This document shows positions 1 through 64,000 of a DNA stretch of 64,000 nt, piece by piece. Made by a program: the position numbers and the translations under genes. The DNA lies in IMG/VR virus record IMGVR_UViG_3300035698_035310, positions 295,045-359,044 of that record; one strand, written 5' to 3'. The notes beneath the pieces are model-generated. The model saw only the letters and a program-made list of their open reading frames with translations, ran no database searches and had not been told where the DNA came from. Within the stretch, counting starts at the first letter, position 1, and each line of letters begins with the position of its first letter.

Positions 1-1073
1 TTAATAAACAAATAGCATTCCGTGATCAACGACAATTGATTAAAAAGATTTTGCTTAACAGTTTGTATGGTGCGTTACTTAATCCATATTGTAGATTTTT
101 TGATCAACGTATGGGACAGTCAGTTACATTAACTGGGCGTTGTATTACCAAACACATGATGTCAAAAATGAATGAAATATTTACCGGTGAATATGATCAT
201 GAAGGTGAATCGATAATTTATGGCGATACTGATTCTGCATATTTCTCCGCGTATCCAATTTTCAAAGATATAAAAGATTTTGACTGGTCTGCGGATAATA
301 TAATTGAATTATATGATACCGTATCAAGTCAAATGAATGAATCGTTTCCGGGTTATATGGTAGATGCGTTTCATACATCATTAGAAAACGGAAAGATAAT
401 TGAAGCAGGGCGCGAAGTTATTGCACAGAAAGGTGTATTCATTAAAAAGAAACGTTATGCTTTATTATGTAATGATATTGAAGGTAGACGTTTTGATCAA
501 GGTGATGAACCAGGAAAAATGAAAGCGATGGGCGTTGAACTTAAACGTTCTGATACACCCGCAAGCATTCAAGTGTTTCTAAAAGACACATTAATGATGG
601 CACTATCTGGTTCCAGCGAAGAAGAAATTAGATTATACATTAAAGATTTCCGTGAAGATTTTAGATCATGGGATGGATGGAATAAAGGCGCACCAAAACG
701 CGTCAACAATCTTACAGAAAAAGTCGATAAAGAAAAAACGTTGGGAATGAGAACCAGCATGGCAGGACATCAACGTGCATCAATGGCATGGAATGATTTA
801 AGAAAGAAATTCAATGACCATTATAGCATGGAAATACAAGATGGATTCAAAGTGGTTGTATGTAAACTGAAAAAAAATCCATTAGGAATAACAAGTGTCG
901 CATATCCAGTTGATCAGGAACACTTACCAGAGTGGTTTAAAGAGTTGCCGTTTGATCACGATTTGATGGAAGAAGGCATGATAGATAAAAAAATAGAAAA
1001 TATTCTTGGTGTACTTAAGTGGAAACTTAAACGCGCTGAAGATGATACAACATGGGATAATATTTTTTCATAA
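1..1073 (+). CDS. Family B DNA polymerase (T4 gp43-like), C-terminal part; gene begins before the window
   Basis: Frame is open from the window edge (NKQIAFRDQRQLIKKILLNSLYG). PolB motifs KxxxNSxYG, YGDTDS, KKRYA and KxMGVELKRS are present. Confidence 0.95.
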   Translation, partial: NKQIAFRDQRQLIKKILLNSLYGALLNPYCRFFDQRMGQSVTLTGRCITKHMMSKMNEIFTGEYDHEGESIIYGDTDSAYFSAYPIFKDIKDFDWSADNIIELYDTVSSQMNESFPGYMVDAFHTSLENGKIIEAGREVIAQKGVFIKKKRYALLCNDIEGRRFDQGDEPGKMKAMGVELKRSDTPASIQVFLKDTLMMALSGSSEEEIRLYIKDFREDFRSWDGWNKGAPKRVNNLTEKVDKEKTLGMRTSMAGHQRASMAWNDLRKKFNDHYSMEIQDGFKVVVCKLKKNPLGITSVAYPVDQEHLPEWFKELPFDHDLMEEGMIDKKIENILGVLKWKLKRAEDDTTWDNIFS

Positions 1074-1141
1074 TAAAAGAATAATATTGCAATAATAACA
1101 ACAATGATTTATATTATATAAACACTTAGAGGAATAGAATA

Positions 1142-1933
1142 ATGATACTTAACTACTTACGTGATATTGTAAAATACACAACTAAACTTGGTGCGAACTC
1201 AGTTAAAATATCCGGCGACAACGGCGTTGTAACAGTTGAAGCATGCGACGAGACTAACAAAACGGTTGTAATCAAAGGCACCCTAATAAAACCATCACCG
1301 GATTTAGAAGGCATTTGCGGATTGAGCGATTTGGAATGGCTCACGAGTTATGTAAATGCTTATAAACACAAAGACGATGTTGCGACAGTTATTCGCAAAG
1401 AAAAGACATTCAATCAACAAATGAATGATAGCGATGGAAATGCATTGGTCGACGAGAACGGCGAAGTGAAAACAGAATCAATAACAAAAAACATGATTGA
1501 AGAAATTCATTTTGCACGTGGCACACAAATGAAGAATCAATATCGGGTTATGGATACCAGATTGTTACCGGAACAACCGAAGTTTGGCGGTTTGCCGTGG
1601 GCTATTGAAATTGAGCCAACCAAACAAGCCATTGATTTACTATCTACGCAATCAGGATTTGGCGTTGAAACAGAGTTCGGTGTTGTCACCGACGAGAATA
1701 CATTATATTTGACATTTGGCAGTTCTGCTGTTATCGAATTTGCATATGATGTTGAAGGCACACTTGATAAGCCATGGAGATGGGAAACTAAACGAGTATT
1801 GGATATATTAAAACTATCTAATGATGCTGAATGCAAAATGGGATTTTCAGACAAAGGTGCCATGCAAATAACATTAAATTCTGGATTGGCGGAATATAAT
1901 TATATAGTTCCCGCAAAAGCAAAAAGTAATTAA
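1142..1933 (+). CDS. Probable DNA polymerase sliding clamp / processivity factor
   Basis: 263 aa, directly after polB, RBS GAGGA. Alternating beta/alpha pattern and the C-terminal YNYIVPA resemble clamp folds. Assignment rests mainly on context. Confidence 0.5.
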   Translation: MILNYLRDIVKYTTKLGANSVKISGDNGVVTVEACDETNKTVVIKGTLIKPSPDLEGICGLSDLEWLTSYVNAYKHKDDVATVIRKEKTFNQQMNDSDGNALVDENGEVKTESITKNMIEEIHFARGTQMKNQYRVMDTRLLPEQPKFGGLPWAIEIEPTKQAIDLLSTQSGFGVETEFGVVTDENTLYLTFGSSAVIEFAYDVEGTLDKPWRWETKRVLDILKLSNDAECKMGFSDKGAMQITLNSGLAEYNYIVPAKAKSN

Positions 1934-1938
1934 ATCAC

Positions 1939-2583
1939 ATGAAAAGAACACATCAAGCAGAAAAAATAAAAGATACCGAGGTTTTGGGTATGCCAGAATC
2001 GGCAAAAGAAATGGTAGCAGTAGGTTCAGAAAAACATCAAGGGTTGATGAATAACGGCGTCTATATATTAACTGGTGAAATAAACTCAGTATGTGCAGAA
2101 GATGTTCTCGGATATATATTAGAAGCAAATTTAAACCCACAATGTGATTGGGAATATATTACGATGATAATCAATAGCCCTGGTGGTTTTGTTTCTGATG
2201 GATTTGCGATAATTGACGCAATGTTTGGAAGTCACATACCAATAAAAACAGTTGGTATAGGCATGATTGCCAGTATGGGTTTACAGATATTTCTAGCTGG
2301 TCAAGAAGGATCAAGAATGTTAACGCCCAACTGTATGATATTAAGCCATCAATTTACTGGTGGTGCCTATGGTAAAGAGCATGAATTGGTTGCGGCACAA
2401 ACCGAACAACATATATTGTCTGATAATATCATGAGACATTATAAACGCACCACGGGTATGTCTAAAGACGATATTAGAAAATATTTATTGCCCCCCGAGG
2501 ACGTATGGCTTACCGCGAAAGACGCTAAGAAATATGGCATATGTGATGTTATAAAAGACTTAAAACCAAAAATATTACTATAG
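1939..2583 (+). CDS. ClpP-like serine protease (divergent phage type)
   Basis: INSPGG, IASMG (catalytic Ser), LSHQ (His) and DVWLTAKDAKKYGICD. Confidence 0.85.
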   Translation: MKRTHQAEKIKDTEVLGMPESAKEMVAVGSEKHQGLMNNGVYILTGEINSVCAEDVLGYILEANLNPQCDWEYITMIINSPGGFVSDGFAIIDAMFGSHIPIKTVGIGMIASMGLQIFLAGQEGSRMLTPNCMILSHQFTGGAYGKEHELVAAQTEQHILSDNIMRHYKRTTGMSKDDIRKYLLPPEDVWLTAKDAKKYGICDVIKDLKPKILL

Positions 2584-2592
2584 GAAACAATT

Positions 2593-3075
2593 ATGTCTTA
2601 CAATGTACCATCAGCATCAGCGGCAAAAACTAGTTCAATGGATGGACCAGGGATAGATTTTCAATCACTTATTGATAAATCAAGAAAAATGGGATTAACA
2701 CCAGATATTCGCGATATGATTATTTCATTTGAAGATTGTAAAAATATTTTAAAAGCTAAAGAAGTTGAATTAGATACGCTACAAGCTATAGTAATGGAAA
2801 GCGATGATGAAAATATATCTACATTGCGAGAGGAATTATTTATTGTCGCAAAATTATTATATTCAGATGTAATCGAAGATGTAATAAAACGAGAAGTAAA
2901 TGATACAGAAGTGAAAATGGATAATCACTTTGACATTAACGAGAAGTCAGTAGCGGCGGATGTTACATCTTGGAATATCATAAATCGTATTTCTGAGTAT
3001 AGACGGAAACGCCGCATATATAGCGAAAATCTTACTAAAATAAAAAAGAGATTGAAAGAAAACGTAGGATTATGA
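2593..3075 (+). CDS. Hypothetical protein
   Basis: 160-aa ORF with RBS AGGA, in operon context. Confidence 0.7.
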   Translation: MSYNVPSASAAKTSSMDGPGIDFQSLIDKSRKMGLTPDIRDMIISFEDCKNILKAKEVELDTLQAIVMESDDENISTLREELFIVAKLLYSDVIEDVIKREVNDTEVKMDNHFDINEKSVAADVTSWNIINRISEYRRKRRIYSENLTKIKKRLKENVGL

Positions 3076-3116
3076 TAAATATATTATAAATCCCTTACAT
3101 TTTGGAGGCTAACGCC

Positions 3117-4067
3117 ATGAAGTTAATACCATTTGGTACAACTCTAGCTGGTCTCACCCTTAAAGGAAATCAGCGTGATGTAGCAGAAGCACATTACAAC
3201 CTTGATGGTGAATCACTAGAACGTCGATTAATTGAGTTGAATGAAATATTCACCACTGAAGTCAGAAAATTAAAGTTATTAGAGTTAGATTATGAGTATG
3301 ATCACATAAATGAATATGTTTATCATACTCAAATGTTAAAATTGAAGACAACCACTGGCACTGAATTAGATTTAGCATTATGTGATCTCGATTTTGAATA
3401 TGATAAAATTGACGCTTATAGTCATGCTATACTTAGAGCAAATATATTATATTCAGAAGCAGAATTAACACAAGAAAAACTCAAAATTGATTTGAAATAT
3501 GAAAAAATATCACAAGAAGAATATGATATTGAAGATGTCAAATTAACTTTATCAGATGATGAACTAGAAATAGAACTTTTAAACATTGAAAGAAAATATA
3601 AACATATTACAAAAGAAGAATATGATTATAAAATGGTTGAAGTTAAATATAGAAATTCTGCTCATGATACAGATTTGCCATTTGCTAGATACGAACTTGA
3701 TAAAAAATATGGTAAATTAACTGAAAAAGAATTTGATAAAGCTGTATATTCACTTGGTAATAGACCATGGGTTGATATAGTTCGCAGTGAATATAAAGAT
3801 GATGAAAAATCCGATGGGTTTACGTTTGAATTGGATTGGAATGATGCATTTGTAAAAATGTTGCGTTCAGAAGGTTATAACGGCGGCACAGACGAAGCAA
3901 TTGTTGAGCAGTGGTTTGAAGATAAATCGCTTGATACATACTTGGGGGTTCTTTCAGAACAATTAGATGAAATTGGTGATGACCCTGAAGATGCACACAA
4001 AGTTAGACCGGGTAGTAATAAAACGTTTCGAGAACAACTCGAAGATAAAAAATCTAGACATTCATAA
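3117..4067 (+). CDS. Hypothetical acidic protein with internal tandem repeats
   Basis: GGAGG RBS before ATG 3117. About five repeats of (E/D/K)(L/I)(D/E)xxYxxIxxxEY; C-terminal FTFELDWNDAF. Confidence 0.75.
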   Translation: MKLIPFGTTLAGLTLKGNQRDVAEAHYNLDGESLERRLIELNEIFTTEVRKLKLLELDYEYDHINEYVYHTQMLKLKTTTGTELDLALCDLDFEYDKIDAYSHAILRANILYSEAELTQEKLKIDLKYEKISQEEYDIEDVKLTLSDDELEIELLNIERKYKHITKEEYDYKMVEVKYRNSAHDTDLPFARYELDKKYGKLTEKEFDKAVYSLGNRPWVDIVRSEYKDDEKSDGFTFELDWNDAFVKMLRSEGYNGGTDEAIVEQWFEDKSLDTYLGVLSEQLDEIGDDPEDAHKVRPGSNKTFREQLEDKKSRHS

Positions 4068-4081
4068 CATAAAGAAAATAA

Positions 4082-5104
4082 ATGACCGATAAAAAAACAT
4101 TTTTAATAATAGATACCAGCAACATGATGTATCGCGCCAGACATGCGTCTAATAGCGGTGATATATGGGATACGATTGGTGTTACCATTCATATCATGTT
4201 GAATAGCATACGCAAAAGTTGGATTAAATCACAGGCGACACACGTGGTATTTTGTCTTGAAGGTAAAAGTTGGCGTCGGGCTATATATGAGCCATACAAA
4301 GCCAACCGTGATGCCCTAAAGGCGGCTAAAACACCAGATGAACTAGAAGAAGATAAACTATTTTATGAAGGCGTTAATGGGTTCATTGATTTTATAACAA
4401 ATCAAACTAATTGCACGGTATTACAAAACGAATTATGTGAAGCAGATGATTTAATTGCACGATTTGTGCAAAAACATCCTACTGACGATCATGTAATAAT
4501 ATCGGGCGATACTGATTTTATACAGTTGTTAGCAAGCAATGTTACTATATATGACGGCGTTAAAGAAATAATTCTTAAACAAGATGGTATATATAACGAA
4601 CGAGATAAACGTTTGCATTTTAACGTTAAATCCAATACAAAAATAAAAGTCGGTTTCCCTGTTAAGAAAAACGAAGAAGAAATATACGACAACGAGTGGA
4701 TTGAGTGGGCATTATTTTTAAAGTTTGTTCGAGGCGATCCTGGTGATAATGTGTTTAGTGCATATCCACGCGCCAATATCAAAAAAATAAGAGCAGCATT
4801 TGATGATAGACATGATAAAGGTTATAATTGGAATAATTTCATGTTACACCGATGGACTGATCATAAAAATAAAGATCATCGGGTTAAGGCTTGTTATGAA
4901 CGCAATAAAGAACTTATCGATCTGACCATGCAACCAATAGAAATAAAAATGATCATGGATGAAGTAATTGATGAAGCAACATTGCCACGTGGCAAAACCA
5001 AAATTGGATTACGTCTATTAAAATATGCTGGTATTAATGAACTCGTTAGAATATCCGACAATCCAGATAATTATGTCAAATTTCTTTCGGCAAAATATTA
5101 TTGA
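4082..5104 (+). CDS. rnh: T4-type RNase H / 5'-3' flap exonuclease
   Basis: IIDTSN, YKANR, EADD, SGDTDFIQL and GDPGDNV motifs of the FEN/RNase H family. Confidence 0.9.
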   Translation: MTDKKTFLIIDTSNMMYRARHASNSGDIWDTIGVTIHIMLNSIRKSWIKSQATHVVFCLEGKSWRRAIYEPYKANRDALKAAKTPDELEEDKLFYEGVNGFIDFITNQTNCTVLQNELCEADDLIARFVQKHPTDDHVIISGDTDFIQLLASNVTIYDGVKEIILKQDGIYNERDKRLHFNVKSNTKIKVGFPVKKNEEEIYDNEWIEWALFLKFVRGDPGDNVFSAYPRANIKKIRAAFDDRHDKGYNWNNFMLHRWTDHKNKDHRVKACYERNKELIDLTMQPIEIKMIMDEVIDEATLPRGKTKIGLRLLKYAGINELVRISDNPDNYVKFLSAKYY

Positions 5105-5129
5105 CATCTGAACAGAGAATCTATATTCT
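5101..5129 (+). promoter_or_regulatory. Sigma70-like early promoter
   Basis: TTGACA-N17-TATTCT upstream of the ORF at 5147. Confidence 0.55.
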
Positions 5130-5146
5130 ATACATACACACAATAC

Positions 5147-5800
5147 ATGGAGAATACGATGGCAATAGAAAACGAACGAAAATATATTATCGATATGGAA
5201 TTGATTGATATAGATTCAATTACATTTGATTACGATGGCGAACATTACATGGTGACACAATCTTATGTTGACGATGGGAGAATTCGAAAAACCGAAAACA
5301 TAGATGGTTCTATTGATTATATATTTACATGGAAAAAAAGAAAAGATAATGGTTCGTGTATTGAAATAGAAACCATAATAACAATAGATGATTACATTGG
5401 TTTGTTGGCTGTGTCGACAAATACTATAACAAAATATCGAATTAAAATGATTCACGATGGCTTAGATTGGGATATAGATTTTTTATTCAAAGACAATGGT
5501 AAGTATGATCATTATCTTACGATAGCCGAAGTAGAAATGCCAGAAGATCAAGAAATACCAGAAAATTTGCCCTATTTTGTAAGTCGAAATTTAATATATT
5601 TAATTCCGCGCAATCTAGATGATTTATGGACGAATAAAAAATTAAGTGACATCGACTATACCAAACAATTGATTATAGATACATCATATAAAATACCAAA
5701 CACCCCAGTTGAAATATCGCCCGAAGCGAAAAAGAGAAGCGAGAAAATACTCGACGAGATTAGAACCAGAACAGCGGCAAAACAAGAAATTTATGGCTAG
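5147..5800 (+). CDS. CYTH-domain (triphosphate tunnel) protein
   Basis: N-terminal ENERKY (ExExK), RIRK, EIE, KYR, WDIDF and IAEVE motifs. Confidence 0.8.
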   Translation: MENTMAIENERKYIIDMELIDIDSITFDYDGEHYMVTQSYVDDGRIRKTENIDGSIDYIFTWKKRKDNGSCIEIETIITIDDYIGLLAVSTNTITKYRIKMIHDGLDWDIDFLFKDNGKYDHYLTIAEVEMPEDQEIPENLPYFVSRNLIYLIPRNLDDLWTNKKLSDIDYTKQLIIDTSYKIPNTPVEISPEAKKRSEKILDEIRTRTAAKQEIYG

Positions 5801-6200
5801 ACCTAAACCACAATTCAATCGATATCATCATTCTATATGTTTTCCAAACGAGTTAAATAAAATGATGATAGAATATATAAATTCATTCACAGACGATATT
5901 GATCTTACATCACACGCCGCTGAACAAATGTCTGATCAAAAAGACCCACGTGGATATATCCCCTTGCCAACATCTGGCGAATTGCTCGATAACTCCAATA
6001 AATTAATAGAAATATATGAACGATTAGATAAACCAGGGAGAATACAAAAAGCAGTTATACGTGTTGGTCATTTAAGTGAAAAGTATGATTACACTTATGT
6101 TGTTGCACGTGATGGTGTTATAGTTACATCATGGATCAACGACAAAGGCGACAATCATCGATTAACAAACACTGCTAATAATTATATACAACGATCATAA
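5793..6200 (+). CDS. Hypothetical protein
   Basis: Likely start ATG 5793 (MARPKPQF), overlapping the previous stop; contains TSHAAEQ...DPRG. Confidence 0.6.
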   Translation: MARPKPQFNRYHHSICFPNELNKMMIEYINSFTDDIDLTSHAAEQMSDQKDPRGYIPLPTSGELLDNSNKLIEIYERLDKPGRIQKAVIRVGHLSEKYDYTYVVARDGVIVTSWINDKGDNHRLTNTANNYIQRS

Positions 6201-6269
6201 AAATATACGATCATTTCATATCACCACCAACTGACTAAATACTTGCATAATATAATAGGAGTTTTTATT

Positions 6270-7370
6270 ATGCAAGTAGATATGCATTTTTATGGAGTTT
6301 TTTGTATGGCTCGTGCAGCGGGAATGAACCGCGAAGCAGCTAAAACAATAGCATATGCCTCACAATACGTTGACGATTCTAACCTTACTGAAACCAATAC
6401 TCACGATAATGGTGGTAAAATAATATCTGAAGCAACTGCCCATCACACCACCGATATTAAAAATATAAATCATAACGATCAACGTTATATATGGGTTCCA
6501 TTTCATTTTTATCCAAGCGGGGTTGGTGTGAAATTCACTGACAAATTAGTTTGTCAAAAAGATTCAACATCTGTTAACGAAATGGTTGATAACCATATCA
6601 ACCAAGACAAATCCTACATATTGGAATTAATGGGAATTGCGGCACACGTATATGCTGACACGTTTTCACATTATGGTTTCTCTGGCGTTAGTTCCAGAAG
6701 TAATAGAGTGGTAGGTGAAACCATAAAATTGTATGGATTGCCACCAACACTTGAAGCCCTTTTAGGTAAAAAAGTAGCAAGATGGTTTGGTCGTTACGGT
6801 AAACAGGGTGGATTGATGTCTAATATTAGAACATTGATTAGTGATGGAGCAGAACTTGCAACTGGCGCATTAGGTCATGGCGGGGTATCTATATATCCAG
6901 ACCAGCCATATTTAAAATGGGAATTTGAATACGAATTCAAAAATCCAAATCGTAACGATTATTCAGAACGTGATAATCAAGTGACATTTTTAGAAGCATG
7001 TGTTAAACTATATGAAATGTTTACCAAATTTTTAAATGCGCACCCCGAATATAAAGAAGATGGAGTTCGAATAGAAATAGAAAAAATAATACCACATCTA
7101 AAGGAAATACTAAAAACTGAAGGTGGTAAAGATGAACGAATGGAAAAATGGAAAAAATACGCCGCAGATAATTTATTATATAATGGTGATGGAGAAATAG
7201 ACACTTATGATTCAGAAGATTGGCATAATCAATATGAAGATTTTTCTAAGTTGACAAACCATGACGAATTTGCTAATATGAACATATACAAATTCTTCCA
7301 AGCCGCAAGTTATCATAAACATACGGTGTTGAGAGAATTATTACCGAAACATGGGATAATTGTTATATGA
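6270..7370 (+). CDS. DUF6765-like protein (His-rich, possible metal-dependent hydrolase)
   Basis: AGGAG RBS before ATG 6270; MQVDMHFYG, ASQYVDD, WVPFHFYP, HVYADTFSH and GHG motifs. Confidence 0.65.
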   Translation: MQVDMHFYGVFCMARAAGMNREAAKTIAYASQYVDDSNLTETNTHDNGGKIISEATAHHTTDIKNINHNDQRYIWVPFHFYPSGVGVKFTDKLVCQKDSTSVNEMVDNHINQDKSYILELMGIAAHVYADTFSHYGFSGVSSRSNRVVGETIKLYGLPPTLEALLGKKVARWFGRYGKQGGLMSNIRTLISDGAELATGALGHGGVSIYPDQPYLKWEFEYEFKNPNRNDYSERDNQVTFLEACVKLYEMFTKFLNAHPEYKEDGVRIEIEKIIPHLKEILKTEGGKDERMEKWKKYAADNLLYNGDGEIDTYDSEDWHNQYEDFSKLTNHDEFANMNIYKFFQAASYHKHTVLRELLPKHGIIVI

Positions 7371-7828
7371 TTAATGCAGAACCAATGACTGAGAAAAGTT
7401 GGATTTTATATGAAAAAACAACTCGTAAAGGATTGATGCGACTAACGAACGATGAAGAATATACAATATTAGGTGGACCAAATGCTGGCAAATATCCAGA
7501 TTTAAAATCATTAACTGATAAATTAGGTGAAGTTACATTTGGAAAAATAAAAGCATCCGCCGTTCAAGAAAAAGAAATAGTCGGTGAATATCCGATAAAA
7601 CATGATACATATCATGAAGTAGAATCGATAGATTCACTTAGTTTATATACGAAAAAAGAAGGCAGTAAAGACGTATATGCTGCTGGATATTTTAGTGTAA
7701 ACAGTAAAGGCAAATGGCAGACGTCATTCAGCCCCCGTTATAAGTCACTAGAAGATAATGAATATCATGGCCCATTCAAATCTAAAATGGAAGCAGATCA
7801 AGAAACCAAAATGGAAAATAATAAATGA
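7367..7828 (+). CDS. Conserved phage hypothetical protein
   Basis: ATGA overlap with the previous gene; YAAGY...W..SFSPR...YHGPFK. Confidence 0.7.
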   Translation: MINAEPMTEKSWILYEKTTRKGLMRLTNDEEYTILGGPNAGKYPDLKSLTDKLGEVTFGKIKASAVQEKEIVGEYPIKHDTYHEVESIDSLSLYTKKEGSKDVYAAGYFSVNSKGKWQTSFSPRYKSLEDNEYHGPFKSKMEADQETKMENNK

Positions 7829-8055
7829 GTGCAGTAGAAACATTTATGGCTAAAACCACTGCTGCAACCAAAGCACGTAGCAAAGACATTCGCATTTCTT
7901 TACAAGAAGCACAATTATTGTCATCTGAACTTGCATCCATGTTGGCAAAAGAAAATAAATTACTTAGTAAGATAGTTACGTTACAAGACAATATAACCGT
8001 TGTTGCCCCAACGCCAACTGGCGACATGGTGATGGACGGAGGGTCGTTTAAATAA
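7825..8055 (+). CDS. Hypothetical protein
   Basis: ATGA overlap; C-terminal MDGGSF. Confidence 0.65.
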   Translation: MSAVETFMAKTTAATKARSKDIRISLQEAQLLSSELASMLAKENKLLSKIVTLQDNITVVAPTPTGDMVMDGGSFK

Positions 8056-8068
8056 TAGGAGATCACAA

Positions 8069-8266
8069 GTGCCAAAATATCAAGTAAATGTATATGAAAC
8101 ATTTCGCGTTAAACATGCCGCTGTTGTAGAAGCAGATAATGAACAAGATGCAATAACCAAATTACATAAAGATGAATACAAAATATTTGAGAAAGGAAAC
8201 TCTGATCATTATGAACCAGTATTCGAAGTTGATACCTCAAGTATAATTGAGAATGACCTCCTATGA
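8069..8266 (+). CDS. Small hypothetical protein
   Basis: AGGAG RBS and GTG start; VEADNEQDA motif. Confidence 0.65.
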   Translation: MPKYQVNVYETFRVKHAAVVEADNEQDAITKLHKDEYKIFEKGNSDHYEPVFEVDTSSIIENDLL

Positions 8267-8293
8267 CCTATAAAATAAATCAACCACATATAC

Positions 8294-8340
8294 CCTTTAT
8301 CATACCCATGCCGGGGAGAGCCCGGCTCATGATAAAGGAG
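8294..8340 (+). promoter_or_regulatory. RBS-sequestering RNA hairpin
   Basis: CCTTTATCAT (8294-8303) pairs with ATGATAAAGG (8329-8338); inner stem GCCGGG/CCCGGC. The 3' arm covers the AAGGAG RBS of ORF 8348. Confidence 0.65.
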
Positions 8341-8347
8341 ATTATAT

Positions 8348-8635
8348 ATGTATCAAGAGAAAAAACTCGAAAGAAGAAGACGTGACTACTTAAGAATGAA
8401 AGAACGTGCTAGACACGTTCAAGCCCGTTGGTGGGATACCCATCACACTGATCCTGACTTACATGACGCTGCAAGTAAGTTAGCCAACACTTTAAAATTA
8501 TGTTCATGTTCATTGTGTGGAAACCCACGCCGTGATAATGTTTATGGCGATACATTAACGATGCAAGAATTAAAAGCACTGGATGATTCAAAAGATCAGT
8601 TAAAATGTTTTTTAGAAGAAACGCTTGACATATAA
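8348..8635 (+). CDS. Small basic Cys-motif protein (CSCxxCGNPRR)
   Basis: AAGGAG RBS; Arg-rich N-terminus and a CxCxxC putative Zn site. Confidence 0.75.
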   Translation: MYQEKKLERRRRDYLRMKERARHVQARWWDTHHTDPDLHDAASKLANTLKLCSCSLCGNPRRDNVYGDTLTMQELKALDDSKDQLKCFLEETLDI

Positions 8636-8661
8636 ATATCATGTGTTATATTGTATAAATA
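8625..8661 (+). promoter_or_regulatory. Composite promoter: sigma70-like plus T4-late-like TATAAATA
   Basis: TTGACA (8625)-N16-TATATT, followed by TATAAATA at 8654-8661, upstream of the pth2 operon. Confidence 0.6.
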
Positions 8662-8700
8662 AGTTTAACGAATTAACCACTATTCAAGAAAGGAAATATT

Positions 8701-9126
8701 ATGTTGTAGATTAATACTGCTACCAAAGACGAAACCTTTGATCCCATGATGGATCAAACATTGCGCATGTATGCGATTGAGCGCGGTGATTTGGATATGA
8801 CAAGAGGGAAGTGTTCTTCTCAAACAGGTCATGCATACAAACTTCTAACAAAAAATGTGGTAGAGAATAACCCAACACTATCGAACGAATACTTCGATGA
8901 TGGCATGGGAACTAATGTCACACTTAAATCCAAAAATCTAAGTCAACTTGAACGTGCCTATGACAATGCATTGGACGCGGGGCTTCCTTGTGTTTTAATC
9001 ACTGACGAAGGGCATATAATGCCGCCACACTTCGATGGTGAACCTATTGTCACGGTTATAGGCATTGGCCCATGTAGGCGTGCCGAAGTTCATCACATCA
9101 CCAAAAAATTTAACTGTGTAAAATAA
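8701..9126 (+). CDS. pth2: Peptidyl-tRNA hydrolase, Pth2 family; in-frame TAG at codon 3 (8707-8709)
   Basis: RGDLDMTRGKCSSQTGHA, ITDEGH and TVIGIGP are Pth2 motifs. RBS AAGGA precedes ATG 8701 (ATG TTG TAG ATT...), which is in frame with the RBS-less ATG at 8746. Confidence 0.8.
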
Positions 9127-9138
9127 AGGAGATATAAA

Positions 9139-9525
9139 ATGACAAATCAAACAACCACCGAGACATATTGGATTTTTAAATACACGAATAAGGAAGGGTT
9201 CTATCAAGATCAAAGCAACAGTGGTTCACGTAACTATATCGAACCTAGAACAACGGATATCGAATACGCTACAAAATATAGTGAATATACTATTGGTGAT
9301 CATGCCATTTGGGTACGTAAGAAAAAAGAACCAATGAAACCAATTCAGATCAAGGAGACACGAACTTATCAACAAGAAGAACTTGGCGAAGAGGCACTAG
9401 GATATATTGCTACTGAAGAACTGAAACAAGCAAGCCGTGCAGAGAAAAATGCTATTCAACGACGCGAACAAGAGAGAAAAGAATATGAGCGTTTACAGAA
9501 ACTATTTGAAGAAGAAGGAGAATAA
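9139..9525 (+). CDS. Hypothetical protein with C-terminal coiled coil
   Basis: AAGGAG RBS; ends KEYERLQKLFEEEGE. Confidence 0.75.
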   Translation: MTNQTTTETYWIFKYTNKEGFYQDQSNSGSRNYIEPRTTDIEYATKYSEYTIGDHAIWVRKKKEPMKPIQIKETRTYQQEELGEEALGYIATEELKQASRAEKNAIQRREQERKEYERLQKLFEEEGE

Positions 9526-9527
9526 TT

Positions 9528-9962
9528 ATGAAATGGTTTGATAAAGAAGAATTATTTGATATCACAAAATCCAACCCAGAAGCAATTCGTGAGATTTGTC
9601 AATGGTTTAATGATCGATGTGATGAAATCCATAGCGAAGAGCGAGAAGTATCTATTGATGATAACAATGTTAATATTTCATATTCATGGGAAGATAATTT
9701 CCGAGGGTGCCATATGGGAACTGAAACAGAATATTTTGAAATCCCCAATGAGATTTTCTTTTCGGATTATTCACTAAGTGCTTGGCAGCGTGAAGAGGCT
9801 GATCGTATAAAAGAAATCGCTGCGAAGGAAAAAGAAGCCGAAGATAAAAAAAAGAGAACGCAAGCTAAACGCGATAAGACTCTTGCAACCAAGAAAAAAG
9901 AACAGAAAGACAAAGATGAATATGAACGATTGAAAGAAAAATATGAAGGAGAAAAAAAATGA
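9528..9962 (+). CDS. Hypothetical protein with C-terminal coiled coil
   Basis: AGGAG RBS; ends DEYERLKEKYEGEKK. Confidence 0.75.
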   Translation: MKWFDKEELFDITKSNPEAIREICQWFNDRCDEIHSEEREVSIDDNNVNISYSWEDNFRGCHMGTETEYFEIPNEIFFSDYSLSAWQREEADRIKEIAAKEKEAEDKKKRTQAKRDKTLATKKKEQKDKDEYERLKEKYEGEKK

Positions 9963-10525
9963 CTATGTGTACAATGAGATTAGCGATGATTGCATGTGAT
10001 CAAATGGAAGGATTATCCATTTTGCAACATGGCGAAAGCGTTGCTTCATATTATAAAGATTTGAAGTCTCACTTACAACACGGAACGGATTTAAAATATG
10101 AGTGGCGCATGCCTTCATGGATTAACAACCCGTTGATATTAAACAATTTGCTATCTGATGATATTATGGAAACGTATCACATTTATCATGATTGTGGAAA
10201 GCCAGTGTGTATTAAATGGGACGAAAATGGGAGACGACACTTTCCTAATCATGCTGAAGTGTCAAAACAAACTTGGTTAGAAAACGGTGGCGACCCTTAG
10301 ATTGCTAAATTAATTGGTATGGATATGGATATTCATACTATCAAAGCAGACGGTGTAGAAGAATTTGCATCAAGGCCCGAAGCGATTAGTTTATTATTGA
10401 CGGGTTTGTCGGAAGTTCATTCTAATGCATCAATGTTTGGTGGAATAGAATCGACGAGTTTTAAAATCAAATTTAAGCAGTTAGAAAAGCGTGGTAAGAA
10501 AATCTTAGCATTGCTTGAAAAATAA
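9959..10525 (+). CDS. HD-domain protein; in-frame TAG at 10298-10300 joins ORFs 9959-10300 and 10319-10525
   Basis: QHG...YHDCGKP...HFPNHAEVS, then GDP*IAKLIGMDMDIH...EVHSNA, continuous in one frame. The HD fold needs both halves. Confidence 0.75.
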
Positions 10526-10581
10526 ACGGCACACGTGATACAGCCGGAACCAATGTATCACTTTATATAAGGAGAAATATT

Positions 10582-10899
10582 ATGACTACATTTACTTTTA
10601 AGACTCGTAACGAATATCTTACACAACGCGCTGAATGGAAAGCAGATTATAAAGCATTGAGCCAAACCATTCGTGATTTGAAAGGACAACGCAAACAGTA
10701 TACATGGAAATATGTTCCAAAGGGCAAGAACATTAAAATGGGCGACAACCCACGATATGATTCTACTGCTGGTTGGAGTGCGGTTGCACTTAAATATAAG
10801 GCAACTAAAATGTTAGAAGACCTTGCTGAAGCTAAAATTGAGGCAGGTAAGCAACGTGAATATCGCATTGCTAACGAACAAGAAGCAGCAGCAGCGTAA
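10582..10899 (+). CDS. Hypothetical basic protein
   Basis: AAGGAG RBS; 105 aa; followed by a terminator. Confidence 0.8.
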   Translation: MTTFTFKTRNEYLTQRAEWKADYKALSQTIRDLKGQRKQYTWKYVPKGKNIKMGDNPRYDSTAGWSAVALKYKATKMLEDLAEAKIEAGKQREYRIANEQEAAAA

Positions 10900-10908
10900 C
10901 ATATTAAT

Positions 10909-10934
10909 GGGGGCCATAGTGCCCCCGTTTTTTT
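10909..10934 (+). terminator. Rho-independent terminator
   Basis: GGGGGC-catagt-GCCCCC followed by a T7 tract. Confidence 0.8.
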
Positions 10935-10952
10935 CAACATTAGGAGAACAAA

Positions 10953-11501
10953 ATGGCAACACTAAAAGAACACAAAGAGCAATTAGTAAAAATGAAACCA
11001 TCTAACATTTGGACGGATGATGATTTAAAAAAACGTGCACAAAATAGAAAATCGTTACACACGTAGTTTCCATATGTTATAACATATAAAGGCTATTATG
11101 GATTGCATGATACAATGGTCGATTGGTGCCGTGAACAATTTAGCGACATGTATGGCGAATGCGATTGGGATGATTGTGATTTGGGATGGGAAAAATGGCA
11201 CGACAATATAGGGCTACAAGGTCAACTCGACAATGAATTATATGACGAAATATTATTTGATAAAGGCAGCGAACTTCATTATTGGTGGCGCACATTAATT
11301 ATTGAAACACATTACGACATAATAAAAACTGAATACTTTCCAACACAACCGGGCGATCATTGCCATCAGGGAACATGGAGAAGTAATTTCGTAATTAAAA
11401 CTGGATATGATTATGGATATCAAGATTATTGCTTCAAAAACGGCGAAGACGCGTTCTATTTCAAGATAATGTGGGACGAAGAAGTTTTTAAAAGAAATTG
11501 A
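10953..11501 (+). CDS. Hypothetical protein; in-frame TAG at 11064-11066
   Basis: AGGAG RBS before ATG 10953. MATLKEH...RKSLHT*FPYVITYKGYYGLHDTMVDWC continues in frame into the ORF called at 11103, whose TTG start has no RBS. Confidence 0.7.
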
Positions 11502-11600
11502 TATTTTTTTATTGACTTGAATATAGTGTTAGTATATAGTGTATTCAAGTTCGGGCACGTGCCCTAACTATTTTTATCATTACACAGGAGTATTATTATC

Positions 11601-11810
11601 ATGGCTAAATTGAAACTATCACAAAACCAACGCGTACTTTCTACGCTTAACAAAGTCGGCTCTATCACCAATGTCGCTGCACGTTCACGCGGTATTCAAA
11701 ATCTTCGCGCACGAATTTGCGAGCTTCGCAACACTGGTGTCAAGATTAAAACTGAGCCATATGTTCGCAAAGACGGCGTCGTCGCTGCAAAATACATTCT
11801 TTCTGCATAA
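11601..11810 (+). CDS. Small winged-helix DNA-binding protein
   Basis: SQNQRVL...SIT...A..RGIQNLRARICELR..G..I is a typical wHTH pattern; AGGAG RBS. Confidence 0.7.
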   Translation: MAKLKLSQNQRVLSTLNKVGSITNVAARSRGIQNLRARICELRNTGVKIKTEPYVRKDGVVAAKYILSA

Positions 11811-11834
11811 AAGCCTTTCGTTAAAGCATAAATT

Positions 11835-11867
11835 AAAAATAGGTAGCAGTTTGCTACCTATTTTTTT
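11835..11867 (+). terminator. Rho-independent (possibly bidirectional) terminator
   Basis: AAAAATAGGTAGCA-gtt-TGCTACCTATTTTTTT. Confidence 0.8.
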
Positions 11868-11935
11868 GTCTTGACATATAACACTTATTACGTTAATATT
11901 AAACCCACAAATGATATTAATGAAAGGATGCTATT

Positions 11936-12409
11936 ATGGCTGAACAACCTGACGATCAACCAAAAAAGAAGAAAAAACAAAAAAAACAAAAGATGAGCAA
12001 AAGCAGTTCTAATACTGTTGCACAGGTATATTTCAATGAGTCTGAACCAGAGTATCCGTTGACATTGCCACTGGAGATGCTTGTCCGTGCAAAAGCCATC
12101 TTAGATATGCATAACATCATAATGAAGCCATGGGTCACGCTTATAAGCCTTGGTAAGCACGCTATTGAAGCATGGACAATTGGCGGCGACCCAATCGATA
12201 AAAAATATTGGTGGATGGATCAATATATCGAATCTGTATGCAACATGATATGGTGTGACATTAATAGTAAATACTATAAAGAATGGTGTGATACAGGCAT
12301 TCTATTGGATGTTCCATCATTGAATAAACGATCAAGAGGAAGTCCAGAAAGTGTTGCAGAACATTTTGCCGATGTCGCAGTTAAAGCGTTTATAGAGCCA
12401 TACAAATAA
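11936..12409 (+). CDS. Hypothetical protein
   Basis: 157-aa ORF after a TTGACA promoter and AAGGA RBS; Lys-rich N-terminus. Confidence 0.65.
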   Translation: MAEQPDDQPKKKKKQKKQKMSKSSSNTVAQVYFNESEPEYPLTLPLEMLVRAKAILDMHNIIMKPWVTLISLGKHAIEAWTIGGDPIDKKYWWMDQYIESVCNMIWCDINSKYYKEWCDTGILLDVPSLNKRSRGSPESVAEHFADVAVKAFIEPYK

Positions 12410-12420
12410 TAAGGTAATAC

Positions 12421-13512
12421 ATGACAGATAAAACAAAAATAATGATTATTGGTGCTGGTAATATTGGTATTGCTATTGCATCAATGTTACTACACATCGA
12501 CGCATATGAAATATCAATATCCGATAAACTTGACGCACTTTCTTCTGTGACGGCATTGAAGCATCTTGGTGTGGCTAAAGTATTACTAGATGCATCAAGC
12601 GATGCACAATTAAGAGAAGTGTTGAAATCATATGATTATGTCATAAATGCGGGACCGTATCATTTGGCTTCCACAATAGCAATGGCTGCGATTAAAACAG
12701 AGACGCATTATTTCGATTTAACTGAAGATGTATTTCAAACTGATCGTATTAGATCATTTGCTAGCATTGATTTAAAAACTGTATTAGTTCCTCAATGTGG
12801 ATTGGCACCTGGGTATATTTCTATATTGGCTAACCATGTTGCACAACAATTCGATCAAGTGTGCGACGTTAAAATGAGAGTTGGTGCACTTCCAATAAAT
12901 CCAACCAATGCATTGAAATATAATACATCGTGGTCTATTGATGGACTAATTAATGAATATTTACATCCATGTAACGCAATAAAAAATGGAAAAATGACAG
13001 TAACAGAACCACTTGAAGGATATGAAACATTCGTATTAGACGGCGTTCAGTATGAAGCATTTAATACTAGTGGTGGATTGGGAACTATGTGTGAAACATG
13101 GAAAGGCAAAGTCGATTCTATGAGTTATAAAACAGTTCGATATCCAGGTCATAATTATTTGATGAAATTTCTTATTGATGATATGAACATCGAGGAACAA
13201 CAACTGAAAGATATGATGACCTCCGCAGTTCCATCCACTAGTCAGGATGTTGTGGTGATATTAGTTGAAGTAACTGGTATGAAAAATGGCAAACTTGTAA
13301 CAAAAAATGAAACCAGAAAAATATATGGAAATCACGGATGGAGTGGTATACAACTAGCAACAGCATCTGGTGTATGCACAGTGGTAGAAATACATCGTCA
13401 GAATCTTATCCAAACAAGCGAGGGCGGATTTATTAAACAAGAAGATATAAATTATGACGATTTCGTAACAATAAATCGAGCATATTTCAATAATGTCTAC
13501 AACACTATTTGA
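12421..13512 (+). CDS. Saccharopine dehydrogenase / lysine 6-dehydrogenase family oxidoreductase
   Basis: GAGNIG Rossmann motif; HYFDLTED, QCGLAPG, VGALP, FNTSGG and YKTVRYPGH. Confidence 0.85.
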   Translation: MTDKTKIMIIGAGNIGIAIASMLLHIDAYEISISDKLDALSSVTALKHLGVAKVLLDASSDAQLREVLKSYDYVINAGPYHLASTIAMAAIKTETHYFDLTEDVFQTDRIRSFASIDLKTVLVPQCGLAPGYISILANHVAQQFDQVCDVKMRVGALPINPTNALKYNTSWSIDGLINEYLHPCNAIKNGKMTVTEPLEGYETFVLDGVQYEAFNTSGGLGTMCETWKGKVDSMSYKTVRYPGHNYLMKFLIDDMNIEEQQLKDMMTSAVPSTSQDVVVILVEVTGMKNGKLVTKNETRKIYGNHGWSGIQLATASGVCTVVEIHRQNLIQTSEGGFIKQEDINYDDFVTINRAYFNNVYNTI

Positions 13513-13590
13513 AAATATATAATTTTTTTATAAAAACCGGTCTAAATGAATAAATACTATTAATAAACATCTTTTAATAGGATTAGATCG

Positions 13591-13905
13591 ATGAGTCGCC
13601 CAAAACCAATTATATTATTCGAATTTACCGATAAAGATTATAAAACAGAAGAAATACTAAAAGGCGAATCAGTCTTTGCGGTATGTTTTGACAATCAGCC
13701 GATAAATTTAAGATCGCGAAATAAAATGAAATACGATCCAATCCTTGGGCGTGAATATCCTGGACCAAAGTATAAGAAAACTTCTTTTACTAATCCTGGG
13801 CATGCCTTCAATTTGGCTGAACGATTGAATACTCTATTTAAAACAGATAAATTTAAAGTTCATAAAATGGAAATGGGTCCAACTGTAAGTGAAAATGATA
13901 TATGA
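13591..13905 (+). CDS. Conserved jumbo-phage hypothetical protein
   Basis: MSRPKP...PINL...GPKYKKTSFTNPGHA motif. Confidence 0.75.
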   Translation: MSRPKPIILFEFTDKDYKTEEILKGESVFAVCFDNQPINLRSRNKMKYDPILGREYPGPKYKKTSFTNPGHAFNLAERLNTLFKTDKFKVHKMEMGPTVSENDI

Positions 13906-14483
13906 TTCCATTCCCCGATAAAAAATATAAAGCAATATTAGCCGATCCACCATGGTCGTTTAAAAACTTCTCCAAAAAAGGCGAAAGCAGAAACGTCAAC
14001 AAACACTATGATGTTATGAAATTGGCGGATATTAAAGCATTGCCAGTTGGAGAACTTGCCGATAAAAACAGCGTTCTTTTTATGTGGGCTACTGGCCCAC
14101 TATTAGATAAAGCGTTTGATGTTATTAATGCATGGGGATTTACATATAAAACATTAGCGTTCACATGGATCAAACAGAATAAAAAATCAGCCGGATTATT
14201 TATGGGTGGCGGTTATTGGACTAGAAGCAATGCAGAAATTTGTTTACTAGCCACAAAGGGAAAACCATCCCGTGTGAATGCCGATGTCATGCAGCCAATC
14301 ATATCACCACGAAGAGAACATAGTCGCAAGCCTGATGAAATACACGAACGTATAGAACGTTTGGTAAGTGGGCCATACATAGAGTTGTTTGCACGAACAG
14401 AATCAAGAACGTGGGACACTTGGGGTAATGATACTGAACATTTTGGCACAGAAAGCACATATAACGAAATATTCACCAAATAA
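13902..14483 (+). CDS. MT-A70 family N6-adenine methyltransferase
   Basis: ILADPPW, LFMWAT, WGF.YKT..F.W.K, HSRKP, ELFAR and WGN motifs. Confidence 0.9.
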   Translation: MIPFPDKKYKAILADPPWSFKNFSKKGESRNVNKHYDVMKLADIKALPVGELADKNSVLFMWATGPLLDKAFDVINAWGFTYKTLAFTWIKQNKKSAGLFMGGGYWTRSNAEICLLATKGKPSRVNADVMQPIISPRREHSRKPDEIHERIERLVSGPYIELFARTESRTWDTWGNDTEHFGTESTYNEIFTK

Positions 14484-14570
14484 TGATATTATACAAAAAT
14501 ATAATAAAAATTTAATTGTAATATAATTTTAGTATACTTAAATAAATACTGTAGTTGTTTTATTTACTAT

Positions 14571-15500
14571 ATGGAGATTTTAATGAACACAGTTGTTATA
14601 TATCATGCAAGATGCACTGATGGCGCAGGAGCAATGTGGTCTGCGTGGAAACATTTTCAAGATGATGCCATTTATATTCCAGTAGGAAAAAATAATGATC
14701 GCCGAAAATATGCATTGACCAAATGTCTCCAAGCAAAGCGAGTATATATGCTTGATGTTATGTTGGATATGGATGATATAGAATCATTATTAATTAATAA
14801 TATTGATGTATTTTTGTTAGATCATCACATTAGCAATATAGTTGCATTAAAAAAAGCAAAACTTAAAAGAAAATATCCAGTTTTTCTACATGAACATAAT
14901 GACATAGAACGCAGCGGTGCTGGTATAGCATGGGATCACTTCAATGATGGTCCACGACCAATCATTATTAATTATGTTGAAGATTTTGATTTATGTCATT
15001 GGTCTATGCCCAATAGTGAAAATATTGATGTATATTTGAGTCAATTTAATTGGTCTGATAATGAAACAATAATAAAAATATTTAATGAGTTGGAAAGCAT
15101 CAATCCTGGAAAAATGGCAGCATTAGGAAAACCGTTAGTAGATTACAAAAACCAGTTGATGGTAAAAAATATAGCACATATTGCTAGAGCCAAGATACGC
15201 ATTGACATGCCAACTGAAACTAGTCACGTTGCCACGACATATGATATTCCTATATTAAATGCTAATCAATTTATAAATGAGACGGGCGAGTTCATGGCAC
15301 AGGGTGAATCATTTTCAATAATATGGCAAATGACTAATGATAGCAAAATAATTCTTAATTTAAGAAGTGATGAAAATGGTGAAGATGTTAGCATTATTGC
15401 AGCACAGTTGGGAGTAAAAGGTGGCGGTGGGCATAAGAATGCATCTGGGGTACGATTTGAAACCATACAAGACATGTTAGAAATTATCACAATATATTAA
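14571..15500 (+). CDS. DHH/DHHA1 phosphoesterase, copy 1
   Basis: YHARCTDG, LDHH, SGA, EDFDL and GGGH motifs. Confidence 0.85.
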   Translation: MEILMNTVVIYHARCTDGAGAMWSAWKHFQDDAIYIPVGKNNDRRKYALTKCLQAKRVYMLDVMLDMDDIESLLINNIDVFLLDHHISNIVALKKAKLKRKYPVFLHEHNDIERSGAGIAWDHFNDGPRPIIINYVEDFDLCHWSMPNSENIDVYLSQFNWSDNETIIKIFNELESINPGKMAALGKPLVDYKNQLMVKNIAHIARAKIRIDMPTETSHVATTYDIPILNANQFINETGEFMAQGESFSIIWQMTNDSKIILNLRSDENGEDVSIIAAQLGVKGGGGHKNASGVRFETIQDMLEIITIY

Positions 15501-15544
15501 AAATAATAATCGATGACATGGAAAAAATGTTAAGTGTTATAAAA

Positions 15545-15573
15545 TTGACTTTATGAACACATTTTAGTATACT
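15545..15573 (+). promoter_or_regulatory. Sigma70-like promoter
   Basis: TTGACT-N17-TATACT. Confidence 0.6.
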
Positions 15574-15593
15574 TAAATTAATAAATTTAATAT

Positions 15594-16526
15594 ATGGAGA
15601 AATTAATGGATATAGTTGTTATATATCATGCAAGATGCACAGATGGCGCGGGGGCAATGTGGTCCGCATGGAAACATTTTCAAGATGATGCCATTTATAT
15701 TCCAATAGGAAAAAATAGTAAAAAACAAAAATCCGTATTAAATAAATGTCACAAAGCAAAGCGAGTATATATGCTTGATGGTATGTTGGATATGGTCGAC
15801 GTAGAATCATTGTTAATGAATGATATTGAGGTGTTTCTATTAGATCACCACATCAGCAATATCACCGCGTTAAGTGATGCAAAACTTCAAGAAAAATATC
15901 CAGATTTATTACACGATCACAATGATATTGAACGTAGTGGTGCTGGTATCGCGTGGGATTACTTCAACGAAGGTCCACGACCAAGCATTATTAATTATGT
16001 AGAAGATTTTGATTTGTGGCATTGGGCCATGCCCGAGGGTGAAAGCATCCATGTTTATCTGAGCCAATTCAATTGGTCAAGCAATGAAGAAATTATTGGA
16101 TTGTTTAACACTTGGGAAAACGTTAGTCCAGGTCATTTGGCTGCAATGGGAAAACCACTTGTTGATTATAAAAATCAATTGATGGGGAGAAATTTATCAC
16201 ATATCGCAAGGGCCAAAGTATATGTTGTATTGCCAACAGAATTTAGTCGCATAGCGATGACATATGATGTTCCTATTCTAAATGCCAATCAATTTATAAG
16301 TGAAACAGGTAATGTCATGGCACAAGGCGAACCATTTGCGGTAATTTGGCAAGTAATGAACGACTGCAAAATTAGGCTTAGTTTGAGAAGTGATGATAAC
16401 GGTGAAGATGTTAGCATCATAGCAACACACTTGGGCATAAAAGGCGGTGGACACAAGCACGCCGCTGGATTGCGTTTTGATTCTATGCAAGATATGTTAG
16501 AAGTTATCACGATGTATGAAAAATAA
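15594..16526 (+). CDS. DHH/DHHA1 phosphoesterase, copy 2
   Basis: YHARCTDG, LDHH, DFDLW, SLRS and GGGHKHAAG; tandem paralog of 14571-15500. Confidence 0.9.
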   Translation: MEKLMDIVVIYHARCTDGAGAMWSAWKHFQDDAIYIPIGKNSKKQKSVLNKCHKAKRVYMLDGMLDMVDVESLLMNDIEVFLLDHHISNITALSDAKLQEKYPDLLHDHNDIERSGAGIAWDYFNEGPRPSIINYVEDFDLWHWAMPEGESIHVYLSQFNWSSNEEIIGLFNTWENVSPGHLAAMGKPLVDYKNQLMGRNLSHIARAKVYVVLPTEFSRIAMTYDVPILNANQFISETGNVMAQGEPFAVIWQVMNDCKIRLSLRSDDNGEDVSIIATHLGIKGGGHKHAAGLRFDSMQDMLEVITMYEK

Positions 16527-16529
16527 TAT

Positions 16530-16883
16530 ATGAATGTACGACAAGACGTATTTGACGCGGTTCAATCACAAATAGACCTCGATATAGATTTTAAAAAACT
16601 ATGCGCGGAAATATATTTCCATCCTGGTGGAGATACATTACGTCTTAGTTTTAAAGGATTGGTTTTTTTATCTGATTATTTACCATCCAATAAAGTTGAT
16701 GTATTGATAGAAAATCAAAATAGAAAAACTATGCCATCAAAGCATTATGTGTTTTTAACACGATATAATAAAATGCCATATTACATAGGCGGAAAATATA
16801 TTACATTTTTTGATGAAGACGCGGCGTTTTTATTTAAAATGTGCGATGGCGACATAGAAAACGTAAAAGAAGTAACTAAATGA
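16530..16883 (+). CDS. Conserved phage hypothetical protein
   Basis: LRLSFKG...PYYI...FFDEDAAFLFKM. Confidence 0.7.
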   Translation: MNVRQDVFDAVQSQIDLDIDFKKLCAEIYFHPGGDTLRLSFKGLVFLSDYLPSNKVDVLIENQNRKTMPSKHYVFLTRYNKMPYYIGGKYITFFDEDAAFLFKMCDGDIENVKEVTK

Positions 16884-16978
16884 AACTAAATGAAATATAA
16901 ATTTGACAGCAACAATTCTCCTAGTGTATGCTACATAGATAAAGAGTATACAAAAATAAAAACAAGGAGTTAATTATA

Positions 16979-18160
16979 ATGCGTCCTACCGATGTAGTAA
17001 TAGGATTGAATAGACTGAATAAAGTACAATTACCAGCAATGCTTTGGGGTAGCCCAGGTATTGGTAAATCTTCAGTTATTCATCAAATGGGAAAAAATAA
17101 CAATCGGAAAATATATGATATACGATTGGCACTGTTAGACCCAACCGATTTGCGGGGTATACCATTTTATAACCCTAAGACAAATAGTGCACAATGGGCA
17201 CAATCGTCCATTCTTCCAAAAGAAATGCCATTTGGCACAATTATCGGTCAACAAGAATATACAGATACCGACAATGTAGTTGAAGTTAGAGCAACACTTG
17301 TAATGGGTGCCGATGGTCAGCCATATCTTGAATTACCAGATCACATTAAAGAAGAAATTGTTCGCGATCAAAACGCAATATTATTTCTCGACGAAATTAA
17401 CACAGCGCCACCAGTTATTCAAGCCGCATCATATCAATTAGTACTTGATCGAAAAATCGGCGAATATTTCTTACCAGATGGTGTTAGTATTATTGCCGCT
17501 GGTAACAATGAAGGTGATAAAGCCGTTACCTTTAAAATGCCAACGCCATTAATGAATCGATTTGTTCATATTGATTTCGAAGTTAAATTTGCTGATTGGC
17601 ACGAATGGGCAATCACTAATCGTAAAATAGCAGATGACGTTGTTGGATTTCTTAATTTCAGCGAAATGCATTTAAATAAATTCGATCCTAACTCAAAAAG
17701 TCGTGGATTTCCAACACCTCGTTCATGGGAATTTGTATCTAAAATTCTTGATCCAAATATACCAGAGGCAGTGTTGCGTGGTCTTATTGGTGGTGCAGTG
17801 GGTGATGGTGCAGCAATTGAATTTTTGAAATTCCGTGAAATTCGTCTTAATTTACCCGATCCAGGTGATGTTCTTGATGGAAAGGTAGCCCCACAAGTAA
17901 ATCCAAGTCTATCAGAATCGTATGCTATGATTGTAGCGTTAAGTTATAAATTAAGTGAACGATTTGAAAAAATGGGAAAAACTCCAGAATTTTTGAAAAT
18001 GGAAGCAACATACTTAGAGTTTCTTCATGCATCTTACAAACCCGAATACTGTGTTCTAGGTGTTCGTGATACACTAAAAGCGTTCAAACTTCCAATGGTA
18101 CAAGCGCCAAACTGGAAAACCTTTGCGAAGAGTTATACCCGCTTCGTAATGGCAGCCTAA
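16979..18160 (+). CDS. MoxR-like AAA+ ATPase
   Basis: Walker A GSPGIGKS, DLRGIP, Walker B LFLDE, AAGN, NRF and TPRSW. Confidence 0.9.
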   Translation: MRPTDVVIGLNRLNKVQLPAMLWGSPGIGKSSVIHQMGKNNNRKIYDIRLALLDPTDLRGIPFYNPKTNSAQWAQSSILPKEMPFGTIIGQQEYTDTDNVVEVRATLVMGADGQPYLELPDHIKEEIVRDQNAILFLDEINTAPPVIQAASYQLVLDRKIGEYFLPDGVSIIAAGNNEGDKAVTFKMPTPLMNRFVHIDFEVKFADWHEWAITNRKIADDVVGFLNFSEMHLNKFDPNSKSRGFPTPRSWEFVSKILDPNIPEAVLRGLIGGAVGDGAAIEFLKFREIRLNLPDPGDVLDGKVAPQVNPSLSESYAMIVALSYKLSERFEKMGKTPEFLKMEATYLEFLHASYKPEYCVLGVRDTLKAFKLPMVQAPNWKTFAKSYTRFVMAA

Positions 18161-18238
18161 GTGTTTGATAATAAAGGATATTTTTTAGCCGCATTCATTT
18201 GACGTTGATGTATTAATATCCTTAAAGGGGATGGTTGT

Positions 18239-18913
18239 TTATTCAATCATCCCTTTTTCAATATAAGATATAGTCCATTTTTTATGAGTATAACAACCTC
18301 TACCACCTCTTGCGATAGCCGCCATCCTTCCTTTATTGAGATTATATTTTCGGCAAAATCTAGTGAGATTTATTCTCGTAAAGCGCGTACCTTCGGGACT
18401 TATAGCCGTGAACCACTTTGCTTTACTATTTCGCACCGAATCTTTTTTATTCATTCCACCCATTATCAATGGCTTCCCCAATCTATTTGGGCGCGGAACG
18501 CCAGCAGCAGCCTTACCGGTTTGCTTTCTACCCGCGCAACTATACGCGGTTGGATTATGATTATATCCATTATCCAACCAAATAAATGGTTTATGTTTGT
18601 CAAGATAACGTTGCTCACAATCAATCAATATCTGTTTCGCTACATCTGGATGTACATCATCAATATCGCACTCTTCTAATATTTCCCAAATAAACCCACT
18701 AGAGCCATATTTTCGCAGAGCATTGACAAATGGCATATGAGCATGCTCTGTTCTTTTTATTGAATATTCATGACCAGCCCAACGGTTGCGAATGTCCTTT
18801 CCGCTACCGATATATATTTTTCCATTAGTTTTATTAGTTATTATATAGACACCAGCAATACCAGATGGTATAGATGTTGTTATGGTCGTGTGTTTGAATC
18901 TAAATTTTTTCAT
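18239..18913 (-). mobile_element. Free-standing GIY-YIG homing endonuclease
   Basis: GVYIITN..NGKIYIGS...R...H and EQRYLD...GYN motifs; antisense insertion right after the ATPase. Confidence 0.85.
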
Positions 18914-18924
18914 GACATGTTACC

Positions 18925-19020
18925 TATAAATAGAGTATGGGTGCGTATTGGTCTATTACCTAGCCAATCAGTTATATAAGTGTCCGCTTATATGACTCGC
19001 CCTTTCTTTATATTATTTAT
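18925..19020. ncRNA. Structured element (three-way junction) upstream of the GIY-YIG gene
   Basis: Stems GGGTGCG/CGCCC, ATTGGTCTA/TAGCCAAT and AGTTATATAAG/CTTATATGACT, flanked by TATAAATA and TATTTAT. Confidence 0.5.
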
Positions 19021-19042
19021 CATATATTGTATAAATAATACT

Positions 19043-19279
19043 ATGAGAGCAAAAGAATTTATATTAGAATACGCCATAGGCAACAAAACTGATTTCACAC
19101 AGATAAGTGCGCCATGTGATGCGTGTCACGGAACTGGCAACACTGATACCGGTGGGGGGAGTGAAACCTGCCAAGCATGCAAAGGCGTGGGCACACAAGA
19201 TAAAACAGATAACACTGGATATGCGATGGATAAAGACCATCAATCATTACAAGGCACCTATGCGGGTGGAGGATTTTAA
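19043..19279 (+). CDS. Small protein with DnaJ-type CxxCxGxG zinc-finger repeats
   Basis: ATG 19043 (MRAKEFILE) just after TATAAATA (19030-19037); CDACHGTG and CQACKGVG. Confidence 0.7.
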   Translation: MRAKEFILEYAIGNKTDFTQISAPCDACHGTGNTDTGGGSETCQACKGVGTQDKTDNTGYAMDKDHQSLQGTYAGGGF

Positions 19280-19510
19280 ATGAGAGCACATGAATTTATA
19301 GTAGAAGAAGATGATGATTTAGACGAAGGAAATGCCGAAAATGCCAAAGCACTGGTTGGCTCCGGTAAAGCAGATTCTAATGGTAAAAAAACAAATTCAG
19401 ATTCCGCAGATCATAAAGCAGTTCGAACTCCTGGAACTGGTCCTGAATCAAGAACAAAATCCAACAATGGAGCACCTCCCGGTGCAAATCCCGGTTTTAC
19501 CGGTGGTTAA
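19280..19510 (+). CDS. Small low-complexity protein
   Basis: MRAHEFIVE N-terminus shared with the upstream gene. Confidence 0.7.
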   Translation: MRAHEFIVEEDDDLDEGNAENAKALVGSGKADSNGKKTNSDSADHKAVRTPGTGPESRTKSNNGAPPGANPGFTGG

Positions 19511-19579
19511 TATATTGACATCAATATAACATATACGATACACTACATATAATAAAAATAAACAATATGGAGTAGATAT

Positions 19580-20755
19580 ATGCCCGTTCGCGATCAAGAA
19601 GCACTCGATTTATTAACCACTGCTAGAATATCATTACTGATTAAGCAGCCATTTTTTGGCATCTTAGGAATGAATTTAGAATTAGTTGAAGCAAGTGTCA
19701 AAGAAGCAGAAAAGATGACTACTGCCGCCGTTGATGGTAGACATCTATGGTATAATCCAGAATTTATAAAATCGTTAACTGAAGGAGAAATAAAATTTCT
19801 TGTTGGTCATGAAATAATGCATTGTGTTTTTAAGCATATACGAAGAAGATTTGATCGCGATCCCAAAATATATAACATGGCAGCAGATTATGTCATCAAT
19901 GCGTTATTGATCAATGAAGGGTTCACTAAACCTAAAATTGGACTATATAATGAAAAGTATCTTAATTGGTTTGCTGAAGATGTATATGATGAATTAGTAG
20001 AAACTGGTGCTGAACCTAGCCCCACATTAGATCATCATCCAGGCGACCCCGGTTATCCCGGCGAGGAAGGCGAAGATGGTGAGGGAAGGTCTGATGAAGA
20101 GCAACAACGAATAGAAGATGATTGGACTGATAATCTTATTAAAGCGTCTTTGGCAGCAGGCGATGTTCCATTAGGCATACAACGATTGATCAAAGACCTT
20201 ATTGATCCAAGAATGGATTGGCGTCAATTGCTTCAAATGCATCTACAAAGTTGCATTAGAACCGATTACACATGGATGCGCCCAAATAAAAGAACCTTTG
20301 GTATGGGTATAACTATGCCATCTATGGATATGGATGACATGGTGGAAATATGTGTTGCAATTGATACATCTGGTTCTGTGTCTCAAACTATGTTACAAGA
20401 TTTCTTATCTGAAATCAAAGGCATTATGGATACTTTCAGTGGATATAAAATACACATCGCTTGTTTTGATACAGAAATTCATAATCCTGCAACGTTCGAC
20501 ACCGAAGATGATTTGATGTCATATGAATTAGCGGGTGGTGGTGGAACTGATTTCATGGCATATTGGAATTTTGCGATAGAACAAGATTGGATTGGCGATG
20601 TTCGTAAATTATTATTTTTCACCGATGGAATGCCTAATGGTGATTGGGGAATTGATAATGTTGTAGATACATTATGGATTGTTCACGGTAGCACCAACGA
20701 AGGACCATTTGGTCATACTGCATTTTACGACGATCATAAAAAGGAGCAAGTGTAA
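19580..20755 (+). CDS. vWA-domain / DUF2201-type metallopeptidase-like protein (MoxR partner)
   Basis: TAAVDG, HEIMH (HExxH), MIDAS DTSGS, GGGGTDF and FFTDG. Confidence 0.85.
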   Translation: MPVRDQEALDLLTTARISLLIKQPFFGILGMNLELVEASVKEAEKMTTAAVDGRHLWYNPEFIKSLTEGEIKFLVGHEIMHCVFKHIRRRFDRDPKIYNMAADYVINALLINEGFTKPKIGLYNEKYLNWFAEDVYDELVETGAEPSPTLDHHPGDPGYPGEEGEDGEGRSDEEQQRIEDDWTDNLIKASLAAGDVPLGIQRLIKDLIDPRMDWRQLLQMHLQSCIRTDYTWMRPNKRTFGMGITMPSMDMDDMVEICVAIDTSGSVSQTMLQDFLSEIKGIMDTFSGYKIHIACFDTEIHNPATFDTEDDLMSYELAGGGGTDFMAYWNFAIEQDWIGDVRKLLFFTDGMPNGDWGIDNVVDTLWIVHGSTNEGPFGHTAFYDDHKKEQV

Positions 20756-21033
20756 TGAGAGCTACAATAGACGACTTGAGATATAAAAATGCTGCTGCCA
20801 GAAACAGAAATGAGTTAATGAATATGATAAAATGGCGACCTAAAAAAGTAGAACTACCTACACCTACGCCTACACGAAAATTTAAATTTTTATTAGATAA
20901 CAGTCTAATGATAAGTGCTATATTTGCATGCGTTGGCATTGTGATGATGTTTGGTGCTATTTTATATACTGCGCAAAAAAATACAGAACAACTAACTGCA
21001 ATAGAACAATATATTATAAAAAACGACAGATAA
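20755..21033 (+). CDS. Small membrane protein
   Basis: Hydrophobic segment LMISAIFACVGIVMMFGAILY. Confidence 0.65.
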   Translation: MRATIDDLRYKNAAARNRNELMNMIKWRPKKVELPTPTPTRKFKFLLDNSLMISAIFACVGIVMMFGAILYTAQKNTEQLTAIEQYIIKNDR

Positions 21034-21366
21034 ATGGGAAAACGCATATCAGATAACACGTGGAGATATTTAAAGAAAAATACTCCTGATATTATTGATG
21101 GTTTACCAATAGTAACTATCAAACTTGATAGGCATAATATATTTCCAAATCACTTTTTGTTAAAATATAAACATAAATCAAAAACTAATTCCGAACGTTA
21201 TGGTGTTGAATTAGGGCCAGCGATAGATTGGTTGGATGAAAATACCAATGACGAATATTATGTAGAAATGGGTGATGACGAAGATAGATTAAAAAATATA
21301 ATAATATATTTTCACGAAGAAAGCGATGCTATGGCATTTAAATTAGTTCTAGGAGAAAAAACTTGA
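21034..21366 (+). CDS. Hypothetical protein (DAxxFKL family)
   Basis: DWLDE...YF..ESDAMAFKL. Confidence 0.7.
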   Translation: MGKRISDNTWRYLKKNTPDIIDGLPIVTIKLDRHNIFPNHFLLKYKHKSKTNSERYGVELGPAIDWLDENTNDEYYVEMGDDEDRLKNIIIYFHEESDAMAFKLVLGEKT

Positions 21367-21400
21367 CATAATACATGCGTTGTTGTATTATGTATAAATA
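21363..21400 (+). promoter_or_regulatory. Composite promoter of the NAD operon
   Basis: TTGACA-N17-TATTAT followed by TATAAATA (21393-21400). Confidence 0.65.
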
Positions 21401-21490
21401 GAAATGAAACTAGATGCAAATCAGTTTCATTATGGATTCGAAAGGGTCACAAAATTATAATCTTTAACCCATTTAACGTGAGGTGATAAA

Positions 21491-22666
21491 ATGAGCAAAT
21501 CAACTAAATCCACTTTCGTGCAAGAGCGCACAGATAAGTATTTCACAAAAACTAAAAATATTGTAGATATGTTTGGCGATAAAATCGTTACATATGCAGT
21601 ATTTCAACGTCGTGCAGTTATAGCAGCAACCAAGCTAGCGGTAGAACTGATCAAAGAACATTGTCCAGAGGCTACCGTGGTAGTTCATTACGAAGATGGC
21701 ACGCTTGTTCCACCACAATCCAAAATTATGTCTATCACTGTATCAATGAGTAAATTTGTTGAACTTGAAACATTGTGCCTACAGCGTGTTGGATTTACCC
21801 AAGTATGCGCCTACAATGCTTATAAGATGAGTATGGCACTTCCACACGTTCCATTCATGGATATGCACGGGCGACACGGGACAGGCGACGATATGATGAT
21901 TGCTGCCGCTTACGGTGCTTCCGTTGGATCGCGAACTGCGCGGATGCAGGGCGCTAAAGGTTTTGTTGGTACTTCCAACGATCTTACCGCACACTACTTC
22001 CCTATCAAACAAGGTATCGGAACTATGCCACACGCTGCTGTTGGTTACGCTGGAAGTAACATGAGGGCGATGGAAATGTTTGTTGAAGCCAATCCTGATG
22101 ACAAAAACCTTGTTTCATTGGTTGATTACTTCGGAAAAGAAACAACCGAAGCACTTGAAGTATCCAAATGGTTTTATGATAAAGAATTGGATAAAAAAGG
22201 TAAAACTTTGGGTATGCGCCTTGATACACACGGTGGTCGTTTTGCCGAGGGTCTTGATTATGAAAAATCAGTTGAGATTGTATGTAACTGGCTTAAAGTA
22301 AATCCTACCGATGAATACGCTGCTGTGCGTAAGGTTATTGGTGATGCGGTATTCGATGCTGCGGCTGATGACTATATCGACAAGGTTCGTAAAATTTTGT
22401 TTGGAACTGGTGTAAGTGCGGCAAACATTATCAATATGCGCGAACAGTTGAATAACAAAAAGTTTAACAATGTCGCAATTGTTGCAAGTTCTGGCTTTGA
22501 TTTGTTCAAGTGTACCATTATGGCACAAGTGAACGCACCAATCACCATGGTCGGAACCGGCTCATTCTTGCCTAAAACCCTAAGTGAAACATATGCAACT
22601 GCTGATATCGTTCAATATGGCGATACCCCTTCCGTTAAGGTTGGACGCGAATGGTTGCTGGATTAA
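21491..22666 (+). CDS. Nicotinate phosphoribosyltransferase-like protein (PncB/NAMPT superfamily)
   Basis: TDKYF, GTS, GTMPHA, LVDY, RLDTHG, ASSGF and GTGS type II PRTase motifs; operon with nadE, nadM-like and pncA. Confidence 0.8.
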   Translation: MSKSTKSTFVQERTDKYFTKTKNIVDMFGDKIVTYAVFQRRAVIAATKLAVELIKEHCPEATVVVHYEDGTLVPPQSKIMSITVSMSKFVELETLCLQRVGFTQVCAYNAYKMSMALPHVPFMDMHGRHGTGDDMMIAAAYGASVGSRTARMQGAKGFVGTSNDLTAHYFPIKQGIGTMPHAAVGYAGSNMRAMEMFVEANPDDKNLVSLVDYFGKETTEALEVSKWFYDKELDKKGKTLGMRLDTHGGRFAEGLDYEKSVEIVCNWLKVNPTDEYAAVRKVIGDAVFDAAADDYIDKVRKILFGTGVSAANIINMREQLNNKKFNNVAIVASSGFDLFKCTIMAQVNAPITMVGTGSFLPKTLSETYATADIVQYGDTPSVKVGREWLLD

Positions 22667-22678
22667 CGGAGTAGTAAC

Positions 22679-23047
22679 ATGAATAAATTAGGATGGCTTT
22701 TTAAAACGGTATTTGACGCTAATCGCGAACGATCCCTTAATACGATAGAAAGACGTATGGGAAAACTTAGCGAAGAACACGGTGAGTTATGGGAAGCATA
22801 TCTTAATGTAACTAGCGCCAACAATGGCAAAAATAAAACATGGCATGATGTGCGCGAAGAAGCCATCGATTCAGTCATTGTTGCGCTAGATGTTATGGCT
22901 ACACGTTTGCCCATTGATGAGGGTAAAACTGACGAAGAAATTGAAGAAGAAATCGTTGAAGTTGTTAACGTAAAAATGGAAAAATGGAAAAAGACTAAAA
23001 CTTGTAAGACTGATGCGGTATCAGAGGATGCTACAGATGCCAATTGA
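22679..23047 (+). CDS. MazG-like nucleotide pyrophosphohydrolase
   Basis: KLSEEHGEL...EEAID...K..KW. Confidence 0.75.
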   Translation: MNKLGWLFKTVFDANRERSLNTIERRMGKLSEEHGELWEAYLNVTSANNGKNKTWHDVREEAIDSVIVALDVMATRLPIDEGKTDEEIEEEIVEVVNVKMEKWKKTKTCKTDAVSEDATDAN

Positions 23048-23318
23048 AAAATATGAATTGCGTGATGGTGAAGAATACATTGATGAATATATCAATGAAG
23101 AAGGAAAGCACGTAACCATCGTTAAAGAATCGAGTGGTAATATAATTCATGGATGGGTTATGGACATCGATCCAGCAGATTATGCACTTATTGAGAAAGC
23201 CGCAGCACTGGAAGGTGTGGATATACAAGATTTTATTGACAGCGCTATAAAATCTGCTATACTGTTAGCAATAGACGAAGTTAATATGAAATCAGCAATA
23301 GAGGATATATCAGACTAA
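23037..23318 (+). CDS. Hypothetical protein (possible ribbon-helix-helix)
   Basis: GAGGA RBS before ATG 23037; DYALIEKAAALEG...DFI. Confidence 0.55.
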   Translation: MPIEKYELRDGEEYIDEYINEEGKHVTIVKESSGNIIHGWVMDIDPADYALIEKAAALEGVDIQDFIDSAIKSAILLAIDEVNMKSAIEDISD

Positions 23319-23587
23319 TGGAAGATTTTAAAGAATATACTGAAGAACAATGCTACAAAGACGAGCGCCCCGATAACGATACACGTGTTACATATTTTAA
23401 ACACAAGGGCGACAAAAAAGCATATTCAGTAACGGTAGCCGATGTTACATTGCAATTATCCGAAGAAATAGAACGTCAGGATCGTGGCACATTTAAAGAG
23501 TTCGCTGCGTTATTGCTGAATAAACATCTAACAGAAGAACGAGAAATTGAAGGAGTTAAAAGTTTCTTTGATGAAATTTCAGACTAA
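23318..23587 (+). CDS. Hypothetical protein
   Basis: TAATG coupling with the previous gene; 89 aa. Confidence 0.65.
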   Translation: MEDFKEYTEEQCYKDERPDNDTRVTYFKHKGDKKAYSVTVADVTLQLSEEIERQDRGTFKEFAALLLNKHLTEEREIEGVKSFFDEISD

Positions 23588-23609
23588 TCGATAAGGAAGG
23601 AATACAAAA

Positions 23610-24101
23610 ATGATTAAACGATTCATACATATGCTTTGCCGGTGGTTTAAAATTCACGCTTATGATTTTCCGATGGCTGGAAATACTGCAACTATGATTC
23701 TTTATAATCCCGAGAGAAAAGAGGTATTGTTGGGGTTGAGAAGTGAAGATTCTGATGCATTTCCAAATCGTTGGTCACTTCCCGGTGGATATCTTAATGT
23801 TGGTACGGAACGCATGACGAGAGTTGCATCACGTGAAACAAAAGAAGAAGTTAATCTTGATATCGATGAATGGCGGTGGAATATATTTTATCTTGATGAT
23901 GAAATCGGAACCGACCCACGATATACACAAGTCATTAATATTTGTTATGATGCAATTGTGAGCGAGGCTCATGAATATGATAACCCTGTAGCGGGAGATG
24001 ACCTACGAGACGTTGAATGGTATTCAATTGAAAATGCTTTAAAAGTTGATCTACCATTTAATCACAATACTATTTTACGAGAGTTTGTTCAACAACTCTA
24101 A
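23610..24101 (+). CDS. NUDIX hydrolase (ADP-ribose pyrophosphatase-like)
   Basis: WSLPGG...RETKEE Nudix box; DPR, AGDD and LPFNH resemble the NadM-Nudix/NrtR ADPRase domain. Confidence 0.85.
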   Translation: MIKRFIHMLCRWFKIHAYDFPMAGNTATMILYNPERKEVLLGLRSEDSDAFPNRWSLPGGYLNVGTERMTRVASRETKEEVNLDIDEWRWNIFYLDDEIGTDPRYTQVINICYDAIVSEAHEYDNPVAGDDLRDVEWYSIENALKVDLPFNHNTILREFVQQL

Positions 24102-24166
24102 AAAATAAAACCAATGCAATAATGCATTAGGTATTACATAAACTTCAATCCCAAGGAGGGTTAGAA

Positions 24167-25219
24167 ATGACAAAACCAAAAAACACAATACTTGAAATTA
24201 GTCGACAAGATCAAATGGGCGCACTATCGCCGTGGTTTGATAAACATCTTGATATTTGTATTGATGATGGATATTTCGGCAGTGAAAAACTTCTAACAGA
24301 TATAGGCAATCATATCATCGAAGATTTGATAGCATATCGCATACAAACCGGTATTAGCACAGTCATTCTTGGTATGAGTGGTGGCGTCGATAGCGCATTA
24401 ACCGCCGCATTATTTAAAAGAGCAGGGTGGAAAGTGATTGGGGTTACAATGCCCATACATCAAGACCCTGAAGAAACAACACGTGGCGTTGATGCATGTG
24501 AAGCACTAGGCATCGAACATAAACATATCGATTTAACCTCGCTGTATAACGATGCCACTACTTCATTGGGTGATTTGGATGGTTTATTAGACGATGCGAA
24601 CGAAACAAATAAAGCAGTTCTTATTCGCCGTGGCAACGTTAAAGCACGGTTGCGTATGATTACATTATACAACCTTGCTGCAATGCATGGTGGTTTGGTT
24701 GCAAGCACTGATAACTATTCCGAACTAGCCGCTGGCTTCTGGACATTGCATGGCGACGTGGGTGATTTAAGCCCCATACAAAGCCTTACTAAGTCTTGGG
24801 AAGTGCCAATGCTTGCAAAACTATTCGGCGTTCCTGAAGAAACGTGGCGTGCAAAACCAACCGATGGATTGGGGGTTGATGCTGGTGATGAAGCACAATT
24901 CGGATTCACTTATCTTGAACTCGACCTTATGCTGTTAGCGATTGGTGATTTTTCTGCTGATGGATATAAAGACGATGAAATGCAAGAATTGGGTGGTGTC
25001 AATCGTGAAAATTTATTCAAAGTTATGGACGGTGATATCGATAAAGATGGACGCGCCACAACCGTGTTTAATAAATTATTGGATAGAATGGGAAGTTCGT
25101 GGTTTAAGCGTCACGGAACTGTTAATATAAAGCACCCATATGATAGCAGCCGTTATAATAGATTGGAACGCGTCGATTATGATCAATTTGTTCCACAAGT
25201 TATAAAAAGGAGCAACTGA
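24167..25219 (+). CDS. nadE: NH3-dependent NAD+ synthetase
   Basis: GMSGGVDS, GNVKARLRM, T.HGD..D and KPTDGL...DE; no glutaminase domain. Confidence 0.9.
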   Translation: MTKPKNTILEISRQDQMGALSPWFDKHLDICIDDGYFGSEKLLTDIGNHIIEDLIAYRIQTGISTVILGMSGGVDSALTAALFKRAGWKVIGVTMPIHQDPEETTRGVDACEALGIEHKHIDLTSLYNDATTSLGDLDGLLDDANETNKAVLIRRGNVKARLRMITLYNLAAMHGGLVASTDNYSELAAGFWTLHGDVGDLSPIQSLTKSWEVPMLAKLFGVPEETWRAKPTDGLGVDAGDEAQFGFTYLELDLMLLAIGDFSADGYKDDEMQELGGVNRENLFKVMDGDIDKDGRATTVFNKLLDRMGSSWFKRHGTVNIKHPYDSSRYNRLERVDYDQFVPQVIKRSN

Positions 25220-25220
25220 T

Positions 25221-26171
25221 ATGTCCCAATGGAAAAATATTAAATGTATCGAAAGTGCCGAAGGTAATGTAAGCAAGTTCGTATACACAAATGATACCGC
25301 AGTAGCAGAATCAGTTTTATACAAATATCCTGATTACAAATCACGGACAGTTATTTGTTGCTCAACAATGAGTGGATGTCCAGTTGGATGCCGCTTCTGT
25401 GGTGCTGGCGACTATTTCGTAAAATCACTTTCCGGTGAAGAAATCATTTCACAGGTTAAGTATTCCATCGATCAAACTGGTGTCGATCCTGCTACAATGG
25501 GTAGATTGCAAATCATGTTTATGTCTATGGGTGAGCCACTTCTTAATAAGAATGGTCTATCTGAAGCATTGAAGAAATTATATTTCATGTACCCAAATGC
25601 TGCATTGCTTATTTCCAGCATTGGACCAGATGTTGATTATGAATGGTTGATGGAACTAAGTGAACGTATCCCCACTATTGGATTACAGTTTTCCGTTCAT
25701 GAAGCAACCGATGAACGCCGTGACGCACTTATTCCATTCAAGAAAAAATTAACATTGGATGGTATTACGAAAGTTGGCGCTGAATGGAATAAACGAACCG
25801 GACGTAAACCGTATTTCAATTACTGTGCGGGTGATGAAAACTCATCTAGTGGCGATGCATTTAAAATGCGCAAACTGTTTGATCCAACCATTTGGAATGC
25901 GACAATAAGTGTTATATGTGAGCGAAATGAAGGTCTTCCAGCACGCAACGAACATCAACGCGAGTTGGCTTGTGATTTTTCTAGCAAATTACTTGAACTT
26001 GGTTTTGACGTCAGAGTTTTTGATCCAGCCGGTCAAGACGACACTGGCTCAGGCTGTGGTCAATTATGGTTTGTTCAGCGATGGATGGTAGACAATCCAG
26101 AGAAATCTAAACCAAGCATAGGTCATGGCATGGATAAAATACACGTGCCTACATTGGAGGTGGCATCATGA
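25221..26171 (+). CDS. RlmN/Cfr-like radical SAM methyltransferase (short form)
   Basis: ICCSTMSGCPVGCRFC, MSMGEP, SVH and terminal GCGQL; both RlmN-type catalytic Cys equivalents are present. Confidence 0.8.
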   Translation: MSQWKNIKCIESAEGNVSKFVYTNDTAVAESVLYKYPDYKSRTVICCSTMSGCPVGCRFCGAGDYFVKSLSGEEIISQVKYSIDQTGVDPATMGRLQIMFMSMGEPLLNKNGLSEALKKLYFMYPNAALLISSIGPDVDYEWLMELSERIPTIGLQFSVHEATDERRDALIPFKKKLTLDGITKVGAEWNKRTGRKPYFNYCAGDENSSSGDAFKMRKLFDPTIWNATISVICERNEGLPARNEHQRELACDFSSKLLELGFDVRVFDPAGQDDTGSGCGQLWFVQRWMVDNPEKSKPSIGHGMDKIHVPTLEVAS

Positions 26172-26845
26172 GCATACACAGAGTAGGGCTATCAGTAATG
26201 CGTGCACAACCATTTCACAAAGGGCATGAAGCAATCATTAACACGATGATATCTGAATGCGAAACTGTGGTTGTGTGTTTAGGTAGTGCGCAAAAATCAA
26301 GAGAAAAACATGATCCATGGACAATTGAAGAACGCATCGATATGATTCAACGTGTATATGGTGCATATAACAATAAAGGTGAATTTCTTGGTAGTAGAGT
26401 TAAAATCATTCCGTTGACTGATATTGGGGCTGCTACTCCACAAAAGTGGGTTAGTTATATTGTTGAAAAGATTGAGAAACTCGGTCTTCCTGAACCGACT
26501 GATTATTTTACTGGTTCAGAGTTTGACGCTGCATGGTTTAGAGATCATTTTGCCGCCGATTGGCGTGCATTAGAAGGACATTATTATAATCAATCTAAAG
26601 AGAAAGTAAATGGACAACCATCTGTTGAAGGCAATTCATATGAACGATATGTGGGTGAAAATGGAATATTTAGACGTTTACATAACATCCAACGACAAGA
26701 AAACAGAATTCCATCTGCTACGGAATTGCGTGGATTTATGGAATTGCGGTTGAATGATTGGAAAGAATGGATTGCAACTGTAAATCATGAAACACTTGAT
26801 GAAACATATCCAGACGAATTTAAAGTTCCAATGGATAACGAATAG
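26168..26845 (+). CDS. NadM-like nicotinamide/nicotinate mononucleotide adenylyltransferase
   Basis: RAQPFHKGH (HxGH), GSAQ...DPWT..ER and SATELR. Confidence 0.85.
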   Translation: MSIHRVGLSVMRAQPFHKGHEAIINTMISECETVVVCLGSAQKSREKHDPWTIEERIDMIQRVYGAYNNKGEFLGSRVKIIPLTDIGAATPQKWVSYIVEKIEKLGLPEPTDYFTGSEFDAAWFRDHFAADWRALEGHYYNQSKEKVNGQPSVEGNSYERYVGENGIFRRLHNIQRQENRIPSATELRGFMELRLNDWKEWIATVNHETLDETYPDEFKVPMDNE

Positions 26846-26847
26846 AG

Positions 26848-26876
26848 TTGACAATCTCTTAAAAATGTTATAATAT
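26848..26876 (+). promoter_or_regulatory. Sigma70-like promoter of pncA
   Basis: TTGACA-N17-TAATAT (TATAAT at 26869). Confidence 0.6.
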
Positions 26877-26933
26877 AAACATAGCGTTACCATTAAGGAA
26901 TGCTAATCATACTACCAATTGGAGGAGTATAAA

Positions 26934-27599
26934 ATGAGAAAATTTGAACAAGGAAATTTTAAACTTGCAGTAATCGTAGACGCACAAGAGGATTTTGTGT
27001 TGTCGACAGGTGCATTGCCCGTTCCGGGTGCAGAGGCATTGATTCCAGATATGGAAGAATACCTTAAAAATATAACATTGGAAAATGGATATGTAGGTGC
27101 GCTGTTTACCGCAGACACGCATAATGAAAAAGATTATCCTGAATCCAAAGAAGCCAAAGGCGATCCTGATGCCGTTGAACCAATTCCAGGTTTTCCACCA
27201 CATTGCATGCAAGGAACTGATGGTTTTAAATTTGCCATTAACCCTGCTAACGTAGCAATGGATAATAATGTTGGGCGTTTTATTCTCAACAAAGGCGTAT
27301 TTAATATGTGGGAAGAAGATAACATCGTTGTTCGACCTTTGGTGTTGGATGGTGAGCCGGTTTCTTATGGCGGTGCACAAGACCGAAATGAATTCTTCGA
27401 AACACTAAAATCAAATGGAATCGAAGACGTTGAAATCGTTGGATTTGCTGCTGATTACTGTGTTATGTGGGCAATTGCTGGATTTGTTGCACGCGGATTC
27501 AATGTTACACTTTATGATAATCTTACTGCTGGTATCGCAAAAGATATTCATGCAGTGGTGGAAACAGAATTTTCTAAAGAGAACGTACAAGTTCTTTAA
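26934..27599 (+). CDS. pncA: Nicotinamidase / pyrazinamidase
   Basis: GGAGGAG RBS; VDAQEDF, DTH, PPHC..GT.G, KG and GFAADYCV catalytic motifs. Confidence 0.9.
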   Translation: MRKFEQGNFKLAVIVDAQEDFVLSTGALPVPGAEALIPDMEEYLKNITLENGYVGALFTADTHNEKDYPESKEAKGDPDAVEPIPGFPPHCMQGTDGFKFAINPANVAMDNNVGRFILNKGVFNMWEEDNIVVRPLVLDGEPVSYGGAQDRNEFFETLKSNGIEDVEIVGFAADYCVMWAIAGFVARGFNVTLYDNLTAGIAKDIHAVVETEFSKENVQVL

Positions 27600-27613
27600 A
27601 GAAAATATTGAAA

Positions 27614-27641
27614 CAGTGGAGGGAATTATACCCCTCCACTG
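27614..27641 (+). terminator. GC-rich hairpin after pncA (no U tract)
   Basis: CAGTGGAGGG-N8-CCCTCCACTG. Confidence 0.5.
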
Positions 27642-27644
27642 CTC

Positions 27645-27974
27645 ATGTCTAATATAAAGGATATAATGATGCGATATTATCATAGCAATATATATAAAAG
27701 CAAAAATTGGTTGGAAACAGATGCGACTGATCCAAAAAAAGTAATAGAAGATTATTACTATGATCGTTGTGAAGTTCCAGATGCTGATGTGTGCGGCGAT
27801 GCTACCGTCCATTTCGTTTTTTTTATTAATGGTGTAAACGTATATTATGTGTTATCATATTCATGGTATATTGATTACGAACCAGAATGGTGCATAAATA
27901 ATGATCATTATGTTGAAGAAGTAAGTGAACCAACATACAAATTTCCTGGCGATAGGGATTGGATCAATGTTTGA
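27645..27974 (+). CDS. Hypothetical protein
   Basis: 109-aa ORF, co-oriented with neighbours. Confidence 0.55.
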   Translation: MSNIKDIMMRYYHSNIYKSKNWLETDATDPKKVIEDYYYDRCEVPDADVCGDATVHFVFFINGVNVYYVLSYSWYIDYEPEWCINNDHYVEEVSEPTYKFPGDRDWINV

Positions 27975-28344
27975 TATTTTACATATTCAAAAATGGGTAT
28001 ATCATATTGCGTTGAGACTTTATGGATGGAAATCCATTGATACTGCGCCAACAGACGGAACCAGTGTTATAATTCTCGAAAATATGCAATTAGAATATTG
28101 GAATGTTTTCGAAGCGCAATATATTAATGAAGAGCCATTACCTGGATGGAGAGGGGTATATGTAGCAAAATATGTTGGCGCAGATGAAACTAAACCACAT
28201 TATGTATCAAAAACTCTCGTCACAATTCCTGAATATTGGAAACCGATGCCAAAATCACCACGGTTTTATAAATTATGGTGTTTCGCATGCAATGATATTC
28301 AAGTAAAAATAGAGGAAGAAGAAGAAAAATGCCAACATACTTAG
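27967..28344 (+). CDS. Hypothetical protein (WxxIxTAPxDG / DUF551-like)
   Basis: WKSIDTAPTDGT...YWKPMPK; likely start ATG 27967. Confidence 0.65.
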   Translation: MFDILHIQKWVYHIALRLYGWKSIDTAPTDGTSVIILENMQLEYWNVFEAQYINEEPLPGWRGVYVAKYVGADETKPHYVSKTLVTIPEYWKPMPKSPRFYKLWCFACNDIQVKIEEEEEKCQHT

Positions 28345-28787
28345 AAGCAATAAACACAGATAATTTTATTTTAACAGGAAATAGAAGAACTATATTTTTA
28401 GCTGGTGGCATCACTGGATGCGTAGATTGGCAAAAAGTATCTAAAGATGCACTAATGGCATCAAACAAATATAAAATAATTTGCAATCCACGCCGTGCAG
28501 ATTTTGACGTAACTGATCCAACTGCATCTGAAAAACAAATTAAATGGGAAGCTGATCATTTAAAAATATGCACAGATATATTGTTTTGGTTTTCTAGTGA
28601 AACCATCCAACCAATTGCATTATTTGAATTGGGGAAATACCTCAATGAAAAAGATAATATTTTTGTTGGCTGCGATCCAGATTATTCAAGAAAATTTGAT
28701 GTTATTACACAGGTTGGTATATATAGACCAGACATCAAAGTGTGGGATAATTTAGATGATATGATGGAACATATTGTTTCATCATGA
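28329..28787 (+). CDS. Nucleoside 2-deoxyribosyltransferase-like protein
   Basis: IFLAGGI...DWQ, NPRR, QIKWE and PIALFELG. Confidence 0.8.
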   Translation: MPTYLEAINTDNFILTGNRRTIFLAGGITGCVDWQKVSKDALMASNKYKIICNPRRADFDVTDPTASEKQIKWEADHLKICTDILFWFSSETIQPIALFELGKYLNEKDNIFVGCDPDYSRKFDVITQVGIYRPDIKVWDNLDDMMEHIVSS

Positions 28788-29695
28788 AAAATAAACACAC
28801 TCCATTATATGATCCAGAAATAGCCAAAAAAATAACTGAAATTGGTAGACGTATTTTATATGAAATGAAAAAGGAAATGAAAAAAATGGAATCATTATTT
28901 GATGTAAATGGTCTAATGTTTTGGACGCAGCGCGAAATACGATTGCGCGAATCGTTTGCAAAACATTTTTCAGAAGAACTACACAATGCATTATTATATG
29001 AAAATAGAGCATGGGAATTTATTCAATTTGAAGGACCGCAACTAACCCCACGTTCAGCCATTAATCCCAACTATACAAATGATGATATATGGGTTCAACA
29101 AAACCATAGTAATATGAAAATAGGTGAACCATTTCCTGAAATTAGTAGCGATTTAGTTCTTCGACCCGAAACAACGCCTTCATCATACGTATATGCTAGA
29201 CATTTGTTAGACACCCATAGTGGAATTAAGCCACCATTTGTCATATGGCAAACTGGTAAAAGTTTTAGACGCGAACAAGATCAGGTGATAAAAAATATGC
29301 GCCTAAAAGAATTCTATCAACAAGAATTTCAATGCATATATACCGCTGATACAAAAAATGATTACCAAGAAGCCGTATTAGAGCCAGTTAGAAAAATGAT
29401 TGGTGAAATGGTAAACCTACCAACACGATTGGTGGAAAGCGATAGATTGCCTTCTTATAGCAAACGTACAATGGATGTGGAAGTTTGGATATCTGATAAC
29501 ATTAACGAGCCAGGATTCATATCTGACACTGGAAGATGGATGGAAGTTTGTTCGATATCTAAACGAACTGATTTTCCTGGTACAGTGAAATTCCAAACCA
29601 AAAATAAAATAGTCGAAAAAGATTTAGAAGTGCTTGAGGTCGCAATCGGATTAGACAGAATAAATTATTGCTTTGAACAAGGAAATATAAAATAA
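28784..29695 (+). CDS. Class II aaRS catalytic core, glycyl-tRNA synthetase (alpha2 type)-like, lacking the anticodon-binding domain
   Basis: LRPET, QTGKSFRRE (motif 2), RLKEFYQQEFQ, EVCSIS.RTDF and VLEVAIGLDR (motif 3), then the stop. True start may be ~28885. Confidence 0.75.
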   Translation: MKNKHTPLYDPEIAKKITEIGRRILYEMKKEMKKMESLFDVNGLMFWTQREIRLRESFAKHFSEELHNALLYENRAWEFIQFEGPQLTPRSAINPNYTNDDIWVQQNHSNMKIGEPFPEISSDLVLRPETTPSSYVYARHLLDTHSGIKPPFVIWQTGKSFRREQDQVIKNMRLKEFYQQEFQCIYTADTKNDYQEAVLEPVRKMIGEMVNLPTRLVESDRLPSYSKRTMDVEVWISDNINEPGFISDTGRWMEVCSISKRTDFPGTVKFQTKNKIVEKDLEVLEVAIGLDRINYCFEQGNIK

Positions 29696-29783
29696 TATAA
29701 GTATTCCATTTATATTGACAATGATGCGATATATCTATAATATTAAAATACAAAAAATAAAATAATAACAAAGGAGAAATAAA

Positions 29784-30410
29784 TTGGATCAAGAACAAAT
29801 GAATTTAATACCAATGGTAGTGGAAACTACAGCAAAAGGCGAACGAGCCTATGATATATTTTCGAGAATGTTGCGTGAAAGAATTATCTTTCTTAATGGA
29901 CCTGTGAATGATACCGTAGCCAGTTTGGTTGTGGCACAAATGTTATTTTTGGAATCAGAAAATCCATCAAAAGATATTTCTTTTTACATCAATAGCCCCG
30001 GTGGCGTAGTTACTGCGGGTATGGCAATTTATGACACTATGCAATATATTCGCCCTAATGTATCCACTGTTTGTATTGGTCAAGCAGCATCCATGGGATC
30101 GTTGTTATTGGCGGCTGGTGCAGAAGGTAAGCGTTTCGCACTACCTAATGCAAGAATTATGATTCACCAACCATCAGGCGGCGCACAAGGACAGGCATCT
30201 GATATTGAAATTCAAGCAAAAGAAATCATTCGCATAAAGAAAGATTTGACACAAATTTACGTTGATCACGGCGTTAAAGAAAAATCATATGAAGATTTTC
30301 TTGCAGCAATGGATCGTGATAATTTTCTATCTGCCACTGAAGCAGTTGAAGAATGGGGTATAATTGATGCGGTGGTTGATTCAAGACCGCCAGTTGAAGA
30401 AAACGATTAA
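29784..30410 (+). CDS. clpP: ATP-dependent Clp protease proteolytic subunit (host-like)
   Basis: LIPMVVE...[29 protein letters not shown] and MDRDNF. Confidence 0.95.
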
Positions 30411-30413
30411 TAT

Positions 30414-31352
30414 TTATGGAAGGAGTGATTTGCGTTGCTCCTTCCATTCACTCTCCCATATAACTATTAACTTATAACCCATAGATTTTATTTTATTTTC
30501 ACGTTGTGTAGTTTTTTCATATAATTCACCATAAGTCGTTTTCGTTATTGGATGAACATCTATCATATCAAATTTATTGGGATTCCCATGCCAAAAATCA
30601 CCATGATATTCATATACAGTGTTGCTTTTTAAATCATAACCATCAACTATAACAATATTATCATCGATTTTGATTTGCACCTGACGATGATTCACGTCAT
30701 TCGGCAAACCAATATAATCCAACCAAGCAGTTTCTTGATTAGACAATCTTTTAGAACATGACGGACATCCAGAACCGGCGCATAAATGTGAACTTGGTGT
30801 TTGAAAAAATGCACCATGCCTTGGGCATATAATTTTAATTTTTTCATGTGAATTTTTATATATCATATAACTATAATCATATTTGTCACTATGTATTATA
30901 TTGGATTCTGTTATAAATATTTTATCTGTTTTTTTAAATAGTGTATTCATTTTCTCATTGACGCATATGCGACATCCATATCCTTGAAGATGGTTAGCCG
31001 GACTAATTTTAAAATTACCATGTTTGCTACAAGTCACAATAACTTTTTTATGCGATGTTTTATATTTTGTAAATTTATAATTGTATATATTATTATGTTT
31101 TTCATTGGCTTCTGATACAAAAGAACTATTTGTTTTTCTACAAGATATTCTTCTTTTATTATCAGCACATGTAGGACATTCTTGTCCTTGTGTATGATTA
31201 CTCGGCGTCATAACAAATTTGTCGTGATTGCTGCACAATATTATTATATTATGCTTATTATTGATATAGTCAACTAACGAATAATCATATTTATTGCCAT
31301 GTATTTTTATGGCATTCATTATAAATTCATTAGTTGTTAATTTTCTTGTCAT
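30414..31352 (-). mobile_element. Putative homing endonuclease (DUF723-like Zn repeats plus PD-(D/E)XK/Vsr-like nuclease)
   Basis: Three H..KYDYS...I.C..HG.F...P..H..G..C..C repeats and C-terminal VDGY...YEYHGDFWHG; antisense after clpP. Confidence 0.75.
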
Positions 31353-31368
31353 TTCATTAACTCCTGTT

Positions 31369-31459
31369 TATAAATATATATGAGGGACAACAGGCAAAAC
31401 TTCTGTGCCTGCGATATTAATATGTGGAGTATTAATATCTTACCTCTAATGCTATTTAT
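31369..31459. ncRNA. Structured element (three-way junction) upstream of the endonuclease gene
   Basis: Stems GAGG/CCTC, CAGGCA/TGCCTG and GATATTAATAT/GTATTAATATC, flanked by TATAAATA and TATTTAT. Confidence 0.5.
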
Positions 31460-31471
31460 CTTTAAATTTCA

Positions 31472-31499
31472 TTGACATTTCCTTATTTTCTGTTATAAT
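31472..31499 (+). promoter_or_regulatory. Sigma70-like promoter
   Basis: TTGACA-N16-TATAAT. Confidence 0.65.
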
Positions 31500-31529
31500 A
31501 CATCAAATAATAACAAAGGAGGACATATA

Positions 31530-32540
31530 ATGTCATTTATCAAATGGACAGATATTGAAAATTTTCATAATGTAAGAAAAGCTGCTGTAAAATATTACAG
31601 CATTTCAGAACCAATCACATATCGTGGAAAAATAAAACTCCATGGAACAAATGCAGGCATTATCATTAAACCCAATGGTGATATATTTGCACAATCGAGA
31701 AGTGGTATCATCGGAACCGGTAACGATAATGCAGGGTTTGCCCAATACATAGAAAACACCAAAGATTATTGGTCTACATTAGCTACCACTGAACAAATCA
31801 CGATATTTTGCGAGTGGTTTGGTAAAGGCATTCAAAAAGGCGTTGCTGCTTCGCAGATTGTTTCCAAACATGTTGCTATTTTTTCGATTCAAATCGGCGA
31901 ATATGACGAAGATGGCAATGCCGATATGATTATTGAGCCATCAGAAATCGAAAAATATATTGCAGTTGATAGTAAACCCGATAATGTTCATATTCTTCCT
32001 TGGTATGGTGAAAAGATTATCATCGATTATACAGATACTACATCGTTGGAAGTCATAGTTGAGAAACTTAACAAAGAAGTGGAAACGGTAGAAGCATGCG
32101 ATCCTTGGATCAAAGACGTGTTTGGTATTAGCGGAACCGGGGAAGGTTTGGTTTATTATCCAATCAGTTTTTCTAAAAATGGTGTAATCAATCGCTGGCA
32201 TTTAAGCCGTTATTTGATGAAATGCAAAGGCGAGAAGCACAAAGTTCAGAAGGATAGAAAGGCGGTTATTCTCGATCCTGAAATAGTTGCTTCCTCGAAT
32301 GCGTTTGTTGAAAAGTTTGTCACAGAATCCCGATTGGAACAAGGCGCAACGGAAGTCAATCGCGGTGTTCTTGATTTTGATACAAAACTTATTGGACCAT
32401 TTTTGAAATGGTTCAATGGTGATGTTAATAAAGAATGCACCGATGAACTTGAAGCTTCTGGACTTGAATGGAAACAAGTTGCCAAGGGTGTTAGCACTGC
32501 TGCACGCAATTGGTATATTGAAAAGTCGAAGGAACTTTAA
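31530..32540 (+). CDS. RNA ligase, Rnl2 family
   Basis: KIKLHGTNA (motif I), DNAGFA, CEWFG.GIQKG, EGLV, K.K and the C-terminal VTESRL domain. Confidence 0.8.
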   Translation: MSFIKWTDIENFHNVRKAAVKYYSISEPITYRGKIKLHGTNAGIIIKPNGDIFAQSRSGIIGTGNDNAGFAQYIENTKDYWSTLATTEQITIFCEWFGKGIQKGVAASQIVSKHVAIFSIQIGEYDEDGNADMIIEPSEIEKYIAVDSKPDNVHILPWYGEKIIIDYTDTTSLEVIVEKLNKEVETVEACDPWIKDVFGISGTGEGLVYYPISFSKNGVINRWHLSRYLMKCKGEKHKVQKDRKAVILDPEIVASSNAFVEKFVTESRLEQGATEVNRGVLDFDTKLIGPFLKWFNGDVNKECTDELEASGLEWKQVAKGVSTAARNWYIEKSKEL

Positions 32541-33010
32541 TGACTGAAAAGAACATAACAATCATGAACATCAAACCGAATATTTTTGCTGTTCATGATT
32601 CTCATTGTTGCCCCGAACATGGTTGCAAGTATGGCGATCCTGATTGCCCTGTTATGGATGGGTTAGCGTCGGGAGTTACATGTGAAGATTGCGATGACGA
32701 ACAACAAGATTTGCTAAGAGAGCAATTAAGAATAGTCAATTTAGAAAATGAGCCTCGTGCTCGATATGAAGAAAAAGAAACTAAAAAACTTGGTGATGTT
32801 ATTGGGTATGGTCGAATGATGCAACTAGCAGAACAACTGTGGCGTAAAAAACTTGAAGAAGATGATATGGGGGGTGGCGAGTTTGTATCTGGACCATGCA
32901 AAGCATTGACTGTCCCATGTGGATGTAAATCAGGATGTGATTGGTGCGAGGGTGCTGAATGGTTAACTAAAAAAGTTAAAGATATCAAAAATGAAATGAC
33001 GAGGGTTTAA
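32540..33010 (+). CDS. Cys-rich hypothetical protein
   Basis: HCCPEHGCKYGDPDCP, IGYGRMMQ and CDWC. Confidence 0.7.
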   Translation: MTEKNITIMNIKPNIFAVHDSHCCPEHGCKYGDPDCPVMDGLASGVTCEDCDDEQQDLLREQLRIVNLENEPRARYEEKETKKLGDVIGYGRMMQLAEQLWRKKLEEDDMGGGEFVSGPCKALTVPCGCKSGCDWCEGAEWLTKKVKDIKNEMTRV

Positions 33011-33277
33011 ATGACTAAAAATACTGAAATTCGTGCGGTAATAGATGAACGTTATCTATTCGAGTTACAAAAAAAATTAGACATACCAAATATAACCAAT
33101 TTGGTTAAAGTGGCATTTACTATATTAGATTGGGCTGCGGGTGAAGCAATAAATGGACGAAAAATCATGTCTGCCGATATTGATGGCTATGATGCTAAAA
33201 TATTGAAAATTCGTGAACTTGACGAAATTAATAACACATACGATTCTACTGAAAAACCAAGAAATGACGTTCCATGA
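33011..33277 (+). CDS. Hypothetical protein
   Basis: GAGG RBS; 88 aa. Confidence 0.65.
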   Translation: MTKNTEIRAVIDERYLFELQKKLDIPNITNLVKVAFTILDWAAGEAINGRKIMSADIDGYDAKILKIRELDEINNTYDSTEKPRNDVP

Positions 33278-33447
33278 ATTTTTCACGGTTGTGTTCAGAA
33301 TATCTTGACAGACAGCCCACACAAAACCAAAAAACAGATAAATTAGACCAATACTTTCGAAATCATCCTATTAAATTTTGCTGTGGTATTATTGCTCTTT
33401 TGGCAATAGAAACGTTTTGCTTGTTTTATTTTGGAGGTGTGGTATAA
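33274..33447 (+). CDS. Small membrane protein (57 aa, not in the ORF track)
   Basis: ATGA overlap; MNFSRLC...FCCGIIALLAIETFCLFYFGGVV. Confidence 0.45.
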   Translation: MNFSRLCSEYLDRQPTQNQKTDKLDQYFRNHPIKFCCGIIALLAIETFCLFYFGGVV

Positions 33448-33480
33448 TACACTAACTTATAACTGTAGAAAGTAAATAAA

Positions 33481-35160
33481 ATGGAAAACCTAAATGATTT
33501 AAAGTCGTGGCCTTTTGTTGAGGCGCGGCGTCTTGTAGAGCATACACAAGATAAGGAAGTGGTTGTTTTTTCCACTGGATATGGTCCGTCTGGTCCGCCA
33601 CACATTGGAACCTTTGGTGAAGTTGCACGAACTGTAATGGTTATGAATGCATTTCGACAATTATCCGATAAGCCAATGCGTCTTATTGTATTTTCAGATG
33701 ATATGGACGCTTTGCGTGCCATTCCAGAAAATGTACCCAATCCAGATAACATGCTTGATGATTTTATCGGCATTCCACTGTCTTGGATTCCTGATCCATA
33801 TGAAACACATGATAGTTATTCTGCACATAATAATGCAGCACTTTGTGATTTTTTAGATTTACACGGTTATGATTATGAATTTATAATGTCATCGGATTGC
33901 TATGAAGGTGGTGTATTTAATGAGACATTGCGATTATTTGCGTCACGAGTTGATGAGATCAGCAACATTATTACGCATGATTATGGTATCAATGGCGGAA
34001 ATCGTAAGGACACTTATTGTCCATTTCTTCCAATTAACACAATCGAGGGAACAGTTTTCGAGTTGGATGAATGGGAAATTATTGAGGTTGAAAATATGTC
34101 AATTGGTTCTTATGGAAATGGCGAGATTGCACCGTCGCCATTTCTTGCATTGCGATATACGAATGCAAGCGGTGGGGTAGGAATGTGCAATATTGATAAC
34201 GGCAAGGTTAAGCTGCAATGGAAGGCAGATTGGCCTATGCGATGGATTGCTCTAGGCATTGATTATGAAATGCATGGCAAGGATTTAATTGGGTCTGCGC
34301 AAGTTGGACAACGTATTTGCAAGTTGCTTGGTAAGAAGGCACCGCTTAACTATATGTATGAACTATTTTTAGATGAAGATGGTGAAAAGATTTCTAAGTC
34401 TAAGGGAAATGGATTGTCATTGACCGATTGGATGAGCTATAGCACCCCTGCGTCTGTGGCATATTATATGTTTCAGAACCCACGCAAGTCGCGTAAGTTG
34501 CACTTTGGTGTTATTCCGCAAATGACAGACGACTATTTGAAGATGTTGGATAAGTATATCCAAGAGCCAAGCATGGATAATCCAGTTTGGCATATCCATA
34601 ATGGCGATGTTCCTACGGTTGGTTCACCAGTAATGTTCAGCATGATTCTAAATTTGGTCAGCATTACTGATACCCAAGACCCATATGTATTGATTGAGTT
34701 CATTCGGAACTATGCGCATGGCGCTTCGTTCAAGAATCCAATTCTTCGTGATTTGATCAATGGTGCATTGAACTATTACACAACCGAAGTTCTTCCTAAG
34801 AAGACATATCGTGCTCCAACTGAAATGGAGCGTGTCGCACTTATTTCTTTACATGGGTCATTGCGTATGGTTCAAGCGCAACATAATGCTATGCTTGAAT
34901 TCATGAATACAAATATGGTAAAGATGGATGCCATCAATGAAGCAGGTGGCGAGAAGGCTGTATTGGAAGAAGCAATCACTTCGGTAACATATGAAGTAGG
35001 CAAGGTTCATTTCGGCGAAGAAAAGGATTCATTGCGAAAGTATTTCAAGAGTGTATATGAAATAATCATGGGTCAATCAAGTGGACCTAGATTGCCAGTA
35101 TTCATTGTGATGTTGGGCATTGATGAATTTTTGAGAATTTTAAAGGAAAAGATTCAATAA
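33481..35160 (+). CDS. lysS: Lysyl-tRNA synthetase, class I
   Basis: WPFVEA, TGYGPSGPPHIG, KLQWKADW, YEMHGKDL, KISKSKGN and GQSSGPR. Confidence 0.95.
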   Translation: MENLNDLKSWPFVEARRLVEHTQDKEVVVFSTGYGPSGPPHIGTFGEVARTVMVMNAFRQLSDKPMRLIVFSDDMDALRAIPENVPNPDNMLDDFIGIPLSWIPDPYETHDSYSAHNNAALCDFLDLHGYDYEFIMSSDCYEGGVFNETLRLFASRVDEISNIITHDYGINGGNRKDTYCPFLPINTIEGTVFELDEWEIIEVENMSIGSYGNGEIAPSPFLALRYTNASGGVGMCNIDNGKVKLQWKADWPMRWIALGIDYEMHGKDLIGSAQVGQRICKLLGKKAPLNYMYELFLDEDGEKISKSKGNGLSLTDWMSYSTPASVAYYMFQNPRKSRKLHFGVIPQMTDDYLKMLDKYIQEPSMDNPVWHIHNGDVPTVGSPVMFSMILNLVSITDTQDPYVLIEFIRNYAHGASFKNPILRDLINGALNYYTTEVLPKKTYRAPTEMERVALISLHGSLRMVQAQHNAMLEFMNTNMVKMDAINEAGGEKAVLEEAITSVTYEVGKVHFGEEKDSLRKYFKSVYEIIMGQSSGPRLPVFIVMLGIDEFLRILKEKIQ

Positions 35161-35161
35161 A

Positions 35162-35617
35162 ATGGAAATATTACAATATTTAATAACACGGTGTAATATG
35201 GTTGGAAGTCGGGATATATGCCCCGAAACTGCAACCGACAACACCGATCATGATTATTTGATGTTGGCTAATCCGATTGGCGCATTTTTTGTTAGAATTG
35301 TATTATATTTGAATAGATATAAAAGACGTCATGGCGGTATAACATATTTCAATCCTATACCTGTCATGACGCAAACTGCTGGATTTCAAGTGTGGAAAAG
35401 TATTAAAAATAATATAACAGTAGATGTTTTATTGACTACCGATAAAGGGTTTTATGATAAATTCATGGAAGCACACAATGAAGCAAAACGTTTGAAAATA
35501 TTAGACAAAGCAGAACGATTGGTATTGTTTCAGAAAATAATATATGACCACGTCATAACAGTAGAAGATATGCAAAAATATTTAGATGCAAAAATACAAA
35601 AACGAAATAATAACTGA
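35162..35617 (+). CDS. Possible minimal nucleotidyltransferase
   Basis: VGSR...TDHDYL (GS...DxD), pol-beta-like. Confidence 0.45.
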   Translation: MEILQYLITRCNMVGSRDICPETATDNTDHDYLMLANPIGAFFVRIVLYLNRYKRRHGGITYFNPIPVMTQTAGFQVWKSIKNNITVDVLLTTDKGFYDKFMEAHNEAKRLKILDKAERLVLFQKIIYDHVITVEDMQKYLDAKIQKRNNN

Positions 35618-35682
35618 CGTTTTATATTGCCTTTACTTGGATGGTTGAAGTATAATACAAAATCATTAATTAGAGAAATATA

Positions 35683-36333
35683 ATGGCAAAAACAGAGTTA
35701 AGACGAAAACATCCATATTTTGGAAAGTTTAAATTCAAAATAAATGTATATAATAAAGATTGGGTTAAAGATTATAAATTGGCATATCCTACTTTTTTAA
35801 CTGATATTACAGATATAGAAAAAGAACAATACATAAAAGTAAAAGATTATTTAACTAAATATTGGAAAGTCGAAAAAGATTTTAGATGGAATGATAATTG
35901 GAATGTGTATTTAAGAGATGCTGATGTATATGATCATGTTCTATCAAGATTTCCGACGTTTTTATCAAAAGTTATTAGACCAGCACCAGGTTATGAGGAT
36001 TTAGAAGGAAGGGGGGCGCTTAATGAACATATATTATGGTATGGAAAATTTTCATATAAAATATCATTGAGAAATGTCGATAGCACAACAAATCATTTAT
36101 ATAAAAAATGGTGTATGGAAAATTTAGAAAGCGATATAAAATACTCAACCGGTTATAGTGATACAAGTTTTTATTTTATGAATTCATTTGACGCGATGGC
36201 ATTTAAATTAAGATTTGGTGATTATGTTAAAGATACGTTTATTGCCGATAAAGACGAAGCTGCTATACAATTAAGAAATCGAATGGATCAAGCTATTCAA
36301 GAATATAACAACTACATGGAAGGTGAATCATGA
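35683..36333 (+). CDS. Hypothetical protein (DAxxFKL family)
   Basis: YFGKF.FKI and WYGKF.YKI duplicated domains; KWC...FYF...DAMAFKL. Confidence 0.7.
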
Positions 36334-37292
36334 CAAAACACAATAAAAATGAAATAATTTTAATATCTGGAAATAGCAACAGACCACTATCCGAAGAAAT
36401 ATCGGATATACTTGATATCCCATTATCAAAAGTTGAAATATCTTCATTTTCGGATGAAGAAACTAAAATAGAAATAAGTGACAATGTGCGTGGTGAAGAT
36501 GTATATGTTATACAACCAACATCACAACCGGCGAACCAAAACCTAATGGAACTACTAATCACCATAGATGCCCTTAAGCGTTCATCTGCGCGGCGTATAA
36601 CGGCTGTAATACCATATTATGGATATGCACGCCAAGATGCAAAACCAGCCCCCAGAACACCAATAACGGCAAAATTGGTAGCCGATTTGATTACTACTGC
36701 TGGTGCTGACAGAGTTCTAACGATGGATTTTCACTCACGCCAAGCACAAGGGTTTTTTAATATTCCAACAGATAACCTTTTCGCACAACCATTTTTCGTC
36801 ACGGACATTAAAAAACAATTCAAAAAATTAGATAATGTTATTATCGTATCACCAGATGTTGGTGGCGTGGTCAGAGCAAGAGCGCTTGCTAAGAAAATAA
36901 ATGCCGATCTTGCCATTATCGACAAGCGTCGTGAAAAAGCAAACGTTAGTGAAGTTATGAATATCATTGGCGATATAGACGGTCATGATTGTATCATTAT
37001 TGACGATATGGTAGATACCGCAGGAACATTATGCAATGCTGCTGATGCGTTGATAGAAAAGGGCGCTAAATCAGTTCACGCATATGCAACACATGGCGTA
37101 TTGAGTGGACCGGCAACTGAAAGACTTAACGCATCAGAATCATTATCATCTTTAACTATCACAAATAGCGTACAATATCCATACAATGGCGAAGCATCCG
37201 ATAAAGTTAGAATAGTATCCATTGCTCCATTGCTTGCAAGGGCGATAAGTAGAATAGCCAAAGAATCTTCAGTTAGTGAGTTATTTGAATAA
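36330..37292 (+). CDS. prs: Ribose-phosphate pyrophosphokinase (PRPP synthetase)
   Basis: [26 protein letters not shown] and DDMVDTAGT. Confidence 0.95.
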
Positions 37293-37305
37293 AAAGGACT
37301 AAATT

Positions 37306-38358
37306 ATGAAACAATTATTAATAAGTATGTTTATAATTTTTTTGACGATAGGAACAGCAAACGCGGATTATATATTTGTTGTCCCACAAAAACCCGGTGC
37401 AGGGACGTCGCAGTGGGCACAAATAGTAGCCAAAGAATTAGAAAAATATTTAGGTGAAAAAATAAAAATAAAACATATTCCTGGTGCTCGTGATCGTGCT
37501 GGATTTAAAAAATTTCACGATACATTAAGGTTTGATGATAAGACAGTTATGGTATCGCATGGCGGTAACGCAATTAGTTATCTAACTGAACCAGTTGGAT
37601 ACGATTATAAAGAATATGATTCTATTGCAATCATGAATTTTAATATCGCGGTAGCGCATCGTTCAGATTTGGATTGGCGGGGTAATGATAAAGTGTCGTT
37701 TGCTGCTGGTTCGGGTATGGTTCCAGAGGCACTTGCTATAGCGATGCTATTATGTGGCGCAGATGCACCCGCGTGTTGGAATGACCGTGTGATATGGGTT
37801 CGCGGTATGTCGGGTTCCGAACGTCGGTTGGCATTTCGACGTGGTGAAATTTCAGGAACAAGAGAGAATGTTGCTGCTTATAAAAAACATGTAGTCCCCA
37901 TTGTAAAATCTGGTGATGCAAAGCATTGGTTCAATCATGGTATGTTGAATCCTGCTACGGGTGAATTTGGTGCAGATACCAATCTTTCTTTTCCGCACAT
38001 GGAAGCATTGTATGAAGAACTATGGGGTGAAAAACCATCTGGTGGTTTTTATGATGCGTATAAGTTAGCCAAGGCTTGGAGAGATAGTGTTCAAAAAGCG
38101 TTGTGGGTTAATAAAGGAAATCCTAATCGTGATATATTAGTGCAAGCAGTTAACGATATGTTGAATGATCCTGCATCTATGGCGAACCTTCATAAAAAAA
38201 TGGGTTCTTATCCATGGAGAGTTGGTGATGCAGGGAATGATTTTATGGACGTTTTATACAACATGATTTCAAGCGACGCACTTAAAACATTAGTCGATTT
38301 TGAAAAAGATGTATTAAGGTTGGATGCTGTGTTTAATGAGAAACGTGTAGAGAAATAA
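37306..38358 (+). CDS. TctC/Bug-like periplasmic substrate-binding protein
   Basis: Signal peptide (…ANA-D); VVPQKPGAGT..W and HIPGA; convergent with a TctA gene. Confidence 0.7.
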   Translation: MKQLLISMFIIFLTIGTANADYIFVVPQKPGAGTSQWAQIVAKELEKYLGEKIKIKHIPGARDRAGFKKFHDTLRFDDKTVMVSHGGNAISYLTEPVGYDYKEYDSIAIMNFNIAVAHRSDLDWRGNDKVSFAAGSGMVPEALAIAMLLCGADAPACWNDRVIWVRGMSGSERRLAFRRGEISGTRENVAAYKKHVVPIVKSGDAKHWFNHGMLNPATGEFGADTNLSFPHMEALYEELWGEKPSGGFYDAYKLAKAWRDSVQKALWVNKGNPNRDILVQAVNDMLNDPASMANLHKKMGSYPWRVGDAGNDFMDVLYNMISSDALKTLVDFEKDVLRLDAVFNEKRVEK

Positions 38359-38369
38359 TATCATACGTA

Positions 38370-39809
38370 TTATGAATATTCTAACCGATTTTTATTCTTG
38401 ATGCCTATATACAAAATAACTATTGCCATAATTGCAATACCTATAAACATCGGTCTACCAAGAAGCATATCCAAAGTATATAACGACGACATTTGATAAC
38501 TTAAATTTACTATTTTATCGGATAATATAAAACCTATTAACAATGATGGTCGACTAAAATTAAACTTTTTAGCGAGTAACCCAACCACCGAAAAACCACA
38601 TAACATAATGATATCTTCCCATCCACCAGTATACTGTAATGTTGCCCACATAATAATAATTATAAGAAATGGAAAATAATATTTATATGGGACATATGCA
38701 ATATAAGTTATATATTTCACTGCCCACAAACAAATCAATCCTGTGATTAATGTTCCTAAAATGAATCCTAAACTCATCATTCCAAAAAACATCGAATCTG
38801 CTGCTAGAGCCAATGTTCCCATTTCAAAATTCAAATACATAAACAACGCCATAAGTATCGCAGCGAATGGCGCACCGGGAATTCCAAATAAAACAGTCGG
38901 AATAAATGATGACGCTTTTTGTGCATTATTTGCACCCTCGCATCCGATCACGCCTTTGATATTTCCATCACCAAATTTTTCATTGGGGTTACTAGCTACT
39001 GCTTGACCATATGCTAACCAATCCGCAACCGCGCCACCCAAACCCGGAAGAATGCCAATAAATGAACCAATGATTCCACCTTTGGCACCCAATTTCCATT
39101 CCTTGAAAGCAATTTTTATGCCATCAATTCTTTGTTGTGTGTGATCAATTTTGTTGTCTTTAATAGCGGTATATTTTGACTTCAGACCAGCAAGCAGTTC
39201 TGGTATTGCAAATAAACCTGCTACTACCGGAATTATTTGTATTCCATCCTCTAAATACGCCCAACCAAACGTAAATAATGGCGATGCATTGGCATCCAAT
39301 CCTATAACTCCAAACCACACTCCAATGGATAACGCAATCAATGATCTGAGCCAATACTTAGATGAAATAAAACTAACAGTAAAAAATGCTAAAATTGTAA
39401 ATGCCCATAGTTCTGGAATACCTAAAATTAAAATTATTTTTGCATAATATGGCATCAATAGGAACGCCATACAGCCCCATACAAGCCCGTTTATAGTGCT
39501 GGTAACGATTGCTGCCGATAATGCATAAGTAGCCTTCCCTTGGCGTGCTAATGGAAATCCATCCACCATTGTAGCGGCGGCAGAGTTTGCCCCAGGTATT
39601 CCCAATAAAACAGACGTGAAGGTATCACCAATTGTAGATGATGCCACAACCGCGACGCAAAAAAGAACACCAAGATATGGATTTGCTGCGAATATATGTA
39701 TAAACGAAAAAACTGCAACCAAGCCTGTTGTTGCGCCAACAGACGGAATAATACCAATAACCAATCCATAGGCTATACCCATTAACAATGTAATAATTAT
39801 TTCAATCAT
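38370..39809 (-). CDS. tctA: Tripartite tricarboxylate transporter large subunit TctA
   Basis: GIIP..G, LLGIPG...AAT..DGFP.A..G, GILPGLGG, EGANNA and LFGIPG; highly hydrophobic; start likely 39809. Confidence 0.85.
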   Translation of the reverse strand: MIEIIITLLMGIAYGLVIGIIPSVGATTGLVAVFSFIHIFAANPYLGVLFCVAVVASSTIGDTFTSVLLGIPGANSAAATMVDGFPLARQGKATYALSAAIVTSTINGLVWGCMAFLLMPYYAKIILILGIPELWAFTILAFFTVSFISSKYWLRSLIALSIGVWFGVIGLDANASPLFTFGWAYLEDGIQIIPVVAGLFAIPELLAGLKSKYTAIKDNKIDHTQQRIDGIKIAFKEWKLGAKGGIIGSFIGILPGLGGAVADWLAYGQAVASNPNEKFGDGNIKGVIGCEGANNAQKASSFIPTVLFGIPGAPFAAILMALFMYLNFEMGTLALAADSMFFGMMSLGFILGTLITGLICLWAVKYITYIAYVPYKYYFPFLIIIIMWATLQYTGGWEDIIMLCGFSVVGLLAKKFNFSRPSLLIGFILSDKIVNLSYQMSSLYTLDMLLGRPMFIGIAIMAIVILYIGIKNKNRLEYS

Positions 39810-39883
39810 ATATTTTCCAATAATAAATAAATCTATAGATTTATTTATATTATACAAAAAATAAAAAATAATAGGCTGCAAAC

Positions 39884-40651
39884 ATGATTAAAAACCGAAA
39901 AATTTACAATAACTTAGTCGAAAAAATAACTGAATATTTCGGAACCAAATGGTTAAACGAAAACAATATCACCATGACGCATACCACCAAATTCAATAAA
40001 GATTTAAATTTTGATATATTAAATGAAGTAGCAATAACATCATATGTGGAAGAGACATTTAATATAGTATTGCCGCATAACCAAAACAAATGGTTTGAAA
40101 CGATGAATGACATGGTTGATTATATAAGTGATATCATAATCACGCGACACTTTGAAGACGTATGGCAACCAAATATAATACATTTTCAGCACAGTGGCGA
40201 TAATTTGATAGAAACGATCAATGATGATGCGCCAAATAAAGTCCTCGATGTTGGATGTGGGACCAATTACTTCAAAGGAAAAATACATAATCTTTTGGGC
40301 ATTGATCCAATTCGAACTGAAGCCGATATTACTACAACCATATTAGATTATGAAACAACAGAAACATATGATGTGATATTAATACTTGGCAGTATAAATT
40401 TCGGTTCAGAAGAGTATATACTGCAACAATTGAAGAAAGTGATTTCTCTTTTATCCGACGATGGAAAAATATATGCACGGGTTAATCCCGGCATAGAAGA
40501 TTCAGAAAGCCCATGGATGGATTTTTTCGAATGGAATGAAGCATTGATTGCCAAATATGCAAATGATTTCGATTTGACTATATCTACTGATATACAAAAA
40601 GATTATAACGGAAGATTGATGTTTGTGTATAGTAAGAAAAAAATACAATGA
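39884..40651 (+). CDS. ACP-like domain fused to class I SAM methyltransferase
   Basis: N-terminal DLNFDILNEVAI..YVEETFNI.LP resembles an acyl carrier fold; VLDVGCG SAM motif. Confidence 0.65.
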   Translation: MIKNRKIYNNLVEKITEYFGTKWLNENNITMTHTTKFNKDLNFDILNEVAITSYVEETFNIVLPHNQNKWFETMNDMVDYISDIIITRHFEDVWQPNIIHFQHSGDNLIETINDDAPNKVLDVGCGTNYFKGKIHNLLGIDPIRTEADITTTILDYETTETYDVILILGSINFGSEEYILQQLKKVISLLSDDGKIYARVNPGIEDSESPWMDFFEWNEALIAKYANDFDLTISTDIQKDYNGRLMFVYSKKKIQ

Positions 40652-41241
40652 AAAATTGGATATTTTTTACTGGAGTTCCCGGATCAAGATGGAGTGGTGT
40701 AGCAAAGACTTTATGCGAAGCACCAATTGTTAATAATTCAGACCGCAACGAAACTAGAACTTATAATGATATGCACCAAGGAAATTATTTTGGGCCGAAT
40801 ATGGAGCATGGAAAATTATTTGAACAACTGAATAAATTGCCATCATCTATTATCAATGCAGAATTAGAATCCCCATTCGAAGAGAAAAATGACACACAAC
40901 TACGATTTTTAAAAAGTCATACATTTGCTTATCATTTGGATTTTATAAAAACACAATACCCAACCAGTAAAATAATGATGGTATATCGCGATGACGAAAC
41001 GGCATTGAAATGGTGGTTGGACGCTGGTGGTTTTAATATAACCTATCCAAAATATGATTGGTACAAAGATGAAAAAACGATGTTTGAACGAATAAAATTA
41101 GAAAACAATAATATATTAACGTTTTGTAAAAAACATAATACAGAGTTGGTTCCATTCACTGATGTGTGGATAAAACAAAATTTCGATTGGGATATGGAAG
41201 TAGATACTTATTTCGACGACATAACGGTAGCAATCATATAA
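40648..41241 (+). CDS. Sulfotransferase-like / P-loop protein
   Basis: TGVPGSRWSG, LKSH and VYRD pattern. Confidence 0.5.
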   Translation: MKNWIFFTGVPGSRWSGVAKTLCEAPIVNNSDRNETRTYNDMHQGNYFGPNMEHGKLFEQLNKLPSSIINAELESPFEEKNDTQLRFLKSHTFAYHLDFIKTQYPTSKIMMVYRDDETALKWWLDAGGFNITYPKYDWYKDEKTMFERIKLENNNILTFCKKHNTELVPFTDVWIKQNFDWDMEVDTYFDDITVAII

Positions 41242-41307
41242 CGCTTGACATTTCTAACACTTATGCTAATATAACACAAATATTAATAGGGTATAAGGAT
41301 TAAGACG

Positions 41308-42531
41308 ATGTTTTACAAATTTCCAATAATTGAACACGTGGATCAGGTGCGCGAAGCAATCAAGGGTCGCACCGAATTTATCGTCGCTGAACGCGAATGG
41401 GGTTTTGTTGCCAATTATTTGGTCAATTTGATCGATTCATTTCCGTATCCAGACACCAAAGATGAAAAACTCAATGAAATGTATAAAATACGACGCGAAT
41501 GCCGTGGTATCAAATTTGACTTGAACGGATTGCCATTAGCACGTCCATTCCATAAGTTTCACAATCTTGGCGAACGTCCAGAAACTGCTGCTGATCGGGT
41601 TGATTTCTCTCGTTCATTTATCACTCTAGATAAATTGGATGGGTCAATGATTCACCCAATCATAATTGATGATAAAGTTATGTTATGTACCAAGATGGGT
41701 CTTACCGATGTTGCTACCCCAGTTCAGGTATATGCCGAGCGCGGTTTATCATTCGTTAATGATAAAAAGGCAAAGACTTGGTATGTCGACTTTATGTATG
41801 ATTTAGCAAAGAGTGGAATGACTCCAATATTTGAATGGTGCTCACGTCAACAACGCATCGTTATTGACTATGGCGATAAAGACCATTTGGTATTGACTGC
41901 TGTTCGTGAAACCATTAGCGGCAAGTATAAATCATATGATCAAATGGTTGCATTGGCTGAAGCATATAAAATTCCGGTTGTTGATCATTGGGAAGGGACT
42001 TTTGAAGGAATTCAAGAGTTCGTTGAAAAAGTTCAGGAAAAGGAAGGCGAAGAAGGATGTATTATCCGATTTGATAATGGACATATGCTCAAGATCAAAA
42101 ATCCTTGGTATTTGCAATTGCATAAAACCAAAGAACTTCTTCAGTTCGAAAAAGATGTTTGGGCGTTAGTTCTTGATGAAAAGCAGGACGATGCAAAAGC
42201 ATTTATGGAACAGGAAGATAAGGATCGCATCGATGCATTCGCTGATGATTTATATGGCGCACTCGATGCTATAGCAGAACGTCTTAAATGGGAAGTGATT
42301 GCATGGGTAGATAACCATGGCGACAGTCAAAAGAAGTTTGCTGTTGAGTTCATTAACGGAAAAGATAGTGTGTTTGATCATCATGAAAAAACATTGCTAT
42401 ATAAAATCAAACTCGATATAGACAATGCACGAACTTTTGTGCACGACTATGTTCGTAACAATGTTAGCACTAGCACGAAAGTAGAAAGCATTCGTGGATT
42501 TGTTAACGACATCAATTGGGAGGATTACTAA
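41308..42531 (+). CDS. RNA ligase 1 (T4 RnlA family)
   Basis: RECRG, KFHNLGE, KLDGS, TPIFEW, IVIDY, EG..IRF and KIKN.WY. Confidence 0.9.
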   Translation: MFYKFPIIEHVDQVREAIKGRTEFIVAEREWGFVANYLVNLIDSFPYPDTKDEKLNEMYKIRRECRGIKFDLNGLPLARPFHKFHNLGERPETAADRVDFSRSFITLDKLDGSMIHPIIIDDKVMLCTKMGLTDVATPVQVYAERGLSFVNDKKAKTWYVDFMYDLAKSGMTPIFEWCSRQQRIVIDYGDKDHLVLTAVRETISGKYKSYDQMVALAEAYKIPVVDHWEGTFEGIQEFVEKVQEKEGEEGCIIRFDNGHMLKIKNPWYLQLHKTKELLQFEKDVWALVLDEKQDDAKAFMEQEDKDRIDAFADDLYGALDAIAERLKWEVIAWVDNHGDSQKKFAVEFINGKDSVFDHHEKTLLYKIKLDIDNARTFVHDYVRNNVSTSTKVESIRGFVNDINWEDY

Positions 42532-42881
42532 TGAGTAATTCTCCCTTATGTCCATCAATCAAACATATAATTCTTCCAGACATTGAACATAATGATTGGT
42601 TCATGACGCATCAATTTAAAAAAGACATCGAGGACAGTGAAGAAAATCGAAAAAAAATCTTTAATAATAACAATCCATGCTCAGAAGTAATGTTGGTAAA
42701 ATCAAAAAATGAACATTGCCTTTGCTGCCAAGAACACGTTGGTGCCGAAGATGCAGATGTTATTACCACTCAATTAAAAAATTGTGAAAAGCAATGCACG
42801 TGGTGTGGTGATGATTTTGATATACCCGACGGGGAACTTGAATATATATTAGAAGAGGAAAACAACGATGGACGATTTTAA
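42531..42881 (+). CDS. Hypothetical Zn-finger protein
   Basis: TAATG coupling; NNNPCSE and CLCC...CTWC. Confidence 0.6.
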   Translation: MSNSPLCPSIKHIILPDIEHNDWFMTHQFKKDIEDSEENRKKIFNNNNPCSEVMLVKSKNEHCLCCQEHVGAEDADVITTQLKNCEKQCTWCGDDFDIPDGELEYILEEENNDGRF

Positions 42882-42996
42882 AGATCACGAATATTGTGGA
42901 TGTTGCCAAGTGCATGTTGGTGCCGAAGATGCATTGGTTATCATTAAACAACTTAAAAATTGTGAAAAACAATGCACTTGGTGTGGCGATGATTTC
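42711..42996 (+). repeat. ~108-bp imperfect direct repeat (42711-42818 / 42889-42996)
   Basis: Encodes EHCLCCQEHVGAEDADVITTQLKNCEKQCTWCGDDF and EYCGCCQVHVGAEDALVIIKQLKNCEKQCTWCGDDF. Confidence 0.9.
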
Positions 42997-43674
42997 AATC
43001 TTAATGTGACTGATGCTGCCACTATTGTAGAAAGTTACGAGACTACACCCAAAACAACACTCGAATTATTACGTGATATAATACACAAAAAAAACAAAGA
43101 CACGGTTTTTACATCCACTTATGGAGCGATGCAAACAATGTATAGCCTCGACTCTAATTTAAATCAAAAACAAACACAAACTAGGGCATACTCAAAAGAA
43201 GACACCCCCGAATGGAAAGCCGCACGAAAAGAAGCAATATTAAACACGTTCGGTGTGGATACCGATAAAGAAACGTTTGACCCAGGATATGCAGATAAAA
43301 ATGGCGATCCACACGATAGAATGTTTGATGGCGACCCATATTATCAAGTAGATAGAAATATGTTGCCGCATCGTATGTTGAGAATTGTATCAGATAATCC
43401 GGGTTGTATAACAAATCATTTGATGAAAAAATCATACACATCAAGACCACAACGCAAAAAACGATTAAATCATTCATGTATTGCGAGATTGGCTGCATCA
43501 AAATTAATCAAGTTTACTAGTGATTTTATGTGTTTTTATTCGACATCAAATCCATCATGCGCTAGTATGTATTTGGGTAAAATACCAAGATTTAAACGAA
43601 AATTCACAATAACCCCAAAGGGTTCTGAATTTTTAAAAAAATTAGACACTGACAAAAAAAGGATGTATGTATGA
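42868..43674 (+). CDS. Hypothetical protein (N-terminal Zn finger, possible C-terminal wHTH)
   Basis: GAGGA RBS; CGCC...CTWC and C-terminal FTITPKG.EFL. Confidence 0.65.
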   Translation: MDDFKDHEYCGCCQVHVGAEDALVIIKQLKNCEKQCTWCGDDFNLNVTDAATIVESYETTPKTTLELLRDIIHKKNKDTVFTSTYGAMQTMYSLDSNLNQKQTQTRAYSKEDTPEWKAARKEAILNTFGVDTDKETFDPGYADKNGDPHDRMFDGDPYYQVDRNMLPHRMLRIVSDNPGCITNHLMKKSYTSRPQRKKRLNHSCIARLAASKLIKFTSDFMCFYSTSNPSCASMYLGKIPRFKRKFTITPKGSEFLKKLDTDKKRMYV

Positions 43675-44045
43675 TTGATGCAATAAAGAAATTAAAAATA
43701 TCATGGGACGCCGCAAAAGAAGAAGTGAGTTTATATAAAAACGAAAGCAACGATATACATATTGCCATTAATGCAATAGATGCCGATATAGCAAAATTGA
43801 TGCGCGAATTCACCAAATATTCCATAACTGATACATGGGACGGTGACGCTATCAAATCCATTTCAACAAACATACGTGTATTAACAGAACGAAAAACTAT
43901 ATTATATGGAGTATATAAAATATCACGCGCAAAATACAATGCCGCATGGCCCAAAGTAGTGAAAATAGAAACCAACATCAAACGCCAACAAGAACGATAT
44001 TGGTTAGACCTTGATTTGTCTATATTACCAATGTGGGAACATTAA
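43671..44045 (+). CDS. Hypothetical coiled-coil protein
   Basis: ATGA overlap; 124 aa. Confidence 0.6.
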   Translation: MIDAIKKLKISWDAAKEEVSLYKNESNDIHIAINAIDADIAKLMREFTKYSITDTWDGDAIKSISTNIRVLTERKTILYGVYKISRAKYNAAWPKVVKIETNIKRQQERYWLDLDLSILPMWEH

Positions 44046-44109
44046 AGTCTTGACATAATATGGTTAATGATATAAAATACAATATAAATATTATGAAAGG
44101 TTTAGTAAC

Positions 44110-45339
44110 ATGTTAAAAATACCCCTACACGCATTAATAGTAATGGTCGGACCATCCGGCGCAGGAAAGACGGATATCGCTATTAACGCGTTCGACGATC
44201 ACGAAATTGTATCACTTGATAACATTCGAGAAGAACTTACTGGCGATGTGAACAACTATCACCACGAAGACATAGTGAATGAAGAGTTTTATCGACGCAT
44301 AAAACTCAAACTATCAATTGGTGAACGTGTGGTTGCTGATGCGTCACACGTAAAGAAAAAAGAACGTCTATTAACCACAATGATTGGTATGGATATGCAT
44401 GTTCCAATTTATTATATTGTGGTAGATCGTCCACTTGATGAGAAACTAACAAGCAATCAAATAGGTGATGGAACTTTAATTAATAAAGAAGACGCGACAT
44501 TTAAAAGCAATGAAAAAGACATTGTTAAAGGTGATAGTATGGCTACGGTAATTGATTCACGTGAGGTTGAGGTTCCATGCAATATCATTCGCAGTTTCAA
44601 CTACGAGGGAATTATCGACGATATTAAAATTCGTGGATTTAATAATATCACAGCAATTGGTGATGTTCATGGTATGACTGAAGATTTTGTTCAGCACATA
44701 AATGCGGCACGTGCGGTTAACAATTTTATCGTACAGTTAGGTGATATCGTAGATTATGGACCAGACTCGGTTGGATGTGTTGATTTGATGTATCGGTTGG
44801 TGGTTAATGGTGATGCTATTTTCATCATCGGAAATCATGAAGCAAAATTGGAAAAATATATCAAGCAAGCAAAAGCTGGTGATATCCGTATCAAACTTAA
44901 AGGTGGTATCGTCAAGACTGTTGAACAGCTTGATAAATTAAGTGATTCAAAGCGTGCGTTGTTTGAGTTAAAGTTTGCGACACTTATGAACTATGCACGT
45001 CATCACGTAAGAATAGGCAATAATGTTTTTGTACATGCATCATCAACTAAAATGATGAGGGATGTGATTACTAATAGGTTACATGGTTTTAACTCAAACC
45101 GTGCCATTTATGGGGAAATAGATCAAAATAATTCCACAGATGAAAATGGATTTCCGAATCGACAATATAATTGGGTTGATGAAATACCTGAAGGTCATAC
45201 ATCATATGTCGGTCATGCCTATCTCGACTTACATAATCCAATAACCAAAATTGGTAAGCTTGGCGGGAAAGCAATATTCGTCGATACCGGCTCTGGAAAA
45301 GAAGGAACTCTAAGTTCAGTAGATATCCCATTAAAATAA
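44110..45339 (+). CDS. Polynucleotide kinase-phosphatase (Pnkp kinase plus metallophosphoesterase, no ligase domain)
   Basis: GPSGAGKT, SLDNIR; GDVHG, GDIVDYG, GNHE, GH and DTG. Confidence 0.85.
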   Translation: MLKIPLHALIVMVGPSGAGKTDIAINAFDDHEIVSLDNIREELTGDVNNYHHEDIVNEEFYRRIKLKLSIGERVVADASHVKKKERLLTTMIGMDMHVPIYYIVVDRPLDEKLTSNQIGDGTLINKEDATFKSNEKDIVKGDSMATVIDSREVEVPCNIIRSFNYEGIIDDIKIRGFNNITAIGDVHGMTEDFVQHINAARAVNNFIVQLGDIVDYGPDSVGCVDLMYRLVVNGDAIFIIGNHEAKLEKYIKQAKAGDIRIKLKGGIVKTVEQLDKLSDSKRALFELKFATLMNYARHHVRIGNNVFVHASSTKMMRDVITNRLHGFNSNRAIYGEIDQNNSTDENGFPNRQYNWVDEIPEGHTSYVGHAYLDLHNPITKIGKLGGKAIFVDTGSGKEGTLSSVDIPLK

Positions 45340-45462
45340 AAATTATTGGGATATCTATTTTTCACTTGACAAAACATTATATTCATTGTATAAATAATAT
45401 CATATAAGCCATATTTTACAGGTGTGGCAAACACCCCAATAGGAAATATGGAGATTATCATG

Positions 45463-46056
45463 AGTGGTGGAACATTAGTTTTGAATGCAGACGCACAACC
45501 AGTAAGTGTTGTCCCATTGTCTACAGTTAATTGGCAAGATGCAATCAGAATCATCTACCTAGATCGGGCAACCGTTTTGGGTGAATACAATCGTTGGGTT
45601 GTTCGCAGCCCATCTGTGCAGATGCGCATGCCTTCTGTTATCATGTTGAAAAACTATCAGCAGCATAACGGCAAAGTCGAGTTCTCGCGATACAATATTA
45701 TTTTGCGAGATAACTACAAATGTTTGTATTGTGGTGAAAAGTTCGAGTTCAATCAGTTAACCTACGACCACGTTATTCCTAGACGTGATGGTGGAAAAAC
45801 TGAATGGAAAAATATCGTATCAGCGTGTGCTCCTTGTAATCAGGAAAAAGCGCATCATCATAAGATGAAGCCGAAACGACAGCCACACATTCCAACATAT
45901 TGGGAATTGGCGGGTATTATAAAAACAATGCCAATAACTGTTCCACACCAAACGTGGAAAGAGTTTATGATTTGGGATTCGGAAATTATTGTTGATGATT
46001 CTCTTCAAACAGAAAACGTCGATGAAGATAACATATTGGCAAGTAAAATAATTTAG
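45463..46056 (+). CDS. HNH endonuclease (McrA-like)
   Basis: TLVLNAD, FSRYNI.LRD.Y.C.YCG, DHVIP...GG...W.N.V.AC..CN; start approximate (GGAG RBS near 45450). Confidence 0.85.
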   Translation, partial: SGGTLVLNADAQPVSVVPLSTVNWQDAIRIIYLDRATVLGEYNRWVVRSPSVQMRMPSVIMLKNYQQHNGKVEFSRYNIILRDNYKCLYCGEKFEFNQLTYDHVIPRRDGGKTEWKNIVSACAPCNQEKAHHHKMKPKRQPHIPTYWELAGIIKTMPITVPHQTWKEFMIWDSEIIVDDSLQTENVDEDNILASKII

Positions 46057-46226
46057 AAATAATTATTTTAATATTGACAATTTAACCAAAATAGCAGTAG
46101 AATGCAAGTTCTATTGCTATTTTTCGTCGTATAATAGGATTATGTTCATAAAACAATGCATATAAACCTATTAAGTCCGTATTTAATAAATAGTAATATC
46201 CGGTTTTTATTAAAAGGAAAACAAAT

Positions 46227-46580
46227 ATGACTGAAGAAACAAACACTGCACAAGAACCAATGGCAAGACCTGAATCTATGAATGTAGGAGATTTGCAATT
46301 ACTAACTAAATTAGTTGATGCTGGCTCCGAACGTGGAGCGTGGAAAGGTGAAGAATTGTCAGTAATTGGTGCGGTAAGAACTAAAATGATTGCGAATATA
46401 CAATACGCAACACCTACACCAATTGCTCCCACTGAAGAGACTACAACTACAACAAAAACAATTGAGCGCGATGAAAACGATTTGATTAAAACAATCACTG
46501 AAACAAAAACGCCGTCGAAACAAACTAAAGCAAAAGCTAAACCAAAACGCAAGCGTGCTGCTAAACCAACTGCTGCGTAA
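46227..46580 (+). CDS. Hypothetical protein with basic tail
   Basis: AAGGA RBS; ERGAWKGEEL; K/A-rich C-terminus. Confidence 0.75.
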   Translation: MTEETNTAQEPMARPESMNVGDLQLLTKLVDAGSERGAWKGEELSVIGAVRTKMIANIQYATPTPIAPTEETTTTTKTIERDENDLIKTITETKTPSKQTKAKAKPKRKRAAKPTAA

Positions 46581-46600
46581 ATAGACAAGAGGTATAACAA

Positions 46601-47509
46601 ATGTCAATACACAATCAAAATACATCTACTGCTACGCGCCACGTTGGAACATGTGGTGACAAACGCGTCGCTGTGATAATACAAGACCCTAATGCTACAC
46701 ACGAAGTTCATGTTGTAGATACTGATTCATTACCTGATGTATATCATCAAAATTTGATGGATATGTTAATGCGTGCTGAAGCACAATCATCTAAATGGTT
46801 CGGCGAATATATGCACCGTCAAATGTTATTTGATGGCACCAATGCGTTACGAACTTTCTATGAAAAAAATTGGATACTACAAGTTCCAGTAACGAGTGTT
46901 TACTTAACACCAAGACCTAATACAAGTGTTTCACTTGCTGAAGAATTAGGTATCATGGTTAATCACCAACAACCACAACAACAAGTTAATCAACCACAAC
47001 AATTTAACCCGTTGGCAAATAATCAACAACCGCAACCGCAACCACAACCGCAGCAAATTCAAGAATCCAATTATGACAATATAATTGCTCAAGAACAAGC
47101 CAAATTGAATCAGGTTAATAATCCAAATATGCCGCCAGCGTCTGATGCATATAACCAACACGTTCAGAACTTTCAAGGCGATGCTAATGAACAAAATAGA
47201 TTGGTAGCCGCCAACCTATTACAAGAAGCGAAAATGTTAGAGATGGATGCCGCTAATAAACGTGCACAAGCAGTTCAATACGATCCTTCTACTGCTCAAC
47301 AAGCAGCAACATTTACGCCACAACCGCAACCGCAACCAACTAACACGTTTAATCCATTAACTGAAACTACTAAGGTTCCAGTTGTTGATAGTGTTCCTGC
47401 ACAGTCTTTTTCAGATTCAGTAACAGGTAAAACGTATTCTTCTGCTAGCGCACTTAAAGGTGCAATAACCAGAAGAGAGAATGCAGCAAAGAAAACCGGA
47501 AATGGATAA
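46601..47509 (+). CDS. Conserved phage protein with Q/P-rich linker
   Basis: RHVG N-terminus; QPQPQP tracts; followed by a strong terminator. Confidence 0.8.
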   Translation: MSIHNQNTSTATRHVGTCGDKRVAVIIQDPNATHEVHVVDTDSLPDVYHQNLMDMLMRAEAQSSKWFGEYMHRQMLFDGTNALRTFYEKNWILQVPVTSVYLTPRPNTSVSLAEELGIMVNHQQPQQQVNQPQQFNPLANNQQPQPQPQPQQIQESNYDNIIAQEQAKLNQVNNPNMPPASDAYNQHVQNFQGDANEQNRLVAANLLQEAKMLEMDAANKRAQAVQYDPSTAQQAATFTPQPQPQPTNTFNPLTETTKVPVVDSVPAQSFSDSVTGKTYSSASALKGAITRRENAAKKTGNG

Positions 47510-47537
47510 TAAATCATCTATGATTTTTTGTTGAATG

Positions 47538-47571
47538 AAAAGCCCAATACTTTAAAGTGTTGGGCTTTTTT
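47538..47571 (+). terminator. Rho-independent terminator
   Basis: AAAAGCCCAATAC-tttaaa-GTGTTGGGCTTTTTT. Confidence 0.85.
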
Positions 47572-47579
47572 AATATAAA

Positions 47580-47608
47580 TTGACTTTATACTTAGATAAT
47601 ACTATAAT
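47580..47608 (+). promoter_or_regulatory. Sigma70-like promoter
   Basis: TTGACT-N17-TATAAT. Confidence 0.7.
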
Positions 47609-47637
47609 AATTAAAATAAACAATTAACTGAATAATA

Positions 47638-47985
47638 ATGAATAATAAAAAAACAACAACGATTGGCGATTACATTGCTGATATCAAACTTTCAACCCTT
47701 GATGTATCATCATCCAGCGAAACGTTAACAATAGTAGATATAAGTGACGTATCATGTGCGGGTGGATTAACGTTTGTTACACACGATGGAACACTTAAAA
47801 AACCTGACCCATACCAAGAACTGGAAGATATAACATTAGAGCGCGAGCGCGATGAACAATTAAGAGATGAATATCCAGTGCTTCAAGAAGCGCACGAAAA
47901 TTACGAATTAATAAAAAAATTACTTGAAGATCACAATATAGATAAAACATTTGACACCAGATATAGAGATTTTATAAAAAAATGA
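47638..47985 (+). CDS. Hypothetical protein
   Basis: LRDEYPVLQEAHENYELIKKL; directly downstream of the promoter. Confidence 0.65.
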   Translation: MNNKKTTTIGDYIADIKLSTLDVSSSSETLTIVDISDVSCAGGLTFVTHDGTLKKPDPYQELEDITLERERDEQLRDEYPVLQEAHENYELIKKLLEDHNIDKTFDTRYRDFIKK

Positions 47986-48485
47986 TAACAGCGATAGTAG
48001 CAGTAGCAGATAATAATTTAATTGGTTCAAATAACGACTTACCTTGGCCTAGAATTTCAGAAGACATGAATTGGTTTAAATCATTAACAACTGGAAATGT
48101 TGTAGTGATGGGAAGAAACACGTGGGAAAGTTTAGGGGATTATAAACCACTACCGAACAGAATAAATGTAGTAGTTTCCAGCGATGAAGCAGATGGCGCA
48201 GACTTAACTATAACTGAAAATACATTGGTTAATATAAAAAACTTAGAAACTGAATATCCAGAAAAAGAAATTTTTATAATAGGCGGCGCAAGACTATATG
48301 AAACCACTGAATCAATTATCGATAAAGTGCAAATGACACGTATCAGAAATTATTACGAAGGCGACACTTTTTTAAATACTGATTTGTTATTACAGCATTC
48401 CGTGGTGGAAAGAAGTGAGACGATGGTCACCAAAAAGGATCGATTGAGTATAGAATTTAATACATATAGAAAATTGAAGCGTTAA
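47982..48485 (+). CDS. folA: Dihydrofolate reductase
   Basis: IG..N.LPW, EDM.WFK, VVMGRNTWES, PLPNR.N, IIGG and GDTF. Confidence 0.95.
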   Translation: MITAIVAVADNNLIGSNNDLPWPRISEDMNWFKSLTTGNVVVMGRNTWESLGDYKPLPNRINVVVSSDEADGADLTITENTLVNIKNLETEYPEKEIFIIGGARLYETTESIIDKVQMTRIRNYYEGDTFLNTDLLLQHSVVERSETMVTKKDRLSIEFNTYRKLKR

Positions 48486-48486
48486 T

Positions 48487-48933
48487 ATGCTATTAGAAAT
48501 AGAACTCGTTCCACAAACATCACATTTTAAAAATCTTCGTTCAGAATTAAAATCATCTGAATGGGATTTGCTACGCAAAGATTCATACAAACAAGCAAAT
48601 CATTGCTGCGAGATATGTGGCGGCAAAGGTCGTAAATGGCCTGTTGAATGTCATGAAATATGGAATTATCAAAATGGCACACAAACATTATTAGGATTGA
48701 TATCATTATGTCCATCTTGCCACGAAGTGAAACATTTTGGCTTGGCGCAAATAAAGGGCCGCGATGGCATAGCAATGAAACATTTGATGAAAGTAAATGA
48801 ATGGTCTATTCGCCAAGCAAGTGCTCATATACAAGAAGCATTTACGATATGGGATAAACGTTCTAAGCAACCATGGACACTTGATATATCATGGGCACTT
48901 GAAAAACTGGAGGCACTCAAAATAGGAAAATAA
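48487..48933 (+). CDS. HNH-like nuclease family protein
   Basis: ELVP..S...NLR, CEICG, ECHE.W and LC..CHEVKH. Confidence 0.7.
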   Translation: MLLEIELVPQTSHFKNLRSELKSSEWDLLRKDSYKQANHCCEICGGKGRKWPVECHEIWNYQNGTQTLLGLISLCPSCHEVKHFGLAQIKGRDGIAMKHLMKVNEWSIRQASAHIQEAFTIWDKRSKQPWTLDISWALEKLEALKIGK

Positions 48934-49022
48934 CATGCATCAATTTACAAAACAAACCCAAATAATTTTCAACCCATGATATCATTTTTAACAAGATGTT
49001 ATTCAACAAACAGAGAAGAAAC

Positions 49023-49886
49023 ATGAAAAAATATTTAGAAGCATTACAAGACATAATGGATAACGGCGTAGACCGAAATGACCGCACAGGCGTTGGCACA
49101 CGTTCAGTATTTACACAACAGTTACGATTTAACCTAAATGATGGATTTCCCGCTGTAACAACCAAAAAACTGGCTTGGAAGGGCGTTGTGTCAGAATTGC
49201 TATGGATGATAGAAGGTTCTGGTGATGAACGTAGATTAGCGGAGATACGTTATGGTAAAGACCGTTCAGAACTTGATGGTAAAACTACTATTTGGACTGC
49301 GAATGCACAAGCAGATTATTGGAAAGATAAAGCAAAGTATGATGGTGATTTGGGCAGAGTGTACGGAGTGCAATGGAGAAATTGGAAATCGCCACAATTT
49401 GATTCAGTTGAAACGACAGACCAGCTAGCTGATGTCATTCAACGTATAAAAGATAAGCCATGGGATAGACGACATGTTATAACAGCATGGAATCCTGGTG
49501 AAACCGACCAAATGGCATTACCGCCATGTCATATGATATTTCAATTTTATGTAGCAGATGGTAAACTTTCATGCCATATGTTCCAGAGAAGTTGTGACAT
49601 GCTGCTCGGAATCCCATTTAATATCGCATCCTATGCCCTTTTAACACATTTAGTGGCACAAGTATGTGATCTCGGCGTGGGTGAAGTTGTGTTAACATTA
49701 GGCGATGCGCATATTTATAATAATCATTTCGACCAAGTCAAAGAACAACTTAGTAGAACACCAGGACATTTACCTTCGTTGGTGTTGAACGAAACAATTA
49801 AAAACATCGACGATTTTACAATGGAAGATATACATTTAGAAAATTACAATCCACAAGAAGCAATAAAAGCACCTATGGCTGTTTAG
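49023..49886 (+). CDS. thyA: Thymidylate synthase
   Basis: DRTGVGT, TTKK, GRVYG.QWR, MALPPCH, QRSCD..LG.PFN, GDAHIY and terminal APMAV. Confidence 0.97.
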   Translation: MKKYLEALQDIMDNGVDRNDRTGVGTRSVFTQQLRFNLNDGFPAVTTKKLAWKGVVSELLWMIEGSGDERRLAEIRYGKDRSELDGKTTIWTANAQADYWKDKAKYDGDLGRVYGVQWRNWKSPQFDSVETTDQLADVIQRIKDKPWDRRHVITAWNPGETDQMALPPCHMIFQFYVADGKLSCHMFQRSCDMLLGIPFNIASYALLTHLVAQVCDLGVGEVVLTLGDAHIYNNHFDQVKEQLSRTPGHLPSLVLNETIKNIDDFTMEDIHLENYNPQEAIKAPMAV

Positions 49887-50757
49887 GTTCAAACCAAAAA
49901 CCAAGGTCGCGATATGATTTACCTATATTATCACGACCTTGGTTTTCTTTCAAATAGCGAGATTTACTCGTTGCTTGTTTTACTATAATATTATCACAAT
50001 TCAAACACCACCTATGAATAGTAGCAGATAACATATATTCATGTGCTTGTTGTGCTTGGCTTGATGAAGGAAAAACACCCCAAGGTGTATAATAATATCC
50101 CATAAATCTATAAGAATTTTCACCAGTTACTTTTTCAATAGATTCTTTTGATTTGATAACACCAGTGCTTAATGCTCGCAATTTATGCAATGTTTTTTTT
50201 GTATGTTTCTTGCCATAAAATGGATTATTTTTACCTGTTCTATCGCGACATTCGCCACATACATTACTACAAGTCTGTATGCTGTTTTTATTGCAAGATG
50301 GGCATATTTTATAACTAATACCACCATCACGCCAGTTGGGATTATTTTTCCCATATCTCGCCCATCGTTCTTGTTTTTCTTCATCAGACATTGCATCCAA
50401 TATTTTTTGTTGCGCAACAACTCTGCGTTTAATAATATTTTCTCTATCAGGATGATTAGTTAGATTATCACCACCACCGGCTGCTCCAATATTATATCCA
50501 CCAATATTTTCATCTATATATTTTTGTTCGATTTCAAATAACATTTCTTCATCACATTCTTCAATATATTCAAATATGAATACATTAGAACCATTTTTAT
50601 TCCATGACCGCTGTAAATATATATTATGATGATTATTATTTTTCAAACGATTTTTATGACTAACCCAACGCTTATAAATATTGACAGATGACCCATAATA
50701 AGCTTTACCATTGACGTTATTTCTGATACGATAAATACCACAGTTAAAAGATTTCAT
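49873..50757 (-). mobile_element. Free-standing GIY-YIG homing endonuclease with NUMOD3-like motifs
   Basis: GIYRIRN..NGKAYYGSS, EQKYID..GYNI and NPFYGKKHT; overlaps the thyA 3' end in antisense. Confidence 0.9.
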
Positions 50758-50771
50758 GCTGTAACTCCCTT

Positions 50772-50824
50772 ATAGTTATAGATTAGGTGGGGATTGCCGT
50801 CCCGCGACCTATATAACTATTTAT
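50772..50824. promoter_or_regulatory. Long hairpin between a late-promoter-like ATAAATA (minus strand) and the endonuclease RBS
   Basis: Nested stems ATAGTTATA/TATAACTAT, TAGGT/ACCTA and GGGAT/GTCCC. Confidence 0.55.
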
Positions 50825-50909
50825 CAGATTGGGCTGACTTTTAACATCGCTATATTGACAATATATGATCGATGCTGTAAACTTAACTATAAAAAAATGA
50901 GACTAAACT

Positions 50910-51623
50910 ATGACAAATACTACAAAGTTATTAATGATACATGTATTAGCGCACATAATGCTAATACCAATGTTTTTATATGGCGAAATGTGGATGTTTA
51001 TTGCGGCGTTTTTTTGGTGGCAGTTTATAGCAGCATCCTCTATTACTTCTGGATATCATAGATATTTTTCACATAAAAATTTTAAAACTGGAAAATGGTA
51101 TGAGTGGTATAGTCAGTATTTGGGTATATTTTCTAATGCTGGACCTGTTCTTACATGGGCATCGGTTCATAGAATGCATCATGCCAATAGCGACAATGAA
51201 CTCGACCCACATAGCCCAAAACATAAAGGATTTTGGTATGCATTTTTTAATTTGTGGGGATATGATGTTCATATACCAAGAAAATATCTAAAAGGTTTGA
51301 TACAAAACAAAAGTGTCAGAGTTTTTCACAAATATTATTTTTTAATCGTCGCAGCAACTATTATGATGTTGGGTATAATTAATTTTAATTTGTTATTATT
51401 TGGTTTTTTCTTTCCTGTTATATGTGGATTTTGGGGTTTTGGTATGGTTAATGCGTACACACATAGAAAAGGTTATGCTACAAATAGTGCACTTGCTAAT
51501 ATATTAACTGCTGGTGAAGGATGGCATTTAAACCACCACAACGATGGTAGCAATTGGCGTATCGGAAAGAAATGGTGGGAAATAGATACAGGAGCATGGT
51601 TTATATGGGCAATAAAGTATTAA
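50910..51623 (+). CDS. Membrane fatty acid desaturase (delta-9 type)
   Basis: His boxes HRYFSH, HRMHH..SD..DPHSP and GEGWHLNHH; transmembrane segments. Confidence 0.9.
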   Translation: MTNTTKLLMIHVLAHIMLIPMFLYGEMWMFIAAFFWWQFIAASSITSGYHRYFSHKNFKTGKWYEWYSQYLGIFSNAGPVLTWASVHRMHHANSDNELDPHSPKHKGFWYAFFNLWGYDVHIPRKYLKGLIQNKSVRVFHKYYFLIVAATIMMLGIINFNLLLFGFFFPVICGFWGFGMVNAYTHRKGYATNSALANILTAGEGWHLNHHNDGSNWRIGKKWWEIDTGAWFIWAIKY

Positions 51624-53491
51624 TATCAGTCCCGCCGTTATTGCATAAGTCTGTATATTTGCCATACATATGGGGCAGACTTAAAACATATGCTGATTGT
51701 GATTATGAAAATGATTTATCCGATATAGATTGGCTCGATCCATTATTTTTACACGAAACACCGGACCAATTACCAGAATGCGACATTCTTGGTTTAAGTT
51801 GTTATGTATGGAACTGGGATAAAAATTTAGAAATAGCAAAAACAATTAAAGAAAATAATCCAAATTGTTTTATAATCGCCAGTGGTCCACATGTTCCATA
51901 TAAAAATTCAAATTTCTTTGAAGAATTTCCTCAAATAGATGCAATATGCTACAGCGAAGGCGAACGAGTATTTTCAGAATTTTTATATAATTACACAAAC
52001 GATATAGATTACGACATAGATGGTTTGTTATTAAAAACTAATCCTACCAAATCATTACCTAATGTTCCAAAATTGTCATTAGATGATTTAACTTCGCCAT
52101 GGATTCATTGCGATGAATCATTCAGAAGATTTGATGCAGAATTAAGAATATTGGATAAGCGCGTCAATATCATCATTGAAACAAATCGTGGGTGTCCATA
52201 CAAGTGTGCGTTTTGTGATTGGGGATCAGCCACAAATTCTAAAATTAAAAAATTCAACAAACGCAACATATTCGACGAAATTGATTTATTATGCAAATAT
52301 GACCCAGAAATAGTGTTTATAGCAGATGCAAATTTTGGTATATTGGAAGTTGATTTAGAATATATAAAACGATTTGTTGAAAATAAAACCCGTTTCGATA
52401 TGAGACGCATGCAAGTCAATGTATGTATCGCAAAAAACAAAAAAGATATAGCCAATGAATGTTTGAAATTACTGTATGAAAATGAAATGCTGGTTAATGC
52501 ACAAATTTCATTTCAACACACAGACGACGAAGTATTGGATATAATGGATAGAAGTAACATAAAAGTGTTAAGTTCAATCGAAGAAGTCAAAGAAAATTAT
52601 AAAAATGGCATACCGAGTGCAGGAGTATTGATATTAGGAAATCCTGGTGATACTATGGTTAAACTGAAAAAAGCATTCAATGATTTATTGTGTTTAGGAT
52701 TTCATGATGAAATCAGATTGCACGATTTTATGTTACTGCCAAATGCACCTGCTAGCGATCCGGCATATATTGAAAAATGGAAAATTGGATATATTGAAAA
52801 AATGTATCAAGAAACGCCAGACAGAACGCCGTTTAAAACTAAATTTTTATGCGAATCTTTTAGTTACACAAAAAAAGATTACATAGAAATGCAATTATAT
52901 AGTTCATTTATTCAAAGCATGCATAATTTATCGATATTCAAATTCGTTGCAATGTTCGCGCATCATTCACACAACGTCGATTATAATACATTTTATGATC
53001 AAGTAATTAAAATACCTGCAATACGAAAAATATTGGATGTAGTCGAAGATGACTTGAATGAATATATGTATGGCGATAAACAGACTAAATTTATAACATA
53101 TAACAACAGATCATTTTCGTATGAAAATTATATTTTCTTGAAAGCATTGGAAAATATTGATGAAATATATGACAGTTTCGAGTTATATGGTTCCGATATT
53201 ATAAAATTTCAAAAAGAAATATTAGTTAACGGATTACCAAAAAATGATTTCGAATTGGATTTCGATTATAAAGAATATTTCACCAAAATATATAATCTTC
53301 CAGTAAATGAACGTGGAAATTTTTTTCCTATAAAAAGGAAAACAAAATATAAATTCAAACATTATAATGTAGGACCATATGAAAATATAAACACAAAAGG
53401 GTTCACCATAAAAGATGTGATTAACAAAATTTTAAATAAAACACCAAATTATAGACACAAAATAACATATTATGAGAATATTATAAAATGA
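51605..53491 (+). CDS. B12-binding-domain radical SAM enzyme
   Basis: LGLSCYVWN, SGPH, EGE, ETNRGCPYKCAFCDW and DANFG; start approximate (ATG 51596 or 51605). Confidence 0.85.
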   Translation: MGNKVLISVPPLLHKSVYLPYIWGRLKTYADCDYENDLSDIDWLDPLFLHETPDQLPECDILGLSCYVWNWDKNLEIAKTIKENNPNCFIIASGPHVPYKNSNFFEEFPQIDAICYSEGERVFSEFLYNYTNDIDYDIDGLLLKTNPTKSLPNVPKLSLDDLTSPWIHCDESFRRFDAELRILDKRVNIIIETNRGCPYKCAFCDWGSATNSKIKKFNKRNIFDEIDLLCKYDPEIVFIADANFGILEVDLEYIKRFVENKTRFDMRRMQVNVCIAKNKKDIANECLKLLYENEMLVNAQISFQHTDDEVLDIMDRSNIKVLSSIEEVKENYKNGIPSAGVLILGNPGDTMVKLKKAFNDLLCLGFHDEIRLHDFMLLPNAPASDPAYIEKWKIGYIEKMYQETPDRTPFKTKFLCESFSYTKKDYIEMQLYSSFIQSMHNLSIFKFVAMFAHHSHNVDYNTFYDQVIKIPAIRKILDVVEDDLNEYMYGDKQTKFITYNNRSFSYENYIFLKALENIDEIYDSFELYGSDIIKFQKEILVNGLPKNDFELDFDYKEYFTKIYNLPVNERGNFFPIKRKTKYKFKHYNVGPYENINTKGFTIKDVINKILNKTPNYRHKITYYENIIK

Positions 53492-54126
53492 CATACCCAA
53501 CAAACATCGATATTGTAAATCTAAATGAATTCGGTGTTGATAAGTTTAAAAATATATTATTACAATTATCAACCGAATGCGCCGACAAAAATAGAGATTG
53601 GTTTGATCCAGATAATAATTGGAGTTTGATACATCAATTCGCTAAATATGATTGGTGTTTTGCATTACACGACGATCAATTAGTGGCGTTTTCTGCTATA
53701 CAAAAATATAATTTCGGTGTAAGAGTTTTAACCAGAACATTTTACATGCCGGTTTTTAGAAAATCCAGCTTGAAAGTTAATATGAAATACACAATGGATG
53801 AAATCACTCCAGCGATGAAAATGTTACAATATCAACTTAATTCATTAAAAAATAGCGATGTTTCTTTAGCATTTATCAGCATGGAATATCCAGAAAGACG
53901 GACGGCACTTGAGACATTTCGTGATAAGTTAAATCATCATTATGATAACAATTGGACTATTCCTGAAAATATGTATTTAACATGTCCCGATCCTGAAAGT
54001 TTTTCGTGTTGGCAGAACATATGCTATACCGAATTAAAACCAAATTCATTTTTTAATGATTGGGGTAACATAACAGTAGACGAATGGAGGAATAGATATG
54101 GAAACGCACGAAAGACACTTGACTGA
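53488..54126 (+). CDS. Hypothetical protein (possibly GNAT-like)
   Basis: LVAFSAI...VRVLTRTFY.P.FR pattern; weak. Confidence 0.45.
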   Translation: MTYPTNIDIVNLNEFGVDKFKNILLQLSTECADKNRDWFDPDNNWSLIHQFAKYDWCFALHDDQLVAFSAIQKYNFGVRVLTRTFYMPVFRKSSLKVNMKYTMDEITPAMKMLQYQLNSLKNSDVSLAFISMEYPERRTALETFRDKLNHHYDNNWTIPENMYLTCPDPESFSCWQNICYTELKPNSFFNDWGNITVDEWRNRYGNARKTLD

Positions 54127-54754
54127 TTCTGATGTAATACGTGAACGCGTTAAAGGTGATAATGGGCCACGAAGACATGAAGTGGTCACATTTGAAAAAC
54201 TATCAGAAGTTCCCAGAGACGTGATCGATGAAATACATCAAGTATTGAGCAATTATCGAAAAAACGATTTGGTTTCAGATAGGCATCCAATAAGTGTTAA
54301 TTGCAAAATAGCACAAGAATTTAAAAAAGAAAACGGATATAAACAAATATTACTACAAGGACATTTAGGTGATGAAGGAATAGAAGAAAGCCAGTATACT
54401 GAATGGTTTGACATGGGAACTGATAATATACAAAAATATTTAACTGCTACATTTGGAAAGGTGTTTAGAGCAAGAATAAGTGTGTGTCCTGCCGGTGAAG
54501 AACTAAATTGGCATATAGATACAGATACGTCTAAAATGTGTCGAATACAAATATGTGTGCAAGACAAAGAATCTTATTTTGAGTTCAAAGTGCGTGGCGT
54601 GGAATCATCCAATCGCATGGAAGAGAACAACTTGTACTTCATAAATACTGGATGGACACATCGTGTAAGAAATGTATCTGATATAGATCGAATTGTTCTA
54701 TTAGCAGGCGTGTATTTTGATGACGTTCCAAATAATGAAAAATTGAGAGTTTAG
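54098..54754 (+). CDS. Aspartyl/asparaginyl beta-hydroxylase-like 2OG-Fe(II) oxygenase
   Basis: R.R....WHID...YFINTGWTHRV.N....R. Confidence 0.75.
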   Translation: METHERHLTDSDVIRERVKGDNGPRRHEVVTFEKLSEVPRDVIDEIHQVLSNYRKNDLVSDRHPISVNCKIAQEFKKENGYKQILLQGHLGDEGIEESQYTEWFDMGTDNIQKYLTATFGKVFRARISVCPAGEELNWHIDTDTSKMCRIQICVQDKESYFEFKVRGVESSNRMEENNLYFINTGWTHRVRNVSDIDRIVLLAGVYFDDVPNNEKLRV

Positions 54755-54755
54755 T

Positions 54756-55454
54756 ATGCACGACTTTATGCCAATAGACGTTGCCTTAAATTACGAAAAA
54801 CATCACATGGTCGATTTTTTTAATAAACGATGTGTGCGCGGCTCTATATGGTGGGATATGGTTATAGTTCGATCAGTAGAAAAAATGAGTGATACCGAAT
54901 CGGTTAAAGTAAAATGGAATGAATCATATAAGTGGATTTGGGATGAAGAATTTGAAAACAAATTTCCATCATTGATAGATGATTTATATAATAAATTACC
55001 TTTTAGATTTATAAGCAGTGTGCTATTGCTTAGAAATTTCGACGTTGTTCATCCACATTGTGATATTTCCATCAATGAAAAAGAAAATGACAATATTCGT
55101 TTGGCTAAAAACGACCTTGGTAGCATGGAATCAAGCATGTATAGAATTGTAATAGATGGTTCTATAAATAATTCATTTTTTTTAAGTGATAAATTGGTAG
55201 GTGATGATACGGGACGCAAATGGGTTGGCATGGATGATATAACCCCCGGTGTCGATTATAACGTCAAATTTGTTAGTATGCCACCAGACACCAATATATT
55301 CGCCCTAACGGCGTTTAATGCTACACACGGATCAGTAATTCCAGATTCACCAAAAATAATTATGGCAGTGCATGGATTTTTAGATGAAGCACGACATTCA
55401 TCCCTATTAACACAAAGTTATGACAAATATAAATCATATGGAATAACTTATTAA
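54756..55454 (+). CDS. Probable 2OG-Fe(II)/cupin-fold oxygenase
   Basis: PHCD...THG...K facial-triad-like pattern. Confidence 0.5.
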   Translation: MHDFMPIDVALNYEKHHMVDFFNKRCVRGSIWWDMVIVRSVEKMSDTESVKVKWNESYKWIWDEEFENKFPSLIDDLYNKLPFRFISSVLLLRNFDVVHPHCDISINEKENDNIRLAKNDLGSMESSMYRIVIDGSINNSFFLSDKLVGDDTGRKWVGMDDITPGVDYNVKFVSMPPDTNIFALTAFNATHGSVIPDSPKIIMAVHGFLDEARHSSLLTQSYDKYKSYGITY

Positions 55455-56290
55455 TGTATACACTTTTTAGCACACCAAGAACAGGAAGCATTTTAGCATC
55501 TGGATTGTTATGGTTATATTTACGGAACAAATACAAATATAATTCATATATAATAGAAATGTTTAATCAAAATCATTATAATGTGTGGCACGATGATAAT
55601 ATTAAAGATGGGATATTATTAAGTAGGCATAATCATTCAATCAAAGTGAAAAATTCATATAAATTAAAATTTAAATTATCACATGGTACAATAATTCAAT
55701 ACAAAGATTATGACGATATTCGATATTTAGACGAATCTGAAATAATTGAAGAAGATTTATACCGTCTCGATATACTTAAGCAAGCCAGCAAAAATAATGA
55801 TTATTTTCTTAATAATCATGCGACGCCGTTGGGTGAAAATGTTTTTAAATATTTAACCACATTAGATGTTATATGTATAGAGCGCAAAGATAAATTTGAA
55901 CAAATTATGAGTAATTGTATAGCGCATCACACCAAACAATATTGGTGTAAAGATAACTCGTCTATTATAATACACGAAAAAGATAGCATTCAAGTTGACG
56001 AGAAATTCTTTAAAAATACATTAAAGAGATATGAAACTTACACACATCGAAAAAAAATGTTAATCGACCCTATAACGATATATTATGAAGATATAAATGA
56101 TATGAAATCATATTTAGAGTTTGGTGAATTAGTTGGATTTAAAGACTATGATAAATATGTAACCATCGACGAAATTGATGATATTGTGGGTGTTAAACAA
56201 AATCCCGATGATAAATTGAAGTATTTTAAAAATAAAAATCAAATGATAAGTTGGTTCGAGGAGTGGAATGAGCACATTACTGTTACCTGA
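55454..56290 (+). CDS. Sulfotransferase-like protein
   Basis: TPRTGS (5'-PSB), ERKDKFEQ..S (3'-PB) and IYYED. Confidence 0.65.
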   Translation: MYTLFSTPRTGSILASGLLWLYLRNKYKYNSYIIEMFNQNHYNVWHDDNIKDGILLSRHNHSIKVKNSYKLKFKLSHGTIIQYKDYDDIRYLDESEIIEEDLYRLDILKQASKNNDYFLNNHATPLGENVFKYLTTLDVICIERKDKFEQIMSNCIAHHTKQYWCKDNSSIIIHEKDSIQVDEKFFKNTLKRYETYTHRKKMLIDPITIYYEDINDMKSYLEFGELVGFKDYDKYVTIDEIDDIVGVKQNPDDKLKYFKNKNQMISWFEEWNEHITVT

Positions 56291-56810
56291 AATTAAATAC
56301 AATAAACGCGAACTGAAAGAATTTGTAATGCATTGTGTTAAAAATAATAAACCAATAACAAATGTAGATGATTCTTATATCGTATATGACTCAGATTTTA
56401 ATGCTACAGCATATACTGCCATTAGAAATCAAATTTCATTAAAAGGTCATATCAATTTTAAAATTGTTTATCTCAAAAAAGGTATTAATTTTTTACCTCA
56501 TATCGACAACACATCAAACGGATTGACGTGTAAAATAATATTTCCTATAACTGGTGATTTTGAAGTTTCACCAATAGATATATATAATCCCACTAAAAAA
56601 AATAAATCAGGGAAAGCGATCTCTGAAACCGATGCTGGTGAGAAAATAGGAAGTATAGTATATCGTTGTCCTATTTTATTAGACACAACCATTGTTCATG
56701 GTGTTGATAATAGTTCTGGTGGCGATAGAATAGTATTGAGTATGTGTTTTCATAATACAAGTTTTAATGATTTAGCAAAAATGCATTATTCAAACAATTT
56801 GATTGTTTAA
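56268..56810 (+). CDS. 2OG-Fe(II) oxygenase-like protein
   Basis: PHID...LLDTT..HGVDN....R..LS. Confidence 0.65.
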   Translation: MSTLLLPEIKYNKRELKEFVMHCVKNNKPITNVDDSYIVYDSDFNATAYTAIRNQISLKGHINFKIVYLKKGINFLPHIDNTSNGLTCKIIFPITGDFEVSPIDIYNPTKKNKSGKAISETDAGEKIGSIVYRCPILLDTTIVHGVDNSSGGDRIVLSMCFHNTSFNDLAKMHYSNNLIV

Positions 56811-57481
56811 TATTCACCAAACGCCCAATATTTCTCTCTACACCACCAACATTTTTTACACGTTTCTGTAAAATTATTTGTTACATCAGAATGACCTTCA
56901 CATGATCTCGTTATTGGAAATAGATCATACATGAGATCATATTCATCATATAAATATGCTATAAATTTTTTATCTACATTTCTAAATGGAAAATATATAG
57001 GAGTTATATCATTCCATATATACCAATTGTTATGCTTATGTTCACCGACATCGCGTATAAGTTCTCTACCTTTTTTTAATTCTTCTGGTATATCTACTGG
57101 ATTTGCACTTAATCCAGTGATAACCATATCTATCATATCACTATCTAATAATTTCTTTTCAAAATTTCTAAGATACTCTAATTTTTGTGTTTCATGAAAA
57201 TATGAAATATGATGTGATATAATATTATTAGGTATCAATTTTTTTATTTTATCAACAACGTCAACTGAACGAAAATATGTCCATCTTCCCTTAAGATCAT
57301 TTACGCATGTAAGAATAACCAATTCAATATCTCGATTGTTTTCAACTATATATTTGGTCAAAATATATAATAAAATCGAACTATCTGCACCACCACTCAA
57401 ATTTACTGCTATTTTTTTATATTTTTCAGGTATGTTGAAATTTATTTCTTGATTGTCGTGTTTTAATATTAATTCTTTCAT
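56807..57481 (-). CDS. QueC-like PP-loop ATPase
   Basis: LSGGADS, PF...K, TRSC and CKKCWWCREK. Confidence 0.7.
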   Translation of the reverse strand: MKELILKHDNQEINFNIPEKYKKIAVNLSGGADSSILLYILTKYIVENNRDIELVILTCVNDLKGRWTYFRSVDVVDKIKKLIPNNIISHHISYFHETQKLEYLRNFEKKLLDSDMIDMVITGLSANPVDIPEELKKGRELIRDVGEHKHNNWYIWNDITPIYFPFRNVDKKFIAYLYDEYDLMYDLFPITRSCEGHSDVTNNFTETCKKCWWCREKYWAFGEY

Positions 57482-58027
57482 TTACAATATAGTTCCAACT
57501 ATATGTACGCGCTCGACGTCTACGCTACCATTAAATACCGTATGTGGTAATGTTGTATCAACTATAAAAGAATTTCCATCGGAGGGGAGGTGAAATGCAC
57601 GATCTTCTACAACCATTTTACAGTTTTCATCTGTAATAATGGGAAGATGTATTCGTTTATGTGAATCAGCGTGCCACGATAAACATTTTTTTCTATTTAA
57701 TTTCATCAATCTAACCCTTCCCAATGTCAATCCATAGTCATTTATCCAGCAATTGTATATATTATAAAAATATGAATTATGTAAATTTATATTAAATTCA
57801 CTATAGTCGCTTTCTTTATATACGACAGTTTTGGATATTTTTATACCATTTTCAAAATCACCTTCGTAGAATAACGACCCAGTTCCTTCATAATATGGAT
57901 TTGTACATCCTATTTTATTTGTTAAACATATTTGATTGCGAGTATGGAATGGTGCATTCAATAATAAATTGTTTAATGATTTGTTAATTTCAACCATATC
58001 AAAATTTGTTGGTAGTATATCATACAT
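57482..58027 (-). CDS. Aspartyl/asparaginyl beta-hydroxylase-like oxygenase
   Basis: GRVRLM...SWHAD...RIHLPIIT...DTTLPHT.FN....R.H. Confidence 0.75.
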   Translation of the reverse strand: MYDILPTNFDMVEINKSLNNLLLNAPFHTRNQICLTNKIGCTNPYYEGTGSLFYEGDFENGIKISKTVVYKESDYSEFNINLHNSYFYNIYNCWINDYGLTLGRVRLMKLNRKKCLSWHADSHKRIHLPIITDENCKMVVEDRAFHLPSDGNSFIVDTTLPHTVFNGSVDVERVHIVGTIL

Positions 58028-58128
58028 TTATAGTTGTCCTATACATATAAAAAGAGTTGACATTATTACTATTCGTGATATTATATCACAATACAACAAT
58101 ATTTATCAATATTTAAAAGGATTTTAAC

Positions 58129-58902
58129 ATGATTTATAATCGTTTTTTCGCGTCTGTGATCACCATGTTTATGCTTTCTGGGTGCGTCACAAATTCTGGC
58201 GGATTTGGTTCATTCTCAAAAGGGGATTTGAATAAAAAATCATATGGTCATACCGAAGTTCCTGATCCAACAGGGTTTGCTCCAACAAAAATGGTTCATC
58301 GTTTCGAAGTGCGGGATGGTGATTGCGGTGTAAGCAGTAAAGGAAGCAGTGATTGTAATCGTGGGAGTGAACGGGCTGAAATGAAGGAAAACAGTCCATC
58401 CCATTATGGCGAATCTTGGTATGGATGGTCTATTTATTTCCCGAAGGATTATGTAAGTTTGATACATTCTGGTGTCACGGTGGCGCAATTCAAACCATAC
58501 AGCAGAAAGCCATTGCTAACATTTGGTGATCATTTTGAGACGCTTGTAGTAAACAGATATGAAGGCGTTCCTAATGCGGTAAGACAACAAAAATCACTTG
58601 AGCGCTACGAACTTATTGCCACTGAAGATTTAAGGGGAAAATGGCACAAAATCGAAATGAATATTAAATGGTCATCCGATGATGATGGTTTTTATAAAAT
58701 TTGGGTCAATGGGAAACTCAAAGTCGACTACAAAGGTGTCACAAAAGCAGGAAGACCATATCTTAAATATGGAATTTATCGAAACAATTTGCATAAATAT
58801 AAATTTCATGCCGGTGTAAAAATTATACCAACGCAAATTTTGATGTATTCAAATGTCAAAAAAAGTGACACACGGGAAGGTCTGTTGCCTACGGTAGAAT
58901 AA
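58129..58902 (+). CDS. Lipoprotein with polysaccharide lyase (heparin lyase I-like) jelly-roll domain
   Basis: Lipobox LSGC; RFEVR.GDC, ERAE, WYGWSIYFP, G.W.....KWS...G...W.NG and YLKYGIYR; own TTGACA promoter at 58057. Confidence 0.75.
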   Translation: MIYNRFFASVITMFMLSGCVTNSGGFGSFSKGDLNKKSYGHTEVPDPTGFAPTKMVHRFEVRDGDCGVSSKGSSDCNRGSERAEMKENSPSHYGESWYGWSIYFPKDYVSLIHSGVTVAQFKPYSRKPLLTFGDHFETLVVNRYEGVPNAVRQQKSLERYELIATEDLRGKWHKIEMNIKWSSDDDGFYKIWVNGKLKVDYKGVTKAGRPYLKYGIYRNNLHKYKFHAGVKIIPTQILMYSNVKKSDTREGLLPTVE

Positions 58903-58908
58903 TCTTTT

Positions 58909-59877
58909 TTAGTTTGTATAATCCATTAATTTTTTCTGACCATTTGGCAATTTATGATATAATGGCTGTATCTCTAATTGAAAATGTGGAAAATTATCAT
59001 TAATAGATTTTGATATTATAGCAATTTCATCCGTTTTTTCTGGAAGATGCGCAACTTTAATTACAATATATTTAGCATCAGGCGATCTATGCTTGGACAT
59101 ATATTCTAATTTTTTATACAATGCATCCCATTTGGTAAATTCAAAATGCACACTTAATCGGAGTCCACATATCTCACTCAATTCAGTCAAATATTCTTTG
59201 TTTTTTGTACCATTGGTATTAACATGCATCATTAAATGTTGCTCCTCACCAATGAATTTATCATGCATTGTTTTAACATATTTTAAAAAATCAGGATTTA
59301 TTGTCGGCTCTCCTCCAGTATAAACAATATCTATATTCATATTTTCTGGTATTTGTGAAAAAAGATTATTTGTGCCATCTATTAATTGATCATATTTAAA
59401 ATGTGGGCTAAAGTTATCGTGAACGGTATCTGGGCAATACGAACAATCAAAATTACATCTTTTTCCAATATTCCAATTGATTCGAAAATTATTATCATCA
59501 CTCAATTCATCAACTGACGAGACCGCCACAACATCGTTTATATTAAAATTATCAGTGATATCAGTATTCAATAATGGCATATATTTAACATCTTTGACTT
59601 TTTCTAAAACAATATCGTCGGTGCAATGACAAACATCAAAATCACATGTTATCCATTCAGTTCTTAATTTAAAATTTGTATATATATTTCCAATTGATCC
59701 GCCTTGTTTGCATACCGATCCAAACACTGAACCCTTAGAATTGATGCTAATAGTTCTTCTGCCAGCACTACACGACCAACCTTTCCATTTATTATAACCG
59801 TTATTTTTAATATCATCCAATGATAAAAATTCTGATTTTCCATTACTGTCTATGAATTTTACTCGTTTATGTGCCAT
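58909..59877 (-). CDS. Radical SAM protein with N-terminal SPASM/Twitch-like domain
   Basis: CSAG...I...G.V...C...GNI...C....C.C..D precedes RCNFDCSYC, TGGEPT and TNG. Confidence 0.8.
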   Translation of the reverse strand: MAHKRVKFIDSNGKSEFLSLDDIKNNGYNKWKGWSCSAGRRTISINSKGSVFGSVCKQGGSIGNIYTNFKLRTEWITCDFDVCHCTDDIVLEKVKDVKYMPLLNTDITDNFNINDVVAVSSVDELSDDNNFRINWNIGKRCNFDCSYCPDTVHDNFSPHFKYDQLIDGTNNLFSQIPENMNIDIVYTGGEPTINPDFLKYVKTMHDKFIGEEQHLMMHVNTNGTKNKEYLTELSEICGLRLSVHFEFTKWDALYKKLEYMSKHRSPDAKYIVIKVAHLPEKTDEIAIISKSINDNFPHFQLEIQPLYHKLPNGQKKLMDYTN

Positions 59878-60731
59878 TATATAATTCCTATTAATTTTTT
59901 ATTTTCAGATATAGCGGTTATTATATCGATCATATTTGAGGTATCAAACATTATTGCAACATATACCTGTCCCAATCTACATTTTGGATCGGTTGTGTCA
60001 TATCCCAAATTACTATACCATTCATGTATTAATTGTACCCTGTTCGCGTGCCATTCGTTATTATAAGGTCCAAAATCCGCAACAAATGATGCTGAATATG
60101 TTTCTAACGGTCTTGGTGTTGTTACAACATCTTGTCTTCTATAACACTCTATATAATCTTTGCCGACTTGTGAATAATTTAATTTGATCCCGCCAGCTAT
60201 ATAAAGCGGCGTAAACATATCATTATAATCATCTATTATATTTTTCTTTTCAAATTGAAATGGTTCATCACCATGCTTTAAAAATCTAACTCTTATTCTA
60301 CTATCTGATTGTTTTCGTGTTTGTGTTATAATGGCATTTTCTAATTCATGTATGAAAATATTTAAATCGTTCATTGCTTGAACTAAATCATGATCTATTC
60401 GATAATTCTTATCTACTACTATATTTTCATATATAAAATGCAAATTGTTTAAACAATTCTGTGTAAATATATCATCTATATATTCAAACAATACATTATC
60501 AAATGTTTTAGGTTTTTTACTTTTTATTATATCTATCGCTACAAGTAAATTTTGTTGAATATTTATAATTTTGGCAGGATTATAAAATCCAGAATAAGTA
60601 TCTTCGATGAAATAATCATTATTGTATATTCGATTTTCAAGTAAATTAAACCAACTATAAGCAAGTTCATTATCATATAGTAAATATTTTACCTCTGTTC
60701 CATTTTCAAAAATTAAACTAAATTTTTTCAT
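59877..60731 (-). CDS. Hypothetical protein
   Basis: LNNLH..YE...LN..IH.LE and LNYSQVGK; in operon with radical SAM genes. Confidence 0.7.
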   Translation of the reverse strand: MKKFSLIFENGTEVKYLLYDNELAYSWFNLLENRIYNNDYFIEDTYSGFYNPAKIINIQQNLLVAIDIIKSKKPKTFDNVLFEYIDDIFTQNCLNNLHFIYENIVVDKNYRIDHDLVQAMNDLNIFIHELENAIITQTRKQSDSRIRVRFLKHGDEPFQFEKKNIIDDYNDMFTPLYIAGGIKLNYSQVGKDYIECYRRQDVVTTPRPLETYSASFVADFGPYNNEWHANRVQLIHEWYSNLGYDTTDPKCRLGQVYVAIMFDTSNMIDIITAISENKKLIGII

Positions 60732-61810
60732 ATCTTAACACCGCATTGAAATGTGCATTTTTTAATAGTGTTGTGTGGAGTTTTCCACGATTCTTCCAAT
60801 AATTCACATAATTTTATATAATGAGAATACACGTGGTCAAAATCATATTTGGTTGAATCTAAATTGTCTATTCCTATCACGTTATAAATTTCAGTAAAAT
60901 CAACAGGTAATGGTTTATTATCATAAATAAATTCCGAAAGTGTAGCCCCATGCCAACAGCATGGTACTATATGACCCGTTGAATTATAAAACATTTTATC
61001 TATTTTCGTTTTTGATATATTATCATATGATTTACAAATTATATCAATATTGTTTTCTTTTTCATAAGTTTCAAGTTGTTTTAAAATAGTATCGGTACTT
61101 GTCGAGGTTTTATCATCGTGCACATTTATCAAAAATGTTTCTCTTATCGTTCCTTTATTATCATACTTATATTTATAATCACCGTCGGCTATTTCTAACG
61201 TGTATTCTTCATTTTTCCATTCATACGTAAGTGTGGGTGATCGACTAAATCTATCACTATTAAATGATTTAAAATCAAAAAATCCTAATTTTTCAGCCAT
61301 CAATTTTGCTTCTTCGAGTTGATGTTGATTGTGTTTAAATATTATAAATTGCCATCTTGCTTTACCGCCAGAACTTATAAATGCTTCTGCATTTTTTACT
61401 ATTTTATCAAAATTGCAATTTCTTCTATACATTTCTAATGTTTCTTGTGTAGAACCATCTAATCCAAATGTACAAACACAACCCAATGAACCCAATCTCT
61501 CCCACCACGATGTAGATCGTAAACTACCATTTGTTGCTATTCTTATTTTAAGTTTGTCATTTAAAGAACGCATGTATTCTACAATTTCTAAAAAATCACT
61601 TGATGCAACAGGATCGCTAACATTTCCACAAAACAAAACACTTTTCAAATTTTTTAAAAATTCTACAGGATAAAACTCTTTAAATGCTGAAATAGACTGG
61701 TCGGTTGACGACCATTTTGATGTATCGGTTCTTGCTCTAAAACACTGAGGGCAATATGCATTACATTTATTAGATAATTCAAAATGAATTTCTTTTACTG
61801 AATATTCCAT
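60728..61810 (-). CDS. Radical SAM protein with C-terminal SPASM/Twitch-like domain
   Basis: CNAYCPQC.R, FCGN..DP, TNGS, F.LDG, F.HNQHQ and PCCW. Confidence 0.85.
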   Translation of the reverse strand: MEYSVKEIHFELSNKCNAYCPQCFRARTDTSKWSSTDQSISAFKEFYPVEFLKNLKSVLFCGNVSDPVASSDFLEIVEYMRSLNDKLKIRIATNGSLRSTSWWERLGSLGCVCTFGLDGSTQETLEMYRRNCNFDKIVKNAEAFISSGGKARWQFIIFKHNQHQLEEAKLMAEKLGFFDFKSFNSDRFSRSPTLTYEWKNEEYTLEIADGDYKYKYDNKGTIRETFLINVHDDKTSTSTDTILKQLETYEKENNIDIICKSYDNISKTKIDKMFYNSTGHIVPCCWHGATLSEFIYDNKPLPVDFTEIYNVIGIDNLDSTKYDFDHVYSHYIKLCELLEESWKTPHNTIKKCTFQCGVKI

Positions 61811-62500
61811 TTATTTTCTTCCTATTAACATAAATCTATCATATTTTTCAAGATTTAAATGCCCTTCATATAATATATCATCCATTGGCGACTGCTGCTT
61901 AAATGAATACAAGCTATCGACACAATTAATATGCCCTTTACCATCGTAAAAATTATTCGATTGTAATATCAACAACGCGCCATCGGGTATTTTTTCAAAC
62001 CATTTATCATAATTGTCAATATGCTCACAACTGGTGTTTATAACACAATCTGGAATATCATATAAATTACAATCACTACCGTCAGCGCGAATTGTGCTGT
62101 AATCCATGCCATTATAATCTATGTCATGCATATCCATAGTGGAAGCCTTAAACGTCCATTCATCCATTACCCATTTTCTATTAATGGTGTCTGCTATGTT
62201 AGCACACTGCGTATCTATATCAAAAGAGCGTATTTTATTTATTTTCAATTTATTGGATTCAAACATCATGGCGGCTAATGATCCATACCAACCACCCACT
62301 ATATATACAACACCAAGGTCTAAATCTAAACTAATCAATTCATCAATTAGCCACAATTTGCTTTTTATTTGTCCTTGCGTAAATACATCATTAAAGTCTA
62401 TATCTGGAAAGTTAATTAATGCTCGGCGCAAATGTGCTATAAGATCACTTTCGTATATTGTTTGTAATCCATTTAATATTATATCGATATCATTATACAT
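61811..62500 (-). CDS. Class I SAM-dependent methyltransferase-like protein
   Basis: QIKSK.WL, GGWYG, SFDID, INTSCEH and LQSNN. Confidence 0.7.
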   Translation of the reverse strand: MYNDIDIILNGLQTIYESDLIAHLRRALINFPDIDFNDVFTQGQIKSKLWLIDELISLDLDLGVVYIVGGWYGSLAAMMFESNKLKINKIRSFDIDTQCANIADTINRKWVMDEWTFKASTMDMHDIDYNGMDYSTIRADGSDCNLYDIPDCVINTSCEHIDNYDKWFEKIPDGALLILQSNNFYDGKGHINCVDSLYSFKQQSPMDDILYEGHLNLEKYDRFMLIGRK

Positions 62501-63398
62501 CTTTCCACAGTCCTAAATCTTTAAGATATTGTTCATCTGCCAAGTGTGGCAGCATTAAACCCAATCTAGATGGATTATTCTGTATCTGTCTTGCAAACAG
62601 GCTTCCATTGTTATCTAATGTGATAACTGGCATATCCAGTTTATCCCTAAGATATGAACCATATATAGAAAACTCCGCGATGGTAAACTTATGCCACGTC
62701 GATTTCCACATTTTATCAAACCATTCATAATCAGAAATATGCGTGATATCTAAATCATTAACACATGTTTCATAACAACCGACTCTTGCGCCCATCATTG
62801 TCCAGAATCCATTGTCTATATCAATGCCTATATTCATCCACGACAGCAACCGATTGTAATTTCCTATCCACACATCAGTTCTAGGGTTTTCAACCACCAC
62901 ACCATCGTTTAAGCCCATCCTAACACCCTCTCTGAACCCCGTTCTGAATGCTTGTAGCGGCGTGGTGTTAATATGCGTGGTTGAACTAACTGCATTCATT
63001 TGAAAATAAGGAACAGTCCAACAAAAATCAGTTCCGTTGTTTTTTTCATGACTTTTAATATTTAACATTGTATGCTTGGGCCACAATTTTGCACCACCAT
63101 TACCATACTGCAATCCGTTAACTGAATTTATAGCAGACCAACTATGAACATAATTTGGATTTATATCATCCAACTCTTGACCAAAAAATTCATCATCTAC
63201 TTTGGTGTCACCGTCTATTACGAAAAAATGTTCCGAGTATGCAATTTTCGCTGCTTCTTTGTGTGCTTTATCGATACCTTTTACACCATGCACACGTTTT
63301 GCGTGTTTTACTAATGTTAATAAGTGCTCATAATTTTCATCAGCATTTGGTTCATCATATGATATGAATATCACATCAAATTCATAAGCGTTTGTCAT
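62493..63398 (-). CDS. GT-A fold glycosyltransferase-like protein
   Basis: FISYDEPNADENY, VHGVKG...AH, IDGD (DxD), NGL.YGNGG.K and AFR.GFRE. Confidence 0.7.
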   Translation of the reverse strand: MTNAYEFDVIFISYDEPNADENYEHLLTLVKHAKRVHGVKGIDKAHKEAAKIAYSEHFFVIDGDTKVDDEFFGQELDDINPNYVHSWSAINSVNGLQYGNGGAKLWPKHTMLNIKSHEKNNGTDFCWTVPYFQMNAVSSTTHINTTPLQAFRTGFREGVRMGLNDGVVVENPRTDVWIGNYNRLLSWMNIGIDIDNGFWTMMGARVGCYETCVNDLDITHISDYEWFDKMWKSTWHKFTIAEFSIYGSYLRDKLDMPVITLDNNGSLFARQIQNNPSRLGLMLPHLADEQYLKDLGLWKDV

Positions 63399-64000
63399 AT
63401 TTTATACATTACCTTTTTTATAAATTCACTTTGTTCTGCGGTAAACAGTGCCGTTTCGATATCAAACATATCAAGCATTTCTTCACCACATGATTGTATA
63501 TTGCTCATAATATCATTGTGGTTAAGTTGTAAATCATAATATTCGCGACACACGCTAAAATCATTTATTATATTTAATTCTTCAACTTCTCGTTCAATCA
63601 ACTTATTTGAGTTACACGAACCGTGCATTACGCCCATTCTAGCACCCGCTATAGCATAATCACCAAAATCAACATCCATGCCAACACTTGTCCATATTTT
63701 AAGACGCGCTAATGTTTCTTCATTTTTTTGATTATCAATGACTGCACTAGATAATTTGGTACATTCTCTAAATCCACTTTTCCATGCATTAAACGGAGTT
63801 GTATTGAAATGGGTAGTGCTGGCTATTTCTTTATGTGATTTAAACCCACTAGATGCAGCCGCAGCACTCGTGCAAAAATCAACAGAATATTCTTTTATGT
63901 GCTCTACGTGATCAGTTGGAAATAATTTAACACCACCATATCCGTATTGCAATCCATTTACTGGATTATTGCAGCCCCATACATGAACGCGTCTATCATT
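63395..64000 (-). CDS. Paralogous glycosyltransferase-like protein (C-terminal part; starts beyond the window)
   Basis: NPVNGLQYGYGGVKL, FNTTPFNAWKSGFRE and GAR.G shared with 62493-63398. Confidence 0.7.
   Translation of the reverse strand, partial: NDRRVHVWGCNNPVNGLQYGYGGVKLFPTDHVEHIKEYSVDFCTSAAAASSGFKSHKEIASTTHFNTTPFNAWKSGFRECTKLSSAVIDNQKNEETLARLKIWTSVGMDVDFGDYAIAGARMGVMHGSCNSNKLIEREVEELNIINDFSVCREYYDLQLNHNDIMSNIQSCGEEMLDMFDIETALFTAEQSEFIKKVMYKI

What the first reader, a model, noticed from the sequence alone, without database searches (positions are those of the whole stretch)
50910..64000. 13-kb biosynthetic-like tailoring cluster in a phage
Two convergent arrays encode a desaturase, a B12-radical SAM, four 2OG-Fe/AspH-like oxygenases, a sulfotransferase, a QueC-like PP-loop ATPase, two more radical SAMs, a methyltransferase and two glycosyltransferase paralogs. 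No scaffold synthase or obvious precursor peptide is visible, and the other 7-deazaguanine genes (folE, queD, dpdA) are not in the window. Inference: a pathway decorating virion proteins, glycans, lipids or host surface rather than standard DNA modification; the product is unknown.
Basis: partly seen in the sequence, partly recalled or inferred. Interest (0 to 1): 0.6.

Follow-up and report, generated by a model that had tools for sequence, protein, structure and literature searches.

The report
Phage tail-fibre-linked glycan tailoring island
The flagged 13 kb is the outer part of a larger, widely conserved gene island that follows the tail-fibre genes of a roughly 570-kb salt-lake phage and encodes five glycosyltransferases plus many radical-SAM and other tailoring enzymes, most likely to build and decorate a sugar coat on the fibres or on the host surface.

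Summary
Window 50910-64000 carries 16 tightly packed genes.
- desaturase
- B12 radical SAM
- two to four AspH-like oxygenases
- Stf0/NodH-like sulfotransferase
- PP-loop ATPase
- two more radical SAMs
- class I methyltransferase
- two GT-A glycosyltransferase paralogs

The region is not self-contained, because the contig end cuts the last gene. A 570,549-bp assembly of the same phage shows the minus-strand array continuing upstream. It passes a third GTx, two more radical SAMs and two glycogenin-like GT8s, then four fibre-like paralogs and a giant virion protein.

The order fibre, c124, GT8a, GT8b, GTx, (rSAM), GTx, MT14, with a variable tail of rSAM/AspH/desaturase/PP-loop genes, recurs in:
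- the best 80 of at least 589 IMG/VR contigs
- Ralstonia jumbo phage RsoM2USA
- loosely, the "host recognition cluster" of Pelagibacter phage Mosig

Bdellovibrionota chromosomes carry GTx, MT14 and the three rSAM classes without fibre genes.

My best reading (about 0.4) is glycosylation and further tailoring of tail-fibre proteins. Host envelope remodelling is a serious rival (about 0.3). DNA hypermodification is unlikely. I rate it a new variant of a known kind.

The parts
50910..51623 (+). g01: membrane fatty-acid-desaturase-like di-iron enzyme (237 aa), the only protein of the set with transmembrane-like segments
   Evidence: His boxes HRYFSH, HRMHH and HLNHH. NCBIfam DesA family 2.4e-11. 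Hydrophobic stretches. Homologs lie next to GNAT-like, AspH-like and MT14 genes in L001, L008, L101, Mosig and 12 of 80 GTx loci.
51605..53491 (+). g02: class B (cobalamin-binding) radical SAM enzyme, probably a C-methyltransferase (628 aa by the public gene call)
   Evidence: PF02310 plus PF04055. NF033712 KedN5 family 8e-53, 180 bits, below the 700-bit cut-off. CPYKCAFC cluster motif. Eight viral loci hold relatives; two of them (L001, L008) also carry desaturase-like and g03-like genes.
53488..54126 (+). g03: GNAT-fold acyl/acetyltransferase-like protein (212 aa)
   Evidence: Atlas structure search gives TM 0.5-0.67 to GNAT clusters. It follows a desaturase-like gene in L001 and lies near two in L008. 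A GNAT-like gene follows a desaturase in L101.
54098..54754 (+). g04: AspH-like Fe(II)/2OG oxygenase (218 aa)
   Evidence: PF05118 1.9e-4, 21.7 bits against a 22.6-bit cut-off. Invariant HxD..H..R in alignment A3. 39% identical homolog in L001.
54756..55454 (+). g05: unknown family with an invariant HxD...H motif, a possible cupin oxygenase (232 aa)
   Evidence: 62 representatives in 1.84 billion proteins. Invariant H101, D103 and H191. hhalign to the AspH profile is not significant. No Pfam or PDB hit.
55454..56290 (+). g06: Stf0/NodH-like (carbohydrate-type) sulfotransferase (278 aa)
   Evidence: Atlas features 0.97 with 199 shared, structure TM 0.69 to Stf0 and NodH clusters. N-terminal TPRTGS resembles a PAPS-binding loop (the motif reading is from my own knowledge).
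56268..56810 (+). g07: probable AspH-like oxygenase (180 aa)
   Evidence: hhalign to A3: E 2.5e-4, probability 43%, with HID, H and DRI aligned to the catalytic columns.
56807..57481 (-). g08: PP-loop ATP pyrophosphatase with a C-terminal Cys cluster (224 aa), subfamily unassigned
   Evidence: SGGADSS motif. QueC 16.5 bits, under the cut-off. Weak NcsA, TilS and TtcA hits. phrog_1550 3e-6. Homologs in 4 of 80 GTx loci and in L120.
57482..58027 (-). g09: AspH-like Fe(II)/2OG oxygenase (181 aa), part of the recurrent string
   Evidence: PF05118 3.7e-8, over the cut-off. Homolog follows the twitch rSAM in L016. Present in 16 of 80 GTx loci, typically as MT14-AspH-DES.
58129..58902 (+). g10: exported polysaccharide-lyase-family lipoprotein (257 aa), a lineage-specific insert on the opposite strand
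   Evidence: PF14099 1.5e-30. LSGC lipobox. 0 of 80 GTx loci hold a homolog. A bidirectional promoter-like pair lies in the 101-nt gap, as consensus matches only.
58909..59877 (-). g11: radical SAM with an N-terminal twitch-like Cys domain (322 aa)
   Evidence: PF04055 1.5e-9. It is a circular permutant of the 316-aa rSAM upstream. Homologs in 8 of 80 loci and in Bdellovibrionota loci.
59877..60731 (-). g12: ORFan (284 aa)
   Evidence: No homolog by word search apart from itself. No Pfam, PHROG, NCBIfam or PDB hit.
60728..61810 (-). g13: radical SAM with a C-terminal Cys-rich (SPASM-like) region (360 aa)
   Evidence: PF04055 1.1e-9. Nearest NCBIfam families are SPASM maturases, all far below their cut-offs. 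The order GTx-MT14-g13 is repeated in L018 and L019, and GTx-g13 in L017.
61811..62500 (-). g14 (MT14): class I SAM-dependent methyltransferase (229 aa)
   Evidence: AF2 pLDDT 93. Foldseek 1e-7 to CFA synthase, RebM and NodS. More than 700 relatives at about 50% identity. Present in 47 of 80 GTx loci. Homologs in RsoM2USA and Mosig, annotated 'putative methyltransferase' in Mosig.
62493..63398 (-). g15 (GTx): GT-A fold glycosyltransferase of a family without a Pfam model (301 aa)
   Evidence: AF2 pLDDT 92. GT-A matches at Z 8-10 over residues 1-144. Invariant D62-x-D64. At least 840 relatives. At least 589 IMG/VR contigs.
63395..64000 (-). g16 (GTx paralog): cut by the end of the window and contig; the full gene is 278 aa
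   Evidence: 36% identical to g15. Full length in L009:9168-10004, with a weak PF00535 hit.

Best explanation
The region is the distal, variable part of a glycan-assembly and tailoring island appended to the tail-fibre genes of a roughly 570-kb myovirus-like phage.

Shown:
- The minus-strand array runs in one direction from a giant virion structural protein.
- It then passes fibre-family proteins, a ~120-aa protein (c124), two glycogenin-like GT8 transferases and three GT-A transferases of a new family (GTx).
- It continues through twitch/SPASM radical SAMs, a methyltransferase (g14), further radical SAMs (g13, g11), an AspH-like oxygenase (g09) and a PP-loop ATPase (g08).
- A second operon converges on it: desaturase-like, B12 radical SAM, GNAT-like, AspH-like (one firm, one probable, one possible), and a sulfotransferase.

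Inferred mechanism:
1. Late in infection the soluble transferases use host nucleotide sugars to put O-linked sugars on the Ser/Thr-rich fibre proteins. GT8 would start the chain and GTx would extend it.
2. The AspH-like enzymes hydroxylate fibre residues or sugars.
3. The new hydroxyls and sugars are then methylated (g14 on O or N, g02 on C), sulfated (g06), acylated (g03, with an acyl chain shaped by g01) and amidated (g08).
4. The radical SAMs oxidise, epimerise or rearrange them.

The result would be a lineage-specific decorated fibre surface that affects receptor binding, stability or recognition.
For: 1. Continuation and structural context: searches show 100% identity over 11.5 kb to a contig where the place is internal. 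One search gives the giant protein as phrog_10938 'virion structural protein' at 8e-113 and s194 as phrog_11259 at 1e-62. One search shows four fibre-like paralogs. One search gives them 20-24% Ser+Thr.
2. Collinear string: fibre-c124-GT8a-GT8b-GTx-..-MT14 occurs in 80 of 80 inspected IMG/VR loci to varying extent. Counts are GT8a 74, GT8b 63, s348 56, c124 49, MT14 47 and rSAM436 30. The same order occurs in Ralstonia phage RsoM2USA, downstream of its baseplate wedge and 2541-aa structural protein, and in L016 and L017.
3. Fibre identity: tail-collar (PF07484) proteins of ~700 aa lie about 8 kb upstream on the same strand in 3 of 5 relatives. They share their N-terminus with s348.
4. Enzyme identities: the GT8 profile hits only glycogenins in the PDB, at 2e-7. 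GTx has the GT-A fold.
5. Location of the enzymes: all enzymes except g01 lack membrane segments, and the genes I annotated in the island include no Wzx, Wzy or Gtr-type genes.
6. Sugar link in relatives: relatives add UDP-glucose dehydrogenase, CMP-sugar synthetase, dTDP-sugar isomerase, carbamoyltransferase, sugar aminotransferase and epimerase genes.
7. Published prediction: PMC2938197 predicted that beta-hydroxylase, sulfotransferase and acetyltransferase neighbourhoods modify co-encoded tail-collar or collagen-like proteins.
8. Experimental precedent: phage virion glycosylation is reported by Freeman 2023, as cited.
Against: - No direct evidence exists that any fibre is modified.
- The GTx-fibre complex prediction gave no verdict.
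- The enzyme core (GTx, MT14 and three rSAM classes) also occurs in Bdellovibrionota chromosomes without phage fibre genes, beside a separate QueC-like PP-loop gene and four GT2 genes. The unit can therefore serve a cellular glycan.
- GT8 enzymes are also typical LPS-core transferases.
- The published view of the analogous pelagimyophage island is host O-chain modification.
- A membrane desaturase and an exported polysaccharide lyase fit lipid or envelope chemistry better than fibre chemistry.
- No nucleotide-sugar genes were found in the 359 kb held.
- Late expression is inferred from gene order only.
Confidence: 0.4

Rival explanations
1. Host-envelope remodelling. The island rewrites the infected cell's LPS core, O-chain, lipid A or exopolysaccharide: GT8 and GTx add sugars, LpxO/AspH-like enzymes hydroxylate, and the desaturase, acyltransferase, methyltransferase and sulfotransferase decorate. 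This would block superinfection or stop progeny sticking to debris. It stays linked to the fibre genes because the receptor and the receptor-modifying enzymes must change together.
For: This is the published interpretation of the pelagimyophage host recognition cluster, with GT8 as the commonest family (PMC7029224). PF05118 also covers lipid hydroxylases such as LpxO (my own knowledge). g01 is a membrane desaturase, and relatives add KAS and multiple desaturases. g10 is an exported polysaccharide-lyase lipoprotein. The enzyme core occurs in Bdellovibrionota chromosomes beside four GT2 genes.
Against: The core string is collinear and 35-45% identical across soil, marine and salt-lake phages whose hosts must have very different surface glycans. 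A conserved acceptor such as the phage's own fibre fits that better. The genes I annotated in the island include no flippase, polymerase, ligase or Gtr-type membrane genes. The position inside a structural, probably late, operon is poor timing for exclusion. g10 is absent from all 80 related loci.
Confidence: 0.3
2. No single product. The region is a hypervariable dump of independent auxiliary genes: a cold-adaptive desaturase, assorted oxygenases, and rSAMs of unrelated function. They sit together only because this genome location tolerates insertions.
For: The distal content differs even in a 75%-identical relative, which has seven or more other rSAM genes after the conserved part. g10 and g12 are lineage-specific. 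The pelagimyophage paper calls the region hypervariable. The plus-strand array g05-g07 has no homolog in the 80 GTx loci.
Against: Sub-modules recur in the same order in unrelated contigs: DES-GNAT-AspH-MT14 in L001; GTx-MT14-AspH-DES in 12 of 80 loci; GTx-MT14-g13 in L018 and L019. Overlapping start and stop codons run through both arrays. The same enzyme set occurs in bacterial chromosomes.
Confidence: 0.13
3. A free glycolipid, lipo-oligosaccharide or other diffusible small molecule is made during infection. It would resemble a Nod factor in its tailoring logic (N-acyl, methyl, sulfate, carbamoyl) and would not be attached to virion or envelope.
For: g14 resembles NodS and g06 resembles NodH at fold level. 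Relatives carry a NodU-type carbamoyltransferase. The desaturase, GNAT-like and KAS genes in L101 point to a special acyl chain. g02 is nearest a natural-product sugar C-methyltransferase family.
Against: These are generic fold-level resemblances. No oligosaccharide synthase, NodA or NodC homolog, or exporter was found among the genes I annotated. The conserved linkage to fibre genes remains unexplained.
Confidence: 0.1
4. DNA hypermodification: a 7-deazaguanine-type pathway or a glycosylated base.
For: A PP-loop protein with a QueC-like C-terminal Cys motif and rSAMs with weak QueE-like scores. Phage glycosyltransferases often act on DNA. A thymidylate-synthase gene lies 1 kb upstream of the region.
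Against: g08 scores under the QueC cut-off, and other PP-loop families score as well. There is no TGT/DpdA in the 359 kb held. td is paired with DHFR and is 53% identical to ordinary phage thymidylate synthases. The transferases are anchored to fibre genes, not replication genes.
Confidence: 0.03

Closest known systems
Host recognition cluster (HRC) of pelagimyophages and cyanomyophages (Zaragoza-Solas et al. 2020, PMC7029224), for example Pelagibacter phage Mosig EXVC030M
   Same: An island inside the structural module next to tail-fibre genes and a giant baseplate protein. It holds GT8 glycosyltransferases, radical SAM cassettes, AspH-like, FA_desaturase-like, acetyltransferase and methyltransferase genes. 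Homologs of g01, g13 and g14 are present in Mosig.
   Different: This is a different phage lineage and size (about 570 kb against about 140 kb). Mosig has no GTx, GT8a/b or c124 homolog detectable at E 1e-3. Here the core string is collinear across hundreds of contigs rather than non-syntenic. The function of the HRC itself has never been tested.
Ralstonia jumbo phage RsoM2USA, ORF347-ORF361
   Same: Same order: giant structural protein, fibre-like, ~124-aa protein, two GT8-like, GTx, twitch rSAM, GTx, g14-like, at 24-42% identity. It lies downstream of the baseplate wedge and a virion protein seen by mass spectrometry.
   Different: It lacks the distal genes g01-g13 in that region. All of its genes there are annotated hypothetical. 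It is a soil host. It is the only isolate among 50,697 phage records with a GTx homolog.
Mycobacteriophage virion glycosylation (Freeman et al. 2023, cited)
   Same: Phage-encoded glycosyltransferases lie next to structural genes and decorate virion proteins. This is the mechanism I propose here.
   Different: The acceptors there are capsid and tail-tube C-termini. No radical SAM, AspH or sulfotransferase set is involved. Homology of the transferases was not tested here. Modification is experimentally shown there and not here.
Beta-hydroxylase, sulfotransferase and acetyltransferase neighbourhoods with tail-collar or collagen-like proteins (Iyer et al. 2010, PMC2938197)
   Same: AspH-type hydroxylases are co-encoded with a sulfotransferase, an acetyltransferase, a methyltransferase and a tail-fibre-family protein. 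The authors predicted hydroxylation followed by sulfation of the fibre-like protein.
   Different: Those are bacterial operons and the idea is a prediction only. No PAPS synthetase was found among the genes I annotated in the island. A Collar domain was shown in relatives' fibres but not in this phage's own fibre proteins.
Giant-virus glycan machinery (PBCV-1 A64R; Mimivirus fibril glycosylation)
   Same: Virus-encoded GT-A enzymes decorate virion surface proteins. A64R is among the structural matches of g15.
   Different: Eukaryotic viruses. The match is fold-level only (TM 0.2-0.4). The Mimivirus comparison rests on my own knowledge.

Membership tests
HRC-type island of T4-like marine myophages | Lies in the structural module, adjacent to tail-fibre genes and a giant baseplate (VrlC-type) protein | tested here: met
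   The giant protein hits phrog_10938 at 8e-113 and is followed by fibre-family genes and then the island. Homology to VrlC itself was not shown; there was no tblastn hit to Mosig VrlC at 1e-3.
HRC-type island of T4-like marine myophages | Contains GT8 glycosyltransferases and radical SAM cassettes | tested here: met
   The GT8a/b profile hits glycogenin at 2e-7. The island has six radical SAM genes in all.
HRC-type island of T4-like marine myophages | Non-syntenic and hypervariable between related phages | tested here: inconclusive
   The distal part is variable, but the proximal string is strongly collinear.
7-deazaguanine (QueC/QueE/DpdA) DNA modification | A QueC family member scoring above the curated cut-off | tested here: not met
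   PF06508 gives 16.5 bits against a 22-bit cut-off. TIGR00364 does not list g08.
7-deazaguanine (QueC/QueE/DpdA) DNA modification | A DpdA/TGT transglycosylase in the genome | tested here: not met
   PF01702 finds nothing in the 359 kb held. The other ~211 kb of the genome could not be searched.
RiPP biosynthetic cluster | A precursor peptide gene beside the rSAM/SPASM maturases | tested here: not met
   Intergenic gaps are 101 nt or less within the region. The only small ORF nearby (46 aa, outside the window) is a truncated copy of the s194 N-terminus.
KedN5-family cobalamin radical SAM C-methyltransferases (NF033712) | A score above the family cut-off of 700 bits | tested here: not met
   179.6 bits, covering residues 54-376 only. 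g02 is a class B rSAM by domain content but not a member of this family.
N-terminal twitch radical SAM (NF033640) | A score above the family cut-off of 170 bits | tested here: met
   The 436-aa rSAM just beyond the window scores 359.9 bits, 1.8e-107. g11 scores only 36 bits.
GT8 (glycogenin / LPS-core transferases) | N-terminal nucleotide-sugar binding region with DxD, recognisably similar to GT8 members | tested here: met
   All 19 PDB hits of profile A5 are glycogenin-1 or -2, at 2e-7 to 2e-6, over positions 4-107. D92 is nearly invariant and D94 invariant. No member reached Pfam PF01501.
Phage virion glycosylation system | Glycan mass on virion proteins that depends on the phage transferases | not testable with these tools
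   This needs proteomics of virions. The complex prediction gave no verdict.
AspH / Asp_Arg_Hydrox (PF05118) | A score over the Pfam cut-off plus the HxD...H iron triad | tested here: met
   g09 scores 33.8 bits against a 22.6-bit cut-off. g04 scores 21.7 bits, just under. The triad and Arg are invariant in A3. g07 is probable and g05 is not shown.

The most novel reading that the evidence does not exclude
GTx, MT14, three classes of twitch/SPASM radical SAM enzymes and usually a PP-loop ATPase form a self-contained, previously undescribed pathway. It would build a radical-tailored glycan, and it is shared by jumbo phages and predatory Bdellovibrionota. In phages the pathway would be wired to the tail-fibre genes so that the host-recognition fibres themselves carry this glycan. 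That would be the first enzymatically decorated receptor-binding apparatus in phages of Gram-negative bacteria, with radical SAM chemistry on a protein-linked sugar.
Probability: 0.15. Interest if true: 0.85.

Novelty: new variant of a known kind. Interest (0 to 1): 0.6.

Why it matters
Tail fibres decide which bacteria a phage can infect. If hundreds of large environmental phages enzymatically decorate their fibres, or systematically rewrite the host surface those fibres bind, then host range cannot be read from fibre sequence alone. Several enzyme families here also have no known substrate: GTx, the g14 methyltransferases, N-twitch radical SAMs and phage desaturase paralogs. One cultured phage, RsoM2USA, carries the core string, so the question can be tested directly.

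Tried and rejected
- Isolate phage searches: megablast of the 13 kb against isolate phages found nothing. tblastn of g02 found one weak, unannotated hit.
- PDB sequence searches: phmmer or profile searches for g15, g14, g06, g12, the GTx profile, the g14 profile, the g05 profile and the fibre-domain profile gave nothing usable.
- g12: no relatives found.
- g05: the Pfam tally over 35 relatives was empty.
- Single-protein IMG/VR scans: g15 and g06 found nothing, and g01 found one locus.
- Promoter and terminator consensus scan: no excess over shuffles. TATAAATA sites were not informative.
- Complex prediction of GTx with a fibre paralog: no verdict, so it is evidence neither for nor against binding.
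- Laying salt-lake runs on 56000-61900: this only showed the same phage, without differences, at low depth in other samples. No RNA run was available.
- Flagellin-glycosylation idea for the bacterial GTx copies: in the one genome where both positions could be compared (Roseibium), the flagellin genes lie about 450 kb from GTx.
- Rest of the 570-kb record: it could not be searched through a handle.
- Exact-protein look-up of the Roseibium GTx: failed.
- Circular joining of the 359-kb record: no terminal overlap, because the record is a cut of a larger contig.
No spliced model was involved.

Full report
**What is in the window**

Positions 50910-64000 hold 16 ORFs. They are packed with overlaps or gaps of -29 to +6 nt, except for a 101-nt gap before g10. 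A plus-strand array g01-g07 (50910-56810) converges on a minus-strand array (56807-64000). One plus-strand gene, g10, interrupts the minus array. G+C is 28-35%, slightly below the 36% of the genome. Upstream lie frd, an HNH gene, td and a GIY-YIG gene. Elsewhere the window carries phage genes such as a T4 Rnl1-type RNA ligase and a PNK/phosphatase.

**Gene identities**

- g01 has the three His boxes of membrane desaturases and matches the DesA family at 2.4e-11. A relative in L101 hits PF00487 at 9.5e-18.
- g02 has B12-binding and radical SAM domains. It is nearest the KedN5 C-methyltransferase family (8e-53) but far below its cut-off.
- g03 is GNAT-like by the Atlas structure search.
- g09 passes the Pfam AspH cut-off and g04 scores just under it. 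Both keep the HxD..H..R residues.
- g07 aligns to that profile with the catalytic residues in register (E 2.5e-4).
- g05 has only an invariant HxD..H motif.
- g06 is a Stf0/NodH-like sulfotransferase by Atlas features and structure.
- g08 is a PP-loop ATPase that does not reach the QueC cut-off.
- g10 is a PF14099 polysaccharide-lyase-family protein with a lipobox.
- g11 and g13 are radical SAM enzymes with Cys-rich auxiliary regions.
- g12 is an ORFan.
- g14 folds as a class I methyltransferase.
- g15 folds with pLDDT 92 as a GT-A domain plus a helical domain, with an invariant DxD motif.
- g16 is a paralog of g15, cut by the window end.

**The region is not the whole thing**

The 359-kb record is an IMG/VR "provirus" cut of a 570,750-bp JGI contig that ends inside g16. 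An ENA contig of 570,549 bp carries the same DNA internally, with 100% identity over 11.5 kb. The two assemblies are circular permutations of each other, so the genome is about 570 kb.

Reading on from g16 along the minus strand of the window, that contig gives, in order:
- the full g16 (278 aa)
- an N-twitch radical SAM (436 aa; NF033640, 360 bits, over its cut-off)
- a C-twitch radical SAM (316 aa), which is a circular permutant of g11
- a third GTx (343 aa)
- a 257-aa unknown
- two GT8-like genes, whose joint profile hits only glycogenins in the PDB (2e-7)
- a 124-aa protein (c124)
- four Ser/Thr-rich paralogs sharing a ~300-aa domain
- s348, s194 (phrog_11259) and a virion structural protein of more than 3446 aa (phrog_10938, 8e-113)

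**Conservation**

A GTx profile finds at least 589 IMG/VR contigs. In the best 80, the genes are collinear: GIANT, s194, s348 (one to four copies), FIB, c124, GT8a, GT8b, GTx, [rSAM436], GTx, MT14. The string then ends in either AspH-DES or combinations of rSAM13, rSAM436, rSAMtw and PP-loop genes.

The same order occurs elsewhere:
- Ralstonia jumbo phage RsoM2USA, downstream of its baseplate wedge and a 2541-aa virion protein. It is the only isolate with a GTx homolog.
- Contigs L016 and L017, and a 75%-identical relative whose distal part holds at least seven other radical SAM genes.
- In 3 of 5 relatives a ~700-aa tail-collar (PF07484) protein lies about 8 kb upstream on the same strand. 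It shares its N-terminus with s348.

The plus-strand sub-module also recurs:
- DES-GNAT-AspH-MT14 in L001
- B12 rSAM with two desaturase-like genes and a GNAT-like gene in L008
- seven desaturase paralogs with a KAS, a GNAT-like gene and a g14-like methyltransferase in L101

Relatives also add sugar-nucleotide enzymes: UDP-glucose dehydrogenase, CMP-sugar synthetase, dTDP-sugar isomerase, epimerase, sugar aminotransferase and carbamoyltransferase.

Pelagibacter phage Mosig has a looser analogue between its tail-fibre and VrlC/baseplate genes. This is the "host recognition cluster" described for pelagimyophages.

**Cellular copies**

GTx also occurs in bacterial assemblies. Some are phage contigs binned into MAGs. 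In Bdellovibrionota chromosomes, however, GTx, MT14, rSAM13, rSAM436 and rSAMtw sit beside a QueC-like PP-loop gene and four GT2 genes, without any fibre genes. Roseibium and its relatives carry GTx alone. In the Roseibium chromosome where both positions can be compared, flagellin genes are about 450 kb away.

**Interpretation**

The set is a coherent glycan-building and tailoring unit. Its fixed position after fibre genes across very different phages argues that in phages it serves the fibres:
- the enzymes are soluble
- no envelope-assembly genes were found among those I annotated
- GT8 is of the glycogenin type
- hydroxylase, sulfotransferase and acetyltransferase neighbourhoods have been predicted to modify tail-collar proteins

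I give this reading about 0.4. The published alternative is remodelling of host surface glycans. It is supported by the cellular copies, the membrane desaturase and the exported lyase, and I give it about 0.3. A grab-bag of unrelated auxiliary genes (0.13), a free glycolipid or metabolite (0.1) and DNA modification (0.03) follow. No TGT/DpdA is present in the 359 kb held, and td is an ordinary thymidylate synthase paired with DHFR.

**Limits**

- Nothing here shows a modified product.
- The time of expression is inferred from gene order only.
- The complex prediction gave no verdict.
- No RNA run holds the stretch.
- About 211 kb of the genome could not be searched.
- Several assignments (g03, g06, g07) are at fold or profile level only.

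**Novelty**

Islands of this kind next to fibre genes are described but uncharacterised. The newly described elements are:
- the collinear GT8-GTx-MT14-rSAM string
- the GTx family itself
- the presence of this unit in a ~570-kb phage and in predatory bacteria

Noticed in passing
window 23610-26845 (+): A run of NAD-related genes: Nudix hydrolase, NAD+ synthase NadE (2e-42) and NMN adenylyltransferase. An RlmN/Cfr-like radical SAM RNA methyltransferase (6e-21, below the family cut-offs) sits between them.
   Followed up: partly
whole record G000; window end at 64000: The 359-kb 'provirus' record is a cut of a ~570.6-kb genome. A JGI contig (570,750 bp) ends inside g16. An ENA contig (570,549 bp) is a circular permutation holding the same place internally. 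It comes from salt-lake metagenomes, and the same phage occurs without differences in several samples.
   Followed up: partly
L101:6614-19939 (IMGVR_UViG_3300023179_000086): A viral contig with seven FA_desaturase paralogs in 20 kb, together with a beta-ketoacyl synthase, a GNAT-like gene, a radical SAM, an APS-kinase-like P-loop protein and a g14-like methyltransferase.
   Followed up: partly
L136 / L172 (Halobacteriovoraceae MAG contig) and other Bdellovibrionota loci L112, L113, L126, L142, L144: Chromosomal clusters with GTx, MT14, three radical SAM classes, a QueC-like PP-loop gene, four GT2 genes and an amine-oxidase-like gene, but no phage structural genes.
   Followed up: partly
window 58909-59877 (-) and L011:15913-16863: Two radical SAM paralogs are circular permutants. 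The Cys-rich twitch-like domain is N-terminal in g11 and C-terminal in the 316-aa paralog.
   Followed up: no
window 47982-50757: frd, an HNH endonuclease, td and a GIY-YIG/NUMOD3 homing-endonuclease gene on the opposite strand. Two mobile endonuclease genes therefore flank thymidylate synthase.
   Followed up: no
L011:4172-4312: A 46-aa ORF whose residues 12-33 are 55% identical to the N-terminus of the following 194-aa structural protein. It is probably a remnant of a duplication, not a precursor peptide.
   Followed up: no
window 58027-58129: The only sizeable gap in the region carries back-to-back sigma-70-like matches (11 of 12 each, both with an extended -10 TG) facing g09 and g10. These are consensus matches only, and the region shows no excess over shuffles.
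   Followed up: no
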